This document shows, piece by piece, positions 1 through 64,000 of a DNA stretch of 64,000 bases. This DNA comes from Oscillospiraceae bacterium (GTDB taxonomy: Bacteria; Bacillota; Clostridia; Oscillospirales; Oscillospiraceae). Within the stretch, counting starts at the first letter, position 1. Each line of letters starts with the position of its first letter. The stretch spans positions 505 to 64,504 of the forward strand of contig CACZUK010000002.1 in assembly GCA_902784305.1 (NCBI GenBank). The letters are read 5' to 3'. Under the pieces are notes generated by a model. That model ran no database searches. It was not told the DNA's origin and was given only the letters and a program-made list of their open reading frames with translations. The position numbers and the translations under genes were made by a program.

Positions 1-1
1 C

Positions 2-820
2 ACGAACACAGTCTCAGCGGAGCGCAACGAGCAGATGTCGGCCATCACCTTTCACCTCCGGAACGGCATGACCTATGTGGCCTTTCGGGGGACGGACGAC
101 ACCCTCACAGGCTGGAAGGAGGACTTCTATCTGAGCTTTCTGGAGCAGTCCCCCGGCCAGAGGATGGCAGCAGACTATCTCTCCCAGCGCGCGTCCCGGG
201 TGGAGGGGGAGCTGTACGTCGGCGGCCACTCCAAGGGGGGCAACTTTGCGGTCTTCGCGTCGGCCTTCTGTGACGAGGCGGTCAGAGAACGCATCGCGCG
301 GGTTTACACCAACGACGGGCCGGGCTTCTTCCCGTCTGTCATTCAGTCCCAGGGCTATCAGGAGATTCTGCCGAGAATCATCAGCATCATTCCGGAGGAG
401 TCAATCTTCGGGTTGCTGCTGGACTGCGGCTATCCCTCCATGGTGGTCAAGAGCAACAACAAGGGGCTGTGGCAGCACGACGCCATGTCCTGGGGAGTGC
501 TGGGGAACCGCTTTGTGGAGGCGGAGAAGGTCAACAAGAGCAGCCAGCTGGTGGAGCAGACGGTGGAGCGCTGGATTGCCCGCCTCACGCTGGAGGAGCG
601 AAAGCAGTTCGTGGACACGATGTTTGAAATCATCGAGTCGTCAGGCAAGGACACCATCTCCGGAATCCAGGGGGCCAAGCTGACCTCTCTGCTGGACATG
701 ATGGGCTCCTTCCGGCACATGGACACCCAGGAGCGAACCAAAATGCGGGGGATGCTCCAGCAGCTCCTCAGGGCCGGAGCCGAGGTGCTCAGACAGGACA
801 TCACCGAGGATCTGATTTAA
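2..820 (+). CDS. DUF2974/Mbeg1-like alpha/beta hydrolase (lipase-like), 5' end outside window
   Basis: Reading frame is open to the window edge upstream of the ATG at 35. Nucleophile-elbow motif GHSKGG and the FRGTDDT..W.ED signature are present. Stop at 818-820. Confidence 0.7.
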   Translation, partial: TNTVSAERNEQMSAITFHLRNGMTYVAFRGTDDTLTGWKEDFYLSFLEQSPGQRMAADYLSQRASRVEGELYVGGHSKGGNFAVFASAFCDEAVRERIARVYTNDGPGFFPSVIQSQGYQEILPRIISIIPEESIFGLLLDCGYPSMVVKSNNKGLWQHDAMSWGVLGNRFVEAEKVNKSSQLVEQTVERWIARLTLEERKQFVDTMFEIIESSGKDTISGIQGAKLTSLLDMMGSFRHMDTQERTKMRGMLQQLLRAGAEVLRQDITEDLI

Positions 821-963
821 GTGGTTTTCCTTCTGGAAGTTATGGATTTTGTTGTATAGTAAAAATACATTACATACAAAAATACGAGGAAGAATGTGGT
901 GAAATGACCGATATACTTCCAAATTATCACAATAATACGTTAAAATGATTGGAGGAACAAGAA

Positions 964-1419
964 ATGCTGGAAGTTGGAACAAAAGCCCCGGAGTTCACCC
1001 TGCCGGATCAGAACGGCGTGCCGCGCAGCCTGTCCGATTACCGTGGAGAGAAGGTTGTGCTCTACTTTTACTCCAAGGATATGACGGCGGGATGCAGCAA
1101 GCAGGCCTGCGCCTTCGGGGAGCTGTACCCCAAGTTTCGGGAGAAGGGCGCCGTGGTGCTGGGCGTGAGCAAGGACACAGTGGCGTCCCACAAGCGGTTT
1201 GAGGAGAAGTACGGTCTGCCCTTTCCTCTGCTCTCCGATACAGAAAAAAACGTGATTCAGGCCTACGATGTCTGGAAGGAGAAGAAAAACTACGGAAAAG
1301 TGACCATGGGCGTGGTGCGCACCACCTATCTGATTGACGAGCAGGGCGTAATTGTCCGCGCCTTCGGGAAGGTCAAAGCGGCGGACAACCCGGCCCAGAT
1401 GCTGGAGGCCCTGTCGTGA
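964..1419 (+). CDS. bcp: thioredoxin-dependent thiol peroxidase (peroxiredoxin Bcp)
   Basis: Translation has APEFTLPDQNG...VVLYFYSKDMTAGCSKQAC, the Bcp active-site context. GGAGG at 951-955 lies 8 nt before the ATG at 964. The track start at 949 is a TTG inside the RBS. Confidence 0.9.
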   Translation: MLEVGTKAPEFTLPDQNGVPRSLSDYRGEKVVLYFYSKDMTAGCSKQACAFGELYPKFREKGAVVLGVSKDTVASHKRFEEKYGLPFPLLSDTEKNVIQAYDVWKEKKNYGKVTMGVVRTTYLIDEQGVIVRAFGKVKAADNPAQMLEALS

Positions 1420-2168
1420 GAATCATCATCGCGCCGGCCAAGCAGATGAAGGTGGATACGGACACCCTGCCCTGGTCGAATCTGCCGGTGTTTCTGGAGC
1501 AGGCGGAGCGATTGAAGCAGTGGATTAACAGTCTGTCCTACGAGGAGCAGAAGCGGCTCTGGGCGTGCAGCGACAAGATTGCCCGGGAAAACGCGGAGCG
1601 CTTCGCCCACATGAACCTGCGCTCCGGCCTCACACCGGCCATCCTGGCCTACGACGGCATCCAGTACAGCTATATGGCGCCCTCTGTGTTTGAAAATGGG
1701 GAGTTTGACTACGTTCAGGCACATCTGCGCATCCTGTCCGGCTTTTACGGGGTGCTCCGCCCCATGGACGGGGTGGCACCCTACCGGCTGGAGATGCAGG
1801 CCAAAGCCGCTGTGGACGGCTACCGGAACCTCTACGACTATTGGGGCGACCGTCTCTGCCGGGAGGTGCGGGACGAGAGCCGGGTGGTCATCAATCTGGC
1901 CTCTAAGGAATACGCCCGCTGCGTGGAGCGCTGGCTGGAGCCGGAGGATACGTTCATTACCTGCGTGTTCGGAGAGCTGCAAGGCAACAAGGTCGTCCAA
2001 AAGGGCGTCTACGCGAAAATGGCGCGGGGGGAAATGGTGCGGTATCTGGCACAGATTGCGGCGGAGTCTCCCGAGCAGATGGAGGACTTCCACTGGAGCG
2101 GCTATCGCTTCGACGAGAAGCGTTCCACGGCAAAAAGCTACGTTTTTGTGCGTAAAACGGGTGGATAA
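1416..2168 (+). CDS. yaaA: peroxide stress protein YaaA (DUF328/UPF0246)
   Basis: N-terminus MRIIIAPAKQM and YRLEM motif are typical of YaaA. The GTG start overlaps the bcp stop (GTGA), which suggests translational coupling. Confidence 0.9.
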   Translation: MRIIIAPAKQMKVDTDTLPWSNLPVFLEQAERLKQWINSLSYEEQKRLWACSDKIARENAERFAHMNLRSGLTPAILAYDGIQYSYMAPSVFENGEFDYVQAHLRILSGFYGVLRPMDGVAPYRLEMQAKAAVDGYRNLYDYWGDRLCREVRDESRVVINLASKEYARCVERWLEPEDTFITCVFGELQGNKVVQKGVYAKMARGEMVRYLAQIAAESPEQMEDFHWSGYRFDEKRSTAKSYVFVRKTGG

Positions 2169-2536
2169 TAGTGTTAAGTTGAAGTACTTTACACATATTA
2201 CATCTGAACATAATTTAACTGAATTGCTTTGAAATGGTGCTAATCGTTATAAAGTAAGAACATATACTCGGTTTCACATCTTATCCGCCACATGCTGGTA
2301 ATCTATGGTTCCCCGTCCCCCAAAGGGGAAGGCTTTATCCCCCAATAAGAGGGCTTTTGCCGCATGAAAGCCTTCCCGAGAGAAAAAGAGGCCCACTTTC
2401 ACTTGACCAGTGGGATTGTGGGAAGATGGAAATCGCAAAACTCTTCCCAACTATTATTGAACGGGAATCACTGGCCGAAAACCTGTGGCAGATAAGGGAA
2501 CCAAGGAAAGATAGCAACCCACTTTCATCCCATCGC

Positions 2537-2586
2537 AAAAAGCAACGCCCCGACTGAGTACACTAAGAACGGGGCGTTGCTTTTTT
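2537..2586. terminator. bidirectional intrinsic terminator
   Basis: 11-bp stem gcaacgccccg/cggggcgttgc flanked by an A-run (2537-2541) and a T-run (2581-2586). It lies just downstream of the stop of the minus-strand reductase gene. Confidence 0.7.
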
Positions 2587-2687
2587 CAATGCAAGGGAAG
2601 GGAGAACCCCCGCCTCCGGCCGGAACCAGAAGCGGGGGTTTGTGTTATCCAGGTGCGTCCTCGGAGAGGAAACGCTGTCCGGTGTGC

Positions 2688-4829
2688 TTACTTGTCGCAG
2701 TAGGCCACAGCGCTCTCGCTGGCGACCTTGCCGAAGACCACGATGTCGGCCACAGCGTTGCCGCCCACGCGGTTGCCGCCGTGCACGCCGCCGGTGACCT
2801 CGCCCGCCGCGAACAGGCCGGGAATGGGCTTGCCCTCGGTGCTGATGACCTCAGCGCTGGTGTCAATCTTCACGCCGCCCATGGTGTGGTGGATGCCCGG
2901 AGCGATCTTGATGGCGTAGTAGGGAGCCACGCTCAGGTCCTTCTCCATGCCGGTGTCACGGCCGAACTCGGCGTCCTTCTGATCGGCCACAGCCTTGTTC
3001 CAGGTCTCCAGCGTGGTGGCCAGAGTCGCGGGATCGCAGCCGATCTCCTCAGCCAGACCCTCGATGGTGTCCGCCTGCACGGTGATACCGATGGAGACGT
3101 ACTTCTCAATGGCGGCCAGACCGTCTCTGAGCCGCTGGTCGAAGATGATGTAGGCGTAGCTGCCTTCCTGCTCCAGCTCAGCGGCGGAAACTACGTCACG
3201 GGGCTGCAGCTCGTCGATGAAGCGCTTGCCCTCCTGATTCACCAGGATGGCGCCGTCGCCGCGGACGCTCTCGGTGATGAGCATGGAGGTGCCCTGCTCC
3301 ACGGTGGGATGGAGCTGAATCTGGTCGATGTCCGTGGTGTCCGCGCCGATGGCGGTGGCCATCACGATGCCGTCGCCCATGGCACCGGGGCTGCTGGTGG
3401 AGACGGTGCCCTTCAGGTTGGGCTTGTACTTGACGATCATCTCTTCGTTGTTGCCGAAGCCGCCGGTGGTCAGGATGACCGCCTTGGCGTTGATGGTGTA
3501 GTTGGCGGTCTTGCCCTCGGCCTTCACGCCAACGACCGCGCCGTTGTCAGTGATGAGCTCGGTGGCACGGGTCTCATACATCACGTCCACGCCCAGCTCG
3601 TTCATCTTGTTCAGGAAGCGGGTGACCAGGAACGCGCCGACGCCGGAGCCGTCCTCGGGAGCATGGATGCGCTTGTTGGTGGCACCGCCGGAGAAGCTCA
3701 CCTTGGGCAGGGGAGCGCCGATGGAGTCCAGCCAGTCGATGGCGGCAGCGGAGTTCTGGCACATGATGGTGACCAGCTCCTTGTCGTTGATCTCGTGACC
3801 AGCCTTCATGGTGTCCTCGATGAAGACCTCCACGCTGTCCTCAATGCCCTGCTCCTTCTGGTAGTGGGTCTCGGCCGCGTTCATGCCGCCGGTGGCCTTG
3901 GTGGTGTTGCCGCCCACATAGGGCATACGCTCCACCAGGATGACCTTCTTGCCCGCCTGGGTGGCGTTGATGGCGGCGGTCATGCCCGCGCCGCCGGCGC
4001 CGACGATGCAGATGTCGCAGTCCCGGGTCTCCTCGGTCTTGGGGGCGTTCTCGTCCACCTCTTCGGCGGCGGGCAGCTGGCTCAGGTCGCAGCCTGCCTG
4101 GGTGAGAGCGTCCTGGAGGGCGCGGAAGATGGCGCTGCTGGTGACGGTGGCACCGGAGAGGGCGTCCACATTGGTGGTCTGAGCGGCCAGAATGCGCTCA
4201 GGCAGCATGGACACGGCGAAGGAGCCGATGTTCTCGGTCTCGTGGTCGCCGGTGACCTTCAGGTCGTCGATGCTGTTCTCGCTGACGGTGACAGTGACCT
4301 CGACATCGCCGCCGAAGCCCTTGGAGGAGGCGGTGTAGGTGCCGGGGATGAACAGGTTGCCGTCCTCGGCCTTGGGACCAGCCGCCACGGCCTCGCCGCC
4401 GGCCTCAGCCAGGGCCTTGCCCGCGGCCTCCTTGACGGCGCCGGTGGTGAAGGACGCGCCGGACACGCCGTCGATCTCAGCGCTCTGAGCGGTGAGAATC
4501 TGGTTGGCCAGCTCGGGGATGGCAGCGCCGCCGACATCCGGAGTCTCGTCGTTGCCGGTGATGACGGCGTCGGCAATGCCGCCGTTTTCACCGATGGTCA
4601 GGGTGACCTCCACCGGTCCGCCAAAGCCGTTGGCGGTCTGGGTGTAGGTACCGGGGGTGAAGGTGCCCTCCGCGTTGGCATCGGCGGCGGTGGCCTGAGC
4701 GCCGACGGAGAAGGCCTGCTTGTTGGCCTGAAGCGCCGTTTCCGCCCACATCAGGACCAGCAGGATGGCCAGCGATGCCACGGTGGCGATGACACCGCGT
4801 ATCAGGCCGGTTTTGGTTGATTGATTCAT
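2688..4829 (-). CDS. membrane-anchored FAD-dependent reductase (fumarate/urocanate reductase flavoprotein family) with two N-terminal FMN-binding domains
   Basis: N-terminal TM helix. Two FMN_bind-like modules carry flavinylation-type motifs DGVSGASFT and DALSGATVT. FAD dinucleotide fold IVGAGGAGMTAA and C-terminal GLFAAGEVTGGVHGGNR are present. AAGGAGGAAAG RBS lies before the ATG at 4829 (MNQSTK), so the track start at 4856 was trimmed. Confidence 0.9.
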   Translation of the reverse strand: MNQSTKTGLIRGVIATVASLAILLVLMWAETALQANKQAFSVGAQATAADANAEGTFTPGTYTQTANGFGGPVEVTLTIGENGGIADAVITGNDETPDVGGAAIPELANQILTAQSAEIDGVSGASFTTGAVKEAAGKALAEAGGEAVAAGPKAEDGNLFIPGTYTASSKGFGGDVEVTVTVSENSIDDLKVTGDHETENIGSFAVSMLPERILAAQTTNVDALSGATVTSSAIFRALQDALTQAGCDLSQLPAAEEVDENAPKTEETRDCDICIVGAGGAGMTAAINATQAGKKVILVERMPYVGGNTTKATGGMNAAETHYQKEQGIEDSVEVFIEDTMKAGHEINDKELVTIMCQNSAAAIDWLDSIGAPLPKVSFSGGATNKRIHAPEDGSGVGAFLVTRFLNKMNELGVDVMYETRATELITDNGAVVGVKAEGKTANYTINAKAVILTTGGFGNNEEMIVKYKPNLKGTVSTSSPGAMGDGIVMATAIGADTTDIDQIQLHPTVEQGTSMLITESVRGDGAILVNQEGKRFIDELQPRDVVSAAELEQEGSYAYIIFDQRLRDGLAAIEKYVSIGITVQADTIEGLAEEIGCDPATLATTLETWNKAVADQKDAEFGRDTGMEKDLSVAPYYAIKIAPGIHHTMGGVKIDTSAEVISTEGKPIPGLFAAGEVTGGVHGGNRVGGNAVADIVVFGKVASESAVAYCDK

Positions 4830-4992
4830 GATTCTTTCCTCCTTTGTTCTTAACAATCATAAGAACTTAATCGGTTTTATGATACCATCCAAAAGCACTA
4901 TTGTAAAGATGGTTTTGTGAAATTTCGACAAAATTTTTTTCTCCACCCTCCCGAAGTCGTGCTATAATGGTCGGGAAAGGGGAGAGGCGTCT

Positions 4993-5346
4993 GTGAAGAG
5001 CATAAGAAGCCTGAAAAAGGGAGACTGGATTCTGTTCGGCGTCCTGGCCGTGTCCGCCGCCGCGCTGGGACTGGTGTGGATGCTGCACCGCGCACCGGGC
5101 GGCAGCGTGGTCGTCCGGGTGGACCGGGAGGTGACCGCCACCTTCCCTCTGAACGAGGACCGGGAGTACACCATCGACAACGGCTGGGGCGGGAAGAACC
5201 ACCTGGTCATCCGGGACGGCATCGCCTGCATCGACCACGCGAACTGCCCGGACAAAATCTGCGTCCTGCAAGGGGCGGTTTCCCAGGACGGGGAGGCGGT
5301 CATCTGCCTGCCCAACGCTGTCGTGGTGGAAATCGTCGGGAACTGA
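4993..5346 (+). CDS. NusG domain II-containing small membrane protein
   Basis: N-terminal TM segment and C-terminal ANCPDKICVLQG....GEAVICLPNAVVVEI, typical of the NusG_II family. GTG start preceded by GGGGAGAGG. Confidence 0.75.
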   Translation: MKSIRSLKKGDWILFGVLAVSAAALGLVWMLHRAPGGSVVVRVDREVTATFPLNEDREYTIDNGWGGKNHLVIRDGIACIDHANCPDKICVLQGAVSQDGEAVICLPNAVVVEIVGN

Positions 5347-5412
5347 GCGGCGGGCCGGGGCGTACCCCATTCAGCCCCGGGGACCGCTCTGTAACAAAAG
5401 GGATAAAACGGC

Positions 5413-5447
5413 AAAAAGCGTCTCCTCCCGGGAAGAGACGCTTTTTC
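5413..5447. terminator. bidirectional intrinsic terminator between convergent genes
   Basis: Stem agcgtctc/gagacgct with an A-run upstream and a T-run downstream. Confidence 0.7.
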
Positions 5448-5499
5448 ACGCCCGGCAGGGCCGGGTCTATCCGGAGAAGCCCGCAAGGCTCCGTTTTGC

Positions 5500-6651
5500 T
5501 CATTGGATTCCCCGTCCCAGGCACTTCACGAGCCGGAACACCTGCTCGGCGGTGTCGGTCAGATTGCTCCGGGCGGTGTCATGGTCCATGGCCTCCTCCA
5601 GGCTCACCACCGTGCGGAGAATGGGGAAGTAGGCGTCAATGCCGCCCTCGTTGCAGGAGCGCGCGCCCGGCGTCACGCAGCCGGAGAAGGCCAGCACCGG
5701 CTTGCCGTACTGTTTGGCCAGCTTGGCCACGCCCACCGGGGCCTTGCCCATGACCGTTTGGGCGTCCAGCCGGCCCTCGCCTGTGACGACCAGGTCCGCG
5801 TCCCGGACGTATTCCTCCAGCCGGGTTTCCTCCAGCACGATTTTGATGCCCGATTCCAGCACGGCGTTGGTAAACGTGAGAAAGGCAAAGCCCAGCCCCC
5901 CCGCCGCACCGGCCCCGGGATGGTTCGGCTCCGCCGCGGGACAGATTTGACGCGCCAGCCGGGCGTACCGGGCAAGCCACCCATCCATCTGCTCCACCAT
6001 GGCGGGCGTGGCACCCTTCTGCGGCCCAAAGACGGCGCTGCACCCCTGCGCTCCGCACAGGGGATTGGTCACATCGCAGGCCACGCGGAAGGTGCAGTCC
6101 TTCAGCTCGGGCAGAACCCGGTCCGTGGTGATTCGGGCCAGATGCTCCAATCCTCCGGCCCCCAAGGGCACCTGAACGCCGTTTTCGTCCAGCATCCCGA
6201 AGCCCAAAGCCTGGAGCATGCCCACGCCGCCGTCGTTGGTGGCGCTGCCGCCGATGCCCACGATGAAATGACGGCAGCCCTTGACGATGGCGTCCCGGAG
6301 CACCTCGCCCACGCCGTAGGTGGTGGTGTTCAGGGGGCAGCGCTCCTGCTCCGACACCAGGGTGATGCCCGCGGCACCGGACATCTCCACAATGGCGATG
6401 CCGCGCGCCTCCACGACGCCGTAAGCGCACTGCACCGGCCGCCCCGCCGGTCCGGTGACCCGCACCCGCTCCATGCGGCCGCCCATGCCCAGGGACAGGG
6501 CCTCCACGGTGCCCTCGCCTCCGTCGGCCAGGGGGCAGACGCGGACCTCCGCACGGGGCATCGCCCGCAGGATTCCGGCCCGCACCGCCCGGCCCGCCTC
6601 CAGAGAGCTCAGACTGCCCTTGAGGGAGTCCATCGCCACGACTACCTTCAT
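5500..6651 (-). CDS. glxK: glycerate kinase
   Basis: MKVVVAMDSLKGSLSS start, ADGGEGT and GIGGSATNDGG motifs. GGAAAGGAA RBS precedes the ATG at 6651, so the track N-terminal extension was trimmed. Confidence 0.9.
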   Translation of the reverse strand: MKVVVAMDSLKGSLSSLEAGRAVRAGILRAMPRAEVRVCPLADGGEGTVEALSLGMGGRMERVRVTGPAGRPVQCAYGVVEARGIAIVEMSGAAGITLVSEQERCPLNTTTYGVGEVLRDAIVKGCRHFIVGIGGSATNDGGVGMLQALGFGMLDENGVQVPLGAGGLEHLARITTDRVLPELKDCTFRVACDVTNPLCGAQGCSAVFGPQKGATPAMVEQMDGWLARYARLARQICPAAEPNHPGAGAAGGLGFAFLTFTNAVLESGIKIVLEETRLEEYVRDADLVVTGEGRLDAQTVMGKAPVGVAKLAKQYGKPVLAFSGCVTPGARSCNEGGIDAYFPILRTVVSLEEAMDHDTARSNLTDTAEQVFRLVKCLGRGIQ

Positions 6652-6912
6652 ATGCTTCACGTTCCTTTCCGGGAGAGTCCTCTTCATTATAACGACCCGC
6701 TTTCGGCCCGTCAAGCGCGCGGCGCGGAAGCCAGCCGGGGAGGTTTTTTCCTTCAGAGAATGGAATTTGTAACTATTCAGCGTCCCCTTGAAAATGCAGG
6801 GTTGTAAAAAAACAAAGTTGAGTATTGCGAAACTTGAGTTTCAACAACCAGTTAAAAATGGCCTGTGTTACCCGGAATTTTTGTTTTGGGGCTGGAAAAA
6901 CCCGTTGAATCG

Positions 6913-6921
6913 TGCTATAAT
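6913..6921 (+). promoter_or_regulatory. candidate extended -10 promoter (TGcTATAAT)
   Basis: tgctataat sits in an AT-rich intergenic stretch upstream of the large GGDEF/EAL gene. No good -35 element. Confidence 0.35.
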
Positions 6922-7051
6922 TAAAATGATATATTGGCGTCATTGTATACCACACCCTTTAAAGGCGGCTGAAATGGAATTGAAACTCGTTCCGTCCGCG
7001 CCGCCGGGGAGGACAGGCCAATATAGAGACAGGATACTCGTGCGGAGGTTG

Positions 7052-10000
7052 ATGATTGTGCGAGGAAGAGAACCAGAGAAGCTGACAGGTGGGAGCGTGT
7101 CGGAGAAGGAACACGCCCAACTGCTGAAAAAATACGAACAGCTCCGGGAATTTTGCGAAAAGACCCACAGAAACGGTGTGATTTATACCCATATCGCGCT
7201 GGCACTGGCCCGGGGCATCACGGATTTGTACTATGTGAACATGGAGACGGACGCGCTCATTGAGTACCACACCGACGACGAGCTGGGGGTGCTCACCGAG
7301 GCGCGGCGGGGCACGGACTTCTTCGAGGGCTGTGAGCGGGACGCGAAGCGGTACGTGCACCCCGAGGACCAGGCGGCGTTCGTGCAGGCCATGGACCGCT
7401 CCTTCCTGACGCATGCGCTGGAGCGCTCCAAGGTGTATGAGCTGACCTACCGCAGAAAGCGGGATGGGGAGTTCTTCTATGTGAGGATGCGGGTCTCCCG
7501 GGTGGAGGACGACCGGCGCTACATCGTCATCGCGGTGTCGGACATCGACGAGCTGATGCGCAAGCGTCAGGCGGAGCAGCGGATGCTGGAGGAGCGGGCG
7601 ATTTATGCCCGTCTTCACGCCCTGACGGGGAACTATCTGTGCGTCTACGTGGTGGACCCGGAGACGGAGCGCTACCGCGAATTCAGCGCCACCGACAACT
7701 ATGAGCAGAGCTTCGCCCAGGCCAAGGAGGGCGAGGGCTTCTTCGAGAAGGTGCGCAGAGAGGCGCGCTTTTTCAACCATCCCCAGGACATCGAGCCCTT
7801 CCTCTCCGTCTTCACCCGGGAGAAGGTGCTCGCGGAGGTGAAGCGCAGCGGCCTCTTCACCCTGACCTACCGGGTGATGATGGACAACAGCTACATCCAT
7901 GTCATTTTGAAGGCGGCCATGGTGGAGGAGAAGGAGGGCCCGCGGCTGATTGTCGGCCTGATTGACATCGAGGCGGAGTATCAGCAGAAGGAGACGGAGA
8001 AGGAGATTGCGCGGCAGAGGGAGATTTTCAACCAAATCACCGCCAGCCTGGCCGAGCAGTACGACACGCTCTACTACATCGACATTGAGACCAGCACCTA
8101 CCGGGAAATCTCCTCCACAGACGCCTACAAGAAGCTGAACGTCCCGGCCACCGGCAACGACTTCTTTGCCGAGAGCCGCAGAAGCATCCGAAAGTATGTG
8201 CACCCGGAGGACCAGGAGAAGGCCGTGCGCCTGCATTATAAGCCCAGGACGGCAAGCACATCATCGTGTGCATCAAGAACATCGACGCGGAGATTCAGGC
8301 CAGGCTCGCCCTGGAGGAGAGCCAGAAGAAGAGCGTCACCTATACCCAGATTGCGGAGCGGCTGGCGGCCCATTTCGACCTGATTTACTACATCGACTGC
8401 GTGAACTCCCGTTACGCGGAGTTCTCCACCAAGAAGCGCTCGGGTGAGCTGAAAATCCAGGAGGAGGGCGAGAACTTCTTCACCACCGCCGAGGGCAACA
8501 TCGAGCGGCTGATTTTCGCGGAGGACCGGGATAGAATCCGGCTGTTCCTGAACCGGGACCACCTGATTACCCAGCTGGAGCGCCGGAGGCAGCTGAGCGA
8601 GGATTACCGCATGGTCGTTGAGGGCGGCAAGACCCAGTACACCCGCATGACTGTGACCTATTCCTCCGACAAGAGTCACTTTATCATCTGCGTGGAGAAC
8701 CGGGAGGAGGATGTGCGCCGGGAGCAGGAGCATCTGGCGGCGCTGGCCCTGGCCAACGAGACGGCCCGGCGGGATGAGCTGACGGGCACCAAGAACATGA
8801 CGGCCTTCCACGAGACGGAGCGGGAGCTGCAAAAGCTGATTGACGGGGGCCGGGAGCCCTTCGGCATCGTGGTCTGCGACATCAACGGCCTGAAAACGGT
8901 CAACGACACCGAGGGCCACAAGGCGGGGGACAGCTACATCCAGGCCTCCTGCCGGCTGATTTGCAGGATTTTCCAGCACAGCCCTGTGTTCCGCATCGGC
9001 GGAGACGAATTTGTGGTGATTCTGCGGGGCGACGACTTCCAAAACCGGACGCAGCTGATGGCCACGCTCAAGAGACAGGTGGAGGAGAACATCCGCATCG
9101 GGGAGGGCACCGTGGTGGCCTCCGGCCTGGCGGTCTGCCATCCGGAGTCGGACCGCTCCGTGGAGGATGTGTTCAACCGCGCCGACAGCAGGATGTACGA
9201 GGAAAAGACGCGCCTGAAGGAGCAGAAGCTGCTGCAGGAGAGTCACACCCTCAAGGAGAAGGCGGTGGTCCGGGTCATCACGGAGGAGCGGCGCATCATG
9301 CTCGACTCGCTGTTTCGCTCCTTTGAGGTGGTGTCAGAGGGCACCTACGTCTTCCTCTGCGATATGAAATACGACTGCTCCCGCTGGTCGAAGAACGCGG
9401 TGGACAGCTTCGGCCTGCCCTCCGAGTACATGTACGGGGCGGGGGATATATGGGAGAACCGCATCCATCCGGAGGACCGCGCCGCCTATCACAAGGGCAT
9501 TGATGAGATTTTCTCCGGAAACGCCGCGGGCCACGACATGCAGTACCGGGTCCAGCGCATCACGGGGGAGTATGAGGTGTGCACCTGCCGGGGCGTGGTG
9601 ATTCGGGACCCCTCCGGCGAGCCGGACTACTTCGCCGGAACCATCCGCAACCACGGCCTTCAGGGCCACATCGACACGCTGACCGGCCTGAGAAACCAGT
9701 ACGGCTTCTTCGAGGACCTGGACGGGTGGATCAAGCGCAGCGCGGCCATCAGCGTGGTTCTGTTCAGCATCCGAAGATTCTCCGAAATCAATGAAATCTA
9801 CGGCTATCACTTCGGGAACCGGGTGCTCCAGACCTACGCCCGAAAGGTGTTTGAAACCACGGGAAACCGGGGTCATACCTATCGAATCGACGGGACAAAG
9901 TTCGCGGTCATCAGCAGCACGCTCACCATCCCCGAGCTGCGCGAGAGCTACGACCGCTTCCGCGCGTCCCTGCGCGAGAGCTTCCAGGTGGACGGCAGAA

Positions 10001-10935
10001 AGCTGCTGCTGGACCTGAACTGCGGCGCGCTGCGGGTGGACCATTTCGACGTGGACTCCCAGACGGTCTACGCGTGCCTGAACTTTGCCAACGAGGAGTC
10101 CAAGCTGCGCCGGCAGGGCGAGCTGGTGGAGTTCCAGAACGATGTGAACGAGGAGAACCACCAGAGGCTGGAGAAGCTGCACGCCATCCGCGCCTCCATC
10201 ATGCACGGCAACCAGGGCTTCTATCTGCTCTTCCAGCCGGTTGTGGACGCGAAAACCCAGCGGCTCCTGGGCGCTGAGGCACTTTTGCGCTGGAAAAATG
10301 AGCACTACGGCGTGGTTCCGCCGGACCAGTTCATTCCGCTGCTGGAGCTGGACCCGCTCTTCCCGGATTTGGGGGAGTGGATTCTCCGGGAATCCATCCT
10401 GGCGGCCAAGCAGATACGCGCGCGGCATCCCGGCTTTGTGGTCAATGTCAACCTGTCCTACTCCCAGCTGGAAAAGCCGGATTTTGTGGACAAGGTGCTG
10501 AGTATTCTAAAGGAGCTGGACTACCCGCCGGAGCATCTCTGCGTGGAGGTGACGGAGCGGTGCAGACTGCTGGATTTGGAGCTGCTGAAGAACGTGTTTT
10601 GCAGCCTGAAATCCCGGGGCGTGCTGGTGGCGATGGACGACTTTGGAACCGGTTTCTCCACCGTGGGTGTTTTGAAGGAGATTCCGGTGGACACCATCAA
10701 GGTGGACCGCAGCTTCGTGCGCAGCATCGAGAGCAGCGAGACGGAGCGGATGATCATCCAGACCATTGTGGACCTGGCCTCCACCTTTGGGGCGAAGGTC
10801 TGCGTGGAGGGCATCGAAACGGCGGGCATGCGGGACATCCTCCGGGACTACCATGTGGGGAGCTTCCAGGGCTACTTCTTTGCCAGACCGCTGCCGCTGG
10901 AGGAGCTTGTGCGCTGGGCGGACGCGCGCGAATGA
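7052..10935 (+). pseudogene. frameshifted multidomain c-di-GMP protein: four PAS-like modules, GGDEF, PAS, degenerate GGDEF, EAL
   Basis: Two track ORFs (6788..8383 and 8266..10935) are one gene. The repeat module ends ...YVHPEDQEKAVRLHYKP in frame 2 and continues (A)QDGKHIIVCIKNIDAE in frame 1. One extra C in the CCC run at 8243-8245 would fuse them. Frame-2 sequence after 8245 is Arg/Ser/Thr-rich junk. Motifs present: RIGGDEF, degenerate DGTKF, EALLRW, EVTER, DDFGTGFS. GGAGG at 7044-7048 precedes ATG 7052 / GTG 7058. Confidence 0.8.
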
Positions 10936-11047
10936 GCGCGGAGCGTTGAACCTTCCCGGAGCGCGTTGCCTGTCCGACCGCAAGCTGGGACGCTCCCAAA
11001 GCGGGAGGCACGCCGCGCGGACCCGTTTGAATGAAAAACAACAAAAA

Positions 11048-11088
11048 AGCTCTGTGCAGCCGGTTTTCTCCGCCGCACAGAGCTTTTT
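11048..11088 (+). terminator. intrinsic terminator
   Basis: Stem agctctgtgc/gcacagagct followed by ttttt. Confidence 0.7.
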
Positions 11089-11263
11089 CCTCAATTTATG
11101 CAGATTTTCGGGGCCTTCACCAGTTTGAGGATGTCCACAGGTCTGACTGGCGTCCCTTCCTTCTGCGTTTCCGGCGGTGAGCGCCAAAACGCGCCCGCTG
11201 CGTCCTCTCCGAGGGGGCGGTGCCCCGTTTGCCGGGAAAAATAAACGGTTTCGAAATTTGTGG

Positions 11264-11292
11264 TTGCAAACCCCGTCTATTTTCTATATACT
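11264..11292 (+). promoter_or_regulatory. sigma-70-type promoter (TTGCAA-N17-TATACT)
   Basis: Hexamers at 11264-11269 and 11287-11292 with 17-nt spacing, about 40 nt upstream of the ATG at 11331. Confidence 0.55.
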
Positions 11293-11330
11293 GGAACTGA
11301 ATACAAGTACTTGTCCGCGGAGGTACTGTC

Positions 11331-13052
11331 ATGACCAGCACAAATCCCTCTTACTCCCGCAAAAAACGTCTGATTCTCGTGGTGGAGGACAACGAGCTCA
11401 ACCGCGAGCTGCTCTGCGACCTGTTCGAAGAGGATTACAGGCTGATGGAAGCGGAAAACGGCCAAATCGGTCTGAATCTGATGCGGGAACACAGCCGGGA
11501 GCTGTCTCTTGTGCTCCTGGATGTATACATGCCGGTGTGCGACGGCTTCGAGTTTCTACGGCTCAGGCAGCAGGACCCGGTGCTGGAGCAGATTCCGGTC
11601 ATCGTCACCACGGCCAGCAACACCATGGAGGACGAGATTTACGCGCTGGAGCTGGGTGCCAACGACTTTGTGACCAAGCCCTACAACTACGAGGTGGTCA
11701 AAAACCGCATCAACAACCTGATTCGGCTCCGGGAGACGGCCTCCATCCTGAACCAGCTGGAGCGCGACACCACCACGCGGCTGTTCAGCAAGGAGTTCTT
11801 CGCCCGCTATGTCCGCTCCACGCTCCAGAGCAACCCGGACCAGCGCTACGACATGATTTGCAGCGACATCGAGAGCTTCAAGACGATGAACGACCGCTAC
11901 GGCCGCAGAACCTGCGACCAATATCTGCGGCAGCTGGCCCGGGCGCTGAGCGCGGCGATTCCGGGCATGGTGCTCTCAGGCCGCATCGGCGGGGATGTCT
12001 TCGCTTTTCTGGTCCGGCACCGGCAGAACAGATGGGCGAAGATTCTGACGCCCAGCCTCCACAGCGGCATCGCGTCCAATATGGTGGTGAAATACGGCGT
12101 GGTGTCCAACATCGACCCGGCCATGGAGGTGTCAACCATCTGCGACCGGGCGACCCTGGCGCTCAAGGGCATCAAGGGGCGTTACGGGGTCTATGTGGCC
12201 ACCTATGACGACGTGCTGGGCGATCAGCAGAAGAAGGAGCACATCATCGTGGAGAGCATGGAGCGCGCCCTGGAGGAGGGGCAGTTCCAGGTCTACTTCC
12301 AGCCCAAGCACGACCTGCGCATGGGCGTCACCGGCGGCGCGGAGGCGCTGGTGCGCTGGAACCATCCCGAGCTGGGCTTTGTGAGTCCAGGCGTCTTCAT
12401 TCCAATTTTTGAGCGCAACGGCTTCATCCCCCGGCTGGACTTCTACGTCTGGGAGCAAGTGTGCAAGCAGCTTCAGCGCAGCCGGGAGCTGAATCTGCCC
12501 GTGGTTCCCATCTCTGTGAACGTCTCCCGGCTGGACTTTGACATCCCGGACCTGGCCGAACGGATTACGGCCATGGCGGACCGCAACGGGGTGGACCATC
12601 GGCTGCTCCACATCGAGCTGACGGAATCGGCCTACGCGGAGAATCCCCGGCAGATTTCCGCCACCATGGAGCGTCTGAACGCCGCGGGCTTCCTCCTGGA
12701 GCTGGACGACTTCGGCTCGGGCTATTCCTCCCTCAGCGTCCTGGGCAGTCTGCCTCTGTCCGTCATCAAGCTGGATATGAGCCTCATCCGGCAGGCCGCC
12801 AGCACGGAGAACTACAACGTGCTCCGCTTTGCCATCCAGCTGGCCGACGGCATGCGGCTGAAGACGGTGGCCGAGGGCGTGGAGACCGCCGACCAGGTGG
12901 CTGCCCTTCAGGTGCTGGGCTGCGACTACATTCAGGGGTATTATTATTCCCGCCCGCTGCCCCAGGAGGAGTTTGAGTGCTATCTGCTGGAGGAGCGGGA
13001 GCGCTGGCGGACGCAGAGTAAAAATAGCCCGCGCAGGCTCAAATCTTCCTGA
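11331..13052 (+). CDS. response-regulator receiver, degenerate GGDEF, EAL phosphodiesterase
   Basis: REC signature LVVEDN...LLDVYMP...TKP. GGDEF position reads GGDVF. EAL set is intact (EALVRW, ELTES, DDFGSGYSS, KLD, EGVE, QGYY). GGAGG RBS. Confidence 0.9.
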   Translation: MTSTNPSYSRKKRLILVVEDNELNRELLCDLFEEDYRLMEAENGQIGLNLMREHSRELSLVLLDVYMPVCDGFEFLRLRQQDPVLEQIPVIVTTASNTMEDEIYALELGANDFVTKPYNYEVVKNRINNLIRLRETASILNQLERDTTTRLFSKEFFARYVRSTLQSNPDQRYDMICSDIESFKTMNDRYGRRTCDQYLRQLARALSAAIPGMVLSGRIGGDVFAFLVRHRQNRWAKILTPSLHSGIASNMVVKYGVVSNIDPAMEVSTICDRATLALKGIKGRYGVYVATYDDVLGDQQKKEHIIVESMERALEEGQFQVYFQPKHDLRMGVTGGAEALVRWNHPELGFVSPGVFIPIFERNGFIPRLDFYVWEQVCKQLQRSRELNLPVVPISVNVSRLDFDIPDLAERITAMADRNGVDHRLLHIELTESAYAENPRQISATMERLNAAGFLLELDDFGSGYSSLSVLGSLPLSVIKLDMSLIRQAASTENYNVLRFAIQLADGMRLKTVAEGVETADQVAALQVLGCDYIQGYYYSRPLPQEEFECYLLEERERWRTQSKNSPRRLKSS

Positions 13053-13608
13053 CCAGATACCCCAGGAGGATGTCGAGGGCAAACAACGCAAAGGGCACGG
13101 CGCACAGCCCGGTATAGGCCCAATCGGGGAGGGTTTTTGCCAGAAAACCAAGCAACGGAATCAGGGTGTAAAACAGGCCCGTTCCCCCGGCCGCGAACAC
13201 GAGGACGGAGCGGAGACAGATAAAGCCGTGGAGGTTTCCCCAGTTCCAGATTTCCACGTTGTAGTCCCAGGGGCGCCAGTGAAAGAAGCGCAGGAGCGCC
13301 CAGCCGGAGACATATTCAAACGCGCCGCTGATGAGTCCGCACAGCAGAAACACGAGCCAGGGGGTGTCCCTGACGGGCGCGGCGGCGAAGAGCAGAAGAA
13401 CCACTCCAAAGGCGTAAATGGGCAGCCACGGCCCCTTTCCCTGTCCGCGTCGAGAGAAATATCCGTCGTTGACGCGGTAAAAAAGCTCCTCATAAATCCA
13501 GCCGACGATGCCTGCGACCACAAAAATCAATCCGACGGCCAGCACTGTCTGGGCCGTGGTAAGCAGAAGCCCCCGGAAGGGGTTCCAAATGGAGCCATCT
13601 ATTCTCAT
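13039..13608 (-). CDS. polytopic membrane protein (PF06541-like, putative ABC-transporter type IV family)
   Basis: Multiple hydrophobic segments and a GPWLPIYAFG motif. AGGAGG RBS. The 3' end overlaps the convergent gene by 14 nt. Confidence 0.6.
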   Translation of the reverse strand: MRIDGSIWNPFRGLLLTTAQTVLAVGLIFVVAGIVGWIYEELFYRVNDGYFSRRGQGKGPWLPIYAFGVVLLLFAAAPVRDTPWLVFLLCGLISGAFEYVSGWALLRFFHWRPWDYNVEIWNWGNLHGFICLRSVLVFAAGGTGLFYTLIPLLGFLAKTLPDWAYTGLCAVPFALFALDILLGYLVRKI

Positions 13609-13810
13609 ATTTTGCCTCCTGAAGTGAATGGAACGCAGTACGGTTTATCGCGCTCAATGGGTTTTTGATACGTGAAAACGGGCCGGTTTTTATTAGCTTT
13701 TTGGGAAATAGATATATGACAACCAGGCTGGTTTTTATCTGCCTTTTGGGAAAAACGTGGCTGACCACGTCGCCGTTCCCGCAGAAGCGAAGCTGCGAAC
13801 TACCGGGAAT

Positions 13811-13866
13811 AACAGCAGAAACAATCAACCAAAACAGCAGAAACAATCAACCAAAACAGCGGAAAC
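13811..13866. repeat. 22-bp tandem repeat, about 2.5 copies
   Basis: aacagcagaaacaatcaaccaa occurs twice in exact tandem and is followed by a partial copy aacagcggaaac. Confidence 0.8.
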
Positions 13867-13911
13867 GCTCCGCGCAAAAAAAGCAGCGCGGACAGCCGGA
13901 GGCACAGCACT

Positions 13912-14463
13912 ATGGAGCGCATCAGCATCAATGACACGCTGCGCGTGTGCGAAAAGGACTATCGGATTCTCAGACTGCTCGGCCACGGCAAGGGCGGCTA
14001 CTCCTACCTGGCCGAAGGAGACGGAAAACCGGTGGTTTTAAAGCAGATTCACCACGAGCCGTGCAGCTACTACACCTTTGGAAACAAAATCGAGGCGGAG
14101 CAGAGGGATTACCAGCGGCTGTGCTTTGCAGGCATCAGAATTCCGAAAATGCTCGCGATAGACGTCCGGCGTGAACGAATCGTCAAGGAATACATCAGCG
14201 GCAGAACGGTTTTCGAGGAGGTTCGGGATGGAAATTCCGTGGAGCCGTACTTGACACAGGTGCGGGAAATGGCGGCTCAGGCCCGTAAAGCGGGGCTGAA
14301 CATCGACTACTTTCCCACCAATTTTGTGATTCAGGACGGGTTAATCTGGTACGTGGACTACGAGTGCAACGACTACATGGAGGAGTGGAGCTTCGAGCGC
14401 TGGGGCGTCAAATACTGGTCCTGCACTCCCGAGTTTGAGGAATATCTGAGGCAGCAGAAATAA
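13912..14463 (+). CDS. small protein-kinase-fold protein (RIO/Kdo-like atypical kinase)
   Basis: Gly-rich loop LGHGKGGYSY, VLKQ lysine, NFVIQDG...VDYE catalytic/metal-binding-like motifs. Only 183 aa. Confidence 0.6.
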   Translation: MERISINDTLRVCEKDYRILRLLGHGKGGYSYLAEGDGKPVVLKQIHHEPCSYYTFGNKIEAEQRDYQRLCFAGIRIPKMLAIDVRRERIVKEYISGRTVFEEVRDGNSVEPYLTQVREMAAQARKAGLNIDYFPTNFVIQDGLIWYVDYECNDYMEEWSFERWGVKYWSCTPEFEEYLRQQK

Positions 14464-14644
14464 CGACTCTCCGCGAAAAACGGGGGAGCGATAGTCCGAC
14501 AGACGCAATCAAAAACAAAAGCTGTACTGCTCCGCGAAGGCCATTGTTTGGCCACCGCGGAGCAGTTTTTTGATACAGTTTCAGAGGATGTATGCGCTTG
14601 AAAACCAGCCTCAGAGAGCCGTTTTTTCCCGTATCTTGAAGCTC

Positions 14645-15583
14645 TCAGAGGTTCAAAAAACGCTTCATTTCCGGCAGCGCGGAAATGGCCTCTCTGCGGC
14701 CCATCTGGTAGACGCGCTCCAGCTCCTCCGGGTCGTTTTCCGTTCTGCTGATGCCCAGCGGCTCCGGCGGCCGGATGACAAAGGTGCTTCCGCTGCGCTC
14801 CCGTTCTTTGATTTCCGCCATCTGCCGGTTGTACATTTCGTGCCGGACTGCCATTGCCTCCGCGATGGCCGGATAACGGCGGAGCATCAGCTTGATAAGC
14901 GGCAAAGCCCGGATTTTTTTCTTGGTATAGCTCGCCGGCTGCGTCAGGATGATGACGTTCCGGGAATACCCGATGTGCTCCATGTATTGATAGGGAACGG
15001 CGTCAGAAATCCCGCCGTCCAGCATCGTATAGCCGCCCACACAGACCGGCCTGGAGACCAGCGGCATGGAGGCCGAGGCCTGCATCCATTTGATGTCCTC
15101 CTCGCCGCCGTCGGTGCACTGGTGAAAGATACATGTTCCAGTTTTCACGTCCGTTGCGCCGACGTAAAACTTGACGGAATTCTCGCGAAACGCTTTGCGG
15201 TCAAAGGGGTCCAGCTCGTCGGGCAGCACCCGATAACAAAAATCCGCACCGTACAAATCCCCGGTTTTGAGCAGGGAGCGAAGGCTGCAATACCTGGGGT
15301 CGCTGCAATATTTTTTGTTGTACCGGATGGCCCGGCCCATCTGCTTCGACTTATAGTTGCAGCCGAAAACCGCGCCCGCGGAAATGCCAGCAGCTCCGTC
15401 AAAACGGATGTCGTTCTCCAGAAAAACATCCAGAACGCCGCAGGTAAACATGCCGCGCATGGCGCCGCCCTCCAGAACCAATCCGGCTTTTTCAGCAGGA
15501 ACAGCCTGTCGTTTTTTGCTTTTATTGGTGTCCAAATCAACAACCTCCGATTCTGCGAAGAAGAACGCCCGACGCGCTCCCAA
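14645..15583 (-). CDS. patatin-like phospholipase
   Basis: Oxyanion GGAMRG, nucleophile GISAG and catalytic DGG motifs. The real start may be the in-frame TTG at 15535, 8 nt after a GGAGG. Confidence 0.85.
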   Translation of the reverse strand: MGARRAFFFAESEVVDLDTNKSKKRQAVPAEKAGLVLEGGAMRGMFTCGVLDVFLENDIRFDGAAGISAGAVFGCNYKSKQMGRAIRYNKKYCSDPRYCSLRSLLKTGDLYGADFCYRVLPDELDPFDRKAFRENSVKFYVGATDVKTGTCIFHQCTDGGEEDIKWMQASASMPLVSRPVCVGGYTMLDGGISDAVPYQYMEHIGYSRNVIILTQPASYTKKKIRALPLIKLMLRRYPAIAEAMAVRHEMYNRQMAEIKERERSGSTFVIRPPEPLGISRTENDPEELERVYQMGRREAISALPEMKRFLNL

Positions 15584-15741
15584 CGGGCCGCGGAAACGAA
15601 AAGCAGGGGAGCGCTGTGAAAGTTTTTCTATAAAGTAAACGCGACTGGCGTCTGGAAGTCAACCATGATTTCCTCATATTTTTCACAAAGATAGCCCCCC
15701 AAAAGCGGAACAAAAAATACACCCTGAAACCGGCGCTCAAT

Positions 15742-15799
15742 CGGAAAAGAACCCTCTCCGGAGCCGGAAAAAAGAGCGTTTTCCGGCCAGAGAGGGAGG
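15742..15799 (-). terminator. intrinsic terminator after queF
   Basis: Long hairpin ccctctc..gccggaaaa/ttttccggc..gagaggg, followed on the minus strand by ttcttttcc. Confidence 0.6.
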
Positions 15800-15866
15800 C
15801 TGCCTGTTCGGGGGATTCTGTGGGAATCGTTCCGCTGAAAGACTGTGTTTTGGCAAGCGGAAGCGC

Positions 15867-16349
15867 TCAGCGGTTATCCACCTTTTCGGGGTAGAGGTCG
15901 TGGTTGGACAGGCGCTGCCAGGCCACCTCCTGCCAGCGGGTGCCGGGGCGCCCATAGTTGCAGTAGGGGTCGATGGAGATGCCGCCCCGGGGGGTAAACT
16001 TGCCCCAGACCTCGATATATTTGGGCTTCATCAGCTTGATGAGGTCCTTCATAATCACGTTGACCACATCCTCGTGGAAATCGCCGTGATTGCGGAAGGA
16101 GAACAGGTAGAGCTTCAAACTTTTGCTCTCCACCATGCGCTCTCCGGGGACGTAGGAAATGGTGATGGACGCAAAGTCCGGCTGTCCCGTGATGGGGCAC
16201 AGGCTGGTGAACTCCGGGCAGTTGAATTTGACAAAGTAGTCGTTGTCCGGGTGCTTATTCTGGAAGGTTTCCAGCACCTCGGGGGCGTAGTCGCTCTTGT
16301 AGACCGTGCCCTGGCTACCCAGCAGGGTCAGGTTCTCTTTCTCTCGCAT
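15867..16349 (-). CDS. queF: NADPH-dependent 7-cyano-7-deazaguanine reductase
   Basis: [16 protein letters not shown] and ESKSLKLYL QueF motifs. ATG at 16349 (MREKEN) lies just downstream of the queC stop, so the track extension was trimmed. Confidence 0.92.
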
Positions 16350-16368
16350 TTTGTGCTCCTTTCGTGGT

Positions 16369-17049
16369 TCACAGGGCCGGGTCGGCCACGCCGTTGGCGG
16401 CAAAGGCGGCGGCACGGTCGATGCAGGTGCCGCACGTTCCGCAGGGTGTCTCGCCGCCCTCGTAGCAGCTCCAGGTCAGATGGTAGGGCGCGCCCAGCTC
16501 CAGGCCGGTTTTCACCACCTGGGCCTTGTTGCTGCGCAGGAAGGGGGCCTCAATGCGCAGCTGGCGGCCGGAGCCCTCCCAGACAGCGGTGTTCATGGCC
16601 TCGTGGAAGGCGGGGGAGCAATCGGGATAGGCGGCACCCGCGGCGTCGTCGGCGTGAGCGCCGTAATAGAGCACGCCGCAGTCCAGGGACAGGGCGATGC
16701 TGGCGGCGGTGGAGAGGAACAGCCCGTTGCGGAAGGGCACATAGGTGCTCACCGGCGCGGAATCGTCCCGCTGTTCCAGCTGCTGGGCATAGCTCTCCCG
16801 GGGGATGTCCTGGTTGGACTGCTTGAGCAGGGAGCAGTCGCTGTACTGGAACACGGCGCTCAAATCCATCTCCAGCTGCCGCACGCCGTAGAAGCGCGCC
16901 ACGGCCCGGGCGGCGGCAAGCTCCTTGTCGTGCTTCTGCCCGTAGGAGACGGACAGAGCGATGACGTTTTCAGCGCCGTATTTGGAAACGGCCAGAGCCA
17001 GAGCGGTAGTGGAGTCCACGCCGCCGCTGGAAAGAACCAGTGCTTTCAT
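16369..17049 (-). CDS. queC: 7-cyano-7-deazaguanine synthase
   Basis: PP-loop LSSGGVDST and C-terminal Zn-Cys cluster [12 protein letters not shown]. Confidence 0.95.
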
Positions 17050-17060
17050 CTGTGTTCCTC

Positions 17061-17639
17061 CTATCTCAGATACATCTGAAGACTGGCGTCTTCTTGAAAC
17101 TTCCCCCGCAGCTCCACGCTCAGGGTCTTGCTGCCCGGCTTTTTGATGCCCCGGGCGGTCATGCAGCTGTGGCAGCCCTCCAGCAGCACCGCCACGTCCT
17201 CGCTGCCGGTGACCTCGGTGAGGATGTCCGCGATGTCCCGGCCGATGCGCTCCTGCAATTGCAGACGGCGGCCCACCATGTCGCAGATGCGGGCGATTTT
17301 GGACAGTCCAATCACCTTTCCCCTGGGAATGTAGGCCACCGTGGCCTTCATATCGTACATCAGGGCCATGTGGTGCTCGCAGTAGGAGAACAAATCAATG
17401 TCCTTGAGCACCACCATGCCCTTGCTGCCGTTGGCCTCGAAGCCCTCCTCGAAGGTCTTGTTGAACATCTGAGCAATCTCGTGGTTGGTGTAGTTCATGC
17501 CCGCAAAGACTTCCTCGTACATCTTTGCCACCCGCTCCGGGGTCTCCCGCAGGCCCTCCCGGTCGGGGTCGTCGCCCAGGGCCACCAGGATGCCGCGGAT
17601 GTGCTCTTCAATGGCTTTGGTATCAATCATCTCATACAC
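17061..17639 (-). CDS. folE: GTP cyclohydrolase I
   Basis: [22 protein letters not shown] and GLSKIAR motifs. Confidence 0.95.
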
Positions 17640-18291
17640 CTCTCTTATTTGGGTCCCAGATGAACTTGTGGAGCTGAAGTTGGAGGCGCACGCCGTTCAG
17701 GCGGTGCCGGGCCAGAAACTCCACCATCTCCGCTGGTTCAATGGAGCCGAACACCGGGCTCAGGTACACATGACAGCGGCCCACCAGCGCCTCCCGCGCG
17801 ATGACCTCCCGGGCGCGCTCCAGATCCGACTGGCTGCCGCAGACGAATTTCACTGTGTCCTCCGGCCGCAGCAGGGCGAAATTGTCCGTCTTCATGGCCC
17901 CCTCCATGCCGCTGGAGGGCAGCTTGTAGTCCATGGTGAACACGGGACGCCGCTCCGGCGCGCAGAAGGGTGCCAGCTCCACCGCGCCGTTGGTTTCGAT
18001 TTCCACCCGCAGCGCGCCGTCCCGGAGCAGCAGAGTCAGCAGGGCGGGCAGCTCCGGCTGGAGCAAGGGCTCGCCGCCCGTCAGGGTCACATTGGTCACG
18101 CCCAGCGCCCGCACACTGCGGTCGATTTCCTCCGGGGTGCGCTCCTCAAAGGCGCAGTCCGGCTCATTTGCCCACATGGTGTCGCAGTAGCCGCAGCGCA
18201 GATTGCAGCCCTGAAAGCGGACGAACACCGCCAGCTCTCCGGCCCGGGGTCCCTCGCCGTTGATGCTCAAAAACTGTTCGACTACCCGCAT
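17632..18291 (-). CDS. queE: 7-carboxy-7-deazaguanine synthase (radical SAM)
   Basis: INGEGPRAG and [10 protein letters not shown] motifs. Overlaps the folE start by 8 nt. Confidence 0.95.
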
Positions 18292-18294
18292 GGC

Positions 18295-18714
18295 TCACTC
18301 CTCATAGGCAGCGGCGTTGGCAGGGGTCTCGTAGACCTCCACCCGGCGCACGGGGCAGCCGTGTTCCCGCAGCCGTTGAAAGAACCACCGGGACAGCTCC
18401 TCCGCGGTGGGGCGGAAGGGCACCTCTGTCAGCCGGAACGCCTCCTCCCGCAGAGCGGCCAGGGTGGCGGGGCGGAGGGAGCCGGCCTCATAGATGAGGC
18501 TGTGGTCCATCTGCTCACAAAGCTCCTTCAGGAGCGCCTTGACGGCGCCGAAGTCCATCAGCATGCCCCGGGTCTGGGTCTCCCCGGACAGCGCGTCCCC
18601 GGAGAGCACAGCCACCACCCGCCAGCGGTGTCCGTGGAGGTTGCTGCACTTCCCCTGGTAGTCCTTGAGGAAGTGGGCGGCGTCAAAGCACTGTTCTGTC
18701 TTCAAAAGATACAT
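18295..18714 (-). CDS. queD: 6-carboxy-5,6,7,8-tetrahydropterin synthase
   Basis: FDAAHFL...CSNLHGHRW motif. Confidence 0.95.
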   Translation of the reverse strand: MYLLKTEQCFDAAHFLKDYQGKCSNLHGHRWRVVAVLSGDALSGETQTRGMLMDFGAVKALLKELCEQMDHSLIYEAGSLRPATLAALREEAFRLTEVPFRPTAEELSRWFFQRLREHGCPVRRVEVYETPANAAAYEE

Positions 18715-18878
18715 CGTAGTTCCTCATCGAAAAAGTCCCGCACAAGCATGCGGGACTCCTTTCTTCTCACCGGCGGGAAGGGGTTCTTCCCACCGGCTCA
18801 CAGCATGAAAAAAGCAGTCCCGGTTTTGATTTGGGGCAAGGCCCGGGGCAGGAGGGTACCAATGAACTGCCTGTGTCT
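18715..18878 (-). promoter_or_regulatory. structured que-operon leader with terminator-type hairpins (candidate preQ1-responsive element, class unresolved)
   Basis: Minus-strand leader contains GGCAG-N15-CUGCC, a CCGG..CCGG hairpin and ACUGCUUUUUU. It then has a long hairpin GCCGGUGGGAAG..CUUCCCGCCGGU, followed by GUCCCGCAugcuugUGCGGGAC plus UUUUU immediately before the GAGGAA RBS of queD. Confidence 0.4.
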
Positions 18879-18906
18879 ATTTTACAGGGGAAAGGGGGTT
18901 TGTCAA
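18879..18906 (-). promoter_or_regulatory. sigma-70-type promoter (TTGACA-N16-TAAAAT) of the que operon
   Basis: Reverse complement of 18901-18906 is TTGACA and of 18879-18884 is TAAAAT. Confidence 0.65.
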
Positions 18907-18926
18907 GGGGCAAATCGACAGAAAAG

Positions 18927-18960
18927 GGAAAAAGACGCGGCCCTCGTTTGGAGAGCCGCG
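18927..18960 (-). terminator. intrinsic terminator after the RecD2-fragment gene
   Basis: Minus-strand cgcggc...gccgcg stem followed by tcttttt. Confidence 0.6.
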
Positions 18961-19055
18961 GGGGAGGAGCAGGCAGCACCCATCGCGGAGGAGGCCGACG
19001 GGAGCTGCCCGCATTGTTGTTTTGATGTGCCGCGATTTTGTCCTGTCCGTGTCAC

Positions 19056-19478
19056 TCACCGGCCAAGCCGCTTTCTGATGCGCTCCACCCGAACCCGGCC
19101 GAGGCCGGGCACCTCCAGCAGCCGTTCCGGCTCATTTTCGATGATTTTCAGCGTATCCGTACCAAAACGCTGCACAATGCGCGCCGCAAAGCCGGGCCCG
19201 ACGCCCTTGATGACGCCGCAGCCCAGATATTGCTCCAAATCAGAGGCGGTTTCGGGCAGCGTCTCCTCAAAGGAGGTGACAGAGAACAGCCGTCCGTACC
19301 GCTCATCTTCCGTCCACTGGCCGCTCAGCGTCAGCACAGAACCGACGCGCACCTGCGCCGTCACGCCCGCCACAGGAACGAGGCCGCCAAGGTCCATCAG
19401 ACGGCAGAGAATCACCGAATGGTTGCCATCACCGGCGCAGTCGCCCGCGCGCGCAACGACACAGCGCAGATATTCCAT
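19056..19478 (-). CDS. RecD2-like helicase N-terminal region only (about 140 aa, truncated)
   Basis: MEYLRCVV...LTLSGQWTEDERYGRLF...LGCGVIKGVGPGFAARIVQRFG..TL.IIENEPERLLEVPGLG matches the OB plus helix-hairpin-helix N-terminus of RecD2. No P-loop helicase domains follow. GGGAGGAAA RBS precedes the ATG at 19478. Confidence 0.6.
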   Translation of the reverse strand: MEYLRCVVARAGDCAGDGNHSVILCRLMDLGGLVPVAGVTAQVRVGSVLTLSGQWTEDERYGRLFSVTSFEETLPETASDLEQYLGCGVIKGVGPGFAARIVQRFGTDTLKIIENEPERLLEVPGLGRVRVERIRKRLGR

Positions 19479-19516
19479 GGTCCGTTTCCTCCCTTGCTGG
19501 ATTGGCTTTGCCTGTG

Positions 19517-19633
19517 CCACCCGGACGCCGGTAAAGCTGGAGACAGCGCCGCCGCCCGGACGCCGGTGGAGCAGTAAACAGCGCCGCCGCCCGGACACCG
19601 GTCAAGCAGAAGACAGCGCCGCCGCCCCGAGCA
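19517..19633. repeat. 35-bp GC-rich tandem repeat, about 3 copies
   Basis: Unit acagcgccgccgcccggacRccggt..agca.. is repeated head to tail. Confidence 0.8.
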
Positions 19634-19725
19634 CGAAACGCAAGGACGAATCGCTCAGATGGCGGCGGAACGGCTGTCCATCGGCCCGGTCCTTCGCCGG
19701 TTCGCCGGGGGACGGCAGCTTACGT

Positions 19726-19843
19726 CCCGGCCGTTTATGTCCCGGCGGTTTGTGTCACGCGGTTTGCGCCCCGGTGGTTTGCGTTTCGGCGGTTTGTGCC
19801 CCAGCGGCTTGCGTTTCAGCAGCTTGCGCCCCGCAGTTTCTGT
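19726..19843. repeat. degenerate 30-bp (2 x 15) tandem repeat, about 4 copies
   Basis: cccggYggtttgYgt / YWcRgcRgYttgcgc units recur with a 15/30-nt period. Confidence 0.75.
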
Positions 19844-19907
19844 TCCTGATTATACCAGAGCGAAAGAAAAGCGATTACCCCGAAAAGTGGGGCAATCGCG
19901 GCTTTTC

Positions 19908-20393
19908 TCATTCCTCTGAGGGGGAGGCTGTCTTTGGGGAAGAGGCACCCTTTTTCGCCGGGGAGCGCAGCGGATTCATGCCCTGTGCGCGCAGCAGCGC
20001 GTCCACCTCCTCAATGGAGGTCAGGCCCTTGTGGAAGGCAGAGAGCAGCACCGCGTCCCGGGGCAGCCGCACATAGAGCGGCGCCATATGATACAGCCGG
20101 AGCGCGTGCTGAGTCTCCTCCAGGGTCAGATGACCCGCGATGCACAGGCGGAGGATGTAATCACGCTGTTTTGTTCTCTTTTCCTCCGAGAGAATCTGAT
20201 ACCCGACCTTCTGGGCGAAGCCGACCCGGATGAACAGATTGTGCTGCTTTACGCCGTGGCTGGCGAGCACCGCGCGCATATACGCGGCAAAGGGCTTCTC
20301 CTGGAGGTAAAGCTCCTCCTGATGCTGGCGCAGGAACTGCTCCGGGGCGGTCTCCTTCAGCAGTGCCTCCAGCTCATCGGTATTTTTCTTCAT
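19908..20393 (-). CDS. hypothetical protein with XRE-like helix-turn-helix segment
   Basis: Coding-like composition. The stretch HNLFIRVGFAQKVGYQILSEEKRTKQRDYILRLCIAGHLTLEETQ resembles an HTH_XRE core. Divergent from the Ser/Thr kinase gene. Confidence 0.55.
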   Translation of the reverse strand: MKKNTDELEALLKETAPEQFLRQHQEELYLQEKPFAAYMRAVLASHGVKQHNLFIRVGFAQKVGYQILSEEKRTKQRDYILRLCIAGHLTLEETQHALRLYHMAPLYVRLPRDAVLLSAFHKGLTSIEEVDALLRAQGMNPLRSPAKKGASSPKTASPSEE

Positions 20394-20459
20394 CTGGCTC
20401 TTTTCACCCCTTTAAAATGTGGTATAATGACATAAATCGTTGAATTGTGAGGGAACGCC

Positions 20460-21524
20460 ATGTTAGCTGATTCGTCCGCGCTCTTGTCCTGCTATCGGGT
20501 TCTGGGCGCTCTGAATCCTGAGAAAAATGTTCAAATTATCCAGGACAGAGGCACAAACAAGCTGTATCTTCTAAAGGAATATGAACAATACGACGCCGAC
20601 GTGTACGCCTGGCTCCAGTCGCACCCCATTGCGAACATGCCGCAAATCATCGCGCTTTCCCGGGAGGGGGAGCGGCTGCTGGTGGTGGAGGAGTATCTGG
20701 CGGGGGAGACCGTGCAGGAGCTGCTGGACACCCAGGGCCCCTTCTCCGAGGAGGCCGCGGCGGACTGCATCCTTCAGCTGTGTACGATTCTCAGCGCCCT
20801 CCACGCCGCGCAGCCGCCCATCATCCACCGGGACATCAAGCCGTCCAACCTGATTCTCTCCCCGGACGGCGTCCTGAAGCTCATTGATGTGAACGCGGCC
20901 AAGCGATGCAAAGAGCACACGGACCGGGACACCGCCCTGCTGGGCACTCCGGGCTACGCTGCGCCGGAGCAGTACGGCATCAGCAGCTCCAGCGTGCAGA
21001 CGGATTTGTTCGCGGTGGGCTCGCTGATGAACGTGATGCTGTGCGGGGAGCTGCCCACGACACAGACGGCAGGGGGACGTCTGGGACCCATCATCCGGAA
21101 GTGTCTGGAGCTGAACCCCCGGAACCGCTACGCCTCTGCGGAGGAGCTGGCCCGGGCAATCCGAACCACGATGCGCACCGCACAGCCGCAGGGCTGGCGA
21201 AGGCTGCTCCCGCCGGGCCTGCGCAGCGGCAACCCCTTTCTCACCGCCGCCGCCCTGTTGGGCTACCTCCTGCTGCTGTGCATCGGCATGACCCTCGATG
21301 TCCAGCCCGCGGAGCATCCGGCCAATGTGCTTGCGGACCGGCTGCTGATGAGCGCCATGCTGATTTGTCTGGTGCTGTTCACGGGCAACTTTCTGAACGT
21401 GCAGCGATTTCTCCCCTTTTCCCGCCGAAAGGGCCTCCGGCTTGTGTCCATTCTTCTGGGTGACGTGCTCATTGTGCTTTTCTTTGCGCTTTGCGCCTCC
21501 ATCCTTCAGACCTATGTGTTCTGA
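20460..21524 (+). CDS. Ser/Thr protein kinase with C-terminal transmembrane segments
   Basis: HRDIKPSNLIL, DVNAAK and GTPGYAAPEQ motifs, with a hydrophobic C-terminal third. Confidence 0.9.
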   Translation: MLADSSALLSCYRVLGALNPEKNVQIIQDRGTNKLYLLKEYEQYDADVYAWLQSHPIANMPQIIALSREGERLLVVEEYLAGETVQELLDTQGPFSEEAAADCILQLCTILSALHAAQPPIIHRDIKPSNLILSPDGVLKLIDVNAAKRCKEHTDRDTALLGTPGYAAPEQYGISSSSVQTDLFAVGSLMNVMLCGELPTTQTAGGRLGPIIRKCLELNPRNRYASAEELARAIRTTMRTAQPQGWRRLLPPGLRSGNPFLTAAALLGYLLLLCIGMTLDVQPAEHPANVLADRLLMSAMLICLVLFTGNFLNVQRFLPFSRRKGLRLVSILLGDVLIVLFFALCASILQTYVF

Positions 21525-21670
21525 GCGCGGACGGAGCGGCTTCGGCGCGGTCAGGGGAGGGCGCTTTTCCAGCGCAAAAGCCGGAATTCCCTTGTCATCC
21601 ATTTGACTGGCTAAATCATGGAGCAAAAACGCGAAAACAAGCAATTCTGCGAAAACGGAGGAATATTCAG

Positions 21671-22762
21671 ATGAAAAACAAACGCTTTCGATGGTGGCGC
21701 ATCCCGCTGCTGCTGACGCTGGCGCTGCTTCTGGCGGTCTACATCGTCTATCTGCTCACGACCTACCACCGAATCGAGGACAATCTGCCCCTGGAGGTGC
21801 GCGGAACCGCCCGGGAACCGGCGGAAACAGACAAAGAGTACACAATCGTGAGCTATAACATCGGATTTGGCGCCTACACGGCGGATTTTACCTTCTTTAT
21901 GGACGGAGGCAAAGAGAGCCGCGCCCGCTCAGAGGAGAGCGTTCTGAACTGTGTGCGGGAGAGCGCCAAGACCGCGCTGTCCTTCGACCCGGATTTCGTC
22001 CTGTTTCAGGAGGTGGACACCGGCTCCACCCGCAGCTACCAGGTGGATGAGGCGCAGCTGATTCAGGAGGCCTTTGACGCGCAGGGGGACTTTGACAGCG
22101 TGTTTGCGCAGAACTATCATTCCGCCTACCTGTTCTACCCCTTCACGAAGCCGCACGGGGCCTCCAATTCCGGGCTGCTGACCCAGAGCCGCGCGGACAT
22201 CGCCTCCTCGCTGAGAAGAAGTCTGCCCATCGCCTCCGGCCTGAAGAAGTATCTGGATTTGGACCGCTGCTACAGCGTCTCCCGGATTCCCGTGGCAGAC
22301 GGCCGGGAGCTGATTCTGGTCAACGCGCACCTCTCCGCCTACGGAACCAATGCCGGGCAGGGGCAGGCGCAGATGGAACAGCTCTTCGCGGATTTGAAAA
22401 AGGAGTACGAACAGGGCAATTATGTGATTTGCGGCGGGGATTTCAACCACGATTTCACCACCAACTCCAAGGCGCTTCTGAACCCCGGCAACGCTGATAC
22501 CTTCAGCTGGTGCCACCCGTTTCCGGATGAGCTGATTCCGGCGGGCTTCTCCAAGTGCACGGATTACGCCGACGGACTCACCGCGACCACGCGCAACACC
22601 GACATCCCCTATGGGGAGGACAGCTTCACCGCGGTTCTGGACGGCTTTCTGGTCTCCGACAACGTGAAATGCAGCTATGTGCAGAACATCGACACCGGTT
22701 TTCTCTATACCGACCACAACCCGGTTGTCATGCGCTTTGCGCTCAGCCCGGCGCAGGGGTGA
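21671..22762 (+). CDS. endonuclease/exonuclease/phosphatase (EEP) family protein, N-terminal TM anchor
   Basis: VSYNIGFG, FQEVD, NAHLSAY, GGDFNHD and TDHNP motifs. GGAGG lies 8 nt before the ATG at 21671, so the track extension was trimmed. Confidence 0.85.
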   Translation: MKNKRFRWWRIPLLLTLALLLAVYIVYLLTTYHRIEDNLPLEVRGTAREPAETDKEYTIVSYNIGFGAYTADFTFFMDGGKESRARSEESVLNCVRESAKTALSFDPDFVLFQEVDTGSTRSYQVDEAQLIQEAFDAQGDFDSVFAQNYHSAYLFYPFTKPHGASNSGLLTQSRADIASSLRRSLPIASGLKKYLDLDRCYSVSRIPVADGRELILVNAHLSAYGTNAGQGQAQMEQLFADLKKEYEQGNYVICGGDFNHDFTTNSKALLNPGNADTFSWCHPFPDELIPAGFSKCTDYADGLTATTRNTDIPYGEDSFTAVLDGFLVSDNVKCSYVQNIDTGFLYTDHNPVVMRFALSPAQG

Positions 22763-23035
22763 GCGGAACCAGACAACGTCTCAGCGCCCGGGCCGCCGCA
22801 GTCACAAGAGGGGCAAACGGCACCACAGGGGGGATGAGCAAGATTCCCCCTACCATCCTTCGCATCAAACGCGCACTTTCCACCCGCTGACGCTTTTTGA
22901 TTATACCCTCTGCAGCGCCTCTTGACAAGGGGGAAGGGGCTTGAATGAGCACTTTTTCCAGTCTAAACGGCCGGGGCGGCACCGGGCCGCGGGGTGCGTC
23001 TCAGCGGGGCTGGATGAGAAAATGTCAGGTTTGTC

Positions 23036-23064
23036 TTGCAATCTGTCCTGATATTTCGTATAAT
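23036..23064 (+). promoter_or_regulatory. sigma-70-type promoter (TTGCAA-N17-TATAAT)
   Basis: Hexamers at 23036-23041 and 23059-23064. About 150-nt leader before the ATG at 23219. Confidence 0.6.
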
Positions 23065-23218
23065 ATAGAATAACCGAATCAACCGGGAGGACGCCCTTTT
23101 GATCGCGTCCCCCGGGTTGCCTGTCCGGAGATGCCTCTGTCCGCAGAATGAGCCCGGGGAACCCCTGATTGCCGCCCACAGGTCATCAGCGGGTCCTCGT
23201 GCAGGGAGGTGCTGTGTC

Positions 23219-24646
23219 ATGTCCTTTTCGTTGAATAAGAAGGTGATTGTGCTGATTGTGAGCTTCGCCGCCATCATCAGCATGCTGGCCGTTGCAGTTT
23301 ATTACAAGGGAATTCACGATGTCGTTGTGTCCCAGTATGAGGGACGCTCCATCGACATTGCCAAATTGACGGCAGTGGAAATCGACGCTGAGCGGCTGTT
23401 GAAGGTTCAGCAGGCTGTGCTGGAAATCTACAACAGCACCGACAACAAAGTGCTGAGCGACCAGGCGGGAACGCCGGAGTTTGAGGCGTATCTCTCCCGT
23501 TACAAATCCATCGAAGAGATGGAGGAGTACCAGACGGTGCGTGCCGACCTGCGCAGAATGCAGGACGTGCTGGATGTGGACTGCCTCTACGTGTTCTGGC
23601 TGGACACGGTCAACGGGTGCTATGTTTACCTTGTGGACGCCGACAACGCCGACCCCTGTCCGCCGGGCTGCATCGACCCGCTCTATTCCGACATCGGCGA
23701 CACGCTGACGGACCCATCCCTGGGCTGCCCGCCCAACATCACCAACACGCCGGAATACGGCGGGCTGGTGACGACGGCGATGCCGGTCTATGACAGCAGG
23801 GGCGAGGTCATCGCCATGGCGGCTGTGGACATCTCCATGGATGTCGTTATGGCCCGGCAGCAGCGCTATTTGGTGTACGTCGTGCTGGCCTTCCTGGGCA
23901 TGACCATTCTCGTGTGCGTTTTGAGCATCCTGCTGGTGAATCACTACATCGTCAGGCCCATCAACACCCTCTCCTCGGCGGCGGCGCAGTACCGGCACAA
24001 CAAAAAGGTGTTTTCCAGCCTGCACATTTCCGGGCGCGACGAAATCGGCACCCTGGCTGCCTCCATGGTTCAGATGGAGGCGGACATCGACGGCTACATC
24101 ACCAACCTGAAGCGGACCTCCAACGACCTCATCTCCGCCCGCGAACACGCCGAGCAGATGGACCGCGCGGCGAACATTGACGCGCTGACCAAGGTCCGCA
24201 ACAAGCGCGCCTATGACATCGAGGTCCAGCGGCTCAACGAGAGCCCGCAGCCCTACGGCCTCATCATGATTGACCTGAACGGCCTGAAGGGCATCAACGA
24301 CACCTACGGCCATGAGAAGGGCGACATCAGCATCAAGACCCTCTGCCAGATGATTTGCCGGGTCTTCCAGCACTCTCCGGTATACCGGGTGGGCGGGGAT
24401 GAGTTCATCGTCATCCTCGAAAACAGCGATTATCAGGAGCGCTCGGCACTGATTCAGACGATTTCGGACCAATTTCAGCGCAATCTTGCCGACACCGTCC
24501 GGCCGCCCTGGGAGCGCGTGACGGCGGCGGTGGGCTACGCGGTCTGTGAGCCGGGCACGGGGGAGCGCGTGGAAAGCGTTTTGAAACGTGCGGACGCGGC
24601 GATGTATCAAAACAAAAAGGCAATGAAGGCCGCGCTCAAATCATAA
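23219..24646 (+). CDS. membrane diguanylate cyclase (extracytoplasmic sensor domain, HAMP-like, GGDEF)
   Basis: Two TM segments flank a region of about 250 aa. Intact YRVGGDEFIVIL, plus DALTKVRNKRAY and NDTYGHEKGD. GGGAGG RBS. Confidence 0.9.
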   Translation: MSFSLNKKVIVLIVSFAAIISMLAVAVYYKGIHDVVVSQYEGRSIDIAKLTAVEIDAERLLKVQQAVLEIYNSTDNKVLSDQAGTPEFEAYLSRYKSIEEMEEYQTVRADLRRMQDVLDVDCLYVFWLDTVNGCYVYLVDADNADPCPPGCIDPLYSDIGDTLTDPSLGCPPNITNTPEYGGLVTTAMPVYDSRGEVIAMAAVDISMDVVMARQQRYLVYVVLAFLGMTILVCVLSILLVNHYIVRPINTLSSAAAQYRHNKKVFSSLHISGRDEIGTLAASMVQMEADIDGYITNLKRTSNDLISAREHAEQMDRAANIDALTKVRNKRAYDIEVQRLNESPQPYGLIMIDLNGLKGINDTYGHEKGDISIKTLCQMICRVFQHSPVYRVGGDEFIVILENSDYQERSALIQTISDQFQRNLADTVRPPWERVTAAVGYAVCEPGTGERVESVLKRADAAMYQNKKAMKAALKS

Positions 24647-25016
24647 CAACCTCTGAGCTCCGGGGAACACTGCCCGGCGTGCGGACCTCCTGTGTCAGTT
24701 CTCCTGACCCGGGACGCCCTGCGCGCCGGGCGGTTTTTGCCTTTTCGCTCCGACACCAGCTTTGCGGTCTGCAAACAGGAATAAAAAGGCGAGCAAGATG
24801 CAGGGGATGGTATGATTGCCTCGAATGCTCGATTCTTTCGTGCTTTGGAAGAGCGAAGCCGTGGGAAAGTCACATGAGGAGACGACCGACTTTCGTCCTC
24901 GCACTCAGTCTGTCTATGGGGAGTTCAAAAGGAGCCACAGTCTGCCCACTCAGGCCGGTTTTTGCGGTACAAACTTTGAAAAAAATGCTTCGCCCCCGTA
25001 AAACGCAATTCTTTTC

Positions 25017-25045
25017 TTGAAAAGCGTCTGAGGTTGTGTTATAAT
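25017..25045 (+). promoter_or_regulatory. sigma-70-type promoter (TTGAAA-N17-TATAAT) of the RiPP-like operon
   Basis: Hexamers at 25017-25022 and 25040-25045. Confidence 0.6.
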
Positions 25046-25157
25046 GCCTGTTCAAAGGGTGTAAGCGCCTGAATCTGCGAATCATACCGCGGCAGGGGTG
25101 CGATGGCTGCTTTCCGCCCCATGCCCGCTTGAAATTGAAGGATGGAAGAACGAGACT

Positions 25158-26315
25158 ATGAACCGAGAACAGGCGTTGTTATTGACCGTATTGGGTGATT
25201 TTTTACACCAGAGAAAGACAGTCGCGCAAACGCAGGATTGCGCCTGGTCCGCTCTGTTCCGGTGTGGAGAGAAGCACAGGCTCAACGGCATTGTGTACTG
25301 CCAGCTCGGCAAACAGATTCCGGAGCCCTTCTTTTCGGAGTTTCACACGGAGTATCTGGCCTCCATCGTCCGCTACCGGCACAGACAGGTGCTTGTGAGG
25401 CAGATGGAGGAGGTCCTCCGGCGCAGCGGAGTGGACTATTTCTTCGTCAAGGGCGACTTAATCGGCGCGCTCTACACCAATCCGATGCTGCGCTCCGTCA
25501 GCGATGTGGACCTGGTGGTTCCGGCGGACCGGCTCGCGTCCCTCCACGACCCTCTGACGAAGGCGGGCTTTGAGCGCATCGAAAAGGGCAAGGGCGTCTG
25601 GGCCTACCGCAAGGAGACCGTGACCTTTGAGCTCCACAGAGCCCTCATTTTCTCCACCCACCGGGAGGATGACGCCATTGCGGACTATCTCCACCGCTGC
25701 TGGGACAGCGTCGAGGATGGAAAGCTGGACTGGAATTTCCACATGATTTATCTGCTCCTGCACCTGAGAAAGCACTTTCGTACCTCCGGTGTGGGATTCC
25801 GGCAATTTCTGGATCTGGCTTTTGTGGCCCAGAAGATTCCCCTGGACTGGGCCTACATCCGCAGGGAAATGGAAGGGCTGGGGCTGTGGCGATTCACCCT
25901 GACGGTGATGAACCTCTGCGACGTGTGGTTTGACACCCATTGCGCGCCGGAGAATCTGGAGCTGAACCGGGAATTTGTGGAACGGGCCACAGACACCATC
26001 TTCCGAAACGGCATCTTCGGCTACGCCAACGAGGAGAACAAGGGCAACGATTTCGTCAACGCCGCACGGAGCGACGGCCTTCCCGGTTTGCTGAAGCAGC
26101 TGCAGCTGCTGCTGTTTCCGGGCTATCTGGCGCTGCACAAGACGAGAAAATTCGGATTCCTGTACAACCGGCCCTGGCTGCTGCCTCTGGCCTGGCTGAA
26201 GCGCTATGTTCTCCTCATTTCGGAGCACAAGGCGGTGGGAAAGCTGCGCAGTCTGATTCGTATCCGCCATACGATTGGGAGACGGAACGACACCTACGAT
26301 GAATGGGGGCTGTGA
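25158..26315 (+). CDS. uncharacterised nucleotidyltransferase family protein (PF14907/NTP_transf_5-like)
   Basis: Central ...YFFVKGDLIGALY......SVSDVDLVVP... motif (G-x-x, DxD) and overall layout are typical of the family seen beside PqqD/HprK-like genes. Confidence 0.75.
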   Translation: MNREQALLLTVLGDFLHQRKTVAQTQDCAWSALFRCGEKHRLNGIVYCQLGKQIPEPFFSEFHTEYLASIVRYRHRQVLVRQMEEVLRRSGVDYFFVKGDLIGALYTNPMLRSVSDVDLVVPADRLASLHDPLTKAGFERIEKGKGVWAYRKETVTFELHRALIFSTHREDDAIADYLHRCWDSVEDGKLDWNFHMIYLLLHLRKHFRTSGVGFRQFLDLAFVAQKIPLDWAYIRREMEGLGLWRFTLTVMNLCDVWFDTHCAPENLELNREFVERATDTIFRNGIFGYANEENKGNDFVNAARSDGLPGLLKQLQLLLFPGYLALHKTRKFGFLYNRPWLLPLAWLKRYVLLISEHKAVGKLRSLIRIRHTIGRRNDTYDEWGL

Positions 26316-26348
26316 GCCCGGAACAAGCAACGGAAGGAGGCTGCTGCC

Positions 26349-27461
26349 ATGCTTTGCTATCAAATCGGCCCTCTGAGCGTCAGTATGGACGCCGCGCCGG
26401 AGAGCTGGCAGCCCTTCCGGACGCAGAATGCGGCAGAGCCGCTGCTCCGGGTGGAGCGGACAGACGAGCCAGTGGATTTGACCGGCTGGCGGCTGATGGC
26501 GGAGCATGAGATGATGCACGTCTGGCGCAGGGAGGAGCTGTCAGCGGGCTGGCTGTTTCAGGACAGCCGCTTTCACGGCTGGCTCTGGCTCTCCCCCGAC
26601 GGGATGCTTGCCCGCTTCCACACGGCGGGGGCGCAGGAGGGCTCCTACGCGCTGCTGCTCCAGGCGGCGGCGGAGTGTGCCCTGATTCGTCTGGGCGTCA
26701 TGATTCTACACGCTGCCTGTGTGTGTGTGGAGGGGGAGGCGGTGGCCTTTTCCGGCCCCTCCGGCGCTGGGAAATCCACCCGCGCCGCGCAATGGGTGAA
26801 GCTGCTCGGTGCCCGGATGCTCTCCGGGGACCGGCCCGCCGTGGACCCCGCCTCCGGCATCGTCCGGGGTGTGCCCTGGGACGGCAAGGAGCGGGTGTTT
26901 GTCAACGCCGCCGCGCCGCTGCGGGCCATTGTGGAGGTGCGCCGGGGCAGCTGTGTGAAGCTGCGCCGGATGACGGACCGGGAGGCCCGGTCCTTCCTGG
27001 CCGGTCAGCTGTTGATTCCCATGTGGGACACGCCCCTGGCGGCAAAGGCACTCTCCGGCCTGCGCCGGTTGATTGCCCGGGTGCCCATCTACCGGCTCTA
27101 CAGCGATGGTGATGAGCAATCCGCCCTGAAAAGCTATGAGATTCTGTTCCGGAATCCGGAGCAGATTGAAGAATGTGAGGAGGAAATCAAGATGAGACTG
27201 AAGCCCGGATTTGAAATCGTACAGATTGACACCGATTATCTGGCGCTGCCCACCGGAGAGAACATCGCGGCCTTTGCCGGCTCTGTGGTGCTCAACGAGG
27301 TCTCCGCCACCCTGCTGCGGGAGCTGTCCGGGCGCGAGTGCAGCCGGGAGGACCTGCTGGAGCTGCTGCTGAACCAGTACAAGGTGGAACGGGACGTGGC
27401 CGCTCAGGATTTGGACAACATCCTCAAGACCTTCGCGGAAATCGGTCTGACCGAGGGATGA
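26349..27461 (+). CDS. HPr-kinase-like P-loop protein fused to a C-terminal PqqD-family (RRE) domain
   Basis: LHAACV..EGEAVAFSGPSGAGKST...SGD resembles the HprK C-terminal kinase core. The last 90 aa or so (MRLKPGFEIVQIDTDYLALP...VLNEVSATLL..L....S.EDLLELLLNQY.V....A..DLDNILKTF.E.GL) read as PqqD-like. GGAAGGAGG RBS. Confidence 0.8.
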   Translation: MLCYQIGPLSVSMDAAPESWQPFRTQNAAEPLLRVERTDEPVDLTGWRLMAEHEMMHVWRREELSAGWLFQDSRFHGWLWLSPDGMLARFHTAGAQEGSYALLLQAAAECALIRLGVMILHAACVCVEGEAVAFSGPSGAGKSTRAAQWVKLLGARMLSGDRPAVDPASGIVRGVPWDGKERVFVNAAAPLRAIVEVRRGSCVKLRRMTDREARSFLAGQLLIPMWDTPLAAKALSGLRRLIARVPIYRLYSDGDEQSALKSYEILFRNPEQIEECEEEIKMRLKPGFEIVQIDTDYLALPTGENIAAFAGSVVLNEVSATLLRELSGRECSREDLLELLLNQYKVERDVAAQDLDNILKTFAEIGLTEG

Positions 27462-27970
27462 GCCAGGCGGAGCAGTCCTCCATCGTCCTCTCGGTGGAGC
27501 AGTGGTTGGAGCTGGTGCAGCGGGGCGCGAACATCCCTGTCACCATCCCCCTGATGGGCACCAGCATGCTGCCCGTCATCCGCTACAAGGTGGACCCCAC
27601 CACCATCGTGCCCCTGCGCCGGGAGCCTCTGGAGGGGGACATCGTCCTCTTCCGCCGCTTTGGGGACGGGGCCTGGGTGGTTCACCGGGTCTACCGGGTC
27701 ATGGGCGACCAGGTCCAGACCTGGGGGGACAACAGCCCCCGGCCGGACCACCCCGTCAGCCGGGAGGACGTGCCGGGGCTGGTGATCTCCATCTGCCGGA
27801 ACGGCAAAACCATCCGTCTGGACACGGAGGAGCAGCGCTGCTGGGGTGTAAAGTGGATGCACAGTACAGTGCGCCGCCGCCTCTGGTTCGCCTGGAGCAG
27901 CCTCCGTTGGCTTCCGGGGAAGCTGATTCGGAAGGTCTGGCCGGATTTTCACAAGAACAAGGGGAACTGA
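27458..27970 (+). CDS. S24/S26-family serine peptidase (signal-peptidase-I/LexA-like fold)
   Basis: Nucleophile motif GTSMLP and downstream GDIVLF...HRV...GDN. The ATG overlaps the upstream stop (ATGA). Confidence 0.8.
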   Translation: MSQAEQSSIVLSVEQWLELVQRGANIPVTIPLMGTSMLPVIRYKVDPTTIVPLRREPLEGDIVLFRRFGDGAWVVHRVYRVMGDQVQTWGDNSPRPDHPVSREDVPGLVISICRNGKTIRLDTEEQRCWGVKWMHSTVRRRLWFAWSSLRWLPGKLIRKVWPDFHKNKGN

Positions 27971-27971
27971 T

Positions 27972-29117
27972 ATGCCGCAAGAACAGATGCCCCGCAGTCT
28001 GGCCCAGCTGATGGCTCAATTGCGTGCGGAGGGCGTGCCGGAATGGCAGTATCATCGGCGCATCATGCGCTATTTTGATTTCAAAGCCAGAGAAAAGGGG
28101 ATTCCCTTTACAGGCACCTTTGAGCTGACGCCCCTTTGCAACCTGGATTGCAGGATGTGCTACGTCCACCTGACCCGGGAGCAGATGGGCGGCGCGAGGC
28201 TCCTGGAGCCGGAGGTCTGGAAAGTCCTGATGGACCAGGCCATTGACGCGGGCATGCGCAAAGCCCGGCTCACGGGCGGGGAGTGCCTGACCTATCCCGG
28301 CTTCGACGAGCTGTATCTGCACCTCCAGAGCCGCGGCGTGGAGGTGATGGTGCTGACCAACGGCGTCCTGCTGGACGAGGCGCGGACGGCGTTTTTCCAA
28401 AAGCACCCGCCCTGTGAGATTCAGGTCACGCTCTACGGCTCCGATGAGGACGCCTACCAGCGCGTCACCGGACGGCGGATGTTCCAACGGGTGTGGGAGA
28501 ACGTGAACCGGGCCAACCGCGCCCAGCTGCCCCTCACCATCGCCATCACCCCCAGCCAGTTCATGGAGCGGGACGCGGACGCCCTGCTGGACCGGGCGGA
28601 GGAGCTGGGCCTGCCCTACAACATCAATTTCGGGCTCTTTGACCCCAGAGAGGAGACGGGACGGCAGCCGGGCGAGAGCATGGACGCCTCCCTGGACCTG
28701 TACATCCACCTCTACAAGCGCAAGCGCGCCCATCAGGGCATTGCGCTGACCCCGGTGGACGAGCGGGAGCTGCCCAGCCCCAGCACCGCCTCCGACCCCC
28801 GAAAAGGGGTCCGGTGCGCGGCCGGGCGCAGCATGTTTGAAATCGACTGGACCGGCACCATGTACGGCTGCACGAATCTGAGAAGCGTCCGGGCCAGGCC
28901 CCTGGAGACCGGCTTTGCCGCGGCGTGGCAGGTGGTCCACACCGGTGTGCAGGAGGTCATCATCCCCTCGGAGTGCGGCAGTTGCGTCTACGCGCCCATC
29001 TGCGTGGTGTGTCCCGCCGCCCACGAGCAGAACGGGTCCGCTGCCCACTGCAACCCCGTCTACTGCAAACGGGTGCAGAGGATGGTGGCGGAGGGATTGA
29101 ACGAAATTCCTGAATGA
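27972..29117 (+). CDS. radical SAM enzyme with C-terminal SPASM domain (peptide maturase type)
   Basis: CNLDCRMC radical SAM cluster and GGECL. C-terminal Cys set CAAGRS...GC...CGSCVYAPICVVCPA...C. Starts 1 nt after the previous stop. Confidence 0.92.
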   Translation: MPQEQMPRSLAQLMAQLRAEGVPEWQYHRRIMRYFDFKAREKGIPFTGTFELTPLCNLDCRMCYVHLTREQMGGARLLEPEVWKVLMDQAIDAGMRKARLTGGECLTYPGFDELYLHLQSRGVEVMVLTNGVLLDEARTAFFQKHPPCEIQVTLYGSDEDAYQRVTGRRMFQRVWENVNRANRAQLPLTIAITPSQFMERDADALLDRAEELGLPYNINFGLFDPREETGRQPGESMDASLDLYIHLYKRKRAHQGIALTPVDERELPSPSTASDPRKGVRCAAGRSMFEIDWTGTMYGCTNLRSVRARPLETGFAAAWQVVHTGVQEVIIPSECGSCVYAPICVVCPAAHEQNGSAAHCNPVYCKRVQRMVAEGLNEIPE

Positions 29118-29174
29118 TGTTTCCCCCTCCGACAGGGGAAGACATAGAACTGTCTGAAGAAAGGAGGACTCTCA

Positions 29175-29339
29175 ATGGATATGGAGAAGAAGGAGTACGA
29201 GACTCCCGTAGCCGAGAAGGTCAATTTCAGCTATCGTCAGCAGGTTGTCGCGGCCAGCGATGATGATGCTTGTGACGAGGTTTGGACCAGAAAAAAGGGC
29301 ACTGGCTGCCATGAAAAGCTGGTTTCCTACGGTGACTAA
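29175..29339 (+). CDS. 54-aa candidate RiPP precursor peptide (absent from the ORF track)
   Basis: Own translation: MDMEKKEYETPVAEKVNFSYRQQVVAASDDDACDEVWTRKKGTGCHEKLVSYGD. AAAGGAGGA at 29160-29168 lies 6 nt before the ATG. Located between the rSAM and exporter genes. Leader-like YETP (YxxP) motif, two Cys, and a Ser near the C-terminus. Confidence 0.6.
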   Translation: MDMEKKEYETPVAEKVNFSYRQQVVAASDDDACDEVWTRKKGTGCHEKLVSYGD

Positions 29340-29349
29340 GTTTTGAATC

Positions 29350-29372
29350 GGGAGGGGGGGAGACCCCCTCCC
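29350..29372 (+). promoter_or_regulatory. GC-rich hairpin directly after the precursor ORF (possible attenuator or mRNA stabiliser)
   Basis: 9-bp stem gggaggggg/ccccctccc with a 5-nt loop, 11 nt after the TAA. No clean T-run follows. Confidence 0.5.
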
Positions 29373-29449
29373 TCCTGTCTGTGGGCGCGTCAGATTGCTG
29401 CGCTGCCCGCGGCGGGAAACGCGAGCGGAACAGGACAGGGGGGAAGGCC

Positions 29450-31171
29450 ATGTTCCGGGACAAACTGAAAAAAGTCTTTGTCAGCCCTGCCCTGGGAGAC
29501 ATCGTGCGCTGGTCCAGACCGGCCCGTCTGGGGGTGGCCGGCATCTGTCTGACAGACGCCGTCAACGCGCTGTGCTCTCTGGGGACGACCCTGTGCACCA
29601 GGGAACTCATCGACGCGGCCACCGGTCGGGAGTGGGCGCCGCTGCGGCTGTACGGCATCCTGCTGGTGAGCGTGGCGGTGCTGGAGCTGATGAACGCCTA
29701 TGGTCACCGGCTCCTGAAGCGGCGCACGGAGGCGAAGCTGTACAACCACCTCTGTGCCCAGACCCTGACCCAGATTCTGGACAAGCAGTACGCCGGCATG
29801 GAGAGCTACCACAGCGGTGAGCTGGTCAGCCGCGTTCAGGGGGACGTGAGTCTGGTGCGCAACGGCATCGTCGGGGTCCTGCCCAAGCTGGTGTCCATGC
29901 TGGTGGGCTTCTTCGGCGCCGCGGCCATTCTGATTTCCATGGACTGGCGCTTTGCCTTTGCGCTGGTGGCCCTGGGCGTCATTGGTGCGTGGATGCTGGC
30001 GGTGCTGCGGCATCCCATGAAGCGGCGGCAGGCGAACGTGCGCAAGCTGGAGGGCAGCATTCAGGCAATGCTCCAGGAGACGCTGCAAAATCTGCGCCTG
30101 GTGAAGGCCAGCGGCAGCGAGGCCAGGATGGTGGACAAGCTCCGGGGCCGTCAGGAGCATTACTATGACACGGTGATGGAACAGACCGCCTTCTCCGCCA
30201 AGGTGAATCTGGGCATCGGCACGCTCTATCACGTCTCCTGGCTGTTCTGCATGCTCTGGGGCGGCTGGGGCATCTACCGCGGCGTGCTGACCTATGGCTC
30301 ATTGGCGGCAATCATCCGGCTGGTGGGGGAGATTCAGGCCCCCATCGGCGAGGCTGCCGAGCTGGCGGCGCAGGCGCTCTATACCGTCACCTCCGCCGAG
30401 CGGCTCAAGGAGCTGCTGGACCTGCCGGACGAGGAGGAGGCCCCCAACATCTCCGGGCGGGAGCTGTATGAGAGCCTGAGGGACATCCACGCGGAGCACC
30501 TCACCTTTTCCTATGGCCGGGAGAGCGACAATGTGCTGGAAAACGCCGAGCTCACCATTCGTCCCGGCTCCTTTGTGGCGCTGACCGGAGCGTCCGGCGG
30601 CGGAAAGAGCACCCTGTTCCAGCTCCTGCTGGGCATCTACCATCCCACCGGGGGCAGCCTGAACTTCCGCTTCGCGGACCACACCGAACCGGCCTCCCGC
30701 CGGACCAGACCTCTGTTCACCTATGTACCCCAGGGCAACACGCTCTTCTCCGGCACGCTGCGGGAGAACTTCTCCATGTTCTCTCAGGGCACCACGGACG
30801 AGGAGATTATGGACGCCGCCCGGGTGGCGTGCATTGATGAGCTGGTGGAGCAGCTGGAGGATGGTCTGGACACGGTCATCGGTGAGCGGGGCGTGGGCCT
30901 TTCTGAGGGCCAAGCCCAGCGGGTGGCGGTCGCCCGGGCGCTGCTGAGCCGCGCGCCGATTCTGCTTCTGGACGAGGCCACCAGCGCGTTGGATGAGCAG
31001 ACGGAGGCCCTGCTGCTCTCCCATCTGGAGGACCTGCGGGACAGGGGCCAGGAGCTGACCTGCCTGATTGTGACCCACCGCCGTGCGGCGCTGTCCATCT
31101 GCGACTACCGCCTGCATCTGGAGCAGGGGACCTTTCACCGGCTGGACGGGCGGGAAGCGGAAACGGTCTGA
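29450..31171 (+). CDS. ABC exporter, fused permease and ATPase (MsbA/bacteriocin-exporter type, no peptidase domain)
   Basis: Six-TM N-terminal half. Walker A GASGGGKST, signature LSEGQAQR, Walker B ILLLDEATSALD. Start trimmed to the ATG at 29450 (MFRDKLKK). Confidence 0.9.
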   Translation: MFRDKLKKVFVSPALGDIVRWSRPARLGVAGICLTDAVNALCSLGTTLCTRELIDAATGREWAPLRLYGILLVSVAVLELMNAYGHRLLKRRTEAKLYNHLCAQTLTQILDKQYAGMESYHSGELVSRVQGDVSLVRNGIVGVLPKLVSMLVGFFGAAAILISMDWRFAFALVALGVIGAWMLAVLRHPMKRRQANVRKLEGSIQAMLQETLQNLRLVKASGSEARMVDKLRGRQEHYYDTVMEQTAFSAKVNLGIGTLYHVSWLFCMLWGGWGIYRGVLTYGSLAAIIRLVGEIQAPIGEAAELAAQALYTVTSAERLKELLDLPDEEEAPNISGRELYESLRDIHAEHLTFSYGRESDNVLENAELTIRPGSFVALTGASGGGKSTLFQLLLGIYHPTGGSLNFRFADHTEPASRRTRPLFTYVPQGNTLFSGTLRENFSMFSQGTTDEEIMDAARVACIDELVEQLEDGLDTVIGERGVGLSEGQAQRVAVARALLSRAPILLLDEATSALDEQTEALLLSHLEDLRDRGQELTCLIVTHRRAALSICDYRLHLEQGTFHRLDGREAETV

Positions 31172-31204
31172 GCCGCCGCGGCCTCAGCCATCGGAACAGC
31201 CTTC

Positions 31205-31240
31205 AAAAAAACGCTGAGTCAATCAGCGTTTTTTTCTTTT
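31205..31240 (+). terminator. intrinsic terminator closing the RiPP-like operon
   Basis: Stem aacgctga/tcagcgtt followed by tttttttc. Confidence 0.8.
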
Positions 31241-31378
31241 GCAGCGGCGGGGGAGAGGGCAGCCGCCGCTTTCGGTCAGCCGGAGAAAAAGAAAAAATTT
31301 AAACGCGGCATATCCACACAATATGTTAGATATGTTGCCTATTCCACGGGTATTTGCAGATGTTTTTCTTGACAAACG

Positions 31379-31406
31379 GAAGAATTGTGCTAAAATAAAA
31401 CCACTT
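31379..31406 (+). promoter_or_regulatory. sigma-70-type promoter (TTGACA-N16-TGcTAAAAT)
   Basis: Hexamers at 31379-31384 and 31401-31406 with a TG extended -10, in an AT-rich spacer. Confidence 0.5.
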
Positions 31407-31545
31407 ACAAAAGAGGCCAGATAAGCGATAATATCCGGCTTTCTTTTTCGCTTTGGACAGTTTCGGATGATAACACAAGTCGTTTGTTTGTTTCGTATTT
31501 TGGGGGTCCCCTCCCATCGTTCCCAGGAAAAACGGAGGCAGTTAC

Positions 31546-31701
31546 ATGAAAGGCAATGAAAGATTTATCGAGCATCCAGCCCACACAGCGGAGCATCTGA
31601 AATCTGAGGAAAATCTTCAGGAGGCATTTGAGGAGCTGCTGCTAAAAGCGCTTTGCTCCAGAGTTCCGGTGAGCTTTCTTCTGAACGAGTCAGAGGCGTG
31701 A
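31546..31701 (+). CDS. 51-aa hypothetical small protein (absent from the ORF track)
   Basis: GGAGG lies 7 nt before the ATG. Own translation: MKGNERFIEHPAHTAEHLKSEENLQEAFEELLLKALCSRVPVSFLLNESEA. No family recognised. Confidence 0.3.
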   Translation: MKGNERFIEHPAHTAEHLKSEENLQEAFEELLLKALCSRVPVSFLLNESEA

Positions 31702-31868
31702 GCGCAATTGACGAAAACACAGCTGCCCGGCGCGCAGGGCGTCCCGCGTTTTTGTGGGGGACCATCTGCGCACCGGGCATTTTTGATTGCCGCGGCACTG
31801 TCCGGAAGCGCGCCCAGCCATCAGCGGCAAAGGGAAACAATCGGTCATGATGCTGGTTTCTGAGCCCT

Positions 31869-31895
31869 TCCCGCTTCCTGAGCAGGCGGGTTTTT
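31869..31895 (+). terminator. terminator/attenuator hairpin upstream of the GNAT gene
   Basis: cccgc-N11-gcggg followed by tttttt. The 5' arm is embedded in cccttcccgc (31864-31873), which can alternatively pair with gcgggaaggg (31912-31921). Confidence 0.5.
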
Positions 31896-31968
31896 TCAGG
31901 CTTGTTTTCCCTGCGGGAAGGGCGTATATTGGGGGCAGCAATCTTTGAAAGGGACAGGATACCGCGCT

Positions 31969-32448
31969 ATGAAAATTCGAGCCTATACGAGCAAAGATTT
32001 AGACGAAATGCGCTCCATCTGGAACGAAGTCGTCGAAGAAGGGATTGCCTTTCCCCAGGAGGAGTGTCTTGATTCAGTCAGCGGGGCAGCGTTTTTTGCC
32101 GCGCAGAGCTATGTGGGCGTGGCAGAGGACAGGGGCGCAATCGTGGGGCTGTACATCCTCCATCCCAACAATGTGGGCCGCTGCGGCCACATCTGCAACG
32201 CCAGCTTTGCCGTTTCCGCGGCCTGCCGGGGCAGGCACCTGGGAGAACAGCTGGTTCTGGACTGTCTGGAGCAGGCGGGAAGGCTGGGCTTCTCCATTCT
32301 TCAGTTCAATGCCGTCGTGGAAAGCAATGTGCATGCCCGGCACTTGTACGAGCGGCTTGGATTCATCCAGCTTGGAACAATAAGGGGCGGTTTTCGGACA
32401 AAAGACGGACATTTTGAGAATATCTGTCCCTATTACAAAACACTGTGA
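31969..32448 (+). CDS. GNAT family N-acetyltransferase
   Basis: Acetyl-CoA motif ACRGRHLGEQLVLDCLEQAGRLGF...LYERLGF. Start taken at ATG 31969 (MKIRAYT). Confidence 0.85.
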   Translation: MKIRAYTSKDLDEMRSIWNEVVEEGIAFPQEECLDSVSGAAFFAAQSYVGVAEDRGAIVGLYILHPNNVGRCGHICNASFAVSAACRGRHLGEQLVLDCLEQAGRLGFSILQFNAVVESNVHARHLYERLGFIQLGTIRGGFRTKDGHFENICPYYKTL

Positions 32449-32535
32449 CACAGGCGGCGGGACTGCGGGCGTTCTGCCGCGCAGGCGCACCTCGACGCGA
32501 ACGCTCCGACTGTTGTCATCCTGTAGTGCAGAAAA

Positions 32536-32580
32536 CGAGCCATGCTGCAAATCTTCAGGCAGCATGGCTCGTCGCTTTGA
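32536..32580 (+). terminator. strong hairpin downstream of the GNAT gene (probable terminator, weak T-run)
   Basis: 13-bp stem cgagccatgctgc/gcagcatggctcg followed by tcgctttgatt. Confidence 0.45.
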
Positions 32581-32779
32581 TTGTCTGAAATCATTGAGAT
32601 TGTTGTCTGTTTCACATTCTGTCAGGATGAAAACGTTCCGTTTAGAAGGCGGTGTCGTCAAGTGCGCCAGGGATTGGCCCAGTATGCTTCTCTTGGGAGC
32701 TGTGCAGAAGCAATCTGCCCTCCGGGCAGCGAAAGCACTGGAAAAGTGAATCGTTTGGCCTCGGCTTGAAGGAAAGATA

Positions 32780-32808
32780 TTTACAGTTGTGCAATTTTGT
32801 GTTATACT
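32780..32808 (+). promoter_or_regulatory. candidate promoter (TTTACA-N17-TATACT)
   Basis: Hexamers at 32780-32785 and 32803-32808. This would give a leader of about 330 nt before the ATG at 33137. Confidence 0.4.
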
Positions 32809-33136
32809 GTTATTCTTTAGAAGATTCGGAGCATGACGACTTTTTCTCATCGCCACTGTGTTTCCGGACTCAGCGGCCCGGAGCGTGTCTTCCTGTGTGG
32901 GGGGCTGCATACATCTGCCCGATTCCCTGTCTGCCCACGCAAACGGGTGGATGTGGATGCTGCGGAGTACCGGATTCAGACGCCGGAATACAGCCGGGAC
33001 ACGAAGAACATCCGGCGCGGCGTACACAAGGAACTCAGCTGAGCAGCGCAGTCAGAGCGCAGAAGCAAAACGCCCGCGGATATGGACAGAAGTGATTCTG
33101 GCCGTATCCGCAGGTCCCACAATCAGGAGCAGATTT

Positions 33137-34411
33137 ATGAAGAAAAACAGGAATTATCGCAGAACTTTGTCCCTGATGATGGCGGTGCTGTTCTGTCTGT
33201 GCGGATGTACAGCGCAGCCGCATCCGGACTCGTCAGCCTCCTCCGTGAGTGTTGAGAGCGCCGTGAGCTCCGTCGAAGCGGCCTCTGAGCCGGAGCTCGC
33301 TCCAATACCTCCCTTCGTGCGGCATGGCAACCCCGTCGGGGAGGGTGAGAAGGAGGGCGCGCCCCGGGAGAAGCGTCCGATACAGCAGGCAAAGCAGGGC
33401 TCCGTGCTGGTCTTCTGTTCCGATTACCAGCACAGAGACGGCTGGAAGGACCCTCCGGAAACCCTCTCCGGCATACTGGACGCGATCTATGCGGCGCAGC
33501 TCAAGCCGGACAACATCCTTTTCTGCGGTGACTATACCACGGAAAACGGGCACAACAACTACAACGCGGACCCCCATCAGTCGATTGAGAAAATCAAGTC
33601 CATTGTTCAGGCCCATGACCCGGATCTGCCCATTGAGAATCTGATTTTTGAACAGGGGAACCACGACGAGCTCACCGATGACATCAGCACATCCGGGCTC
33701 CATGAGTATTCGGACTACCTGGTCTATGTTCTGAACACAGAGAAGGATTACCCCTGGCGGCAGGGCAGGCGCGGTCTGAAAAAAGAGGTGCAGCAGGGGG
33801 CGCTGGAGCTGGAAAAATGCCTGGATGCCTTAAAGGAGGAGGGGGAAACACGGCCCATCTTCCTGGCCGGACACGTTCCGCTGCACTTTTCCGGACGCAG
33901 CAGCGAGCTCCAGGGAACGGGGGACAACCTCTATGCCGCGGAGCTGTTTAAGGTCATCAACCGGGAGTCAGAGGAGCTGAACCTGGTGTATCTCTATGGT
34001 CACAACCATTCCCGGGGCTGGGACAGCTACCTGGGCGGCAGCTGTGTGTTCCGCGCCCCAGGCGACTGGCTGCTGATTCCCCGGCCTGAGGAGGAGGAGC
34101 GTGTCACCTCGCACTACTCCAAGGAAACCATTCATTTCACCTATCTCAACGCGGGCTATGTGGGCTACTTCAGCAGCGCCGGAGGCGAGGATACCCTGAC
34201 CTGCACGGTTTGTCAGATATTTGACGACCATCTGGAATTCTCCCGGTATGCGGAGGATGGAGTTCATATTCTCAGTGCGGAAGGCACACCGAATCCCGCG
34301 AAGGATGACAGAGCGCTGATTCCATCAGAATACTACGGCACGGTGTTGGAAAGTCCCTTCAATGTGACGCTTAAGACACATTTCGGAGCCATCCGCCAAA
34401 AAGCGGCATAA
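33137..34411 (+). CDS. lipoprotein metallophosphoesterase (calcineurin-like)
   Basis: Signal peptide with lipobox LCGC. Motifs CSDYQH, GDYTTENGHNNY, GNHDE, GHVPLH and GHNHS. AGGAG RBS. Track N-terminal extension trimmed. Confidence 0.85.
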   Translation: MKKNRNYRRTLSLMMAVLFCLCGCTAQPHPDSSASSVSVESAVSSVEAASEPELAPIPPFVRHGNPVGEGEKEGAPREKRPIQQAKQGSVLVFCSDYQHRDGWKDPPETLSGILDAIYAAQLKPDNILFCGDYTTENGHNNYNADPHQSIEKIKSIVQAHDPDLPIENLIFEQGNHDELTDDISTSGLHEYSDYLVYVLNTEKDYPWRQGRRGLKKEVQQGALELEKCLDALKEEGETRPIFLAGHVPLHFSGRSSELQGTGDNLYAAELFKVINRESEELNLVYLYGHNHSRGWDSYLGGSCVFRAPGDWLLIPRPEEEERVTSHYSKETIHFTYLNAGYVGYFSSAGGEDTLTCTVCQIFDDHLEFSRYAEDGVHILSAEGTPNPAKDDRALIPSEYYGTVLESPFNVTLKTHFGAIRQKAA

Positions 34412-34430
34412 AAAGAAAATAACAGTGAAC

Positions 34431-34462
34431 AAGGGCTGCCCCGTCTGGGACAGCCCTTTTCT
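34431..34462. terminator. intrinsic terminator between convergent genes
   Basis: Stem aagggctg/cagccctt followed by tttt. Confidence 0.7.
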
Positions 34463-34500
34463 GATGCGCAATTGTCGTGTGTCCGGGGCAGGGAAGGGGG

Positions 34501-35952
34501 TCAGACCTCCTTTTGATAATAGTAGAAGGTCTTATCCTCTCCGGCCGGACGCATACAGGCCGCGAGCATCCGCCGGGACGCTTCATTCTCCTTGTAGCAC
34601 CGGGCGACCACGCGGGAGAGCCGAAGCCCATAGAGCCCCCAATCTGCGGCACAGGCAAAGGCCTCCGTGCCGTATCCATGGTGGGCGTATTCCGGCGCGA
34701 TGCGGCAGCCCAGCTCAGCGCCTCCGCGTCCATCGAAGCGGTAAAACACCAGCTCACCGATGCACACGCCGTCCAGCCGAACGGCAAAGTTGACCGCGAC
34801 CTTTCGGGCAAAATCCTGCCTGACCGTGTCGAGGAAGTAGTCCGACAGCGACTCCCCCTTCCAGTCCTCCCGATAGTCGTAGCCCCAGAACCGGTTTCGC
34901 TCGTCGTCCAGACACAGCGCGTTGTAGGCGTCCCGGTCCGCATCGGTCAGGGCGGAGAGGCACAGCCGTTTCGTGTGGAGCGTGGGGACGCAGTCCAGGT
35001 CGTACAGCTCATTTTCAACGTTAAAGCACAGCTTTTTCAGCAGTTCAGCGGGAAGATATTGCAGCTTCGAGGTGCGCAGGCCTTTGTCGTTGCAGTCGTC
35101 CTCCCGATTGACCCAGCTCACGCCGTCTCCGGCGAAGCACTGTACAAATCCCTGCACGGTGGCAGGGTAAACCCCCTCATAGCTGTAGAGGGCCTTTTCA
35201 ATCTGGATGTGCAGGGTATCCCCGCAGCGCTCAGCCATGGACACCGAGAGCAGCTTGCCGTCCAGCTCGATGCCGCCGGTGCAGTAGTCCTGCTCTCCGG
35301 CCAGACGAAGCGCCTTTTTTGCGCTGCGCAGCTCGTCCAGGGCTTCCTCAGAGGCTTTGGTGAACTGCTCGTCGAAGTCGCGCCAGAACTGCTCCACCAG
35401 CTCCGCGTCCCCCTTTCCCAGAGGCCGAAACACCGCGCCGGGATAGAGCTTTCGGAACTTATTCACATGATTGCGCCGTCCGGAATACCTCCGTCCCGAA
35501 AAGCGGCGCAAATCCTCCGCCCGGTACAGGTAATCGGACCAGGCGCGCAGGCTGGTCACATGAAAGCGCGGGTAGCGGGCGAGCAGCCGGGCGGATTCCT
35601 CCATGGGAATAACAAAAAAGGACAGCTTTTCGCCCTTCTCCGCACAATAGCGCTCGATTTGCTCCAGTGCCGCGTCCACGTCACCTGCCGGGCCGGGCAC
35701 GGGCATTTCATAATAAAACCGGTCCTGATACTTGCTTCGCACCAGCAGACAGCCCGCCGCCTCTGCCCACTCTGAGGGCATGGTATCGCGCAGCATGAGC
35801 TTCATGAGCGAGGAGTATTCGCAAAGCCGATAGGAGCACGCGCTGTAGTACCGGCGCAGCAGCGGAAGGCTGCTCTCGGTGACAGGGGCAAAGCTCAGCT
35901 TGGGTTTGTCCGGACAGGCACATCGGAATCCGGTTTGATTTTCTGATTGCAC
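34501..35952 (-). CDS. DUF2156 (LPG-synthase-C-like) domain fused to a RimJ/RimL-type GNAT acetyltransferase
   Basis: The N-terminal 300 aa or so resemble the phosphatidylglycerol lysyltransferase C-terminal-like fold. The C-terminus reads ...IGELVFYRFD..GGAELGCRIAPEYAHHGYGTEA....W....L.L.RV.ARC...N.AS.R.L.. Confidence 0.75.
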   Translation of the reverse strand: MQSENQTGFRCACPDKPKLSFAPVTESSLPLLRRYYSACSYRLCEYSSLMKLMLRDTMPSEWAEAAGCLLVRSKYQDRFYYEMPVPGPAGDVDAALEQIERYCAEKGEKLSFFVIPMEESARLLARYPRFHVTSLRAWSDYLYRAEDLRRFSGRRYSGRRNHVNKFRKLYPGAVFRPLGKGDAELVEQFWRDFDEQFTKASEEALDELRSAKKALRLAGEQDYCTGGIELDGKLLSVSMAERCGDTLHIQIEKALYSYEGVYPATVQGFVQCFAGDGVSWVNREDDCNDKGLRTSKLQYLPAELLKKLCFNVENELYDLDCVPTLHTKRLCLSALTDADRDAYNALCLDDERNRFWGYDYREDWKGESLSDYFLDTVRQDFARKVAVNFAVRLDGVCIGELVFYRFDGRGGAELGCRIAPEYAHHGYGTEAFACAADWGLYGLRLSRVVARCYKENEASRRMLAACMRPAGEDKTFYYYQKEV

Positions 35953-36281
35953 ATTGATACCTCATTCCATTTGTCAGTCGTAAAGCGGCATCCTCTGGGG
36001 ATGTCGGCATATCAAAGGCCGCCCGGTGCCTGCCGGACGGCCTTAGCGTCTCTGCGGAGGGTCAGAAGCTGAGTCAGGGGAGGCCGGTTCCGGCGAATTG
36101 CGGCAGCGCACGGCCCGAAAAATGCATATGCGCAAAGGGATGGCTCCCGCTGCTCAGCCGTGGCCCCATGGTTGCCTCATGACCCTGTCATTGTACCGAT
36201 TCTATCGGTGGTTGTCAACCTTTTGCCGCTTTTTTCTCAAAGGATTCCCCCAAGGCAAAGGGGGATTCCGGGCAGCAGCCC

Positions 36282-38285
36282 TCAGTCCTTTTCCCGAATC
36301 TCCTCCGTTTCAATCACGAACCGCACGGCTCCGCTGCGCCCCTCTTCCAGACCGGTAAAGCTCTGATACGCCTTTCCGACCTGCCGAACAGCCCGCAGCC
36401 GCAGGGCCAGCTCGCCCACGTCCTTGTCGGTAAGCTCTTCAATGCCCTCCTCGTCAAACTCGTTCAGGGCATCCGCCAGCTTTTCGGCACCCTTCACGGC
36501 AGAGGAAAAACCGGTGTTCAGCTTGCTCCCGGCGCTGTCCAGCTGCCTGAGGGCGCCCGCAAGGGCTCCGGCGCCGTCGCTGAGCTGCTTCACGCCCTGA
36601 GCATAGGCGAGGGCAGAGGCGGCCAGCTCCTTCAGCGCGGGCAGGGATTGGACGTAAGGCTCCATCTGTGTGACGATACCTTGCAGCTCCTCCGCGGCGG
36701 TGTTCAGAGACTGCGCCCCCTGAACAAGGTCGGAGGCGTCGGAAATCCCCTCCAGCGCGGACTGTGCCTGTCCGGCCTTCTCCTGCGCGTCGGCGCTCAC
36801 TCCGGTGAGGTCAATGCATCCCGTGAGCTTTCGGGTCAGAGCCTCCTTCTGCTCGTCCGTCAGGTTCAGCTCTCCCAGAGCCGACGCGCACGCCTCCCGC
36901 ACCTGCTGCTGCGCGGTCTGCGCGGCGCAAGCCTCCAGACCGGCCCAGTCGATGCCCTCCAGAGAGGTCAGGGCGCTGCCCTTTGCATCCTCAACCTCCT
37001 GACAGTAGCTTTCCACGCCCTGCGCGAAGCTGCCCAGCTTGTCCAGAACCTTCTTTGCCTCCTGAAGCAGCGCGGCAGGGGTCTGCTCCTGCGCGTTCAG
37101 AGAATCGCTCCCCTCGTCCGGCTGGGGCAGCTGCTTTTCCAGCTGCTCCATCTGCTCCTTGAGCGCCTGTGTCCCGGCGTTCAGGCTTTTCAGACCCTTT
37201 CTCAGCTGAACGCTGCCTTTCCGCACTGTGTGAACCGCTTTTGTGTACTTTTTCAAATACTTTTGGAACTTCCTCAGGCCGCTGGACAGCTTGCCAGCGC
37301 CGTCAGAGAGCTTGTCGGAGGCTTCGGCCAGGTCATCCAGACCCTGGGCCAGCTCGTCCAAATCGTCCAGCGTGTCCGTCTCCAGCTTGCCCGCCAGCTC
37401 CGGCGTCAGGATGGTGGCGGTGAAGTCCAGCTCGAAGTCGGTCACGTCCGCCTCCAGCTCCACATACTCCGGCACGTCCAGCTCCTCGGTGGCCTCGAAG
37501 TCCGCCAGCCGCAGGCTCTCCGCCAGACCCGGACAGGCATAGCCCACCACAATGGCCTGGTCGTCCGTCCGGATGCACTCGCCGTTGGTCACCTGGACGT
37601 TGGAGAAAACGTCCTCGCTGAGAAACAGGACGGTCATGGCCACAAAGGGGACTTTGACCGTGTATTCTTTGGCTTTCGGCTCAGTTTCTTTCTTTTTCTT
37701 GTCCTTTTTCTTCTTATCCTTCTTTTTCTTCGGCTGCACCGTCACCGTCTGTTCGGTGAGGTTTTCATAGTCAAAGCGCAGCTTCAGATGGCCGCTCTGG
37801 CCCGCCAGCTGACCGGGCGGGAGCGTTTTTCCGTCCAGCTCCGCGCTCACGCGCACGCGCACGGGCAGAGGCTGGGCGCTGTCCCCCTTGTAGGAGATGT
37901 CCTCGCCGTGATTCTCCCAGACCAGCGCGTCTCCGGTCTGGGTGAATTCCTCATCTCCCTTGGTGCTGCGGATGCTGGTCAGATTGGAGCGGTCCCGGAC
38001 GGGCTTTCCGTCGCCGGGATTGCGCAGACGCACCTCCACCGTCACTTTCTTCGGGGCGCCGTCCGCCTGAGCCTGCACATAGACAGTCTCCTCTTTATCC
38101 GGCTCGTCCTCGTCCGGCGCGGTCAGGGGAGCGGGGGGCGCAGGCTCCTCAGCGACGGGAACAGGGGCGGGAGGGACCGTCTCCGGCTTTCCCTGTTCCC
38201 ACTGACAGCCGGAGAGCGGGGCACATACCAGCGCGGCGCACAGCAGCAGGGAGAGTGCGGATTGGAACGTAATTCGTTTCTTCAT
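36282..38285 (-). CDS. lipoprotein with YhgE/Pip-like Leu/Gly heptad repeats and a poly-Lys tract
   Basis: Signal peptide with lipobox LSGC. KKKKDKKKKDKKKKE tract. Repeated LSDGAGKLSSGL / LSDGAGALAGAL / KLNTGFSSAVKGAEKLADAL segments. AAAGGAG RBS before the ATG at 38285. Last gene of the ABC operon. Confidence 0.75.
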   Translation of the reverse strand: MKKRITFQSALSLLLCAALVCAPLSGCQWEQGKPETVPPAPVPVAEEPAPPAPLTAPDEDEPDKEETVYVQAQADGAPKKVTVEVRLRNPGDGKPVRDRSNLTSIRSTKGDEEFTQTGDALVWENHGEDISYKGDSAQPLPVRVRVSAELDGKTLPPGQLAGQSGHLKLRFDYENLTEQTVTVQPKKKKDKKKKDKKKKETEPKAKEYTVKVPFVAMTVLFLSEDVFSNVQVTNGECIRTDDQAIVVGYACPGLAESLRLADFEATEELDVPEYVELEADVTDFELDFTATILTPELAGKLETDTLDDLDELAQGLDDLAEASDKLSDGAGKLSSGLRKFQKYLKKYTKAVHTVRKGSVQLRKGLKSLNAGTQALKEQMEQLEKQLPQPDEGSDSLNAQEQTPAALLQEAKKVLDKLGSFAQGVESYCQEVEDAKGSALTSLEGIDWAGLEACAAQTAQQQVREACASALGELNLTDEQKEALTRKLTGCIDLTGVSADAQEKAGQAQSALEGISDASDLVQGAQSLNTAAEELQGIVTQMEPYVQSLPALKELAASALAYAQGVKQLSDGAGALAGALRQLDSAGSKLNTGFSSAVKGAEKLADALNEFDEEGIEELTDKDVGELALRLRAVRQVGKAYQSFTGLEEGRSGAVRFVIETEEIREKD

Positions 38286-38295
38286 TCTGGCTCCT

Positions 38296-40665
38296 TTACT
38301 CCACGTTTTTAAGCGCCTCATCCATGGGGATGGCGCAGATTCTTCGATACTCCAGCGCCGCGACCACCCCGTAGGACCCCAGACCCAGGGCAAAAATGGT
38401 CACGAAAACGGAATCATCCAGCACGAGGGGAATCCAGCCGCTCATCTGGGCCATGAGCACCTTGCGGAAGATGATGAGCAGCGAATGGTACACCAGCGGC
38501 AGCGTGATGAGCAGGCTGAGCACCACCATCACCGAAGTGGCCAGCAGATACAGCCGGGCGATTTCGCCGTTGGAATAGCCCAGGATTTTGGTCAGGGAGA
38601 TGGACAGGGCGCTGCGCTCCAGAATCAGCTTGGAGAGCAGGTAGAGCAGCACCAGGTAGATGATGACCGCGAAGCCGTCCACCAGATACATCATACTGCC
38701 CATGGACACCTCCAGCTGACGGGTCACCTTGGTGAGGGCGTTCCAGTCGATGACTGAGCCGACATAGCGCTTGTCCAGATCCTCCAGCGGCACATCGGAG
38801 AAATAGCCGCTGAAATAGCCCCGGCCCAGGTCAAAGAGGGTGTTTGCCTCCTCGCGGTTCAGAAACACCGCCAGTGCGCCCAGGTAGTCCACCACGCCCG
38901 CCACGCGGAAGGTGTAGCGTTGTTCCTCAAAGGGCTCCCGGAGCGTGATGCTGTCCCCGGCGGCGAGCTGGAACTTGTCCGCATAGGCGGAGGACAGATA
39001 CGCCTCTCCGGAGGCGCAGCGAATGGGGAGAAAGCGGCTGTCCGGCTCCACGCCGTAGACCATCACGTCCTCCTCCCGGGCCACGTCGCCCAGGGTTTTC
39101 AGGGTGTAGGCGGTGAACTTTTCCGCCTCCTCGTGCTCCGTCTCCACGCCCCGGCGAAACTGGAGCATGGTCAGGGCGCTCTCCAGCTTGTGCCCCTCGT
39201 CCATGGCTTTGAGCGGCATATTCAGAATGTACTGGTAGGGGCTGAGCAGGTTTTCCTGAATGGAGGCCTCATAGTGCTCCAGACACTGGGGCAGGCCCAG
39301 ACCGAAGAGCAGCAGGAGGTTGGCGAAGGCGATGCCCACCAGCAGCATAGCGTAGCCGCTGGCGTTCTGGAAGAGAATCCGCAGCCAGAACCGGAAGAAA
39401 AAGGGAAGTTTTTCGCTCAGCGGGACGGCTCTGCCCCGGCGTTTGCTCCGCAGCTCCCGGCGCAGAAAGCGTAGGGGAGAGAGCCGCAGCCGCCGCAGGA
39501 GCAGCAGCAGGTTCACCGCCGCCATCAGGCCCAGCGGCACCAGCGTGGTGAGCACAAAGGCCTCCGCGTTCCAGAGCGTGACATAGGTGGGCAGGCTGTA
39601 GCTGCTGTAGTACAAATCCGCGCACACGTCCTTGAGCACCGTGTAGCCCAGCGCGTTGCCCACCGCCGCGCCCACCAGCGTCACCGCCATGGGCAGGGTC
39701 ATGTAGTGGCGCACCAGCTCCCAACGGGTGTAGCCGCTGGCGCGCAGCGTGCCGATGACGCCCGCCTCCCGGGTGATGGTGCTGTCCGTGAGAATCGTGA
39801 ACACAAAGGCGAGAATGGCAATCATCAGGTAGAGCAGCACCAGCATCATGGAGCGGTCGCTGCCCATGTCGTCCCCGGTGAAGCGGATGGCCTGATTCTG
39901 ATGCCGGGGGACGAACTCCTCCAGCCGCACCTCGGTGAGCATCTGCTTCATCAGGTCCTCGGAGCGCTTTTCTGCCTGCTCTTCCTCCTCGGGGGGCGCG
40001 TCATAGCGCCAGGCGTAGCAATAGCTCAGGCTGTCCCGGCCAAAGGACGCAAAATCCTCCGCGCACACCACCGCCACGCCGAACTTCACCGCGTCGAACA
40101 TGGTGTCGCTGTTGTCGGAGAACAGGGCGCTGTAATCGGACAGGGCCACGGTGCCGCAGACCGTCCAGCTCCGTGCGCCGTCGCTGAGCACGTCGCCAAC
40201 GGCAATGCCGTTGTTGTCCGCGTACATCCGGTCAATGGCGACTTCGCCGGAACGCTCCGGAAAGCGGCCCTCCATCAGACAGGCCAGGTTGACCTCCTGC
40301 CGCTGGGCGAAGACCCGGAGGGTGGAGCCGTTGGTCAGGCTCCGGTCCGCGTAGAGCAGGTCATAGACCTGAATCCCGAAGCCCTCCAGCGCCTTTCGCT
40401 GCGCCTTGTTCAGGGCGCGTTTCAGGCGAAAGTGGCCGTCCTCCACCCGATAGCGCTGAAAGCTCTCGTTGTAGGCGGTAATCATGCTGTTGTCCGCCAC
40501 CAGAAAGCCGGAAACCAGTCCAATGGTCATGGTCATCAGCAGGAAAATGACCAGATACTTGCCGAAACCTTCCCGCAGCTCCCGGAGCAGGCGGCGGCGC
40601 AGGGGATTTTTTGGGAACCCCTGACGCATTCTGACTTCGGTGCATTGCGGGCTCTTTTCCGTCAT
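38296..40665 (-). CDS. FtsX-family ABC transporter permease (two FtsX domains)
   Basis: NPLRRRLLRELREGFGKYL N-terminus and multiple TM blocks. Start is uncertain, with in-frame ATGs at 40803 (overlaps the ATPase stop), 40665 and 40629. The track start at 41115 overlaps the ATPase gene and was rejected. Confidence 0.85.
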   Translation of the reverse strand: MTEKSPQCTEVRMRQGFPKNPLRRRLLRELREGFGKYLVIFLLMTMTIGLVSGFLVADNSMITAYNESFQRYRVEDGHFRLKRALNKAQRKALEGFGIQVYDLLYADRSLTNGSTLRVFAQRQEVNLACLMEGRFPERSGEVAIDRMYADNNGIAVGDVLSDGARSWTVCGTVALSDYSALFSDNSDTMFDAVKFGVAVVCAEDFASFGRDSLSYCYAWRYDAPPEEEEQAEKRSEDLMKQMLTEVRLEEFVPRHQNQAIRFTGDDMGSDRSMMLVLLYLMIAILAFVFTILTDSTITREAGVIGTLRASGYTRWELVRHYMTLPMAVTLVGAAVGNALGYTVLKDVCADLYYSSYSLPTYVTLWNAEAFVLTTLVPLGLMAAVNLLLLLRRLRLSPLRFLRRELRSKRRGRAVPLSEKLPFFFRFWLRILFQNASGYAMLLVGIAFANLLLLFGLGLPQCLEHYEASIQENLLSPYQYILNMPLKAMDEGHKLESALTMLQFRRGVETEHEEAEKFTAYTLKTLGDVAREEDVMVYGVEPDSRFLPIRCASGEAYLSSAYADKFQLAAGDSITLREPFEEQRYTFRVAGVVDYLGALAVFLNREEANTLFDLGRGYFSGYFSDVPLEDLDKRYVGSVIDWNALTKVTRQLEVSMGSMMYLVDGFAVIIYLVLLYLLSKLILERSALSISLTKILGYSNGEIARLYLLATSVMVVLSLLITLPLVYHSLLIIFRKVLMAQMSGWIPLVLDDSVFVTIFALGLGSYGVVAALEYRRICAIPMDEALKNVE

Positions 40666-40796
40666 ATCGCGTCCAGCTTTCTTGAAATCCGACAAGGATT
40701 TACCCCGTTCGGGGCACTTCTCCTGCGAAATCTGGCCACAATCTGGCGAAAAATATCCTCGCAATTCACTCTTGTCAGATTGAATCAGTGATTCCC

Positions 40797-41495
40797 TTAC
40801 CATTCCAGCTCCTCCGCGCTCAGACGCCGCTCGTTGACCTGCTCGTCCCAGATGCGCCCGTCCCGGAGGCGCACCACGCGGTGGGCCATGTGACGAATGG
40901 CGTCGTTGTGCGTCACCATCAGCACCGTATTCCCCCAGCGCCGGTTGACCTCCTCGATGAGGGCCAGAATCTCCTTGGAGGTCTGGTAGTCCAGCGCGCC
41001 GGTGGGCTCGTCGCACAGCAGGATGTCCGGCCGCTTCACCACCGCCCGGCCGATGGCGGTGCGCTGCTGCTGTCCGCCGGAGAGCTGATTGGGCAGCTTG
41101 CCCCGGTGCTCCCACAGCCCCAGGGTGTGCAGCAGCTCATTCACATCCAGGGGATGGCGGCTCAGATAGGCCCCCACCTCGATGTTCTCCCGCACCGTGA
41201 GGTTGGGAATCAGATTGTACATCTGAAACACATAGCCCAGATGCTCCCGGCGGTAGGCGGTGAGCCTGCGCTCCTTCATCCGGGAGAGGCGCTGACCGTC
41301 CAGCAGCAGCTCTCCGCTGTCAGCGCTGTCGATGCCGCCGATGATGTTCAGCAGCGTGGACTTTCCCGAGCCGGAGGGCCCCAGCAGGACGCAGAACTCC
41401 CCCTGTGCAATCTTCAGGTCGATGCCGTGGAGCACCTCCACCCGGTTTTCCCCCTGTCCGAAGGACTTTTTGATTTGACGCAGCTCTAAAAACAT
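40797..41495 (-). CDS. ABC transporter ATP-binding protein (MacB/LolD-like)
   Basis: Walker [10 protein letters not shown], signature LSGGQQQR, Walker [21 protein letters not shown]. Confidence 0.95.
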
Positions 41496-41621
41496 GGATT
41501 GACTCCTGTGAAAACGGGAACACGTCCCCGATAGTTAGCTAAAAGCAACTCTACGTCTTAGAAAAGACCGGCTGCGCGCTGAGCGCACGACACCGGAGAC
41601 ATCACCTGTTGCTATTGTTGT

Positions 41622-41650
41622 ATTATACAATCCCGAAGGCTCTGTGTCAA
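41622..41650 (-). promoter_or_regulatory. consensus sigma-70 promoter (TTGACA-N17-TATAAT) of the ABC operon
   Basis: Reverse complement of 41645-41650 is TTGACA and of 41622-41627 is TATAAT. Confidence 0.65.
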
Positions 41651-42000
41651 TGCTTTTGAATCGTTTGATTGCGGGAACCCCATTTTGACCAATCTTCTCG
41701 TCATACACTCTCGTCGGCTTCATCAGTGATTCCTTTGATTTGAAAACGCCTGGACAGCGCTTCTATCCCGCCGCGAGGACAGAAATCCCGAAAAGGATTG
41801 ACACCGTTCGCAGCGCGGAACGTTCGGCGCTTCACTGCGGCCTTTGAATGTTCCATTCCTTTGGAAGCACTTCGCCCGCGGACTGTGCCTGGTTGTGAGG
41901 GGTTCCCGTCCTTTTCCATCAGGCCCCTTATCGCAAGATGCAAAGAATTTTGAGGATTGCTATAGCGTCTTGCCGCCCGGAAACAGCAGAGGTTCGCGGG

Positions 42001-42045
42001 AAATAACAAACTCCGGCCCACCGAAGTCGTCCTCCGGTGGGCCGG
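42001..42045 (-). terminator. intrinsic terminator after the CotH surface-protein gene
   Basis: 11-bp stem ccggcccaccg/cggtgggccgg. T-rich tract on the minus strand, and tttt on the plus side as well. Confidence 0.6.
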
Positions 42046-42088
42046 TTTTGATGGGCGCAAACTGCCGCAAATCGCTGTGCCCGTTCGC

Positions 42089-45000
42089 CTATTTCACCTG
42101 AACGCTGACCCATCTGGCAAGCCCATTCCGGGCGTAAACGTACACCCGGCACCGCCCCGGTGCCACGCCGGTGACCCGGCCCTTCTCGTCCACCGTCGCC
42201 ACCGTCTCGTCGCCGCTGACATAGCGGAACTCCCGGACGAGGGTTTTGGAGAACAGCCGCTTCTTGGGGCTAATCCGCACAGTTTTTGTGCGTATTTTGC
42301 TCTTTTTGCCCATTTTCAGGCTCAGAGATGTGGTTTTCAGTTCAATGCGCCGGGCGTTGGTGTAGTTTGGATTCCTGCGTCCCACGGCGTAAACCTGGAG
42401 GCTCACCGCCAGCGTCTTCTTGCCGCGTTTGGCTTTGACGACGGCCCGCCAGTCGCCGGAAAGCTTCAGTTTTTTGCCGTTGAGTCTGGTGATGCTCACG
42501 CTGCACGGCCCGCTCTTCTTCACCGTCCGCGTCGGCTTGCTGCCGAAGGGTGTGCTGCCGTCCTGCACCCAGACCTCATAGCGGTCCGCGCCCGTCACCG
42601 CGCCCCAGCGTAGCCGCAGTGCGCTGCCGCTCTGGGTGAAGGTCAGCGCGCTGTTGAGCTCAATAGCCGCTTTGGTCATGGTCTGGAACACCCCTGCCGC
42701 GGACGCGCCGGAGGCCCTGTGGTTGCAATCCTCCCGCCGCCGTGTCACCACGCTGTAACGGGTGGAGGGGTGCAGCTCTGTGAAGCGTCCGTCGCGTTGC
42801 CAGGTCTTGCCGCCGTCGATGCTGTACTCCTGTCCAGCCACGGCCTTCACGCGCAGCTCCGTGAGCCCCGCTTTCTTCAGCACCGGCGCGGCAGGCGTTT
42901 TCTGCACGGCTCGTTCGATGTCCACACGCAGCTCCCGCGGTGGGATTCCGGCATAGCGGCTGTCGCCGTCGAGCTTGTACCACACACGATACTGCCCCGC
43001 GTCAGTGGCAGTGGGCACCTGTGCGCTGTACGCACCGTTTTTGCTCAGACTGTACACCAGCGCGCCGCGGGAAGCGCTGCCCGCTGTGACCAGCACCTGC
43101 GCCCGGCCGGAGTACACCAGCCCCCGTACCGCCTCCGGCGGCGTGAGCACAAGCCTGGGAATCGGCGTCTGCCGGGTCTTGCCGCACCCGGAGCAGGTCT
43201 CCTCCCAGAAGCCGTCTTCCTCCTCGGTGGCCAGCTTTACCGCCGTGCCCCCGGTCCAATGGTGCCCCGTCTCCGAAATCCACGCGCTAATAATCTCCTT
43301 CGTACACGCCGCATCGGCGTAGAGCTTGCCGGTGCGCTCCACCAGCCAGCACTCCCGCATCCCCGGCATGATGCAGGTGGGCGCCCGGCCGGGCTGGTGA
43401 ACGGCCTCGTACTGAATCGGCACGTTCAGCATGGCGCCTGGCTTCACGCCCCTGGCCGGGTCGGCCTGCTCCGCGAAGGTGTAGGTTCCGGGGGGCAGCG
43501 GCAGACCGTTGCTGTCCGTCACCTCCACGCTGCCGGTCAGAATCCGCCCGCCCGGTCCGGCAAAGTAGTAATCCCCGGCATAGAGCAGCAGCCCGGCCGC
43601 GCAGCGCTCGCCGTCGGCGTAGTAGTACCACGCGCCGTCCTCCTGGACGATTTCCGTGCCCAGGCTCTTGCTGTAGTCATCAAACCAGGCGGCGCGCTGG
43701 GTCATCCAGCCCTTCAGATAGGCCAGATTCGGCTCGTAGGCGGCCTTCTCCGCCGCCGTCTCGGAGATGTAGGGCCAAACGGCAAAGTTGCGTGCGATGG
43801 CCTCGGAATACTGCGCCGCCTGCTGGTCCAACCAGCCGCCGTCCGCAAAGAGTGCGCGCGCCGCCGGAGCGAGCACCGCGTAGCGCTTCGCCACCAGCCG
43901 CCGGAACCACTTCTGATGGATAAGCCTGGAAAAGTAGTGACAGCTCTCCACCAGGGACCCCCTGCTGCTCAGCTTCCTGCCCGTGAACAGCCCTAAGCTC
44001 AGGTCGTTGTCCCACTCCGGCCCGGCGCGGAGCCTTCCGTCCCGCCAGTGGAAGTAGACGGACAGCTTGCGGAAGTCCGGATTCTTCACGAACTCGTTGA
44101 TCACGTAGTAATCCGCGAAGGATTCCACATCCACGAGGGCTTCCACCGCCGCCTTGGAGCCGTCCGCGAGCGCGGCCTCCACCTGATTCATCCGCGCGGC
44201 GGCGTCGTCGGCACCCTGCTGGCTCTCCGGCTCCCGAATCCGGTAGAAATAGCCGGATTGGGTCCTGAAATAGAATTCATCCTCCTCCTGGCGCCGTTCC
44301 ACGTCCATCTCAATCAGGAAGCCGTCCTCGCCCACGTCCACCACGTCCTCCACCTTCTGGGTGAGCAGGTACACGCCGCGATACTGCCCGTCCATCCAGA
44401 CCTCCACGCGCCGGTAATCCGCGGCGGGAAATCCCAGCGCCCGGCACAGCTCAAAGGCCACGCTGTTGCGCAGGAGGGTCGGGTCGAAGTAATCCGCCAG
44501 CAGGCACCATTTCTTCGACTTGTCCATGCCGAAGAGTCCGGCCTTTGCGGAAAGCTTCAGGTTGTAGGGCTTCTTCTCCTTCTTTGCGGTGGAGTTGCCG
44601 TGGATTTTCACCTGGGCGGCGGCGTCCTGAACCTGAACGGCGCCGTCCACATCCACCGCCACGGCGGCGGCGCTCACATAGCCCTGCTCCTTGGTCAGAG
44701 CCGCGCCGTAGGACGTGCCGCTGCCGTCGTCGGTGGTCAGATAGACCTGGGCGATGGTTTCGTCGTGCCGGTACACCAGGCCGCTGACCGCCGCCTCCAG
44801 CGCTGCGGTCAGCGCGTTCAGCACGTCCGGGTCGGACTCCTCACGCTCAAGGGCCGCGTCGGCCTCCTCCACAGCGGCGGACAGGGCGGCGGCGCTCTCC
44901 GGCGTGCAGTAGACCTCCGTGAAGCGGGGCACCCGGCTCCGGACCTTTCGGAGCCTGTCCGTGGGTATGCCCCACACCCCGTCCGCGGAGCAGCGGGGGA

Positions 45001-46081
45001 GGAGCGCGGAGACATCCGCGGCGCTGTAATCGGCCTTCTCGGTGTCGGCCTTGTTGTCGTCCGTGTCCCGGAAGTGCTTGCGAATCACGGCATTCTTTTT
45101 CGACTGCCAGTCGTGAACCTGCCCCTCGTACACGGCGGGAATCTGACTGGCCTTGCTCCCGCCTGCCACGCTGAGCATGTCCACATAGCCATTCACGACC
45201 GGGGCGTGGGCGGCGTTGTCGAAGACAACGGACTCCGGCGCGAGCAGCTCTGCCGTGGACAGCAGCACCACGGACAGCCCCTTGTTGTTCAGCGGGATGT
45301 CCCACTGAGCGTCAAAGCGCTCCAGCGTGCGCTGCTCGTCCACGGAGGCGCCGCTGGCCGCGCAGCGAATCAGAAAGGAGCAGTGGGCGGGAATCGTGCC
45401 GCTCAAATTCAGCTTCTGCCACGCCCCAGAATCCCCCGCGGCGCGGTACTGCACAGACCAGCCGGACAGGTTCACCGCGTCCTCTGTGGGGTTGTAAAGT
45501 TCAATAAAGTCGTGGGAAAGCAGCTCAGATTCGCCTTTGCTGCCGTAAATCTGCTCAATCACCACATGGGGCGCGCTCACGTCATAAGCCGCGGCCGGGG
45601 CAAGGGGCGCGGGCTCCTCGCTCTGGTCTGGGGATGTGTCCGGCTCCGCTGTGGACTCTTCACTCTGGTCACGGGACTCATCCGGCTCCGGCGCGGATTC
45701 CTGGCTCTGGTCCTGGGACGCGTCTGGCTCTGCTGCGGACTCCTCGCGCTGGTCACGGGACTCATCCGGCTCCGCTGCGGACTCCTCACTCTGGTCCAGG
45801 GGCTCATCCGGCTCCGCCGCGGACTCCTCGCTCTGGTCCTGGGGCTCATCCGGCTCCGGCGCGGATTCCTGGCTCTGGTCCTGTGACGCGTCTGGCTCCG
45901 CCGCGGACTCCTCGCGCTGGTCACGGGACTCATCCGGTTCCACCGCGGATTCCTCGCTCTGGTCACAAAGCGTTTCCGCCGCCTGCCCGGACAGCTCCGC
46001 CGCTTGAACCGGGCACAGCGCCCCGCAGACCATCCCCAGCGTCAGCAGCAGCGCGACCAGCCGTCTCAGCTTGTTTTTCAT
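42089..46081 (-). CDS. giant secreted protein: signal peptide, acidic 14-aa repeats, lamin-tail domain, CotH kinase-like domain, Ig-like repeats, C-terminal Big_2
   Basis: MKNKLRRLVALLLTLGMVCGALCPVQA signal. LTD-like FIELYNPTEDAVNLSGWSVQY. CotH-like KKPYNLKL....DKSKKWCLLADYFDPTLLRN..AFEL...G......Y.RVEVWMDGQYRGVYLL. Big_2-like end ATVDEKGRVTGVAPGRCRVYVYA. GGAGA RBS before the ATG at 46081. Confidence 0.85.
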   Translation of the reverse strand: MKNKLRRLVALLLTLGMVCGALCPVQAAELSGQAAETLCDQSEESAVEPDESRDQREESAAEPDASQDQSQESAPEPDEPQDQSEESAAEPDEPLDQSEESAAEPDESRDQREESAAEPDASQDQSQESAPEPDESRDQSEESTAEPDTSPDQSEEPAPLAPAAAYDVSAPHVVIEQIYGSKGESELLSHDFIELYNPTEDAVNLSGWSVQYRAAGDSGAWQKLNLSGTIPAHCSFLIRCAASGASVDEQRTLERFDAQWDIPLNNKGLSVVLLSTAELLAPESVVFDNAAHAPVVNGYVDMLSVAGGSKASQIPAVYEGQVHDWQSKKNAVIRKHFRDTDDNKADTEKADYSAADVSALLPRCSADGVWGIPTDRLRKVRSRVPRFTEVYCTPESAAALSAAVEEADAALEREESDPDVLNALTAALEAAVSGLVYRHDETIAQVYLTTDDGSGTSYGAALTKEQGYVSAAAVAVDVDGAVQVQDAAAQVKIHGNSTAKKEKKPYNLKLSAKAGLFGMDKSKKWCLLADYFDPTLLRNSVAFELCRALGFPAADYRRVEVWMDGQYRGVYLLTQKVEDVVDVGEDGFLIEMDVERRQEEDEFYFRTQSGYFYRIREPESQQGADDAAARMNQVEAALADGSKAAVEALVDVESFADYYVINEFVKNPDFRKLSVYFHWRDGRLRAGPEWDNDLSLGLFTGRKLSSRGSLVESCHYFSRLIHQKWFRRLVAKRYAVLAPAARALFADGGWLDQQAAQYSEAIARNFAVWPYISETAAEKAAYEPNLAYLKGWMTQRAAWFDDYSKSLGTEIVQEDGAWYYYADGERCAAGLLLYAGDYYFAGPGGRILTGSVEVTDSNGLPLPPGTYTFAEQADPARGVKPGAMLNVPIQYEAVHQPGRAPTCIMPGMRECWLVERTGKLYADAACTKEIISAWISETGHHWTGGTAVKLATEEEDGFWEETCSGCGKTRQTPIPRLVLTPPEAVRGLVYSGRAQVLVTAGSASRGALVYSLSKNGAYSAQVPTATDAGQYRVWYKLDGDSRYAGIPPRELRVDIERAVQKTPAAPVLKKAGLTELRVKAVAGQEYSIDGGKTWQRDGRFTELHPSTRYSVVTRRREDCNHRASGASAAGVFQTMTKAAIELNSALTFTQSGSALRLRWGAVTGADRYEVWVQDGSTPFGSKPTRTVKKSGPCSVSITRLNGKKLKLSGDWRAVVKAKRGKKTLAVSLQVYAVGRRNPNYTNARRIELKTTSLSLKMGKKSKIRTKTVRISPKKRLFSKTLVREFRYVSGDETVATVDEKGRVTGVAPGRCRVYVYARNGLARWVSVQVK
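45620..45955. repeat. 42-bp (14-aa) in-frame tandem repeat, 8 copies, inside the CotH gene
   Basis: Units EESA(A/V)EPD(E/A)(S/P)(R/Q)DQ(S/R) are repeated at both protein and DNA level. Confidence 0.85.
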
Positions 46082-46199
46082 TTTGCTTTCTCCTATCCCG
46101 CAGCTTTTTGTCCATTTCTCCTCCATTATTCCATAACTCACTGCCTTTTGCAAGAATAAGAGAAGAGTTTTTATCAATCTACACCATGACAGCGCGGAC

Positions 46200-46416
46200 T
46201 TCAAGATGACGCTGAAGAAAGGCGCCTGCACCATCACCAAGGCCACGCAAAGCGCGCCCGCCGCCCCAAGCTGTCCGATCAATACTGGACGAGCATCACC
46301 GTAGAATCATCAGAATCAAAGGCATCACCCTCACTCCCAGGGGCAAGGGCACCTGCACGCTGTACGTCTGCGCGCTCAACGGCAAAGAAGAGAAGATTAA
46401 GGTCGCCGTAACGTAA
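46200..46416 (+). pseudogene. degraded remnant of a Big_2/surface-protein C-terminus
   Basis: Three frames successively read KMTLKKGACTITKATQSAPAAP, then PKLSDQYWTSITVE, then IIRIKGITLTPRGKGTCTLYVCALNGKEEKIKVAVT*. The last mirrors the GRCRVYVYARNG....V.V end of the neighbouring CotH protein. At least two frameshifts and no start. Confidence 0.35.
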
Positions 46417-46448
46417 GACAAGTCAGCAAGCTCTCAGGCAAAATCAGC

Positions 46449-46495
46449 CCCCTCTCCCGTCCGCTCATCCGGGCAGGGGAGGGGGCCTTGTTTTG
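46449..46495. terminator. GC-rich hairpin terminator downstream of the minus-strand EAL/GGDEF gene
   Basis: gccccctctccc ... ggggagggggc stem with cttgtttt on the plus side. Confidence 0.55.
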
Positions 46496-46556
46496 GGGGA
46501 TTGCACTCACTCCGGCGCGGGACTGCCGCCTACCCGGAGCGGAGGGGGCATTGGCT

Positions 46557-49500
46557 CTATCGCCAGTATCCAATGGGATTGTTCGGCTGATTTTTCACGC
46601 TGTCCGCCGCGTACTGCGCGCGCTCAAACCGCGTTTCGATTTCCGGCTCCTGCTGCGCGTTGGGATAGATTCCGATTCTGACGCTGAATTGGCCGGCCAG
46701 CTGGTCCCCGGCATACACATCGGCCAAAAACTCCCGCATCAGCTGCTCGTGGTCGCTCTGATGGGGACAGTAGAACCAAAACGTATCGCCCGCTTTTCTG
46801 CACCCGATGCCGCCGGTTTTGCGAATCAGATTTTTGATTCCGCCGCCGATGCTCTTCAGCACCTGGTCGCCGAACCGCCTGCCGTGCTGGGTGTTGACCG
46901 CGGAGAACTGATTGACATCGCAGACAACGGCGTCGAAGGCGGTTCCCTTCTCGTATTGGTCATAGCGGCTCACATAGCGGATGAAATAATTGTGATGGAA
47001 CAGGCCCGTCAGCTTGTCGCGCTGTGTGCGCCGAATCAAATCGCGGTTGACAGACAGCTCAATGCATTTTGCGATTCTGGCCTTGACGATTTCAATGTCG
47101 GGATAGGGCTTGGGAATGAAATCCATCGCGCCCATTTTCAGACATTCCAGCTCCGCGTCCTGGTCAACGGTCAGGACGATGACGGGAACCGACATCAGCT
47201 CCTCATCCGCCTGCATCTGAGCCATCACGTCCCGGCCTGTCATGTTCGGCATGTACAAATCGAGAATCAGCAGCGCGATTTCGTTTCTGTGCTTGCGGAG
47301 CATTTCCATGACCTCGGCGCCGTCCGAGGCGTAGAAAATATCGTACTCATCCTGGAGCAGGTTCCCCAGGATTTCGCGGTTGCTCTCGATGTCATCGGCA
47401 ATCAGAATATGCTTTCGCGTGTTGATTGCGGGCATTTCCACACAGGTGACGGCGCAGTATCCGGGATAGATGATCTGGCGGGCGGAGAAGTGGTAGTGCT
47501 TGCCGTTGAGCGGATTGTCAAACTCGCCCTCCACCGTTTTTCCGTCCAGGGCGGCGCGCTTGACATCCTGATACCATTCATTCCCGAGGTAGGGAAACAG
47601 CTCTCTGACGGTGTGGCCCACCAGGGATTTCGTCGGCAGCTCGGCAAACTCTTCATACTTGTGGTTGACGTAGAAGAAAACCGCGTCATAGAGCCCGCTG
47701 TGCTCCGCGTAGGTCACATGATAGACGGAATAGGGCACGGGCAGGTCGTCAAACAGGTAGAAAATCTCCGACGCGTGCTCGATTCGGTTCTCCGCGGAGA
47801 TGGTCTGGTCGTAGTCCGCGTGCAGGCGCATTTCCGCGTTCTTGATCTGCTCCTCCAGGTCCAGAAACTCGGAATAGCGCGCATAGCCCACGGACAGGTA
47901 CAGGGTGATGGGCCTGCCGTCCACCTCCCGGAGCGCCTTGCCGATGTCCCTGGCCTTATCGCGGAGCTTTTGCGCCTCTTCCTTGCTCTCAATCTGCTGA
48001 AGCACGGTGAACTTGCGTCCGGCGTAGCGGCCGACGGCGCTTCTGTGTCCGAAGCCCTGCTGCAGCGCGCGGCCAAAGGCGTTGAGCACCTTGTCGCCAA
48101 AATCGAAGCCGTACTGCGCGTTGATTGCGTTGAAATCGTTGATGCCGATGTGGATGCGCACGAAATCCGTCCCCCGCAGATGATACTCATCCTGCAAGGC
48201 GTCGGCGGACTCCGAAATGCCGCGGGAATTGAGCAGTCCGGTGAGCAGCTCCCGCCGGGAGGACTCCTCGCCCTCTTCGTTCATGCCCAGAGACTCCTTG
48301 TCCACAAAGGAGCCCAGAAGTCCCGTAATCTCTCCATTGACATCGTAGAGGGGTGTTTTGCTGGCCAGAATCTCCTTGTTCTCTCCGTTGCTGATGCAGT
48401 TGCCGGGGATGTTCCGGAAGACCGTGCCCTCGTGAATCACCTGGTATTCGTCGTTTTTGTACAGGTCCGGGTGGACATGCCAGCCCAGCTCCTCGTCGGT
48501 CCGGCCGACGATCTCCTCCGCGGAGGAGAAGCCGTAAAAGTCCAGAAAGCCCTGGCTCGCGCCCAGGAACCGGCGCTGATCGTCTTTCCAGAACACGCGG
48601 AACAGGGGGGAGCGCACCAGATTGCTCCAAAGCTGCGCCGGAGCGTAGGGCCCGTCCCCGGAGGTCGTCACTGCGTTGCTGGCGATGAAGCTCTTTGCGA
48701 TGGCGTGGATGTTCCGAACCAGCATAAAATAGTTGGCCTCGTCGATTTTCAGCAGGGTGTATTCCTTCCAGGCGTACTGACCGTGCCGGACGCTGGTCCG
48801 ATACACCTCGGAGAAGCTGATGCTGCCGCTCTCCCGCAGATGCGCCGTGGCCCGATCGGGGTCAAAGGCGCGGACGAAGCGGTTTTTGTCCTCGGGATAG
48901 ATGTACTGCCGGGCGTATTCCTCCACCAGCTTCTTGATGCCGCGGCGGTTGGAGAGCAAATCCTCCCGCGTATCCGTGTACAGGGGCCGGATGGTGTCCT
49001 CGGCGTAGTTCAGAAGGGTGACGCGCTCAAAAAATCCGTAAATCTGCCGGACATTGGCGTCCAGCTGGGTCGTTTTCTCCGACTGCGTGTCCTTGGTCAG
49101 ATTGGTGATGCGGATGAGGACGCAGAACTTATCCTTCGTCCGGGTCATGCAGCGCGCCTGAATCTCGTAGTACTGCTCGTTGATGGTGAAGAGCATTCTG
49201 CCGTCCCCGTCCACTCTGACGGAGTCCATCAGGTTCCTGATTTTCCGCGGAAGCAGGTTCAGGGGCTGCGGCTGGCAGAGCGCCTCCTGTGTAAACACGC
49301 CGTGGAAGAGCGCGGCGCTCTGCGCGATTTCCTCGAAGGCGGAGTTGTAAAACAGAACCCGGAACTCCCCGGCAGTAAACTCGGCCAGGGTCAGCGGGAT
49401 GCTGTTGAGCTGCCGCGCAGTGGTCAGGGAGTCGTTCTCCTCCCGGGTCATAAACGGAACCGCGCTGAGGAAGTTGATGCCGCCGATGTCGTCGTAGAAC

Positions 49501-50303
49501 TGCCGGTCCTGGGGCGGCTCGATGCGGATTCCCTTTTCCCGCAGATTGTCCAGGGCCTGGTCATAGGGCATGGGCTTGCCGAAGTAATAGCCCTGTACCT
49601 TTTCACAGCCGATGTCCCGCAAATAGGCGTACTGCTCCTCGGTCTCCACGCCCTCGGCCAGGGTGTGGATGTAGATGTCCTTTGCCATCTTCACCACGGC
49701 GGTCACGATGCGTCTGGAGCGCAGATTGAAGGGCCGCAGAAAGCTCATATCCAGCTTGAGCTCGTCAAAGGAGAACTCCTTGAGGGCGTTCAGGGAGGAG
49801 TAGGCGCTGCCGAAGTCGTCCATCCAAATCTGATAGCCCGCGGAGCGGAACTGATTCACGATTCCCGTCAGCAGCTCCTTCTGTTCCGCCATCACGCTCT
49901 CCGTGATTTCAAAATAGACGAAGTCGTGGGGAATCTGGTAATCGCTGACGATGTCGTCCGCAACGGTAAAGATGTCGCACAGCGTGAAGTCCAGGCGGGA
50001 GAGGTTGACGGAGACCGGAATGGGCGTCTCACCTTTGGTGATGCAGCTGCGAAGCCGGGCGCAGACCTGCCGGAGAATGGCCGCGTCCAGCAGATGAATC
50101 AGCCCCGCCTTTTCCAGCACCGGGATGAACTCATCTGGATAAATCATGCCGATTTCCGGGTCAATCCACCGCGCCAGGGCCTCAAAGCTGCACAGCTGCC
50201 TGGAGGAGGTGCGGATGACCGGCTGATAGAAAGCCTGAATCTCGTGGTAATCTATGGCTTTTTTGTAGTTTCTGATGATAAAATCTTCCAGATTTCTTCC
50301 CAT
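46557..50303 (-). CDS. EAL (N-terminal), PAS-like regions, degenerate GGDEF, REC, degenerate GGDEF signalling protein
   Basis: N-terminal YQPVI...FEALARW, EITES, DDFGSAYSS, KLD, EGVE, QGYYF. Mid GGDEF position reads YAGRKF. REC reads ILIADD...LILDLYMP...PKP. Last GGDEF position reads KAGDTF. Start trimmed to the ATG at 50303 (MGRNLED), preceded by GGAAGGGAG. Confidence 0.9.
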   Translation of the reverse strand: MGRNLEDFIIRNYKKAIDYHEIQAFYQPVIRTSSRQLCSFEALARWIDPEIGMIYPDEFIPVLEKAGLIHLLDAAILRQVCARLRSCITKGETPIPVSVNLSRLDFTLCDIFTVADDIVSDYQIPHDFVYFEITESVMAEQKELLTGIVNQFRSAGYQIWMDDFGSAYSSLNALKEFSFDELKLDMSFLRPFNLRSRRIVTAVVKMAKDIYIHTLAEGVETEEQYAYLRDIGCEKVQGYYFGKPMPYDQALDNLREKGIRIEPPQDRQFYDDIGGINFLSAVPFMTREENDSLTTARQLNSIPLTLAEFTAGEFRVLFYNSAFEEIAQSAALFHGVFTQEALCQPQPLNLLPRKIRNLMDSVRVDGDGRMLFTINEQYYEIQARCMTRTKDKFCVLIRITNLTKDTQSEKTTQLDANVRQIYGFFERVTLLNYAEDTIRPLYTDTREDLLSNRRGIKKLVEEYARQYIYPEDKNRFVRAFDPDRATAHLRESGSISFSEVYRTSVRHGQYAWKEYTLLKIDEANYFMLVRNIHAIAKSFIASNAVTTSGDGPYAPAQLWSNLVRSPLFRVFWKDDQRRFLGASQGFLDFYGFSSAEEIVGRTDEELGWHVHPDLYKNDEYQVIHEGTVFRNIPGNCISNGENKEILASKTPLYDVNGEITGLLGSFVDKESLGMNEEGEESSRRELLTGLLNSRGISESADALQDEYHLRGTDFVRIHIGINDFNAINAQYGFDFGDKVLNAFGRALQQGFGHRSAVGRYAGRKFTVLQQIESKEEAQKLRDKARDIGKALREVDGRPITLYLSVGYARYSEFLDLEEQIKNAEMRLHADYDQTISAENRIEHASEIFYLFDDLPVPYSVYHVTYAEHSGLYDAVFFYVNHKYEEFAELPTKSLVGHTVRELFPYLGNEWYQDVKRAALDGKTVEGEFDNPLNGKHYHFSARQIIYPGYCAVTCVEMPAINTRKHILIADDIESNREILGNLLQDEYDIFYASDGAEVMEMLRKHRNEIALLILDLYMPNMTGRDVMAQMQADEELMSVPVIVLTVDQDAELECLKMGAMDFIPKPYPDIEIVKARIAKCIELSVNRDLIRRTQRDKLTGLFHHNYFIRYVSRYDQYEKGTAFDAVVCDVNQFSAVNTQHGRRFGDQVLKSIGGGIKNLIRKTGGIGCRKAGDTFWFYCPHQSDHEQLMREFLADVYAGDQLAGQFSVRIGIYPNAQQEPEIETRFERAQYAADSVKNQPNNPIGYWR

Positions 50304-50401
50304 GGCGGTGGGCACTCCCTTCCTGGCTTTTTGAGGCAGCGGTATGCTGGTCCAACCGGGCACCGGGGCATTGTCCAGGTACACACATCTATTTTTAACA
50401 A

Positions 50402-50430
50402 AGTGTACCACAAAATATTTCGTTTTGCAA
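50402..50430 (-). promoter_or_regulatory. candidate promoter (TTGCAA-N17-TACACT)
   Basis: Reverse complement hexamers at 50425-50430 and 50402-50407. Confidence 0.45.
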
Positions 50431-50634
50431 GTAAAAGCGGAGATTTTTATGTTCCTGAAACGATGGCTGCCGGTTCAGAGGCCAGCGGGCAGGGGAGGGG
50501 GTTGCGCCGCCCCTAAGCCCTCTTTCCGCTCTGGAGAAGCGACGGGCAGGGGAGGGGGGCTGCTCGCCGCGGTTTCTCTCCTCACTCAGCGCGTTCAAAT
50601 GAGTCATCCTTAGCGAACCACCCGGCCCTCCGGG

Positions 50635-50675
50635 ACAAAACGAGGCGGAGGCAGCTTGTCGAAGGCTGCCTCCGC
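50635..50675 (-). terminator. intrinsic terminator after the SIR2-TPR gene
   Basis: 11-bp stem gcggaggcagc/gctgcctccgc, followed on the minus strand by ctcgttttgt. Confidence 0.7.
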
Positions 50676-50768
50676 TTAGTTCCATGTACAGACCGCTTTT
50701 GCAAAGCGCGGGAATAACGTCTTAGCTGCGTGAAATCGGTCAAAATGCCGGGTTTACCACAGCCCCGC

Positions 50769-52802
50769 TCAGTCCAAATCCGGGAGACCGGCGGCGGTCT
50801 TCTCGTCCTGCTCGGCGAGGTCGGTTTTACCGATGGCGCGGTAGGCGGCTGCGCGATTGAGGTAGGCAAGTTTGTTGTCTGGCTTCAGGGAGATGGACTT
50901 GGTGATAGACTCAATGGCTTCTGAATAGCGCTTCAGATGACGCAGCGTATTGCCGCGGTTGTTGTAAGCAAACGCGTAATCCGGCTTGAGCTCAATTGCT
51001 TTGTCGTAATCGGCCAGCGCTTTGTCGTGTTCTCCCATGTCAGAGAAGTAGTTTCCACGGTTGTAGTACGCCACCGCGTAATCCGGCTTGAGCTCAATTG
51101 CTTTGTCGTAATCGGCCAGCGCTTTGTCGTGTTCTCCCATGTTAGAGAAGCAGCTTCCGCGGTTGTAGTACGCTTCCGCAAGATCCGGCTTGAGCTCAAT
51201 GGCCTTGTCAAAATCAGCCAGCGCTTTGTCGTGTTCTCCCATGTCGGAGAAGCAGCTTCCGCGGTTGCAGTACGCATTCGCGTAATCCGGCTTGAGCTCA
51301 ATTGCTTTGTCGTAATCGGCCAGCGCTTTGTCGTGTTCTCCCATGTCAGAGAAGCAGCTTCCACGGTTGTAGTACGCCACCGCGTAATCCGGCTTGAGCT
51401 CAATTGCTTTGTCGTAATCGGCCAGCTCTTTGTCGTGTTCTCCCATGTCAGAGAAGCAGTTTCCGCGGTTGTTGTATGCTATCGCGTCATCCGGCTTGAG
51501 CGCAATGGCTTTATTATAATCGAGAACAGCTTGCTCCGGCTTTCCCCATTCACCATACCAGTACCCCCGCTCAAAGAACAAGTCCGCATCCTCCGGATAG
51601 CGTTCCAGCCCCTTGTTGAGCAGTTCAACCGCACCGCTGTAATCCTTCTGCTTTCCTTTCTCCTTGGCCTGACGGATATAGTCCCACGGAGTCAGCTTTT
51701 TCTCCTCTTCCCGTTTCTCCATGGACTTTCGCTCCGCCTCGTTCAGAGCGTCCACAACCGGGTTCGGCCTCAGTTTCCCCCACTGTTCGTTGTAAATCTT
51801 GATTCTCTGGGCCAAACGATCCTCCATCCGCTTCTCTGTGGCGGAGGGGATAATCGCCTCTCCGTAGCGGGCTTCGCCGATGGAGAGCATCAAATCGTCA
51901 AAGCCGCTGATTTCCACCAGATAGCCCTTCTTGTTCTGCACCAGCTCCAGAACCCTGTCGTCCGGCAGTTCTCCCCGGTAGCACCAGTAGATGCCGTTGG
52001 GCATTTTTGTCTCGATCTTTTTCAGAAAGCACATCAGGCTCTCATCGCCGCCGCCGTAGCCGATGACAATGGGCGTGTAAATGCGGAACAGCCCCTGCAA
52101 AGCCTCCTCCCACTTGGGGTCGAGCTTGGAGGTGTCATCCTGCGTATTCAGCGGGGCGAAGAACAGCCCTCTGTGAACCTTTGCAACAATGGGCCGCTGG
52201 ACATCGGGCTGAATAAACCCGGCCAGAGACTCGTGGCTGACCACCAGCGGCTTTTTGTCGGTGTAGAGGAAGAGTGCATCCTCCACGAGGGAGTCAAAGT
52301 TTGTGGTGATAACCAGATTGTGCCGAAAGTCCTTCTCTGTCAACAGCAGCGCAAGGGTCTGATAGCCCACACTGGGGTCGATATTCTCCATGATGCGCTC
52401 CATATAGCGGTAGCCGAGGGTGGGGTCGGGGTAGAAGCGCAGAGTGTAGATGTCAAAGTAGTATTTGCTGTCAATGCTGGTGTTGTCAGCCTTGGCCTTC
52501 TTCCACGCCTGTTCAATCTCCTCAAAGGGGTGGCGGAGCAGCTCGTCCTGCTCAAGGACTTTTCCGCTCCTGCGGGATTCCTCCGGATTCATTTTGAGGG
52601 TGCCCCGGTCATCGGCTTCCCCCATGATACAGTTCATCCACCGCATCTCCAGTTGATTGCCGGTGGGAATTCCGGATTCCACGGACGCACCGGAACCGAG
52701 GATGAAGCAGAAGCGTCTTTTGTAGCGATCCGATTCCGCCATCTGACGGAGCAGGACAGAAGTGCTCAGGATTCTGGATGGAGGGAAGCTATCTTTGGTC
52801 AT
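50769..52802 (-). CDS. SIR2-like (SIR2_2/DHS-like NAD-binding) domain fused to about 8 TPR repeats
   Basis: FILGSGASVESGIP, ITTNFDSL, VAKVHRG and IGYGGGDE follow the order of SIR2_2 family motifs (GxGxS, TTN(Y/F)D, K.HG, GYS..D). The C-terminal 250 aa are canonical 34-aa TPRs. Confidence 0.85.
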   Translation of the reverse strand: MTKDSFPPSRILSTSVLLRQMAESDRYKRRFCFILGSGASVESGIPTGNQLEMRWMNCIMGEADDRGTLKMNPEESRRSGKVLEQDELLRHPFEEIEQAWKKAKADNTSIDSKYYFDIYTLRFYPDPTLGYRYMERIMENIDPSVGYQTLALLLTEKDFRHNLVITTNFDSLVEDALFLYTDKKPLVVSHESLAGFIQPDVQRPIVAKVHRGLFFAPLNTQDDTSKLDPKWEEALQGLFRIYTPIVIGYGGGDESLMCFLKKIETKMPNGIYWCYRGELPDDRVLELVQNKKGYLVEISGFDDLMLSIGEARYGEAIIPSATEKRMEDRLAQRIKIYNEQWGKLRPNPVVDALNEAERKSMEKREEEKKLTPWDYIRQAKEKGKQKDYSGAVELLNKGLERYPEDADLFFERGYWYGEWGKPEQAVLDYNKAIALKPDDAIAYNNRGNCFSDMGEHDKELADYDKAIELKPDYAVAYYNRGSCFSDMGEHDKALADYDKAIELKPDYANAYCNRGSCFSDMGEHDKALADFDKAIELKPDLAEAYYNRGSCFSNMGEHDKALADYDKAIELKPDYAVAYYNRGNYFSDMGEHDKALADYDKAIELKPDYAFAYNNRGNTLRHLKRYSEAIESITKSISLKPDNKLAYLNRAAAYRAIGKTDLAEQDEKTAAGLPDLD
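50910..51521. repeat. 102-bp (34-aa TPR) tandem repeat, 6 copies, of which 4 (units 2-5) are near-identical at DNA level
   Basis: gtaatccggcttgagctcaattgctttgtcgtaatcggccagcgctttgtcgtgttctcccatgtcagagaag... recurs with few substitutions. Confidence 0.9.
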
Positions 52803-52833
52803 ATCTGTTCACACCCCTTTTCACTTTTCCATC

Positions 52834-52862
52834 ATTTTACAACATCCGACAGCCTCGGTCAA
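52834..52862 (-). promoter_or_regulatory. sigma-70-type promoter (TTGACC-N17-TAAAAT) of the SIR2-TPR gene
   Basis: Reverse complement hexamers at 52857-52862 and 52834-52839. Confidence 0.6.
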
Positions 52863-52953
52863 GCTTCCGCGTGAGAAATCCCCCTAGCAATCAAGCGCCG
52901 CGCGCATCCCATCCGGTCCGCTCAAACGGCTGCTTTTCGCAGTTCATAAACCG

Positions 52954-55101
52954 TTACGAATGTGCGCACAGGATACTTACCAGCGTATCCTTCAGCAAAT
53001 CAATGTCCACAGGCTTGGACAGATGCGCGTTCATGCCCGCCTGAAGGCAGGCGTTCACATCCTCCTCAAAGGCGTTGGCGGTCAGCGCGATGATGGGTAT
53101 CTTCGCGGCGTCCGGCCGGCTCAGACCCCGGATGGCCCGGGACGCGGCAAGACCGTCCATCACAGGCATGCGCATATCCATCAGAATGGCGTCAAAATGG
53201 CCCGCTTCGCTCTGCTCGAACAGCTCGACTGCCTGCCGGCCGTTCTGCGCCCATTCCGAGGTCATATCCTCCAGCTCCAGAATCTCAGAGAGAATTTCCG
53301 CGTTCATCTCCTGATCCTCCGCAATCAGGATGTGCCGCCCCACCAGGGAGACCGGCTCCTCCGACGGCTGCGCGTCTTCCCCGGCGGTGAGCGTCTGTTC
53401 TCCCGGGGCGCGCTTGAGGGGCACGGTGACCACAAAGGTGGAGCCGACGCCCTTTTCACTCTGGACTTCAATCTCGCCGCCCATCATATCCACAATGCTC
53501 TTGGTGATGGCCATGCCCAGACCGCTGCCCCCGTATTCGTTCGTGGTGCTGCCGTCCTCCTGGGTGAAGGACTCAAACAGCTTGGGAAGGAAGGCCGCGT
53601 CCATTCCGATTCCCGTGTCCGCCATGGTGAAGCGCAGCCGGGCGCAGTCCTCCGAGACAGGGCTTTGCTCCACGGTGAAGGACACCTCGCCGGGAGGATT
53701 GGTAAACTTCACAGCATTGCCCAGAATGTTGATGAGTACCTGCTTGAGCTTCAGGTCGTCCCCCAGATAGAACTCCTCCAGCGGTCCCACGCTGCCGGAG
53801 CGGAAGAGCAGCCCCTTGTCGTCACACTGTCCGTTGATGATGATGGAGACCTGCTCCAGCACCTCTGTCAGGGAAAAACGCTCCTCCTTCAGCTCCATGC
53901 GCCCGGATTCAATGCGGCTCATATCCAGAATATCGTTGATTAAGGTCATCAGGTGGCTGGCGCTGGCACCAATTTTTTGCAGATTTTCCCGGGTGTGAGG
54001 GGAGAGGCTTTCATCCCGCAGCGTCAGGCTGTTCAGGCCGATGATGGCGTTCATCGGCGTGCGAATCTCATGGCTCATATTGCTCAAAAACGTCGTTTTC
54101 GCCCGGTTGACCAGCTGTGCCTCCCGCGCCGAAGCGATGGCCAGATTCTTTTCGCTCTGATTGTAGAGGATGGCGAGGAACACCGCGGCTTCCAGCACGG
54201 CCAGCAGCACGGCCAGCAGCAGAATGAGCCTCAGCGGCCCGTAAAAGGCGTCGGTGTCAATCAGGGAGACGGCCTGCCAGCCCCCCTCAATCTGCTCAAC
54301 AAACACAATGTATTTCTGACCCCGGAAGTTCAGCTCAAACAGGTTCTCACTCCCGTTGTAGAGGCGCTTCGCCAGAGCCGCGCCCAGCGTATTCTTCTCC
54401 TCCCGGTAGTTCTTGCCCAGCTCCGCCTCGTCGGAATGGGCAATCACCTTTCCCGACTTGTCCAGCACGATTCCGCAGCTGCCGGGGTTCTGCTGGGTGA
54501 TGCGCTCCGTGATCGCCTGAATCCAGGTCAGCGGAACGTCCAGGGCGACGACGCTTTCCCCGTCCGAGAGCCTTCTGGCCAGGGTCGTAATGATGCCCCC
54601 GGTCTGGTCGTCCAGATAGGGCGTCACAAAGGTGATTTCACTCTTGTCCGCCATGGTCTCCTGATACCACGGGCGTTCGGTGGGCCGATAGTCCGCATCG
54701 GGCACCCATCCGACGCCGTCGCAGTATTCGCCCTTAATCCAGCCATACAGGCCGGTATAATCTTCGTCAATGGCCTTTTTGATGCTCGTGGACTGCGCGG
54801 TCAGGTAGTCCAGAATCTCCTGATTGTCTTTGCCGTCCCGAATCATCTCGTCCACCACATAGGCAGCCAGCATAACGGTGCTCTTTCGCACCAGAATGTA
54901 GTTGTCCAGCTCCTTGGCCGACTCCACCACGTTGACCCTGCCCTTGAGCTCGATGCTCTCCTTGGTGGAGGAGTAGAGCCTCCAGCCGCCGACGCAGGTG
55001 GCCGAAACCGTGAGCAGAAAGACCAGCAACGAGGCCAGAATGCTTTCCACGCCGATGTTTTTGATGACCTCCTGATGGTTGAATCCGCTTTTTCTGTCCA
55101 T
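52954..55101 (-). CDS. hybrid sensor histidine kinase (TM, Cache-like extracytoplasmic domain, TM, HisKA, HATPase, REC)
   Basis: H-box SHEIRTPMNAIIG, N-box NAVKFT, G-boxes DTGIGM and GSGLGMAI, and C-terminal REC ILIAED...ILMDMRMPVMDG. GGAGG RBS. Confidence 0.92.
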   Translation of the reverse strand: MDRKSGFNHQEVIKNIGVESILASLLVFLLTVSATCVGGWRLYSSTKESIELKGRVNVVESAKELDNYILVRKSTVMLAAYVVDEMIRDGKDNQEILDYLTAQSTSIKKAIDEDYTGLYGWIKGEYCDGVGWVPDADYRPTERPWYQETMADKSEITFVTPYLDDQTGGIITTLARRLSDGESVVALDVPLTWIQAITERITQQNPGSCGIVLDKSGKVIAHSDEAELGKNYREEKNTLGAALAKRLYNGSENLFELNFRGQKYIVFVEQIEGGWQAVSLIDTDAFYGPLRLILLLAVLLAVLEAAVFLAILYNQSEKNLAIASAREAQLVNRAKTTFLSNMSHEIRTPMNAIIGLNSLTLRDESLSPHTRENLQKIGASASHLMTLINDILDMSRIESGRMELKEERFSLTEVLEQVSIIINGQCDDKGLLFRSGSVGPLEEFYLGDDLKLKQVLINILGNAVKFTNPPGEVSFTVEQSPVSEDCARLRFTMADTGIGMDAAFLPKLFESFTQEDGSTTNEYGGSGLGMAITKSIVDMMGGEIEVQSEKGVGSTFVVTVPLKRAPGEQTLTAGEDAQPSEEPVSLVGRHILIAEDQEMNAEILSEILELEDMTSEWAQNGRQAVELFEQSEAGHFDAILMDMRMPVMDGLAASRAIRGLSRPDAAKIPIIALTANAFEEDVNACLQAGMNAHLSKPVDIDLLKDTLVSILCAHS

Positions 55102-55413
55102 AGTCCGGCCTCCGCTTCTTCAACAGGGCACCGCGCCGCTGCGGCGGCGTTTCCCTGTGCCAGGGTTCCTTTTTGGATTTCTGTCTGTATCGTTCCAGTG
55201 GGGCAGATGCGTCGAATGTGTATCTTTAGTATAGCATAGGATTCTCCGTGTTTCCACCCCGAAAAGCGATTTGATGCAGGTTTCCGCGGCGCTCACGCCT
55301 GCCCGGCGCGCCCGGGGCGTCTGCGGCTGAGCCGTTCCATCGGCGTTTCCAGCTTCCGGTCCGGTTCCGCTCCATTTTGCGCACCTGCGCCGCCGACCAG
55401 ACAAAGTTCACGG

Positions 55414-58326
55414 TTACACTGTTCTCTCAACCTTGAGAATCTTCTGCTCAAACTCCGCCGCGGGCAGGGGCCGGGAGAAGTAATAGCCCTGCACCAAATC
55501 GCAGCCCGCGTTCTTGAGCAGCTTCAGCTGGCTCTCGACCTCCACGCCCTCGGCAATCACCGGCACCTTGAGATAGCCGGCGATGTCCACAATCAGCTCC
55601 ACCAGGCGCAAATCCTTCTCATCGCGCTCAATGTTGCGGATAAAGCCGATGTCCATCTTCAGCACGTCCACGGGGATGGAGGAGAGCATGTTCAGGGAGG
55701 AGTAGCCGGACCCGAAATCGTCCATTTCGATGCGGTAGCCCCGGTTGCGCAGCTCCCCAATGACCTGAATCAGCTGCTCGGCGTTCTCGGTGTAGGCGGA
55801 TTCCGTGACCTCCAGCGTCAAATCCTGACGGGCCAGCCCGTTTTTGATGACAATCGCGTCCAGCGTGTTGGCAAGCTCCGGGTCAAACACATCCACCCGG
55901 GACAGATTCACGGACACGGGCAGGGTCACGCCGCAGTCTCTGCGCCACAGGGCAATCTGACGGGCGGCCTGTGCCCACACGAACCGGTCCACCGCGCTGA
56001 TTTGTCCATTGCGCTCAAACAGGGGGATGAAGGCTCCCGGGGGAATCATGCCCAGCTCGGGATGCCGCCAGCGCACCAGCGCCTCGGCGCTGCAAAGCCT
56101 GGGCTGGTCCGGCCGGATGTCAAATTTGGGCTGGTAGTACACCTCCAGCTCGTGCTGCTCCAGGGCGCGCTCCAGGTCATTTTCCAGACGCTGGTTGTAC
56201 TCCTCCCGCTGCCGCAGCTCCTCACTGTAGACCATGAAGCGGGTCTGAAAATCCCGGCGCACCGCGCTGCTGGCGGACCAGGCGCAGGCCAGCATCTGGT
56301 CCAGGCTCAAATCCGCCTGCCAGGGCATGACGCCCATGCGCAGATGGATGTCGGAGCTGCCGGTGCTCTGGTTGATGCGCCCCTGAAAGCGCTCCAGCAG
56401 GGCGCCGTAGTCCTCGGGATGGGGACACAACAGGTCAAAGTGGTCGCTGCCCTCCCGTCCGGCGATGCCGCCGGTCTCAAAGGCGCAGGCCTTCAGCTCG
56501 TCGGCCAGCGTCCGGAGCAGCCCGTCGCAGAAATCCCGGCCCTTGAGGGTGTTGAGGGTGTGGAAGCGCTCGATGTTCAGCGCAATGGCGTCCATCGGCC
56601 TGCCCGGCTGCTCCTGCCGCCGCCGGTTGCCGTAGACGATGAAGAAGGAGCGGTTGTAGAGGCCCGTCAGGGGGTCCCGCTCCGCGGCGGAGATGATGGC
56701 CTTGCCCTCGGCCACCTTTGCCTCCGCGCGCACGCTGCGCAGCACCAGCAGCAGGAGCAGCACGGCAATCACAGCAATGGAGGCCACCACCGTGGGCAGA
56801 TTGTCCTGAATGAAAGCGCCGAAGGTCACTCGCTCCCCGGTGAAGGCATAGCCGGTCAGGGAGGCGTTCAGCGTCTCCTCGGGCAGCAGGCGCGTGACCT
56901 TGTTGAGGATGGAGAACAGGCAGTCGTCCTTCCGATTCACCGCGAAGGACATATCCATAATCTGGCCGGTGGACAGGGCGGTGAGGTGGTAGCGGTTCAG
57001 GTGCTCGCTGACTCGGTTAATGCGGTAGCTGCTCACCAGGGTGCAGTCCGCGTCTGAGTCGGAAACCGCCTTGAAGCAGTCCGCCACGCTGTCACATTGC
57101 AGAATCGTCCAGTTGGGAAAGTTGTCCTTCAAAAAGGTCTCATGGCTGGGATGGTTTTTCAGGACAGAAACCGTCCTGTTTTGGTCCTGGGAGAGGCCCT
57201 GCTGGTCCGCAGTCCGAACAATCGCGTACATACCCGTGCTGACGACGGGGTCCGAGAGAATCACGCCCAGCTGCTCGCCGTCATAGGCGCTGAGGTTGAC
57301 CGGAAACACGCAGTCCACCTCGCCATTCGTCAGGGCGCGCAGCGCGTCCCCGGTGGAGGGATAGGCAACGGTCTCAAAGCTCAGCTGCGCGTTTTTCTCA
57401 CAGGTTTCAGCAAACTCCAGATAGTCGGACAGCGTACCGGTGAGCTGCTGCGTGTTCTCCTCCTGGGTGCAGAACGGGAGGAATCCGTCCCGATACCCCA
57501 CGCGGATGGTGCCGTGTGCGTCCAGCCACTCCTTCTCCTCGGCGGACAGGAAGCTGTTGACGGAGCCGGCCTTGTTGTACTTTTCCGCCATTTGCTGGTT
57601 GAAATCCCGGTTCTCCTCCAGAATCCGGTTCATGGCCATGTCCAGCTCCTGCTTCAGGTCGGGACGGCTCTTGCTGATGCCAAAGTAGGAGACGGCGGAG
57701 CCCACCTTGCACACCGGCACCACATCCGCACTGGTTCCATAGGTGTCCAGCGTCACCAAGGCGTCAAACTCGCCCCGGGAGAGCATGTCCATCATCACCG
57801 GGGACTTTTCGGTGGACTCCACCACCTCTGGGTGCACGTCGTGGCTCTCCGCCCAGTCGAGGAAGAGCTGCTCCTGAATGCTGCTCTTGTTGACGCCCAC
57901 CCGCTTGCCGTTCAGGGTGGAGAAGTCGTCTGGCTGGATTTCCGTGTTGTCCGGAGCGATGAAGACGTAGTAGTCCTCAGAGCCCATGGCCTCGGCGGAG
58001 TACAGAATCCCTTTCGCGCGCTCCTCGGTGTAGGAAACGTCACTGAGCAGGTCGATTTCGCCCGCCATCAGCTTCTCGAAGAGCTCCGACCAGCTGCCCT
58101 CCACGTATTCGTAGCGCCAGCCGGTGTAGGTGGCTACACGCTGTTGATACTCGTAGCCATAGCCGGAGCGGCGTCCAAACTGGTCAGTGCTGTGAAAGGC
58201 CGACTCGTACCAGCCGACGCGAACCGTCTTCTGCTCCGTCTGTTCCGCGCTGGCGGGAAAGGGCATCAGCAGGCTCAGGGCAATCAGCACGCATAAGGAA
58301 ACGCTCAGGGCTCTTTTGGTGCGCAT
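55414..58326 (-). CDS. two periplasmic solute-binding (PBPb) domains, TM, degenerate GGDEF, EAL
   Basis: Signal peptide, then two SBP_bac_3-like halves. GGDEF position reads GSDHF. EAL set is intact (EALVRW, EVTES, DDFGSGYSS, KMD, EGVE, QGYYF). GGAGGAG RBS. Confidence 0.9.
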   Translation of the reverse strand: MRTKRALSVSLCVLIALSLLMPFPASAEQTEQKTVRVGWYESAFHSTDQFGRRSGYGYEYQQRVATYTGWRYEYVEGSWSELFEKLMAGEIDLLSDVSYTEERAKGILYSAEAMGSEDYYVFIAPDNTEIQPDDFSTLNGKRVGVNKSSIQEQLFLDWAESHDVHPEVVESTEKSPVMMDMLSRGEFDALVTLDTYGTSADVVPVCKVGSAVSYFGISKSRPDLKQELDMAMNRILEENRDFNQQMAEKYNKAGSVNSFLSAEEKEWLDAHGTIRVGYRDGFLPFCTQEENTQQLTGTLSDYLEFAETCEKNAQLSFETVAYPSTGDALRALTNGEVDCVFPVNLSAYDGEQLGVILSDPVVSTGMYAIVRTADQQGLSQDQNRTVSVLKNHPSHETFLKDNFPNWTILQCDSVADCFKAVSDSDADCTLVSSYRINRVSEHLNRYHLTALSTGQIMDMSFAVNRKDDCLFSILNKVTRLLPEETLNASLTGYAFTGERVTFGAFIQDNLPTVVASIAVIAVLLLLLVLRSVRAEAKVAEGKAIISAAERDPLTGLYNRSFFIVYGNRRRQEQPGRPMDAIALNIERFHTLNTLKGRDFCDGLLRTLADELKACAFETGGIAGREGSDHFDLLCPHPEDYGALLERFQGRINQSTGSSDIHLRMGVMPWQADLSLDQMLACAWSASSAVRRDFQTRFMVYSEELRQREEYNQRLENDLERALEQHELEVYYQPKFDIRPDQPRLCSAEALVRWRHPELGMIPPGAFIPLFERNGQISAVDRFVWAQAARQIALWRRDCGVTLPVSVNLSRVDVFDPELANTLDAIVIKNGLARQDLTLEVTESAYTENAEQLIQVIGELRNRGYRIEMDDFGSGYSSLNMLSSIPVDVLKMDIGFIRNIERDEKDLRLVELIVDIAGYLKVPVIAEGVEVESQLKLLKNAGCDLVQGYYFSRPLPAAEFEQKILKVERTV

Positions 58327-58704
58327 CTGTACAACTCCTCCGTTTCTACTCTCCTGTTTCTTCTCTGATGGGGACGGCGGAAGGGCCGCGTGTGCCTCCC
58401 GCGTTCAGCCGTCATCAGAACAACAGATTGTAAACACTTTGACTGTGAATCATTATAGCACGAGTCCCGACGGCTTTCCATAGTCTTTTCCCAAAAAGGT
58501 TGCTCTGCGACAGAAATCTCCTGAACGGGCCTGTCCGCTGCCTGTGCAGGGGACAAGCAGAGCGTTCTCCCGCCGTTTCCGCCTGTTTCCCACGGAATTG
58601 CGGAAAACCGCAACAGAATCCAGGCTGTCTGCCCACAAAAACGCCGTCTCACACGGCCGTCGGGAGGGGAATCGGCAAAAATTTACAAAGCTCAGAAAAA
58701 AGTG

Positions 58705-58733
58705 TTGACAAACGGCTTTGCGCGTGATATGAT
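58705..58733 (+). promoter_or_regulatory. sigma-70-type promoter (TTGACA-N17-TATGAT) of the tRNA cluster
   Basis: Hexamers at 58705-58710 and 58728-58733, about 25 nt upstream of the first tRNA. Confidence 0.65.
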
Positions 58734-58757
58734 ACTGTGGCTGGCAGCGAGTGATTC

Positions 58758-58831
58758 GCGGGTGTAGTTCAATGGTAGAATCCCAGCCTTCCAAGCTGGT
58801 CGCGTGGGTTCGATTCCCATCACCCGCTCCA
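58758..58831 (+). tRNA. tRNA-Gly(UCC), CCA encoded
   Basis: Cloverleaf folded by hand. Acceptor GCGGGTG/CACCCGC, anticodon loop CTTCCAA, T-loop TTCGATT. Confidence 0.9.
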
Positions 58832-58845
58832 TTCCAGCTTCATAT

Positions 58846-58919
58846 GCGGCTGTAGCTCAGTAGGATAGAGCAACTGCCTTCTAAGCAGTGGGCCGGGGGT
58901 TCGAATCCCTCCAGCCGTG
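58846..58919 (+). tRNA. tRNA-Arg(UCU)
   Basis: Acceptor GCGGCTG/CAGCCGT (G1-U72), anticodon stem ACTGC/GCAGT, loop CTTCTAA, T-loop TTCGAAT. Confidence 0.88.
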
Positions 58920-58955
58920 TTTTTCCGGCTGGCTGAGAGCTGGGACAATTGATAT

Positions 58956-59030
<75 letters not shown>

Positions 59031-59086
59031 CTTTTCCTTGACAGCCAGACGGTTGCATCCCTTCCGCTCTGGCTCTCTTTTTTCGA

Positions 59087-59158
59087 TGGGATGTCGCCAA
59101 GCGGTAAGGCAAAGGACTTTGACTCCTTCATCCGTGGGTTCGAATCCCGCCATCCCAG
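59087..59158 (+). tRNA. tRNA-Gln(UUG)
   Basis: Acceptor TGGGATG/CATCCCA, anticodon stem AAGGA/TCCTT, loop CTTTGAC, T-loop TTCGAAT. Confidence 0.9.
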
Positions 59159-59179
59159 CTCTGAACAATCCAACCATAT

Positions 59180-59252
59180 GACCCAGTAGCTCAGCTGGCA
59201 GAGCAGCACCCTTTTAAGGTGACGGTCCGGGGTTCGAATCCCCGCTGGGTCA
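59180..59252 (+). tRNA. tRNA-Lys(UUU)
   Basis: Acceptor GACCCAG/CTGGGTC, anticodon loop CTTTTAA, T-loop TTCGAAT. Confidence 0.9.
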
Positions 59253-59255
59253 TAG

Positions 59256-59289
59256 ACCGCCGTGGTTTCTCCACGACGGTTTTCTTTTA
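59256..59289 (+). terminator. intrinsic terminator after the tRNA cluster
   Basis: Stem accgccgtgg/ccacgacggt (one mismatch) followed by tttctttt. Confidence 0.7.
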
Positions 59290-59338
59290 CCCCAACGAAC
59301 ACTTCATTTTTATCGAACCTACGAAGGAATCAATCAAA

Positions 59339-60046
59339 ATGAATGATAATCAGCTGACAGCGCTCCCATTCTTCCAGCTGCTGCGCCCTGAGACCACCCA
59401 GACCCTGTGGGACCATGGTCAGGTGCGCCGCTTCTCCAAGCGCCGCCTGCTCTTTCAGCCCGGCGACCTGATGCAGACGCTGCACTTTCAGCTCAGCGGC
59501 AAATCCTGCATCTACACCGTGACGCCCTCCGGGCAGCGGAAGGTTCACTTTGTGTGCGGCAGGGGAGAACTGCTCAACCAGAACACCCTCAACCCCAGCG
59601 TCTGTGCCAGCTACTGCGAGATGATGGAGGAGAGTCAGATTTTTTCCGTCCCCTCCGAGGTGGTCGCCCGGTGCATGCGCTCGGATTTCGAGCTCGTCCG
59701 CGCCCTGGTGGCGGCGCAGGAGCGCAAACTCTGGCGTCTGGAGCACCAGCTCAAGAACACCGTCAGCAGCATGTACATGGAGCGCAAGCTGGCCGCGAAG
59801 CTCTGGAAGCTCTCCCGGGACTTCGGGATTCAGCGCCCGGACGGCGTGGAAATCGACATGGAGCTCTCTGTCAGCTTTCTGGCGGACATGCTGGGCGTGC
59901 CCCGGGAGACCACCTCCCGGCTGCGCAGCGCCTTGGTGCGCTCCCGGCTCATCTCAGTACAGGGAAAGCGCATCACCGTCATCGACCCGGAGGGCATCGT
60001 CCGGCTCTACCACGACGGTATTCTGCCGCCTCCGGTGCAGAGCTGA
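59339..60046 (+). CDS. Crp/Fnr family transcriptional regulator
   Basis: N-terminal cNMP-binding-like beta-roll (LLFQPGD....HFQLSGK) and C-terminal HTH (LSVSFLADMLGVPRETTSRLRSAL). Track extension into the tRNA was trimmed. Confidence 0.85.
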   Translation: MNDNQLTALPFFQLLRPETTQTLWDHGQVRRFSKRRLLFQPGDLMQTLHFQLSGKSCIYTVTPSGQRKVHFVCGRGELLNQNTLNPSVCASYCEMMEESQIFSVPSEVVARCMRSDFELVRALVAAQERKLWRLEHQLKNTVSSMYMERKLAAKLWKLSRDFGIQRPDGVEIDMELSVSFLADMLGVPRETTSRLRSALVRSRLISVQGKRITVIDPEGIVRLYHDGILPPPVQS

Positions 60047-60230
60047 GGCCGAAGGCAGTCGAATTGTCACTCCGGTGCCGTCTCCTCTTGTATACAACAG
60101 AATCCGCACTTTTTCGCGCCTGATTTTTCGTTTATCCGGAGAATCAGGCGTATTTCTTCACTGTTTGCGCCGCTTTTCTGCCAAATTTCGTCAGTTAGCA
60201 TAAGGTAACTTTTGTAAAAGAATCTAAAAA

Positions 60231-60246
60231 TGTGAGCTACGTTACA
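60231..60246. promoter_or_regulatory. CRP-type palindrome TGTGA-N6-TTACA upstream of asrA
   Basis: tgtgagctacgttaca has one mismatch to TGTGA-N6-TCACA. It lies about 80 nt upstream of the asrA ATG and next to a Crp/Fnr gene. Confidence 0.3.
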
Positions 60247-60326
60247 GATTTTTTTGTCGGCAATTGATAAAATGCTAACAAGGAAGTTTTGCCTTGCCAT
60301 CGTAACGAAAAGGAAAGGAGCGTAAC

Positions 60327-61325
60327 ATGGGATACCAAATGACCAGGGCCCAGGCGGACGCGCAGTTCCGCCGCTGGACCGAACAGTATGAGGTGTACGC
60401 ACCCATGCTGATGAAAGGGGAGGGGTGTTTTTCCGACACGGACATCATCCGCTACGGCAAGCCCGCCTCCCTGGACGAGATCGAGTGGGCGGAGAAGTCC
60501 GATTATTCCTTCAAAGAGGTGCTCATTGCCATCAATGAGACGCTGTTCTACTACACCGAGGACCAGACCATTCTCCCCAAGGGCCCGGAGAAGGAGATTC
60601 TCATCTTCCTGCGCTCCTGCGACCTGCACGCGGTGAAGCGCCTGGACCAGATTTATCTGCACAACGGAAACCCCGACTTCTACTACAACCGGGTGCGGGA
60701 GAAGGCGAAGTTCATCCTGATGGGCTGCCCGGCCACCTGCGCCTCCGGCTTCTGCGTGAGCATGGGCACGAACACCACCGACGCCTATAACGCATACCTG
60801 AAGCTGGACGGGGACAAGGTCTATGTGGACATCAGGGACGAGGCGCTGGTCGGCTTTGCCGCTGACGCCGCCGCCGCTGACGTGACCCCCGACTTCGTCA
60901 CCGAGAACGAGGAGAAGGTGACCCTGCCCAAAAAGCTGTCCAACGAGAGCTTCACCAAGGAGATTTGGCAGGAGTACGGCGCCCGGTGCATCGGCTGCGG
61001 ACGCTGCAACTTCGCCTGCCCCACCTGCACCTGCTTCACCATGCAGGACATCTTCTACCAGGACAACCCCAGAGCGGGCGAGCGCCGCCGCGTGTGGGCC
61101 TCCTGTCAGGTGGAGGGCTTCGACGAAATTGCGGGCGGCATCAAGTTCCGCAAGACCCAGGGCGACCAGATGCGCTTCAAGGTAATGCACAAAATCTACG
61201 ACTTTGAGAAGCGCTTCGGCTATCCCATGTGCGTGGGCTGCGGCCGCTGCGACGACATCTGCCCCGAGTACATTTCCTATTCCAATCTTGTGAATCGTCT
61301 GGCAAAGGAGGAGGAAGAAGGATGA
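60327..61325 (+). CDS. asrA: anaerobic sulfite reductase subunit A
   Basis: Fe-S motifs CIGCGRCNFACPTCTC and CVGCGRCDDICP with AsrA-like overall layout. AAAGGAAAGGAG RBS. Confidence 0.9.
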   Translation: MGYQMTRAQADAQFRRWTEQYEVYAPMLMKGEGCFSDTDIIRYGKPASLDEIEWAEKSDYSFKEVLIAINETLFYYTEDQTILPKGPEKEILIFLRSCDLHAVKRLDQIYLHNGNPDFYYNRVREKAKFILMGCPATCASGFCVSMGTNTTDAYNAYLKLDGDKVYVDIRDEALVGFAADAAAADVTPDFVTENEEKVTLPKKLSNESFTKEIWQEYGARCIGCGRCNFACPTCTCFTMQDIFYQDNPRAGERRRVWASCQVEGFDEIAGGIKFRKTQGDQMRFKVMHKIYDFEKRFGYPMCVGCGRCDDICPEYISYSNLVNRLAKEEEEG

Positions 61326-62113
61326 AAAACGAATACATTCCTCATCTGTCTACCATTCGTGAGGTCATTAAGCACACGGAGCTGGAGTACACCTTCCGCA
61401 TGGACTACGAGGGCCCCGTGAAGCCCGGCCAGTTCTTTGAGCTCTCCCTGCCCAAGTACGGCGAGGCCCCCATCTCCGTCTCCGGCATCGGCGAGGGCAC
61501 CGTGGACTTCACCATCCGCAAGGTGGGCAAGGTCACGAACGAGATTTTTGAGAACTACGTGGGCGACCAGATTTTCATCCGCGGCCCCTACGGCAACGGC
61601 TTTGACATCGAGGAGTACAAGGGCAAGGAGCTGGTGGTCATCGCCGGCGGCACCGGCCTGAGCCCCACCAAGGGCGTGGTGGACTACTTCGCCCAGCATC
61701 CCGAGGACAACGTGAGCACCACCCTGATTGCGGGCTTCAAGGACCCCACCGCGGTGCTGTTCCGGGACGATTTCGCCTTCTGGAAGGACCGTATCAACGT
61801 CATTCAGACCGTGGACCGCGCCCCGGAGGGCTACGAGGGTCCCGTGGGCATGGTGACCAAGTACATCCCCGACCTGAAGTTTGAGAACGTGGAGAACGCC
61901 TCCTTCATCGCGGTCGGCCCTCCCATTATGATTAAGTTCGTGGTCATGGAAATCCTGAAGCTGGGCGTCAAAGAGGAACAGATTTGGGTGTCCCACGAGC
62001 GCAAGATGTGCTGCGGACTGGGCAAGTGCGGCCACTGCAAGGTGGGCTCCACCTACATCTGCCTGGACGGCCCGGTGTTCAACTACACCGAAGGCAAAAA
62101 ACTGCTTGACTAA
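61322..62113 (+). CDS. asrB: anaerobic sulfite reductase subunit B (FAD/NAD, 2Fe-2S)
   Basis: GGTGLSP NAD fold and C-terminal CCGLGKCGHCKV. The ATG overlaps the asrA stop (ATGA). Confidence 0.92.
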   Translation: MKNEYIPHLSTIREVIKHTELEYTFRMDYEGPVKPGQFFELSLPKYGEAPISVSGIGEGTVDFTIRKVGKVTNEIFENYVGDQIFIRGPYGNGFDIEEYKGKELVVIAGGTGLSPTKGVVDYFAQHPEDNVSTTLIAGFKDPTAVLFRDDFAFWKDRINVIQTVDRAPEGYEGPVGMVTKYIPDLKFENVENASFIAVGPPIMIKFVVMEILKLGVKEEQIWVSHERKMCCGLGKCGHCKVGSTYICLDGPVFNYTEGKKLLD

Positions 62114-62131
62114 AGAAGGAGGAAGCGCGTT

Positions 62132-63124
62132 ATGTCATTGGATATCAACACCAAGGCGTTGAAAAAGAACGCCTTCCGCGTGTCCAAGGTGCGGGGCATC
62201 GGCGCCTCCCGCATCCGGGTGCCCGGCGGCTACCTGGACGCGAAGGTGCTGGGCATGGTGCAGGAGATTGCCGAGACCTACGGCAACGGCAAGGTCCACC
62301 TGACCACCCGCCAGGGCTTCGAGATTGAGGGCATCCGCCTCCAGGACATCCCCGAAATCAACAAGAAGCTCCAGCCCATCATCGACCTGGTGGGCACCAA
62401 CCAGACCGACCCCAACACCGGCTATGCCTCCTCCGGCACCCGGAACATCTGCGCCTGCATCGGCAACAATGTCTGCCCCTTCGCCAACTACAACACCTCT
62501 GAGCTGGCCCGGCGCATCGACAAGGCCATCTTCCCCAACGACCTGCACTTCAAGGTCGCCTGCACCGGCTGCTCCAACGACTGCGCCAAGGTGCGCATGC
62601 ACGACTTCGGCATCATCGGCCAGACCATCCCCCAGTACGACCCCACCCGCTGCATCAGCTGCAAGGCGTGCATCAAGGGCTGCAAGAGCCTGAGCGTCAA
62701 CGCGCTGCGCATGGAGAACTACAAGGTGGTCCGGGACGCCGAAAAGTGCGTGGGCTGCGGCGTGTGCGTGACCAAGTGTCCCACCCGCGCCTGGACCCGG
62801 AGCAAGAAAAAGTACTACAAGCTCACCATTATGGGCCGTACCGGCAAGAAAAATCCCCGTCTGGGTCAGGACTGGCTGGTCTGGGCCGACGCGGACAACA
62901 TCATCAAAATCATCGTCAACACCTACAAGTTCGTGGAGAAGTACATCTCTCCCGACGCCCCCGCCCGCAAGGAGCACATCGGCTACATCATCGACCGGGT
63001 GGGCTTCGAGGAGTACAAGAAGTGGGCGCTGGACGGCGTTGAGCTGATGCCCGAGACCATCATGAAGAAGTGCGTGTACTGGAACGGTATTCACTTCACC
63101 GACAAAGCGGGGTGGACGGATTGA
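62132..63124 (+). CDS. asrC: anaerobic sulfite reductase subunit C (siroheme/4Fe-4S)
   Basis: CTGCSNDCAK plus ferredoxin motifs CISCKACIKGC and CVGCGVCVTKCP. GAAGGAGGAAG RBS. Confidence 0.92.
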   Translation: MSLDINTKALKKNAFRVSKVRGIGASRIRVPGGYLDAKVLGMVQEIAETYGNGKVHLTTRQGFEIEGIRLQDIPEINKKLQPIIDLVGTNQTDPNTGYASSGTRNICACIGNNVCPFANYNTSELARRIDKAIFPNDLHFKVACTGCSNDCAKVRMHDFGIIGQTIPQYDPTRCISCKACIKGCKSLSVNALRMENYKVVRDAEKCVGCGVCVTKCPTRAWTRSKKKYYKLTIMGRTGKKNPRLGQDWLVWADADNIIKIIVNTYKFVEKYISPDAPARKEHIGYIIDRVGFEEYKKWALDGVELMPETIMKKCVYWNGIHFTDKAGWTD

Positions 63125-64000
63125 TTAAAAAGGTACAATCGACCTGCAATTTCTGCGCGCTGGACTGCAATCTGGACTTCTATGTGGACACCGAGACCAA
63201 CCAGATTGTCAAGACCGTGCCCACCAAGGGCTATCCGGTCAACGACGGCTTCAGCTGCATCAAGGGCCTGAGCCTGAGCAAGCAGCAGACCACGGTCAAG
63301 CCCAACAACACGCCCAAGATTCGGCAGGCGGACGGCAGCTTCAAGCAGGTGAGCTGGGACGAGGGCTTCCAGTATGTGGCCGACAAGCTCAAGGAGATTC
63401 AGGCCAAGTACGGCCGGGAGAGCGTCGCGGGCATCTCCACCGGTCAGCTGACCATGGAGGAGTTCGCCATCTTCGGCCACGTCATGCGCAACTACCTCCA
63501 CACCAATGTGGACGGCAACACCCGTCTGTGCATGGCCTCCGCCGCCGTGGCCCACAAGGGCAGCTACGGCTTCGACGCGCCGGGCTTCACCCTGAACGAT
63601 TTGGAGATTTCCGACACCATCATCTTCATCGGCGCCAACCCGGTCGTGGCCCATCCGATTCTCTGGGGTCGGGTGCGCAACAACAAGGTGCCCGGGCGGA
63701 AAATCATCGTGCTGGACCCCCGCCGCTCCGAGACGGCCATGAACGCCGACTACTGGTACGGCCTGAACTGGCGCAGCGACCTGCTGCTCCTGTACACCCT
63801 CGCCAACATCCTGATTGAAAAGGACTGGATTGACCACAAGTTCATCGAGGAGCACACCAACGACTTTGACAAGTTCAGGGAGGGCGTGAAGTCCTACACG
63901 CTGGAGCGCGCCGTCCGCGGCACCGGCCTGAGCGAGGAGCAGATTCTGGAGCTGGCGGGCCACATCCACAACGGCAAGAAGGTCTCCTTCTGGTGGACCA
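63121..64000 (+). CDS. molybdopterin (bis-MGD) oxidoreductase catalytic subunit, 3' end outside window (absent from the ORF track)
   Basis: Own translation of frame 1: LIKKVQSTCNFCALDCNLDF...GFSCIKG...GISTGQLT.EE........NVDGNTRLCMASA...GFDAP......ISDTIIFIGANP...HPIL. This gives an N-terminal 4Fe-4S Cys motif and MopB fold. TTG 63121 (or GTG 63112) overlaps the asrC stop. No stop before the window end. Confidence 0.8.
   Translation, partial: MIKKVQSTCNFCALDCNLDFYVDTETNQIVKTVPTKGYPVNDGFSCIKGLSLSKQQTTVKPNNTPKIRQADGSFKQVSWDEGFQYVADKLKEIQAKYGRESVAGISTGQLTMEEFAIFGHVMRNYLHTNVDGNTRLCMASAAVAHKGSYGFDAPGFTLNDLEISDTIIFIGANPVVAHPILWGRVRNNKVPGRKIIVLDPRRSETAMNADYWYGLNWRSDLLLLYTLANILIEKDWIDHKFIEEHTNDFDKFREGVKSYTLERAVRGTGLSEEQILELAGHIHNGKKVSFWWT

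Follow-up and report, generated by a model that had tools for sequence, protein, structure and literature searches.

What is made by an operon that joins accessory genes of the kind found in phosphorylated lasso peptide clusters to a radical SAM (rSAM) enzyme, with no lasso cyclase in sight? Such an operon lies within a 64,000-nucleotide stretch of DNA from an Oscillospiraceae bacterium (GCA_902784305.1 CACZUK010000002.1:505-64504; hereafter the window). An earlier note, made from the sequence alone, proposed that six co-directional genes form a single transcript encoding a peptide natural product cross-linked by the rSAM enzyme, possibly phosphorylated or nucleotidylated, trimmed by a peptidase, and exported. 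We confirmed the six genes at 25158-31171 on the plus strand; a public gene caller gave the same coordinates, with lengths of 385, 370, 170, 381, 54 and 573 aa. They lie between a near-consensus sigma-70-type promoter at 25017-25045 (TTGAAA-N17-TATAAT, matching 11 of 12 positions, with the upstream TG of an extended -10) and an intrinsic terminator at 31205-31235 with a 13-bp stem flanked by A and T runs (z-score -3.2). Intergenic gaps are 33 nt, a 4-nt ATGA overlap, 1 nt, 57 nt and 110 nt, the last being larger than the 1-60 nt given in the earlier note.

We next asked whether the encoded proteins are what they appear to be. The first gene (25158-26315) encodes a PF14907 (NTP_transf_5) nucleotidyltransferase (NTase; E 3e-34), in which K98-G99, D116-x-D118, E158 and H160 are conserved in 27 relatives. 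The second (26349-27461) encodes a P-loop kinase predicted to have an HprK/PEPCK fold (about residues 1-270) fused to a PqqD/RRE domain (about residues 280-370; PF05402 at residues 313-367, E 7e-9). HPr-kinase likeness is weak by HMM: TIGR04352 scores 27.3 bits and TIGR04355 24.3 bits against cutoffs of 200, with only the P-loop region aligning, and Hpr_kinase_C gives E 0.27. The fold, however, confirms it: an AF2 model (pLDDT 92.8) matches PEPCK (2e-6) and L. casei HprK/P (5e-4) in Foldseek, and its C-terminal domain matches lasso B1 RREs in their leader complexes, TbiB1 (5v1v_A; E 6e-5, TM 0.80, rmsd 1.9) and TfuB1 (TM 0.79-0.80 for the two). The kinase domain is also homologous to the characterised RRE-assisted lasso precursor kinase BsfK (hhalign probability 96%, E 3.8e-9), with seven of eight BsfK motif residues kept.

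The third gene (27458-27970), whose start overlaps the upstream stop, encodes a soluble Ser/His peptidase of S26 type (ER/SipW-like). The S24/S26 assignment fails in Pfam for the window protein alone, and TIGR02228 matches at E 1.3e-9 but below its cutoff. The assignment nevertheless holds at family level, as a family profile hits the signal peptidases SpsB and SEC11A/C at about 1e-5, and 16 of 31 relatives hit PF00717 and 3 hit PF10502. G34, S36, M37, P39, H76 and R77 are invariant, with S36 and H76 aligning to the SEC11/SpsB catalytic positions. In contrast to ER-type signal peptidases (SEC11, archaeal SPase I, Bacillus SipW) it has no membrane anchor, as no 19-residue segment reaches a Kyte-Doolittle mean of 1.6 in any of 46 family members; encoded inside a RiPP-type operon, it presumably acts in the cytoplasm on a leader peptide rather than on a secretory signal peptide.

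The fourth gene (27972-29117) encodes a radical SAM enzyme (PF04055, E 5e-20) with a C-terminal SPASM-like Cys cluster. C56-x3-C60-x2-C63 is invariant in 12 homologues; C282, C300, C335, C338, C344 and C347 are invariant, and C365 is kept in 90% or more, although the Pfam SPASM model was not among the hits at E 0.01 or better. The best fold matches are the RiPP maturases SkfB and SuiB, and PqqE, anSME and CteB are also matched, with full-length matches to SuiB, anSME, CteB and PqqE at TM 0.56-0.65. The model has only two N-terminal helices before the barrel, and thus no RRE of its own. The last gene (29450-31171; start supported by homology) encodes an ABC exporter with fused TMD and NBD (ABC_membrane plus ABC_tran) and no C39 peptidase domain, with 47-54% identity to the ABC genes of the nearest cassettes.

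Between these two genes lies the precursor (29175-29339), a 54-aa peptide reading MDMEKKEYETPVAEKVNFSYRQQVVAAS followed by DDDACDEVWTRKKGTGCHEKLVSYGD, preceded by the strong ribosome-binding site AAAGGAGG at 29160-29167, 7 nt before its ATG. A leader HMM hits it at E 3.2e-15, and nothing else in the window. Directly after its stop codon, within the 110-nt gap, G+C-rich hairpins at 29350-29417 (first stem 29350-29372; z-score -2.95) are likely an attenuator or mRNA-stabilising element, and probably set a high ratio of precursor to enzyme transcripts; a similar GGGAGGGGG/CCCCCTCCC hairpin sits at the same place in three other loci (z-score -5.6 in one of them).

The arrangement is far beyond chance, because it recurs. 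Relatives of the rSAM enzyme occur in 473 species genomes, and among 42 related loci of at least 15 kb, 40 have the peptide, 41 the kinase/RRE, 36 the peptidase, 29 the ABC gene and 24 the NTase; the NTase and ABC genes are therefore accessory. A conserved small ORF is present in 71 of 80 homologous neighbourhoods, in one to nine copies per locus. The resulting 143 peptides share the leader MKKxYETPxAEKVxFxYxDQVVA[SA]SG, with leader columns 80-100% conserved and core columns about 15-25%. Of 141 hypervariable cores, 100 have exactly two Cys, with spacing modes of 11 and 14, and 138 have at least one, making Cys the one near-universal core feature; W or Y sits at C1+4 in 54%. Of 311 public clusters of such peptides none is named, no curated HMM names the rSAM enzyme or the peptide, and we found no description of this gene set in NCBIfam, in Pfam or in ten literature searches, which did not cover closed-access papers.

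We conclude that this is likely a single-transcript operon that matures and exports a ribosomally made peptide (a RiPP), although no product has been observed and every chemical step is inferred. We suggest that the RRE domain binds the YxxP leader and presents the peptide both to its own kinase domain and, in trans, to the rSAM enzyme, consistent with variant loci in which a free-standing 88-103-aa PqqD gene directly precedes or overlaps an rSAM gene. The kinase is predicted to phosphorylate the conserved junction Ser, here Ser28 (29256-29258): BsfK is stimulated by its RRE and phosphorylates Ser3, 19 residues after the Tyr of YxxP, and a Ser/Thr lies at +18 to +20 in 134 of 136 precursors of this family. 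The rSAM enzyme would install one or two Cys-dependent cross-links, most likely thioethers from Cys33 (29271-29273) and Cys45 (29307-29309). Curated maturase models score far below cutoff, however (PapB 38 of 340, SkfB 43 of 300, AlbA 40 of 850, StsB 29 of 625), fold matches do not discriminate chemistry, two Cys could simply form a disulfide, and 12 of 141 cores have one Cys or none. The NTase, with its intact DxD motif, may decorate the phosphate, as reported for pseudomycoidin (PMC8498205), and the S26-type peptidase would remove the leader at the V-V-A / A-x-S junction, which fits the -3,-1 rule, before export by the ABC protein.

These data strengthen the kinship with paeninodin-type lasso accessory genes proposed in the earlier note. 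The phosphorylated and phosphoglycosylated lasso clusters (paeninodin PadeK, pseudomycoidin PsmK/PsmN, Bradymonas BsfK/BsfB1) share the YxxP leader (the YxxPxL motif is described in PMC10368454), the B1-like RRE, a homologous HprK-fold kinase, a nucleotidyltransferase, an ABC exporter, and a Ser about 19-20 residues after the YxxP Tyr. Here, however, the RRE is fused to the kinase, and an rSAM enzyme and an S26-type peptidase take the places of the lasso cyclase and the transglutaminase-like B2 protease. No Asn-synthetase-like or transglutaminase-like protein was found among about 36 window ORFs scanned, nor does a lasso cyclase appear among the recurrent gene families of the 80 loci. The sactipeptide and ranthipeptide maturases (SkfB, AlbA, CteB, PapB) share the rSAM core and what appears here to be a C-terminal auxiliary Cys cluster, but typically carry an N-terminal RRE, and those classes have no associated kinase, NTase or S26 peptidase. 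Beyond the HPr-rel-A system (TIGR04352) cited in the earlier note, grasp-with-spasm (HprK_rel_B, TIGR04355) and the SynChlorMet cassette (ScmC/D/E/F) also appear to be bioinformatic precedents for an HprK-like protein with PqqD and rSAM/SPASM, though probably without an S26 peptidase or this precursor family. Relatives of the window kinase carry precomputed PF27840 ScmC hits, marked faint at the three homologues where a mark is given, but ScmE and ScmF score only 47.9 and 46.5 bits against 400 and, given also the low TIGR04352 and TIGR04355 scores, the operon is not a member of any of these systems.

Of the alternatives, the one that survives best, although we consider it less likely, accepts peptide maturation but changes its function: the cassette may primarily be an accessory module of capsule/EPS pathways, the modified peptide acting as a regulator, signal, primer or covalent partner of the polysaccharide, and the window copy being a detached version. 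This context was missed by the earlier note. Core cps genes lie within 8 kb in 44 of 80 related loci, and 33 carry two or more. The position is fixed: LytR-CpsA, Wzz/BY-kinase, CpsB, the cassette, then Bac_transf and glycosyltransferases, all on one strand. Junctions indicate translational coupling: CpsB to S26 overlaps by 4 nt in 9 loci, BY-kinase to ABC is 12-30 nt in 8 loci, and NTase to Bac_transf overlaps in 6 loci. The 60%-identical relative lies between a BY-kinase and VanZ, NTase, DegT, GT2 and EpsG genes, and in pseudomycoidin the homologous kinase/NTase pair makes a phospho-glycosyl peptide (PMC8498205). No experiment links the two systems, however; the window has no cps gene in 64 kb, its 81%-identical relatives are also free-standing in different flanks, and capsule loci are recombination hot spots that collect cargo genes. 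Hypervariable, multi-copy cores are, moreover, typical of antagonistic or signalling peptides, not of a structural primer.

It is unlikely that the kinase-like domain is merely an ATP-binding scaffold or chaperone supplying the RRE to the rSAM enzyme, with the junction Ser/Gly serving only as a peptidase recognition site. The first Asp of the HprK/BsfK DD pair is indeed an invariant Gly, so activity could differ from HprK and BsfK, HMM scores to HprK families are very low, and the A-x-S|G pattern by itself fits the -3,-1 rule. Nevertheless H121, the full P-loop G136-x2-G139-x-G141-K142-S143, D161, W177-D178-G179-K180 and P224-M-W-D227 are invariant across 31-41 homologues, which is unexpected for a pseudo-enzyme; free-standing kinase genes without PqqD persist next to separate PqqD genes in variant loci; and the Ser/Thr offset matches the BsfK target. 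It is very doubtful that the rSAM enzyme is instead a sulfatase-maturase-like or cofactor-biosynthesis enzyme beside a fortuitous ORF. Although anSME is among the fold matches (TM about 0.64) and the best NCBIfam hits include PqqE and MoaA, those hits cover only the common rSAM core at 5-20% of their cutoffs, no sulfatase gene lies nearby, the small ORF is conserved, and cofactor precursors have conserved rather than hypervariable cores. Least plausible is a decayed lasso cluster, which would explain the shared YxxP leader, RRE, kinase and NTase, but all six ORFs are intact with their catalytic residues, the same cyclase-less set recurs in the 80 loci examined, always with an rSAM gene, and the cores show no conserved lasso ring-forming G1...D/E8-9 pattern.

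We suggest that this operon represents a real but uncharacterised RiPP family, large and unnamed, in gut and rumen Clostridia. Its frequent place inside capsule-sugar operons bears on its function, and suggests a role that the simple picture of a secreted RiPP does not explain.

We examined the region 25017-31240, which contains what the earlier note had described: six co-directional ORFs lie at 25158-26315, 26349-27461, 27458-27970, 27972-29117, 29175-29339 and 29450-31171, and a public gene caller made the same calls on an identical metagenomic contig, giving proteins of 385, 370, 170, 381, 54 and 573 aa. A promoter-like site, TTGAAA-N17-TATAAT with an upstream TG, matches at 11 of 12 positions, and a 13-bp hairpin flanked by A and T runs closes the operon at 31205-31235. 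Intergenic distances are 33 nt, a 4-nt ATGA overlap, 1 nt, 57 nt and 110 nt; the last exceeds the 1-60 nt proposed in the earlier note because homologues support ATG 29450 as the start of the ABC gene. The small ORF has a strong AAAGGAGG ribosome-binding site 7 nt upstream.

We next identified the encoded proteins. The first gene (25158-26315) encodes a PF14907 nucleotidyltransferase (NTase; E 3e-34), with K98-G99, D116-x-D118, E158 and H160 conserved in 27 relatives. The second (26349-27461) has a C-terminal PqqD domain (E 7e-9), but its HMM similarity to HPr-kinase families is only faint (TIGR04352 27 bits and TIGR04355 24 bits against cutoffs of 200, and Hpr_kinase_C at E 0.27). An AlphaFold model built on 41 homologues is nevertheless confident, with pLDDT 92.8; its N-terminal two-thirds match ATP-dependent PEP carboxykinases (E 2e-6) and Lactobacillus casei HprK/P (E 5e-4 to 1.5e-3), and its C-terminal domain superposes on lasso B1 RRE proteins crystallised with their leader peptides, TbiB1 5v1v_A (E 6e-5, TM 0.80, rmsd 1.9 A) and TfuB1 6jx3_B. 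Invariant residues of this kinase::RRE fusion include H121, S138, G141-K142-S143, G160-D161-R162-P163, W177-D178-G179-K180, and P224 with W226; M225 and D227 are each invariant in one of the two alignments and at least 90% conserved in the other. In more distant relatives, proteins of about 380-400 aa (protein representatives P0458, P0459, P0463, P0473 and others) match the kinase profile only in their C-terminal part, in two stretches, suggesting a permuted domain order with PqqD N-terminal to the kinase.

The third gene (27458-27970) has no Pfam hit on its own and only a sub-threshold archaeal/ER-type signal-peptidase hit (TIGR02228, E 1.3e-9), but a profile of 31 family members hits S. aureus SpsB (6e-6) and human SEC11A/C (about 1e-5), 16 of 31 members hit PF00717, and 3 hit PF10502. 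G34, S36, M37, P39 and H76-R77 are invariant and align with the SEC11 catalytic Ser and His, and none of 46 members has a TM-like segment; this is a soluble Ser/His S26-type peptidase. The fourth gene (27972-29117) encodes a radical SAM (rSAM) enzyme with C56-x3-C60-x2-C63 and seven conserved C-terminal Cys. Its model (pLDDT 87.9) has only two helices before the barrel, so it has no RRE of its own, and best matches the RiPP maturases SkfB and SuiB, followed by PqqE, anSME and CteB; these are generic SPASM/twitch matches that cannot assign chemistry, and no NCBIfam equivalog comes near its cutoff. The sixth gene (29450-31171) encodes a fused TMD-NBD ABC exporter without a peptidase domain.

To determine whether the set is conserved we scanned one genome per species, and found relatives of the rSAM enzyme in 473 genomes, the best of them only 57% identical; the 80 best loci are almost all from gut or rumen Clostridia. 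Among the 42 loci of at least 15 kb, 40 carry a homologous small ORF, 41 a kinase/RRE homologue, 36 the peptidase, 29 an ABC exporter and 24 the nucleotidyltransferase, while 13 have all six genes. The usual order is S26, rSAM, peptide(s), kinase::RRE, ABC. The window order (NTase, kinase::RRE, S26, rSAM, peptide, ABC) recurs in the 81%-identical relatives, loci L081-L083, which have different flanks; Blautia sp. MSJ-9 (locus L003) has the same core order, kinase::RRE to ABC, but its NTase lies about 3.5 kb upstream with three other genes between. In L081 (7761-8813) and L082 (7748-8800) a 350-aa gene with no Pfam match follows the ABC exporter with overlapping stop and start codons, and could encode an immunity or accessory protein; it is absent from the window, where the terminator follows the ABC gene. 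Database-wide there are 2063 rSAM homologues at E 1e-10 or better, 906 kinase::RRE homologues at E 1e-5 or better, and 356 kinase::RRE 50%-identity representatives at E 1e-30 or better; the few that carry a source name are called “hypothetical protein,” “radical SAM protein” or “PqqD family peptide modification chaperone.”

In a variant architecture the RRE is a free-standing gene of 88-103 aa that immediately precedes or overlaps an rSAM gene, and the kinase lacks the PqqD domain, which fits an RRE that serves the rSAM enzyme as well as the kinase. Seven Acutalibacteraceae loci (L049, L064, L067, L070, L073, L075 and L077; for example L064:10694-13504) carry a second module of a free PqqD gene, an rSAM paralogue, an 89-aa precursor (MKKKYIAPESRLIAINMNEGIAAVSGG... 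with two Cys), a kinase without PqqD and an S26 gene, which looks like a sister system with a related leader. In two further related loci (L026:7123-7359 and L050:7170-7403) double-glycine-type peptides (...LENVVGG/VFQFYKGG... and ...LDQVVGG/AFHYNY...) lie just upstream of the variant PqqD-rSAM-kinase-S26-ABC cassettes; they may be a separate bacteriocin or an alternative substrate.

A leader HMM found 143 peptides in 71 of the 80 loci, one to nine per locus, and in the window found only the 54-aa ORF (29175-29339). The leader is M-K-K-x-Y-E-T-P-x-[AV]-E-[KV]-[VI]-x-F-x-Y-x-[DE]-Q-V-V-A-[SA]-S-G, with Y, P, F and Q each present in 87% or more (P in all 143). YxxP is the lasso leader motif recognised by B1 RREs (PMC10368454); a search of the PDB with the precursor profile, which might have hit lasso leader chains, found nothing, and the leader likeness therefore rests on the YxxP motif and the RRE fold. 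After the junction conservation collapses. Of 141 cores, 100 contain exactly two Cys, with spacing modes of 11 and 14 residues; an aromatic residue sits at C1+4 in 54% and Asn at C1+6 in 35%, and a tail of about 11 residues follows the second Cys. The window core, DDDACDEVWTRKKGTGCHEKLVSYGD, is canonical: C-x3-W with a spacing of 11. Twelve of 141 cores have one Cys or none, some of them (for example in loci L015, L045 and L048) beside a second rSAM paralogue. In L015, L044, L045 and L048 (for example L048:9708-9902), long, Trp-rich cores with at most two Cys (none in the example, DPTLNNPDSGTQIGGNNGYWGQVWEFINGVWQWFERWFG) carry the same leader and occur in loci with a second rSAM paralogue of 33-40% identity, suggesting a different cross-link chemistry. 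A profile search of 5.8 billion proteins found 311 clusters, none with a Pfam domain or a name beyond “hypothetical protein.” A G+C-rich hairpin (GGGAGGGGG...CCCCCTCCC) follows the precursor stop codon in the window (29350-29417) and in relatives of 50-81% rSAM identity (L081:5970-5998, L003:9460-9482 and, in a further related locus, L084:11500-11540), and is likely an attenuator or mRNA-stabilising element.

We then compared the kinase with BsfK from a Bradymonas lasso cluster, an HprK-like kinase that phosphorylates Ser3 of the core, is strongly stimulated by the RRE BsfB1, and depends on the motif H148-G163-G166-G168-K169-S170-D186-D187 (PMC10368454). Against a translation of the published gene, the window kinase aligns at 47% identity over the catalytic core, and the family profile aligns over 198 columns with an hhalign probability of 96% and E 3.8e-9. 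Seven of the eight motif residues are kept (H121, G136, G139, G141, K142, S143 and D161), although the first Asp is an invariant Gly160, so that the DD pair is altered. In BsfA the phosphorylated Ser lies 19 residues after the Tyr of YxxP and is followed by Gly; in 134 of 136 precursors of this family a Ser or Thr lies at +18 to +20, usually as S-G, and in the window it is Ser28, at +20. We therefore predict, from geometry and homology rather than demonstration, that Ser28 is the kinase target.

The interpretation in the earlier note, of a peptide that is cross-linked by the rSAM enzyme, possibly phosphorylated or nucleotidylated, trimmed by the S26-like peptidase and exported, is supported, although its chemistry is inferred. 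Most likely, the RRE domain binds the YxxP leader; the fused kinase phosphorylates the junction Ser; and the SPASM-like rSAM enzyme uses the same RRE in trans to make Cys-dependent cross-links. Thioethers are the simplest guess for these, because Cys is the only near-universal core feature and SkfB and CteB are among the closest folds, but two Cys could also form a disulfide. The NTase may extend the phosphate, as in pseudomycoidin, where a kinase/NTase pair yields a phospho-glycosylated Ser (PMC8498205). We infer that the soluble S26-like peptidase removes the leader and that the ABC protein exports the product; both V-V-A/ and A-x-S/G satisfy the -3,-1 rule, and position -2 relative to the Ser is the variable one.

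Clustering of the neighbouring genes, after discarding two clusters of antisense ORFs of G+C-rich genes (c6 and c10) as artefacts, revealed an unexpected context: 44 of the 80 loci, 33 of them with two or more markers, carry core capsule/EPS genes. The layout is fixed, with LytR-CpsA, a 390-aa protein, Wzz/BY-kinase, CpsB phosphatase, the cassette (S26, rSAM, peptides, kinase::RRE, ABC, sometimes NTase), then the priming Bac_transf and glycosyltransferases, all on one strand. This embedding is seen in related loci L008, L018, L028, L031, L048, L064-L079, L084, L087 and L088 (for example L088:4997-17258), of which L087 and L088 are independently annotated contigs. Junctions are operon-like: CpsB to S26 overlaps by 4 nt in 9 loci, BY-kinase to ABC is 12-30 nt in 8 loci, and NTase to Bac_transf overlaps in 6 loci. 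The 60%-identical relative sits between a BY-kinase and VanZ, NTase, DegT, GT2 and EpsG genes.

The window itself, in contrast, has no cps genes in 64 kb, and the operon is free-standing; its flanks are c-di-GMP signalling proteins, a GNAT and a phosphoesterase. The window is unusually rich in c-di-GMP signalling proteins (8266-10935, 11331-13052, 23099-24646 and 55414-58326), comprising PAS-GGDEF-EAL, REC-GGDEF-EAL, HAMP-GGDEF directly upstream of the operon, and SBP-GGDEF-EAL, and an EAL protein also lies upstream of the cassette in L084. A run of mostly co-directional ORFs of 183-859 aa at 13912-22762 has no Pfam match at E 1e-4 or better, apart from a weak Exo_endo_phos hit at 21491-22762, although some ORF calls may be wrong in this G+C-rich DNA. 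On the reverse strand lie a 1397-aa CotH-kinase protein with LTD and Big_2 domains (42089-46282) and a 677-aa SIR2_2 plus TPR protein (50769-52802), the latter architecture recalling defence or NAD-depleting systems.

The capsule coupling may reflect function, in a peptide that regulates, primes or decorates the polysaccharide, or cargo accumulation in a recombination hot spot; the translational coupling in many lineages argues for more than chance. One possible reading, which we regard as unlikely on present evidence, is that the family is a peptide arm of capsule/EPS biosynthesis in gut Clostridia, in which an rSAM-cross-linked peptide, phosphorylated on its junction Ser, would be further phospho-glycosylated or nucleotidylated and would then act as a dedicated regulator, primer or covalent partner of the cell-surface polysaccharide. 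That would explain why the cassette is translationally coupled between cpsB/D and the priming transferase in many lineages, and the window operon would be a free-standing derivative. We considered and rejected an anSME, a cofactor (PQQ- or mycofactocin-like) pathway and a decayed lasso cluster.

The system works like a RiPP pathway, and shares its recognition and phosphorylation module with phosphorylated lasso peptides, but it is not a lasso cluster, because it has no cyclase and no B2 protease among the window ORFs scanned. Nor is it a member of any curated rSAM maturase family, HPr-rel-A, HprK_rel_B or the SynChlorMet cassette, as all scores fall far below cutoff. Literature searches returned only lasso-peptide papers or nothing relevant, and no description of this gene set, although prior description cannot be fully excluded as closed-access literature was outside their reach. 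What appears to be new is the combination of enzymes, with a soluble signal-peptidase-like enzyme as the inferred leader protease and a kinase fused to its RRE, in a family that is large, unnamed and uncharacterised.

If the inference holds, this is a widespread and entirely uncharacterised class of modified peptides made by abundant gut and rumen Clostridia, including Acutalibacteraceae, Oscillospiraceae and Lachnospiraceae (one cultured Blautia isolate carries the full gene set). It joins lasso-type leader recognition and phosphorylation to radical-SAM chemistry, with leader removal falling to a cytoplasmic signal-peptidase-like enzyme, a peptidase type we are not aware of as a dedicated RiPP leader protease; the fixed distance between the YxxP motif and the conserved Ser predicts the phosphorylation site, and the hundreds of hypervariable cores would let currently unannotated genes be named. 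The operon-level coupling to capsule loci, like which we found nothing described, hints at a connection between ribosomal peptide chemistry and surface polysaccharides, and could matter for how gut commensals build or regulate their surfaces.

Follow-up and report, generated by a model that had tools for sequence, protein, structure and literature searches.

Does the short open reading frame that separates a radical SAM (rSAM) gene from an ABC exporter gene in this Oscillospiraceae genome encode the precursor of a RiPP, and if so, what would the neighbouring enzymes do to the peptide? The stretch of DNA analysed here (64,000 nucleotides, referred to as the window) had been interpreted earlier from its letters and open reading frames. 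This sequence-only reading proposed a 54-residue peptide as the precursor, divided it into leader and core, and named two cysteines and a serine as plausible sites of modification. We followed up these proposals by comparative analysis of the peptide, of the genes around it and of related loci. The features discussed below are listed in Table 1.

Table 1. Features of the precursor locus, given as positions in the window.
Feature	Position	Strand	Basis
Promoter-like site TTGAAA-17-TATAAT with TG extension, ahead of the cluster's first gene	25017..25045	+	11/12 consensus matches; consensus match only
NTP_transf_5 nucleotidyltransferase, LppN counterpart	25158..26315	+	PF14907, E 3.2e-34
Fusion of an HprK-like P-loop domain (~residues 100-230) and, at the C-terminus, a PqqD-type RiPP recognition element (residues 313-367)	26349..27461	+	PqqD, E 7e-9
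Sec11/SipW-type (archaeal/ER-type) signal peptidase I homologue without N-terminal membrane anchor, LppS counterpart	27458..27970	+	Profile and pairwise comparisons
rSAM enzyme with SPASM-type C-terminal Cys motif, without N-terminal recognition domain	27972..29117	+	PF04055, E 4.6e-20
Shine-Dalgarno sequence AAAGGAGGA	29160..29168	+	Read from the window sequence; retained in relatives
Precursor peptide gene, 54 aa + stop, ATG start	29175..29339	+	ORF listing, homologues, dN/dS
Leader M1-S28 KKEYETPVAEKVNFSYRQQVVAAS, with Y8-x-x-P11 and junction Ser28 (codon 29256-29258)	29175..29258	+	Family column counts, LppA analogy
Core D29-D54 with Cys33 (29271-29273), Cys45 (29307-29309) and W37 at C1+4	29259..29336	+	Family alignment
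12-bp G/C-rich stem-loop right after the stop codon, without T-run	29349..29377	+	-28.6 kcal/mol, z -2.05
MsbA-like ABC exporter, permease and ATPase, without C39 peptidase domain, LppD counterpart	29450..31171	+	ABC_membrane, ABC_tran

A conserved short gene between the rSAM and exporter genes

The ORF lies where it had been placed, and its translation is identical to the one given earlier. It starts 57 nt past the rSAM stop codon and ends 110 nt ahead of the exporter start, with all three genes in one orientation. The strong ribosome-binding site claimed for it is also present: AAAGGAGGA is separated from the ATG by a 6-nt spacer, CTCTCA, and recurs in three relatives (L081, L084 and L001). 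The length of the ORF is uninformative by itself because short ORFs are abundant in a window of 60% GC, where 156 ORFs reach 40 aa or more within 20 kb and several overlap the precursor ORF in other frames. This abundance would suit the view that the frame is open by chance in GC-rich sequence, or that the interval separating the rSAM and ABC genes is an untranslated spacer. The ORF is raised above chance by comparative evidence from close clusters, from dN/dS and from leader-profile matches in distant loci. Eight further protein clusters are 75-94% identical to the window peptide, with the leader and a C-terminal block invariant across all nine, and the same ORF was called independently by gene callers in other assemblies; near-identical contigs occur in samples such as SRR22328599. 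Values of dN/dS between 0.06 and 0.09 (0.056 against L084, with pS 0.62 and pN 0.07, and 0.088 against L001; synonymous sites are saturated), the retained Shine-Dalgarno sequence and an amino-acid motif kept in 133 peptides though the DNA has diverged beyond recognition all argue against a chance frame or a spacer. On these comparisons either is effectively refuted already, and we assign them a negligible probability. As judged from sequence conservation, these 54 codons form a genuine, conserved gene that is under purifying selection and presumably translated.

Related loci were collected through homologues of the adjacent rSAM gene (41-57% identical), which gave 80 loci. The leader profile detected small ORFs in 73 of these 80 distant loci, in 1-9 tandem copies each, and 149 of its 151 matches fell on the rSAM strand; together they comprise 133 distinct peptides. 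In most of the 80 loci a small ORF follows immediately downstream of the rSAM gene, and where one locus carries paralogous rSAM genes, each has its own precursor type directly after it. The ORF is therefore conserved in syntenic clusters, and the main claim of the sequence-only reading, a precursor belonging to the rSAM cluster, is strongly backed by the comparisons of family, synteny and dN/dS. Relatives of the rSAM protein are encoded in at least 473 species-representative genomes, most of them from Clostridia of gut and rumen that have not been cultured. When the window peptide and as many as five diverse relatives were scanned against Pfam and NCBIfam, only noise came back at E values up to 10, apart from a weak match of one CxxxC-rich relative to TIGR04117 (E 0.0055). 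No model in either collection covers these precursors, which are named, if ever, as hypothetical proteins.

The leader and the junction serine

The proposed split into leader and core is borne out by the family, in which the N-terminal 25-28 residues are conserved and the remainder is hypervariable. The leader consensus, MKKxYxxPxxExxxFxYxxQVVAxS, has columns that are 80-100% conserved (Y 131/132, P 133/133, F 126/133 and Q 121/133) and runs directly into the hypervariable core. The YxxP element, which had been put forward as the part of the leader read by a PqqD-type recognition domain and was expected beside homologous rSAM genes, is thus conserved. The PqqD domain fused to the kinase matches the corresponding lasso proteins: the profile of the fusion protein finds TfuB1 (E 1e-5), then TbiB1 and PbaB1, with HprK structures at E 0.002.

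The end of the leader is best discussed alongside the linear polyphosphorylated peptides (LPPs) encoded by lppA-K-B-S-D-N of Paenibacillus alginolyticus (Popov et al., Nat Commun 2026, PMC13381572). There, LppK polyphosphorylates Ser3 of the LppA core, and LppS (catalytic S29, H68 and D93) requires the recognition protein LppB for cleavage after T-1, so that cleavage and phosphorylation are written FET/AQS(P) (PMC13381572). In the window family a Ser follows QVV at +2 or +3 in 131 of the 133 peptides, and in the window peptide it is S28. Phosphorylation had been assigned to S51, a residue that is S or T in nine near-identical relatives and lacks family-wide conservation. The modified residue is most likely the junction Ser28 rather than Ser51, since Ser28 is near-invariant and parallels the experimentally phosphorylated Ser3 of LppA. 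By the same analogy, cleavage would fall between V25 and S28. The canonical A-x-A rule of signal peptidases was considered first for this site; LppS cleaves after F-E-T, so the rule need not apply, and the cleavage point is given as a range.

The core and its two cysteines

In an alignment of 45 diverse peptides, C33 and C45 are the sole invariant core columns, all others having an entropy above 3 bits, and exactly two Cys occur in 102 of the 133 distinct peptides. The pair that had been singled out in the window peptide is thus a hallmark of the family. The distance of 13 residues ascribed to it was a miscount, as the second lies 12 positions after the first and 11 residues separate the two, and conserved Cys spacing, which was anticipated in homologous clusters, did not appear: the distance from the first cysteine (C1) to the second (C2) varies, mostly within 10-15, around a hypervariable intervening sequence. 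The remaining description of the core (W37, the K40-K41 pair, and S51 followed by three residues) was accurate. Position C1+4, occupied by W37 here, is W or Y in 56 of the 102 two-Cys cores. No acceptor position after C2 is conserved among the two-Cys cores, and the most frequent length of the tail that follows C2 is 11 aa. Cys-rich variants with CxxxC, found in related loci, have the same leader end. The core of the window peptide carries a net negative charge and is therefore unlike a classical cationic bacteriocin.

The radical SAM enzyme

The cysteines C56/C60/C63, C282, C300, C335, C338, C344 and C347 of the rSAM protein are invariant and C365 is near-invariant. The C-terminal ones form a 7-Cys SPASM-type motif (C282-x17-C300, with G295-x4-C300; C335-x2-C338-x5-C344-x2-C347; C365) that fits two auxiliary clusters, and the Pfam SPASM model gave no match on the C-terminal 131 residues. 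Only about 45 residues, forming two helices, precede the CxxxCxxC motif. As the enzyme has no N-terminal recognition domain, the only one in the cluster is that fused to the kinase. The AF2 model (pLDDT 91) has SkfB, SuiB, anSME and PqqE as its nearest folds (TM 0.5-0.67) and superposes over its full length on anSME (TM 0.64-0.67). In a sequence search of solved structures the rSAM core alone was matched, with SkfB on top at 48 bits.

None of the NCBIfam equivalogs came near its cut-off with the rSAM protein. The best were PqqE (56 bits vs 381) and MftC (49 vs 265), and the thioether-synthase models scored 43 bits for SkfB (cut-off 300), 40 for AlbA (850), 38 for PapB (340) and 29 for StsB (625). 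Membership of the PQQ or mycofactocin systems is not indicated, with equivalog scores this low and a precursor unrelated to PqqA or MftA. Because the enzyme cannot be placed in any characterised maturase family, its thioether chemistry is conjecture based on precedent.

The two Cys might do no more than pair in a disulfide. More broadly, they might form a disulfide or bind metal in a precursor on which the rSAM enzyme performs some other reaction: a C-C or C-O cross-link on Trp or Tyr (as for streptide, darobactin or PqqE), an epimerisation, or an MftC-like C-terminal reaction. PqqE and MftC as the best partial matches and SuiB among the nearest folds are consistent with this, as are the aromatics enriched at C1+4, which are nevertheless missing (no W, Y or F) from 43% of cores. 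The variable C1-C2 spacing and the hypervariable sequence between would fit simple loop closure, yet the Cys are the only invariant residues of the core, and CxxxC variants with the same leader end occur in related loci. SPASM maturases with invariant-Cys substrates mostly form thioethers, which also counts against it. We consider these combinations rather unlikely, if worth keeping in mind, and prefer cysteines cross-linked by the rSAM enzyme.

Kinase, nucleotidyltransferase, peptidase and exporter

In the kinase-recognition fusion, the motifs GxSGxGKS, SGDRP and GVPWDGKE are invariant in 32 homologues, 17 of which match Hpr_kinase_C and all 32 PqqD; on this sequence evidence the HprK-like domain is a putative kinase. 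The PqqD domain sits at the kinase C-terminus in the window and in 32/32 aligned homologues, and a minority subgroup of loci has a discrete PqqD protein. For the nucleotidyltransferase, the mechanical ORF begins at GTG 25098, and ATG 25158 is the likely start. The exporter matches MsbA-type and bacteriocin-exporter NCBIfam models, all under their cut-offs.

The 170-aa gene that the sequence-only reading had left unassigned encodes a Sec11/SipW-type predicted leader peptidase homologous to LppS. It matches TIGR02228 at 38 bits, under the cut-off of that model, its profile matches SEC11A and SEC11C, and S36, H76 and G90-D91 are invariant. Comparison with LppS (WP_029196374.1) gave an hhalign probability of 98.7% (E 1.8e-16) and 31% identity by BLASTP (E 1e-10), where GTSM and HR line up with S29 and H68. 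S36 and H76 thereby align with the catalytic S29 and H68, and in an alignment read by eye D93 of LppS corresponds to D97 of the window protein, at a position usually occupied by D or E.

Among the loci flanked on each side by 4 kb or more, PqqD is present in 50/52, an HprK-like protein (usually PqqD-fused) in 49/52 and the Sec11/SipW-type peptidase in 45/52, figures that are conditional on the rSAM gene because the loci were gathered through it. By tblastn, and with the same dependence, the ABC exporter was detected in 45 of the 80 loci. An rSAM/SPASM gene, a small Cys-containing ORF and an ABC exporter are also the classical layout of a sactipeptide or ranthipeptide cluster, and SkfB is the best PDB match by structure and by sequence. 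The window could then hold an ordinary precursor of that kind, with the kinase, nucleotidyltransferase and peptidase-like genes as uninvolved neighbours. However, HprK-PqqD and the peptidase accompany the rSAM gene in 87-96% of the well-flanked loci, across very divergent genomes; the rSAM enzyme lacks the typical N-terminal recognition domain, the NCBIfam models for sacti- and ranthipeptides all stay far below their cut-offs, and the junction Ser would be left without a role. This makes an ordinary sactipeptide or ranthipeptide precursor very improbable.

Comparison with known systems

The LPP system is the closest in gene content. Its genes match the same HMM families (NTP_transf_5, TIGR02228, PqqD and TIGR02203), and the Sec11/SipW-type peptidase, PqqD element, HprK-like kinase, NTP_transf_5 enzyme and MsbA-like exporter are all found in the window too. 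Both systems have one to several genes per cluster for small precursors, each with a YxxP leader, a hypervariable C-terminus and a conserved Ser located 2-3 residues past the block of conserved leader residues. The YxxP of the LPP leader was structurally shown bound to the recognition domain, within the consensus YxxPxVLxHQxIxFETxxS (PMC13381572). After YxxP the two consensus sequences differ, and what they have in common is limited to YxxP and a conserved Ser further on. Leader homology with LppA beyond K-x-Y-x-x-P was rejected, hhalign probabilities being 0.5% and 6% against two LppA sequences. The recognition domain gave no significant match to LppB in pairwise BLASTP (E 0.14) and is nearer to lasso B1 proteins than to LppB.

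Other differences are more fundamental. The LPP product is linear and made without a cyclising or cross-linking enzyme, whereas the window operon includes an rSAM/SPASM gene that is near-constant in its family; in the accessible parts of the main text and supplements of the LPP paper (PMC13381572), neither 'radical SAM' nor 'SPASM' nor 'PF04055' occurs. Two invariant Cys characterise the cores of the window family, as opposed to none or one in the four LPP cores available for comparison. The recognition protein is discrete in LPP clusters and usually kinase-fused in the window family, the hosts are Bacilli in one case and gut and rumen Clostridia in the other, and the window has no adjoining lasso-peptide cluster. 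Polyphosphorylated peptides were described only in 2026, as linear products in Bacilli only whose role is undefined there, and Clostridial peptidase clusters are listed in the same paper but left unanalysed, marked 'ND' (PMC13381572).

Phosphorylated lasso peptides of Bacillota (paeninodin and pseudomycoidin type) likewise combine an HprK-like kinase, NTP_transf_5, a PqqD-type B1 protein reading [Y/W]xxP and an ABC exporter. Unlike them, the window has neither a macrolactam cyclase nor a B2 cysteine protease: lasso cyclase (Asn-synthetase-like) and B2 transglutaminase-type protease domains are absent from the genes at 25.1-31.2 kb. Lasso kinases target a C-terminal Ser, whereas no conserved C-terminal Ser exists across the window family.

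Sactipeptide and ranthipeptide systems (AlbA, SkfB, CteB, PapB) share the SPASM-type 7-Cys rSAM enzyme beside a Cys-containing precursor and an exporter, and SkfB is the nearest solved structure to the window enzyme. The differences lie in the window rSAM protein, which lacks their N-terminal recognition domain and scores far under the family cut-offs, in cores with just two Cys 10-15 residues apart, and in the kinase-recognition fusion and serine leader peptidase that are obligate in the window family. The relation of Cys to position i+4 recalls the CxxxD motif of PapB and is mentioned as a lead only.

An HprK-like P-loop protein is also associated with rSAM/SPASM proteins in the SynChlorMet cassette (ScmC/ScmE/ScmF) and in the HprK-related kinase A/B systems, which we take to be GeoRSP; these systems come from Haft's comparative genomics. 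Both also include a PqqD-family protein, and we know of no Sec11-type peptidase in either. The window proteins match HprK_rel_A and HprK_rel_B (both weakly, on the fusion protein), ScmE and ScmF at 24-48 bits, against cut-offs of 200-400, and a close homologue has a faint match to the ScmC Pfam model. In contrast to the window family, these systems are found in other phyla, and they are uncharacterised.

In the literature searched, nothing joins a radical SAM enzyme, an HPr kinase, a nucleotidyltransferase and a precursor peptide. A search on HPr kinase, radical SAM and RiPP led to lasso clusters only, one on PF14907 to nothing relevant, and one on S26/signal peptidases or LPP follow-ups to nothing further; the literal leader strings DQVVAS and YETPVAEK were absent. 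The accessible parts of rSAM compendium papers, including PMC10288494, contain no reference to a kinase or to a signal peptidase. The combination of LPP machinery with a radical SAM gene, common in gut Clostridia, appears to be undescribed.

A proposed pathway

Taken as a whole, the locus probably encodes a leader-guided RiPP precursor that would be served by the LPP toolkit together with an rSAM enzyme: cross-linked at its Cys, phosphorylated on Ser28, cleaved near V25-S28 and exported. The PqqD domain would bind the YxxP leader, which would join it as an extra beta-strand, and would present the peptide to the partner enzymes. The rSAM/SPASM enzyme would cross-link the core at or through Cys33 and Cys45, most likely by thioethers, one of which may join Cys33 to the +4 aromatic W37. 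The HprK-like P-loop domain would phosphorylate Ser28, possibly several times as LppK does, and the NTP_transf_5 enzyme may further decorate the phosphate. The Sec11/SipW-type peptidase would remove the leader within or just past QVVA(x)S, and the MsbA-like ABC transporter would export the product. Several observations tell against parts of this scheme, among them those given above on leader homology with LppA, the lasso-like recognition domain, the unplaced rSAM enzyme and the missing acceptor position after C2; further, W, Y or F stands at C1+4 in only 57% of two-Cys cores, and NTP_transf_5 was detected in only 26/80 of the loci, all collected through the rSAM gene.

A bolder version, put forward tentatively and with doubt, takes the window peptide as the founding example of a RiPP class widespread in gut and rumen Clostridia. 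Its kinase-fused recognition domain might coordinate rSAM cross-linking of the two Cys, (poly)phosphorylation of the Ser with possible decoration, and leader removal by a Sec11-type peptidase, and the cross-link itself might be of a new type, for example a Cys-to-Trp/Tyr thioether from i to i+4 or a link joining Cys to Cys.

The recognition, kinase, peptidase and exporter toolkit of the LPPs is seen at this locus in the service of a far larger family, which has recruited it along with an rSAM enzyme. If the proposed pathway is right, a serine-protease leader peptidase, a peptidase type new to this field, is added to rSAM RiPP biosynthesis. The hypervariable cores would amount to a natural-product library from abundant members of the gut microbiota. 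In the precursor, the alignments pinpoint Y8, P11, S28, C33 and C45 as the invariant residues. The 25-residue leader signature would let annotators find genes of fewer than 60 aa that ORF tracks miss.

Signals flanking the cluster

A PADLOC search for defence systems returned only generic rSAM and ABC similarity. Upstream, a terminator-like site (24715-24732) ends the GGDEF gene that precedes the cluster and its promoter-like site. The stem-loop that follows the precursor stop codon possibly stabilises or attenuates the transcript; comparable hairpins are absent from L021, L035 and L073 and present in L084, L001 and L003.

The precursor gene and its coding status

A sequence-only reading of the window had proposed a 54-aa ORF as the likely precursor peptide, and we recovered this ORF, ATG start included, with an identical translation. 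The ribosome-binding site of that reading, AAAGGAGGA, was confirmed at a spacing of 6 nt, and the coordinates of all three genes bear out the placement of the ORF between the radical SAM (rSAM) and exporter genes, 57 nt past the rSAM stop and 110 nt ahead of the exporter gene. The spacing of 13 given for the two Cys is corrected here to 12 positions (Cys33 and Cys45).

Features of the window in and around the cluster
Feature	Position	Strand	Details
HAMP-GGDEF diguanylate cyclase gene	23099-24646	+	directly upstream of cluster
Promoter-like site	25017-25045	+	
rSAM gene	27972-29117	+	381 aa
Short inverted repeat	29122-29140		CCCCT CCGAC AGGGG, found by eye
Shine-Dalgarno sequence	29160-29168	+	AAAGGAGGA
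Precursor ORF	29175-29339	+	54 codons
Stem-loop	29349-29377		12-bp, G/C-rich, no T-run
ABC exporter gene	29450-31171	+	573 aa, MsbA-like, without peptidase domain
Small ORF	31546-31701	+	51 aa, MKGNERFIEHPAHTAEHLKSEENLQEAF...
ORF past the cluster	34501-35952	-	
Five tRNA genes	58758-59253	+	Gly-TCC, Arg-TCT, His-GTG, Gln-TTG, Lys-TTT

Within 20 kb, 156 ORFs reach 40 aa or more, several of them overlapping the precursor ORF in other frames, and as a length of 54 codons is unremarkable in this 60% GC DNA, the case must rest on cross-genome comparison. A protein search returned eight further clusters that are 75-94% identical to the precursor peptide. In the alignment of these close relatives, invariant blocks at the N-terminus (KKEY.[TA]P.A.KV.F.YRQQV) and C-terminus (CDE.WT.KKGT.C...LV.YGD) flank a variable linker, and gene callers had independently called the ORF in other assemblies with the same gene order. 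Codon comparison gave dN/dS values of 0.056 against the related locus L084 (pS 0.62, pN 0.07) and 0.088 against L001, both of which retain the Shine-Dalgarno sequence. Judged by this conservation, the 54-codon ORF is a translated gene under purifying selection.

A large family of precursor peptides

The protein collection holds about 2,000 relatives of the rSAM protein at E below 1e-10, and in the species-representative genome set 473 stretches carry a gene for one. We fetched 80 loci (rSAM identity 41-57%), almost all from Oscillospiraceae, Acutalibacteraceae, Lachnospiraceae and unclassified Clostridia in gut and rumen metagenome-assembled genomes. Small ORFs immediately 3' of the rSAM gene encode the same peptide type in most loci. 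A leader profile run against six-frame translations of all loci found matches in 73 of the 80 as well as in the window, in 1-9 tandem copies and, for 149 of 151 matches, on the rSAM strand.

The leader consensus of the 133 distinct peptides is M-K-K-x-Y-x-x-P-x-[AV]-E-[KV]-[VI]-x-F-x-Y-x-[DE]-Q-V-V-A-[SA]-S-G, with near-complete conservation of Y (131/132), P (133/133), F (126/133) and Q (121/133), and a Ser at +2 or +3 after QVV in 131/133. The region after the leader is hypervariable apart from its Cys, which number exactly two in 102 peptides and three in 21. Among two-Cys cores the C1-C2 separation is mostly 10-15 residues, the C1+4 position is W or Y in 56/102, and the tail past C2 spans 10-12 residues in 71/102. 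Only P11, C33 and C45 are invariant in an alignment of 45 diverse peptides. These alignments show that the precursor genuinely consists of a leader and a core.

Searching the protein collection with a profile yielded 123 clusters, any named ones being "hypothetical protein", and neither Pfam nor NCBIfam has a model covering the peptides. The window ORF thus belongs to a large, unannotated precursor family, of interest to natural-product and gut-microbiome researchers; the original finding was correct, and broader than could be seen from the window alone.

Arrays of 4-9 tandem precursor genes follow the rSAM gene in six loci (L004, L008, L028, L031, L033, L041), with nearly identical leaders and unrelated cores; several copies in L004 lack the second Cys or both. 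In L033 (9424-10810, 11229-11577) and L041 (9387-10812, 11251-11599), the precursor array is preceded by a different rSAM gene of about 470 aa with the motif CNARCFYC. Some peptides of this array have CxxxC repeats and share the VVVASG junction, and one of these weakly matches TIGR04117 (Cys-Xaa-Xaa-Xaa repeat radical SAM target). Several loci (L010, L013, L019, L023, L028, L031, L032, L038, L041-L043) come from bins labelled Phocaeicola, Alloprevotella, Alistipes, Bacteroidaceae, Prevotella, Succinivibrio or Coriobacteriia; their gene content looks Clostridial, and mis-binning or horizontal transfer could explain them.

The operon and its conserved partnership

The operon appears to begin at the promoter-like site, past a terminator-like site that closes the preceding GGDEF gene, and runs from an NTP_transf_5 nucleotidyltransferase, assigned by domain match and matched in only a third of the 80 loci, through an HprK-like-PqqD protein, a 170-aa protein, the rSAM enzyme and the precursor to the exporter. 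The 370-aa product of the second gene joins an HprK-like P-loop domain to PqqD at its C-terminus; GxSGxGKS, SGDRP and GVPWDGKE are invariant in its 32 homologues, all of which match Pfam PqqD and 17 of which match Hpr_kinase_C, and its profile matches the lasso-peptide recognition proteins TfuB1, TbiB1 and PbaB1 as well as HprK structures. The 170-aa protein has no Pfam match; its alignment contains invariant boxes (G.SM.P, HR, GD) and its profile matches human SEC11A and SEC11C, which identifies it as a signal peptidase I of the ER/archaeal type that lacks a membrane anchor. The rSAM protein carries CxxxCxxC and a seven-Cys SPASM-type motif, has no N-terminal recognition domain and reaches no curated family cut-off; its confident model (pLDDT 91) is closest in fold to SkfB, SuiB, anSME and PqqE (TM 0.5-0.67).

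Of the 52 loci in which the rSAM gene is flanked by 4 kb or more on each side, 50 contain PqqD, 49 the HprK-like domain and 45 the peptidase, counts that are conditional on rSAM presence because the loci were collected through that gene. At the level of gene content, this shows that the partnership of rSAM, HprK-PqqD and peptidase genes is conserved. Loci with paralogous rSAM genes have a separate precursor type after each of them, which links the enzyme to the peptide whose gene comes next and suggests that enzyme and substrate diversified together. Second paralogues of the same family lie in L015 (8529-9750), L044 (8800-10012), L045 (8925-10218) and L048 (9023-10214), where the second precursor has a three-Cys core and the leader variant Y-S-[YF]-x-E-Q-[VL]-V-A-x-S; L008, L013 and L023 likewise have a second paralogue with its own precursor type. 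Six loci (L026, L050, L054, L063, L066, L078) have a discrete PqqD gene upstream of rSAM, a shorter HprK-like protein (250-336 aa) and a weak or absent leader-profile match, and probably form a sister family whose leader differs. In the well-flanked L055 and L076, HprK, PqqD and peptidase genes were not detectable within 4-7 kb, and both the rSAM gene and a leader-bearing peptide are present, so the core rSAM-precursor pair may exist in some loci without the toolkit typical of linear polyphosphorylated peptides (LPPs).

Comparison with LPPs and proposed pathway

LPPs were described in Bacilli in May 2026 (Popov et al., PMC13381572). Among the proteins encoded in their clusters, LppS is an archaeal-type signal peptidase, LppB a discrete recognition protein, LppK an HprK-like kinase, LppN an NTP transferase and LppD an MsbA-like pump; the precursors (LppA) have the leader YxxPxVLxHQxIxFETxxS and variable C-termini, and LppK puts up to four phosphates on core Ser3 (PMC13381572). 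LppS (S29, H68, D93) cuts after T-1, only with the leader presented by LppB, and requires F-3, E-2 and T-1 (PMC13381572). The domain tables of that paper name HMM families also found here (NTP_transf_5, TIGR02228, PqqD, TIGR02203), its few Clostridial peptidase clusters appear in a list without analysis, and radical SAM is never mentioned in the text or supplements examined (PMC13381572). A search of open-access article text found no other paper on this gene set or these leaders.

The window peptidase is homologous to LppS (hhalign probability 98.7%; BLASTP 31% identity at E 1e-10, in which the Ser and His boxes line up). By analogy, the window system would work like the LPP pathway with an added rSAM step, but three features set it apart from the LPPs: a product that would not be linear, a recognition element fused to the kinase rather than discrete, and a differing leader consensus, with no detectable homology to LppA beyond KxYxxP. 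Its recognition domain resembles lasso B1 proteins more closely than LppB, and the system also fails the family tests of sactipeptides and ranthipeptides.

We propose that the YxxP leader is bound by the PqqD domain, to which it may add a beta-strand, as the alternating V-x-V-x-F-x-Y pattern suggests. Lacking its own recognition domain, the rSAM enzyme would be recruited to the leader-PqqD complex as PqqE is by PqqD, and the two invariant Cys of the core would be its sites of modification. Such enzymes most commonly form thioethers, and the aromatic bias at C1+4 hints at one acceptor. It is possible that the two Cys instead form a plain disulfide and the rSAM enzyme performs a different reaction, in line with which no acceptor position past C2 is conserved among two-Cys cores. 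The kinase domain would phosphorylate the junction Ser S28, a candidate because it is nearly invariant and placed like LppA Ser3 after the conserved leader end (FET|AQS in LppA versus QVV-AAS here). Ser51, the candidate of the sequence-only reading, is either S or T among the nine nearest relatives and, as C-termini vary widely, no family feature. The Sec11-type peptidase would cut between V25 and S28, and the ABC pump is predicted to export the product.

DNA elements and neighbouring genes

The stem-loop directly past the precursor stop (-28.6 kcal/mol, z -2.05) may set the precursor-to-enzyme transcript ratio. L084, L001 and L003 have similar hairpins (GGGAGGGGG...CCCCCTCCC) past their precursor genes, with a T-run in L003; L021, L035 and L073 have none. 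The inverted repeat lies in the 57-nt spacer between rSAM gene and RBS, which is identical in L081 and conserved at 49 of 57 positions in L084. The HAMP-GGDEF gene occupies the same position in L081, and a regulatory link to the cluster is possible. Past the ABC gene, the small ORF is the positional counterpart of a 51-aa gene called in L081 and L082, and the minus-strand ORF matches by position and length a 483-aa gene near the cluster in L081 with LPG_synthase_C and GNAT domains (MprF-like C-terminal part).

Follow-up and report, generated by a model that had tools for sequence, protein, structure and literature searches.

A SIR2–TPR fusion protein of gut Clostridia as a predicted NAD-depleting sensor and effector of anti-phage defence

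A 677 amino acid protein encoded on a contig of an Oscillospiraceae bacterium (CACZUK010000002.1; the window is the whole 64,000-nucleotide stretch analysed here) joins an N-terminal SIR2 domain to a C-terminal array of tetratricopeptide repeats (TPRs). In its predicted form it is a cytoplasmic, single-polypeptide abortive-infection sensor-effector which acts by depleting NAD, a reading that we hold at a probability of roughly 0.6. Members of this unnamed family of gut Clostridia most likely kill or arrest virus-infected cells; this function we infer, together with the NADase activity, the trigger, the activation by oligomerisation and the phage phenotype. The C-terminal TPR superhelix would be the sensor, with a concave groove that takes up a protein or peptide of a phage or other invader, and binding would either relieve autoinhibition or let the N-terminal SIR2 domains oligomerise, oligomerisation being the switch of ThsA, DSR2, SPARSA and Avs5. 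The activated SIR2 domain would hydrolyse NAD+, and the depletion of NAD+ would stop the growth of the infected cell and thereby block phage production. If this is true, the protein represents a compact SIR2 defence architecture composed of an effector and a canonical TPR sensor, with no NTPase, no APAZ domain or prokaryotic Argonaute (pAgo) and no signalling partner. The family occurs commonly in Clostridia of the gut and rumen, in which phage defence is poorly mapped and where the enzyme domain is missed by annotation pipelines.

The gene and its flanking signals are the following.

50769..52802, minus strand: SIR2–TPR gene, 677 aa, ATG start (open reading frame list; the identical protein is also called on a second ENA contig)
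52834..52862, minus strand: σ70-like promoter match TTGACC-17-TAAAAT, 10/12 positions (consensus scan; sequence match only)
52811..52818, minus strand: purine-rich ribosome-binding site AGGGGTG, 9-15 nt 5' of the ATG (read from the sequence)
50637..50675, minus strand: terminator-like hairpin, perfect 11-bp stem, 9-nt loop, short T-run after it (sequence and fold energy)

The open reading frame carries all four motifs quoted for it by the sequence-only reading, which had also described the gene as monocistronic, with a promoter and a terminator of its own. The TTGACC-N17-TAAAAT site exists and is a consensus match only, since the scan returns four promoter-like sites in 3 kb where 1.3 are expected. 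The terminator-like structure was borne out: the hairpin, which reads GCGGAGGCAGC-9 nt-GCTGCCTCCGC at 50675..50645 followed by CTCGTTTTG, lies about 95 nt past the stop codon and has a ΔG of −26.6 kcal/mol (z −4.3 against shuffles). It was missed by the automatic terminator scan because of its 9-nt loop and short T-run. No terminator was detected between the SIR2–TPR gene and the upstream histidine kinase, 151 bp away, so that transcription as a single gene is plausible rather than proven. Rfam returned only five tRNAs over the whole window, with no match in the long intergenic stretch that follows the gene.

The case for an immune enzyme is carried by the N-terminal half of the protein.

51852..52802, minus strand: N-terminal SIR2_2 domain, aa 1-317, Rossmann core with a helical insert at aa 48-160, no Zn-binding Cys4 (Pfam, PADLOC, AF2, Foldseek)
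52683..52697, minus strand: GSGAS, aa 36-40, NAD-binding glycine-rich loop (invariant in 39 homologues)
52293..52307, minus strand: TTNFD, aa 166-170, with catalytic N168 and D170 (aligned to TTNFD of GsSir2; N168 = N142)
52173..52175, minus strand: catalytic His210 in the AKVH motif (aligned to H186 of the SPARSA SIR2)
52044..52046, minus strand: Asp253 in the GYGGGD motif (aligned to D230 of the SPARSA SIR2, GYSGRD)

Pfam SIR2_2 (PF13289) matches aa 163-283 with 38.5 bits against a gathering cutoff of 24.5, in agreement with the family proposed from the sequence, and the top PADLOC matches are pAgo-associated SIR2 models (E 1e-34 and 8e-31), the Aga_SIR2 model aligning to aa 28-335 with E 1e-34. 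Sequence matches in the PDB are SPARSA SIR2-APAZ chains only (phmmer E 2.5e-9). The SIR2 fold was searched with a model of the N-terminal part (AF2; pLDDT 87.7, pTM 0.85), the full-length Foldseek search and the PDB profile search being dominated by TPR proteins. Its top match is the SPARSA SIR2-APAZ chain 8y80_E (E 1.4e-13, TMq 0.60), and the best 50 Foldseek PDB matches are all anti-phage sirtuins (SPARSA, ThsA, KomBC and DSR2), with no canonical sirtuin deacylase (CobB/Sir2) among those 50. The canonical sirtuin family PF02146 is likewise absent from the best 25 of 35 Pfam families, and the 677 aa sequence contains no CxxC pairs.

Residues N168, D170, H210 and D253 align to N142, D144, H186 and D230 of GsSir2 and are invariant in close relatives and in 65 distant representatives, so the catalytic Asn and His that had been singled out for checking are both in place. 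The GSGAS loop is nearly invariant in distant relatives; judged by motif only, it plausibly corresponds to the conserved NAD-pocket serine S51 of DSR2 (PMC11850899). In DSR2 the H171A and N133A-H171A mutations abolish NAD+ depletion (PMC11850899). By sequence and model, the domain is of the immune (SIR2_2 or "SIRim") type with a complete catalytic set, and is a predicted NADase. A catalytically dead SIR2 domain that serves only for scaffolding or NAD sensing, or a gene in decay, could be suspected from the decayed remnants found in other genomes (L056, L061, L058) and from the low pLDDT of two active-site-proximal loops (aa 216-222 and 250-252). Against this stand the invariance of the four residues from close to distant relatives, that of GSGAS in close ones, and an intact open reading frame with 3 non-synonymous versus 7 synonymous changes in 345 SIR2 codons between two strains, which makes the idea barely credible.

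The C-terminal half is made of repeats, joined to the predicted NADase by a long helical linker.

51690..51851, minus strand: helical linker, aa 318-371, two long helices (H319-342 and H348-366) (AF2; no NTPase domain)
50790..51689, minus strand: TPR superhelix, aa 372-671, 9 helical hairpins (AF2, pLDDT >90; Pfam TPR_1)
50953..51512, no strand assigned: tandem 102-bp DNA repeat, 5.5 copies, 89% identity, encoding near-identical middle TPRs (TRF)

Pfam TPR_1 covers eight stretches (E 1.9e-76) and AF2 builds nine hairpins, close to the eight or so repeats first counted from the sequence. The TPRs are canonical and consensus-like, and Foldseek matches this half to consensus-TPR and OGT TPR superhelices. 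Neither Pfam nor NCBIfam gave an NTPase family for the protein. A secreted toxin was considered and rejected, as the protein has no signal peptide, transmembrane segment or secretion-associated domain.

The 102-bp repeat is the site of the four-unit length difference between the 677 aa and 541 aa strain alleles, which have 99-100% identical SIR2 domains and differ by whole 34-aa TPR units. Alleles of an Oscillospiraceae lineage, likewise with 99-100% identical SIR2 domains, measure 542, 576, 610 and 644 aa, again in steps of whole units; such differences in repeat number, taken from short-read metagenome assemblies, may in part be assembly artefacts. The near-identical middle units could expand and contract by recombination and may in this way retune recognition. 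A wider claim would be that of a widespread, unnamed family of single-gene immune receptors, with a NAD+-depleting effector and no NTPase switch, in which strain-level gain and loss of TPR units by recombination changes the invader protein recognised; we regard this as distinctly unlikely. If the defence reading is true, the protein offers a simple model for how peptide-binding repeats gate a sirtuin NADase, and for whether the number of repeat copies alters specificity.

Among known systems, the closest SIR2 domain by sequence and by fold is that of SPARSA (G. sulfurreducens GsSir2/Ago; PDB 8jkz, 8jl0, 8y80), with which the motifs TTNFD, AK(I/V)H and GY.G.D are shared. SPARSA has an APAZ domain and an adjacent short Argonaute, whereas the SIR2–TPR protein has neither and its C-terminal half is a TPR array; nucleic-acid-guided sensing is therefore not expected. 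DSR1 and DSR2 resemble it in being one polypeptide with an N-terminal SIR2 domain, C-terminal alpha-helical repeats and no NTPase. DSR2 senses the phage tail tube via an alpha-solenoid fused to its SIR2 domain (PMC11850899). Direct binding of a phage protein switches DSR2 on, and by analogy it gives the best guide to how the SIR2–TPR protein would act, the resemblance being one of working principle and not of membership. In comparison to DSR2 the SIR2–TPR protein is smaller by about 300 aa and lacks a MID domain, carries canonical 34-aa TPRs in place of HEAT-like repeats and shows a weaker match of the SIR2 fold (E about 1e-6); none of the 17 PADLOC matches at E≤1 is a DSR model. The TIR-II system of E. 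coli (TIR+TPR) likewise couples a NAD-consuming effector to TPRs. Its anti-phage defence has been shown experimentally, and about 30% of these systems contain an ATPase domain, most being without one (PMC11350192); the effector there is a TIR domain, with no sequence relationship to the SIR2 domain of our protein.

Other SIR2 systems share the effector and differ in the remaining parts. Avs5 (SIR2-STAND) also has an N-terminal SIR2 effector and senses via C-terminal repeats, but a central STAND NTPase (NOD) drives its filaments, where the SIR2–TPR protein has only about 55 aa of helices. Thoeris ThsA has the immune SIR2 fold with the same conserved Asn/His pair (Foldseek E 6.5e-8), together with a SLOG ligand-binding domain and a ThsB/TIR partner; the SIR2–TPR protein has no SLOG match and no conserved partner. 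SIR2-HerA has an adjacent HerA helicase, of which there is none near the SIR2–TPR gene in the window or at related loci. PADLOC PDC-S65 matches in the SIR2 core only (aa 163-306 to profile positions 141-284 of 592, E 6e-15), and the canonical deacylases differ in possessing a Zn-binding module. With no APAZ, pAgo, SLOG, HerA or NTPase, the gene falls outside SPARSA, Thoeris, SIR2-HerA and the NTPase systems. No PADLOC model covers the full length of the protein and no use of the terms "SIR2-TPR" or "TPR-SIR2" was found in the literature searched, which agrees with the sequence-only reading, which did not recognise a named system of exactly this architecture. Both DefenseFinder and PADLOC could include the family.

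Relatives form 2531 clusters (50% identity) at E≤1e-3 and 598 clusters at E≤1e-30, the latter mostly SIR2+TPR, and the family is annotated only as "tetratricopeptide repeat protein". Among the distant representatives sampled, SIR2_2 is present in 65/65 and TPRs in at least 53/65; as judged from these sequences, SIR2+TPR is an old, conserved fusion. The gene itself is found in about 58 of 185,579 species representatives, all Clostridia, with a patchy distribution; some genomes carry tandem or second copies. Related proteins are found on mobile elements: a Photobacterium plasmid carries a SIR2-TPR gene of 40% identity, in a Haloferax pleolipovirus such a gene adjoins the integrase, and in two Vibrio prophages SIR2 proteins adjoin integrases. 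A search of IMG/VR viral contigs gave no member of the Clostridial subfamily.

The window consists of ordinary chromosome, with housekeeping and c-di-GMP signalling genes; next to the gene lie a hybrid histidine kinase and GGDEF/EAL proteins, and neither defence nor mobile genes were found in the whole stretch. Where the sequence-only reading had proposed to look for co-location with defence islands, variable slots next to known or candidate defence genes are seen in several other lineages and not here. Nine species have the gene in the polC–rimP slot, with AbiU, AbiLi+AbiLii, PDC-S03 or a HEPN-like protein next to it; its neighbours in Pseudoflavonifractor sp. 60 are PDC-S39, PDC-S02 and serine recombinases; and in Acetatifactor IetA+IetS are directly downstream. 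At other loci PDC-S66, a ThsB-like TIR protein and MADS components are among the neighbours. Only about a tenth of the ±2 neighbours are defence genes, as a raw share. The ThsB-like protein is one of 131 such neighbours, with none in the window.

A conflict effector that depends on an unlinked partner or has other targets, such as a distant Argonaute-like or signalling protein, plasmids, or an unlinked antitoxin of which it would be the toxin, has in its favour the nearness of the SIR2 domain to pAgo-associated SIR2, the TIR domains in two ±2 neighbours of other genomes, and a Vibrio prophage homologue that is annotated pAgo__SIR2APAZ with no pAgo beside it. However, the PADLOC match to pAgo-associated SIR2 spans only profile positions 18-316 of 1010 and leaves the APAZ region unmatched, neither a pAgo nor a PIWI gene was seen in the window, the 57 loci share no conserved neighbour family, and the fused TPR array is already a plausible sensor; we consider such a partner highly unlikely.

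The signalling-rich chromosomal setting would also suit a non-immune regulator, in which the TPRs recruit a cellular client and the SIR2 domain modifies it, by ADP-ribosylation or deacylation, or adjusts NAD+, for example in stress, sporulation or signalling. Canonical TPRs are used by many housekeeping proteins and are typical of their scaffolds. In several genera the gene holds a stable syntenic position beside core operons (rsgA, ylxM-ffh, rimP-nusA-infB), and its SIR2 domain evolves at the rate of the flanking core genes: in two related Acetatifactor species it is 92% identical, as they are, which argues for vertical inheritance under purifying selection in this pair. Presence in less than 0.1% of species representatives, with decay in some genomes, nevertheless makes a housekeeping role a poor fit. 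The Zn module required for canonical deacylation is missing, the close structural relatives are all NADase immune effectors, there is no conserved client or partner gene, several lineages have defence genes next to the SIR2–TPR gene, and relatives reside on plasmids and temperate viruses. On this balance a regulator is unlikely; should the protein turn out not to be immune, it would stand as a rare case of a SIRim-type sirtuin in a housekeeping role. A connection with the c-di-GMP genes around it was dismissed as coincidence, GGDEF/EAL proteins being only 2/137 of the neighbours elsewhere.

Within its own lineage the gene has no known presence/absence allele, since the sole other strain contig found keeps it at the same place. 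For the flanking histidine kinase no orthologue exceeds 70% identity, and its homologues of 68-70% are in unrelated contexts. The higher AT content noted for the gene is real: its GC is 0.548 against 0.602 for the window, the second lowest of 38 open reading frames (z −1.8), and its GC3 is 0.714 against a mean of 0.798, the fourth lowest (z −1.25). This dip is visible, modest and no outlier, and the horizontal acquisition that had been read from it is weakly argued at this locus. The dip is in part due to the composition of the TPRs, which are rich in Lys, Asp, Asn and Tyr.

The SIR2–TPR gene of the window encodes a 677 aa protein with an N-terminal SIR2_2 domain and a C-terminal TPR array, which we predict, at a probability slightly below 0.6, to function as a single-gene abortive-infection system. 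The gene and its surrounding signals are the following.

50769..52802, minus strand: SIR2–TPR open reading frame, ATG start, 677 aa
50953..51512: 102-bp tandem array, 5.5 copies, 89% identity, encoding the middle TPRs
52862..52834, minus strand: promoter-like TTGACC-17-TAAAAT, a sequence match
50675..50645, minus strand: terminator-like hairpin, perfect 11-bp stem, then CTCGTTTTG, about 95 nt past the stop codon
52954-55101: hybrid histidine kinase

The motifs named in the sequence-only reading (FILGSGASVESGIP, ITTNFD, VAKVHRG and GYGGGDE) are all present in the translation, and the domain order it gave, SIR2_2 followed by about 8 TPRs, is recovered by Pfam, which places PF13289 at aa 163-283 (38.5 bits, cutoff 24.5) and eight TPR_1 units at about aa 375 to 660. 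The promoter and 11-bp-stem terminator it proposed were also found, the former followed, as read from the sequence, by a purine-rich ribosome-binding site and the latter having a ΔG of −26.6 kcal/mol (z −4.3 versus shuffles). With this promoter-like site and 3' hairpin the gene is likely to be monocistronic, as had been stated outright; the statement is softened to likely because there is no terminator between the gene and the upstream histidine kinase. The reported AT-rich composition is real (GC 0.548 versus 0.602 for the window, second lowest among 38 ORFs, z −1.8; GC3 0.714 versus a mean of 0.798, z −1.25), but the dip is modest, is due in part to the amino acid composition of the TPRs and by itself is no proof of the horizontal acquisition derived from it. 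Stronger composition outliers are the ORFs at 32074-33027 (minus strand), 24679-25020, 41701-42060 and 58305-58652, whose GC3 of 0.50-0.57 is far under the rest of the window and which would be either foreign or no real genes. Between the SIR2–TPR stop codon and the next gene downstream, which encodes a GGDEF/EAL protein, lie about 360-470 nt without coding sequence (50412-50768). They contain the terminator hairpin and match nothing in Rfam; a leader or regulatory RNA of the downstream gene could be encoded there.

The best PADLOC match of the SIR2 domain is the pAgo-associated Aga_SIR2-PNTD1-PNTD2 (E 1e-34, aa 28-335), and the model for SIR2-fused pAgo matches at E 8e-31; these pAgo-associated profiles are covered in their SIR2 part only. 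Sequence matches in the PDB are limited to SIR2-APAZ chains of Geobacter SPARSA, the short pAgo system with SIR2-APAZ (E 2.5e-9), and N168, D170, H210 and D253 align with N142, D144, H186 and D230 of its G. sulfurreducens SIR2 chain, GsSir2. Judged by motif, N133, D135 and H171 of DSR2 are the counterparts of the Asn, Asp and His positions here, and S51 is plausibly that of the glycine-rich loop. In DSR2 the mutants H171A and N133A-H171A abolish NAD+ depletion (PMC11850899). None of the four residues varies in 20 and in 39 close homologues, nor in 65 distant representatives. The glycine-rich loop, GSGAS, is likewise invariant among the close homologues and almost so among the distant ones; that the protein is an inactive scaffold is very improbable. 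The structure model of aa 1-370 (pLDDT 87.7, pTM 0.85) has its closest fold in SPARSA SIR2-APAZ (E 1.4e-13, TMq 0.60), followed by ThsA, KomBC and DSR2; all of its 50 best fold matches are anti-phage sirtuins, with no canonical deacetylase among them, and the Zn-binding Cys cluster is absent from the protein. These immune-sirtuin matches in sequence and fold, the invariant catalytic residues and the lack of the Cys cluster place the domain in the SIR2_2/'SIRim' class of immune-type sirtuins. This class is predicted to be immune as a whole, on the ground of a 12-fold enrichment of defence systems in its neighbourhoods (bioRxiv 10.1101/2024.09.18.613514).

The full-length AlphaFold2 model (mean pLDDT 87) shows a Rossmann-type domain, two long linker helices and nine helical hairpins (aa 372-671), the helical linker between SIR2 and TPRs spanning about 55 aa. 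The hairpins form a canonical TPR superhelix that makes up the C-terminal half; its nearest structures are the TPR domain of OGT and designed consensus TPR proteins (37% identity for the latter). The protein has neither an NTPase nor an APAZ, SLOG or any other domain. Since NCBIfam detects TPR families only, homologues are publicly named merely 'tetratricopeptide repeat protein'.

The number of repeats varies among close relatives. A contig of a second strain, 97.8% identical across the 3′ end of the histidine kinase, the intergenic spacer and the gene's first 1.4 kb, carries an allele of 541 aa, exactly four 34-aa units fewer than the 677-aa protein. The two alleles differ by 18 changes in the last 83 codons versus 10 in 345 SIR2 codons (about 7x per codon), and synonymous and non-synonymous changes are both raised at this end, which points to recombination among repeats and not to simple positive selection. 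One Oscillospiraceae lineage has lengths of 542, 576, 610 and 644 aa despite 99-100% identity over the first 340 aa, and 86 of the 120 best homologues fall within ±3 aa of 542+34k, although these alleles come from short-read metagenome assemblies, in which collapsed repeats could explain some rarer lengths.

In the predicted abortive-infection system the TPR groove would act as the sensor of an invader protein; the SIR2 domain, then released or oligomerised, would deplete NAD+. The working model is DSR2, in which SIR2 is coupled to an α-solenoid binding the phage tail tube, and TIR-II, the E. coli TIR+TPR system, provides an architectural precedent (PMC11350192). Systems that join a SIR2 NADase effector to a repeat sensor are already known; SIR2 with canonical TPRs and without NTPase differs from the known systems of this kind. 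SPARSA, DSR1/2, Thoeris, Avs5 and SIR2-HerA were each compared by one defining feature, which the protein lacks in every case, so it lies outside all of them. PADLOC 2.0 has no dedicated model for the architecture, a phrase search of the literature for 'SIR2-TPR' and 'TPR-SIR2' found no papers, and the architecture's only mention is a label in a sirtuin tree (PMC12700824). SIR2–TPR is a credible, testable and widespread candidate with a predicted function, which will not surprise a specialist.

The N-terminal 370 aa retrieved 1474 proteins, of which the best 120, at 53-61% identity, all combine SIR2_2 with TPR and come from MAGs of Lachnospiraceae and Oscillospiraceae. A search of 1.84 billion cluster representatives gave 2531 matching clusters at E≤1e-3, of which 598 reach E≤1e-30. 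As SIR2_2 is present in 65/65 and TPRs in at least 53/65 distant representatives, the fusion is old and defines a large family. In GTDB contigs (one genome per species) there are 60 loci in about 58 species, a lower bound since the scan used two exact peptide patterns; all are gut or rumen Clostridia, two isolates included, and their identity to the window protein is at most 55%. Even allowing for the lower bound, the gene clearly has a patchy distribution. Two copies are present in one genome and a tandem duplicate in another. Degraded remnants, with the first ~55 aa fused to one or few terminal TPRs, occur in three of the other genomes' loci (L056 10001-10568, L061 295-678 and L058 10001-10326); as the L061 remnant occupies the syntenic position of intact copies in sister species, recurrent loss through internal deletion is suggested.

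Clustering of 805 neighbouring ORFs gave no conserved partner family across lineages; that the protein is an effector dependent on an unlinked partner is improbable, though less so than the scaffold. In nine related species (loci L024, L029, L033, L035, L040, L042, L043, L060, L061) the gene sits in a variable slot within the core cluster rseP–ispG–polC … ABC–rimP–nusA–infB, with cargo that changes from one species to the next and includes AbiU (E 8e-45) in three of them, AbiLi+AbiLii in one, PDC-S03/Uma2 (PDC-S being PADLOC candidate defence families) in two and a HEPN-like NTase_sub_bind protein in three. Lying some 3-10 kb upstream of rimP, this gap from polC to rimP–nusA–infB forms a variable defence islet in a group of Lachnospiraceae species, and DUF6273 is also among its cargo. 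In Pseudoflavonifractor sp. 60 PDC-S39 (E 4e-98), PDC-S02 and three serine recombinases precede the gene; an Oscillibacter homologue adjoins the serine-recombinase end of a prophage, and a Lachnospiraceae homologue has a GNAT/LysR accessory block on one side and ylxM–ffh–rpsP on the other. One Acetatifactor homologue is flanked by prkC–rsgA and, directly downstream, a complete IetA+IetS pair (AAA ATPase and S8 peptidase; L062 11983-15293). The pair is followed by an SMI1_KNR4 immunity-like gene, while the related species L002 has other genes there. A PADLOC rescan of the remaining 131 dereplicated ±2 neighbours gave PDC-S66, a ThsB-like TIR, MADS components and RmrA, together with generic HTH, WYL and DEDDh matches. 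About one in ten immediate neighbours is a known or candidate defence protein, a suggestive and not a quantitative figure.

Distant family members occupy cargo positions in mobile elements. A plasmid of Photobacterium toruni encodes a 716-aa SIR2-TPR (40% identity in the SIR2 domain), and standalone 'SIR2 family proteins' occur on plasmids of Methylobacterium, Rhizobium and Pantoea, with IS elements, an integrase, or a NERD-kinase and S8 peptidase in the vicinity. The viral members, each adjoining an integrase, are the following.

L068 2062-3729: 555-aa SIR2-TPR of Haloferax pleolipovirus Halfgib1
L069 1354-3228 and L070 3971-5809: SIR2_2 proteins with an uncharacterised C-terminal half, in two Vibrio prophages

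One of the Vibrio proteins is annotated as pAgo__SIR2APAZ in the absence of a pAgo. The Clostridial subfamily was not found on IMG/VR contigs.

Two Acetatifactor species share 92% identity in the SIR2 domain and equally in the flanking core genes, and their synteny stops immediately behind the gene; SIR2–TPR is inherited vertically within genera and tends to lie at edges of variable regions. In the window it is flanked by the hybrid histidine kinase, two large GGDEF/EAL proteins, a CotH-like surface protein and a tRNA cluster, in a region where metabolic genes are numerous and five GGDEF and four EAL proteins are encoded. Since the 64 kb showed no sign of a defence system, integrase or transposase, this copy is outside any recognisable defence island or mobile element. 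Such an ordinary context and the vertical inheritance would both suit a non-immune regulatory sirtuin acting on a TPR-bound client, the main rival, which we consider unlikely beside the anti-phage fold matches, while remaining the strongest alternative to an abortive-infection function.

The c-di-GMP signalling genes are unusually dense on both sides of the gene (e.g. 46557-50411 and 55414-58326), and in other genomes such genes showed no association with SIR2–TPR. Five tRNA genes (Gly-TCC, Arg-TCT, His-GTG, Gln-TTG, Lys-TTT; 58758-59253, plus strand) lie about 6 kb from it, with no integrase or attachment-like repeat beside them. The 1397-aa protein at 42089-46282 (minus strand) has LTD, CotH and Big_2 domains and an N-terminal long acidic tandem repeat (…SEESAAEPDESRDQ…), which gives rise to long spurious ORFs on the opposite strand. 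At the left window edge an Mbeg1-like protein (PF11187, E 8e-72) is encoded at 35-820 (plus strand).
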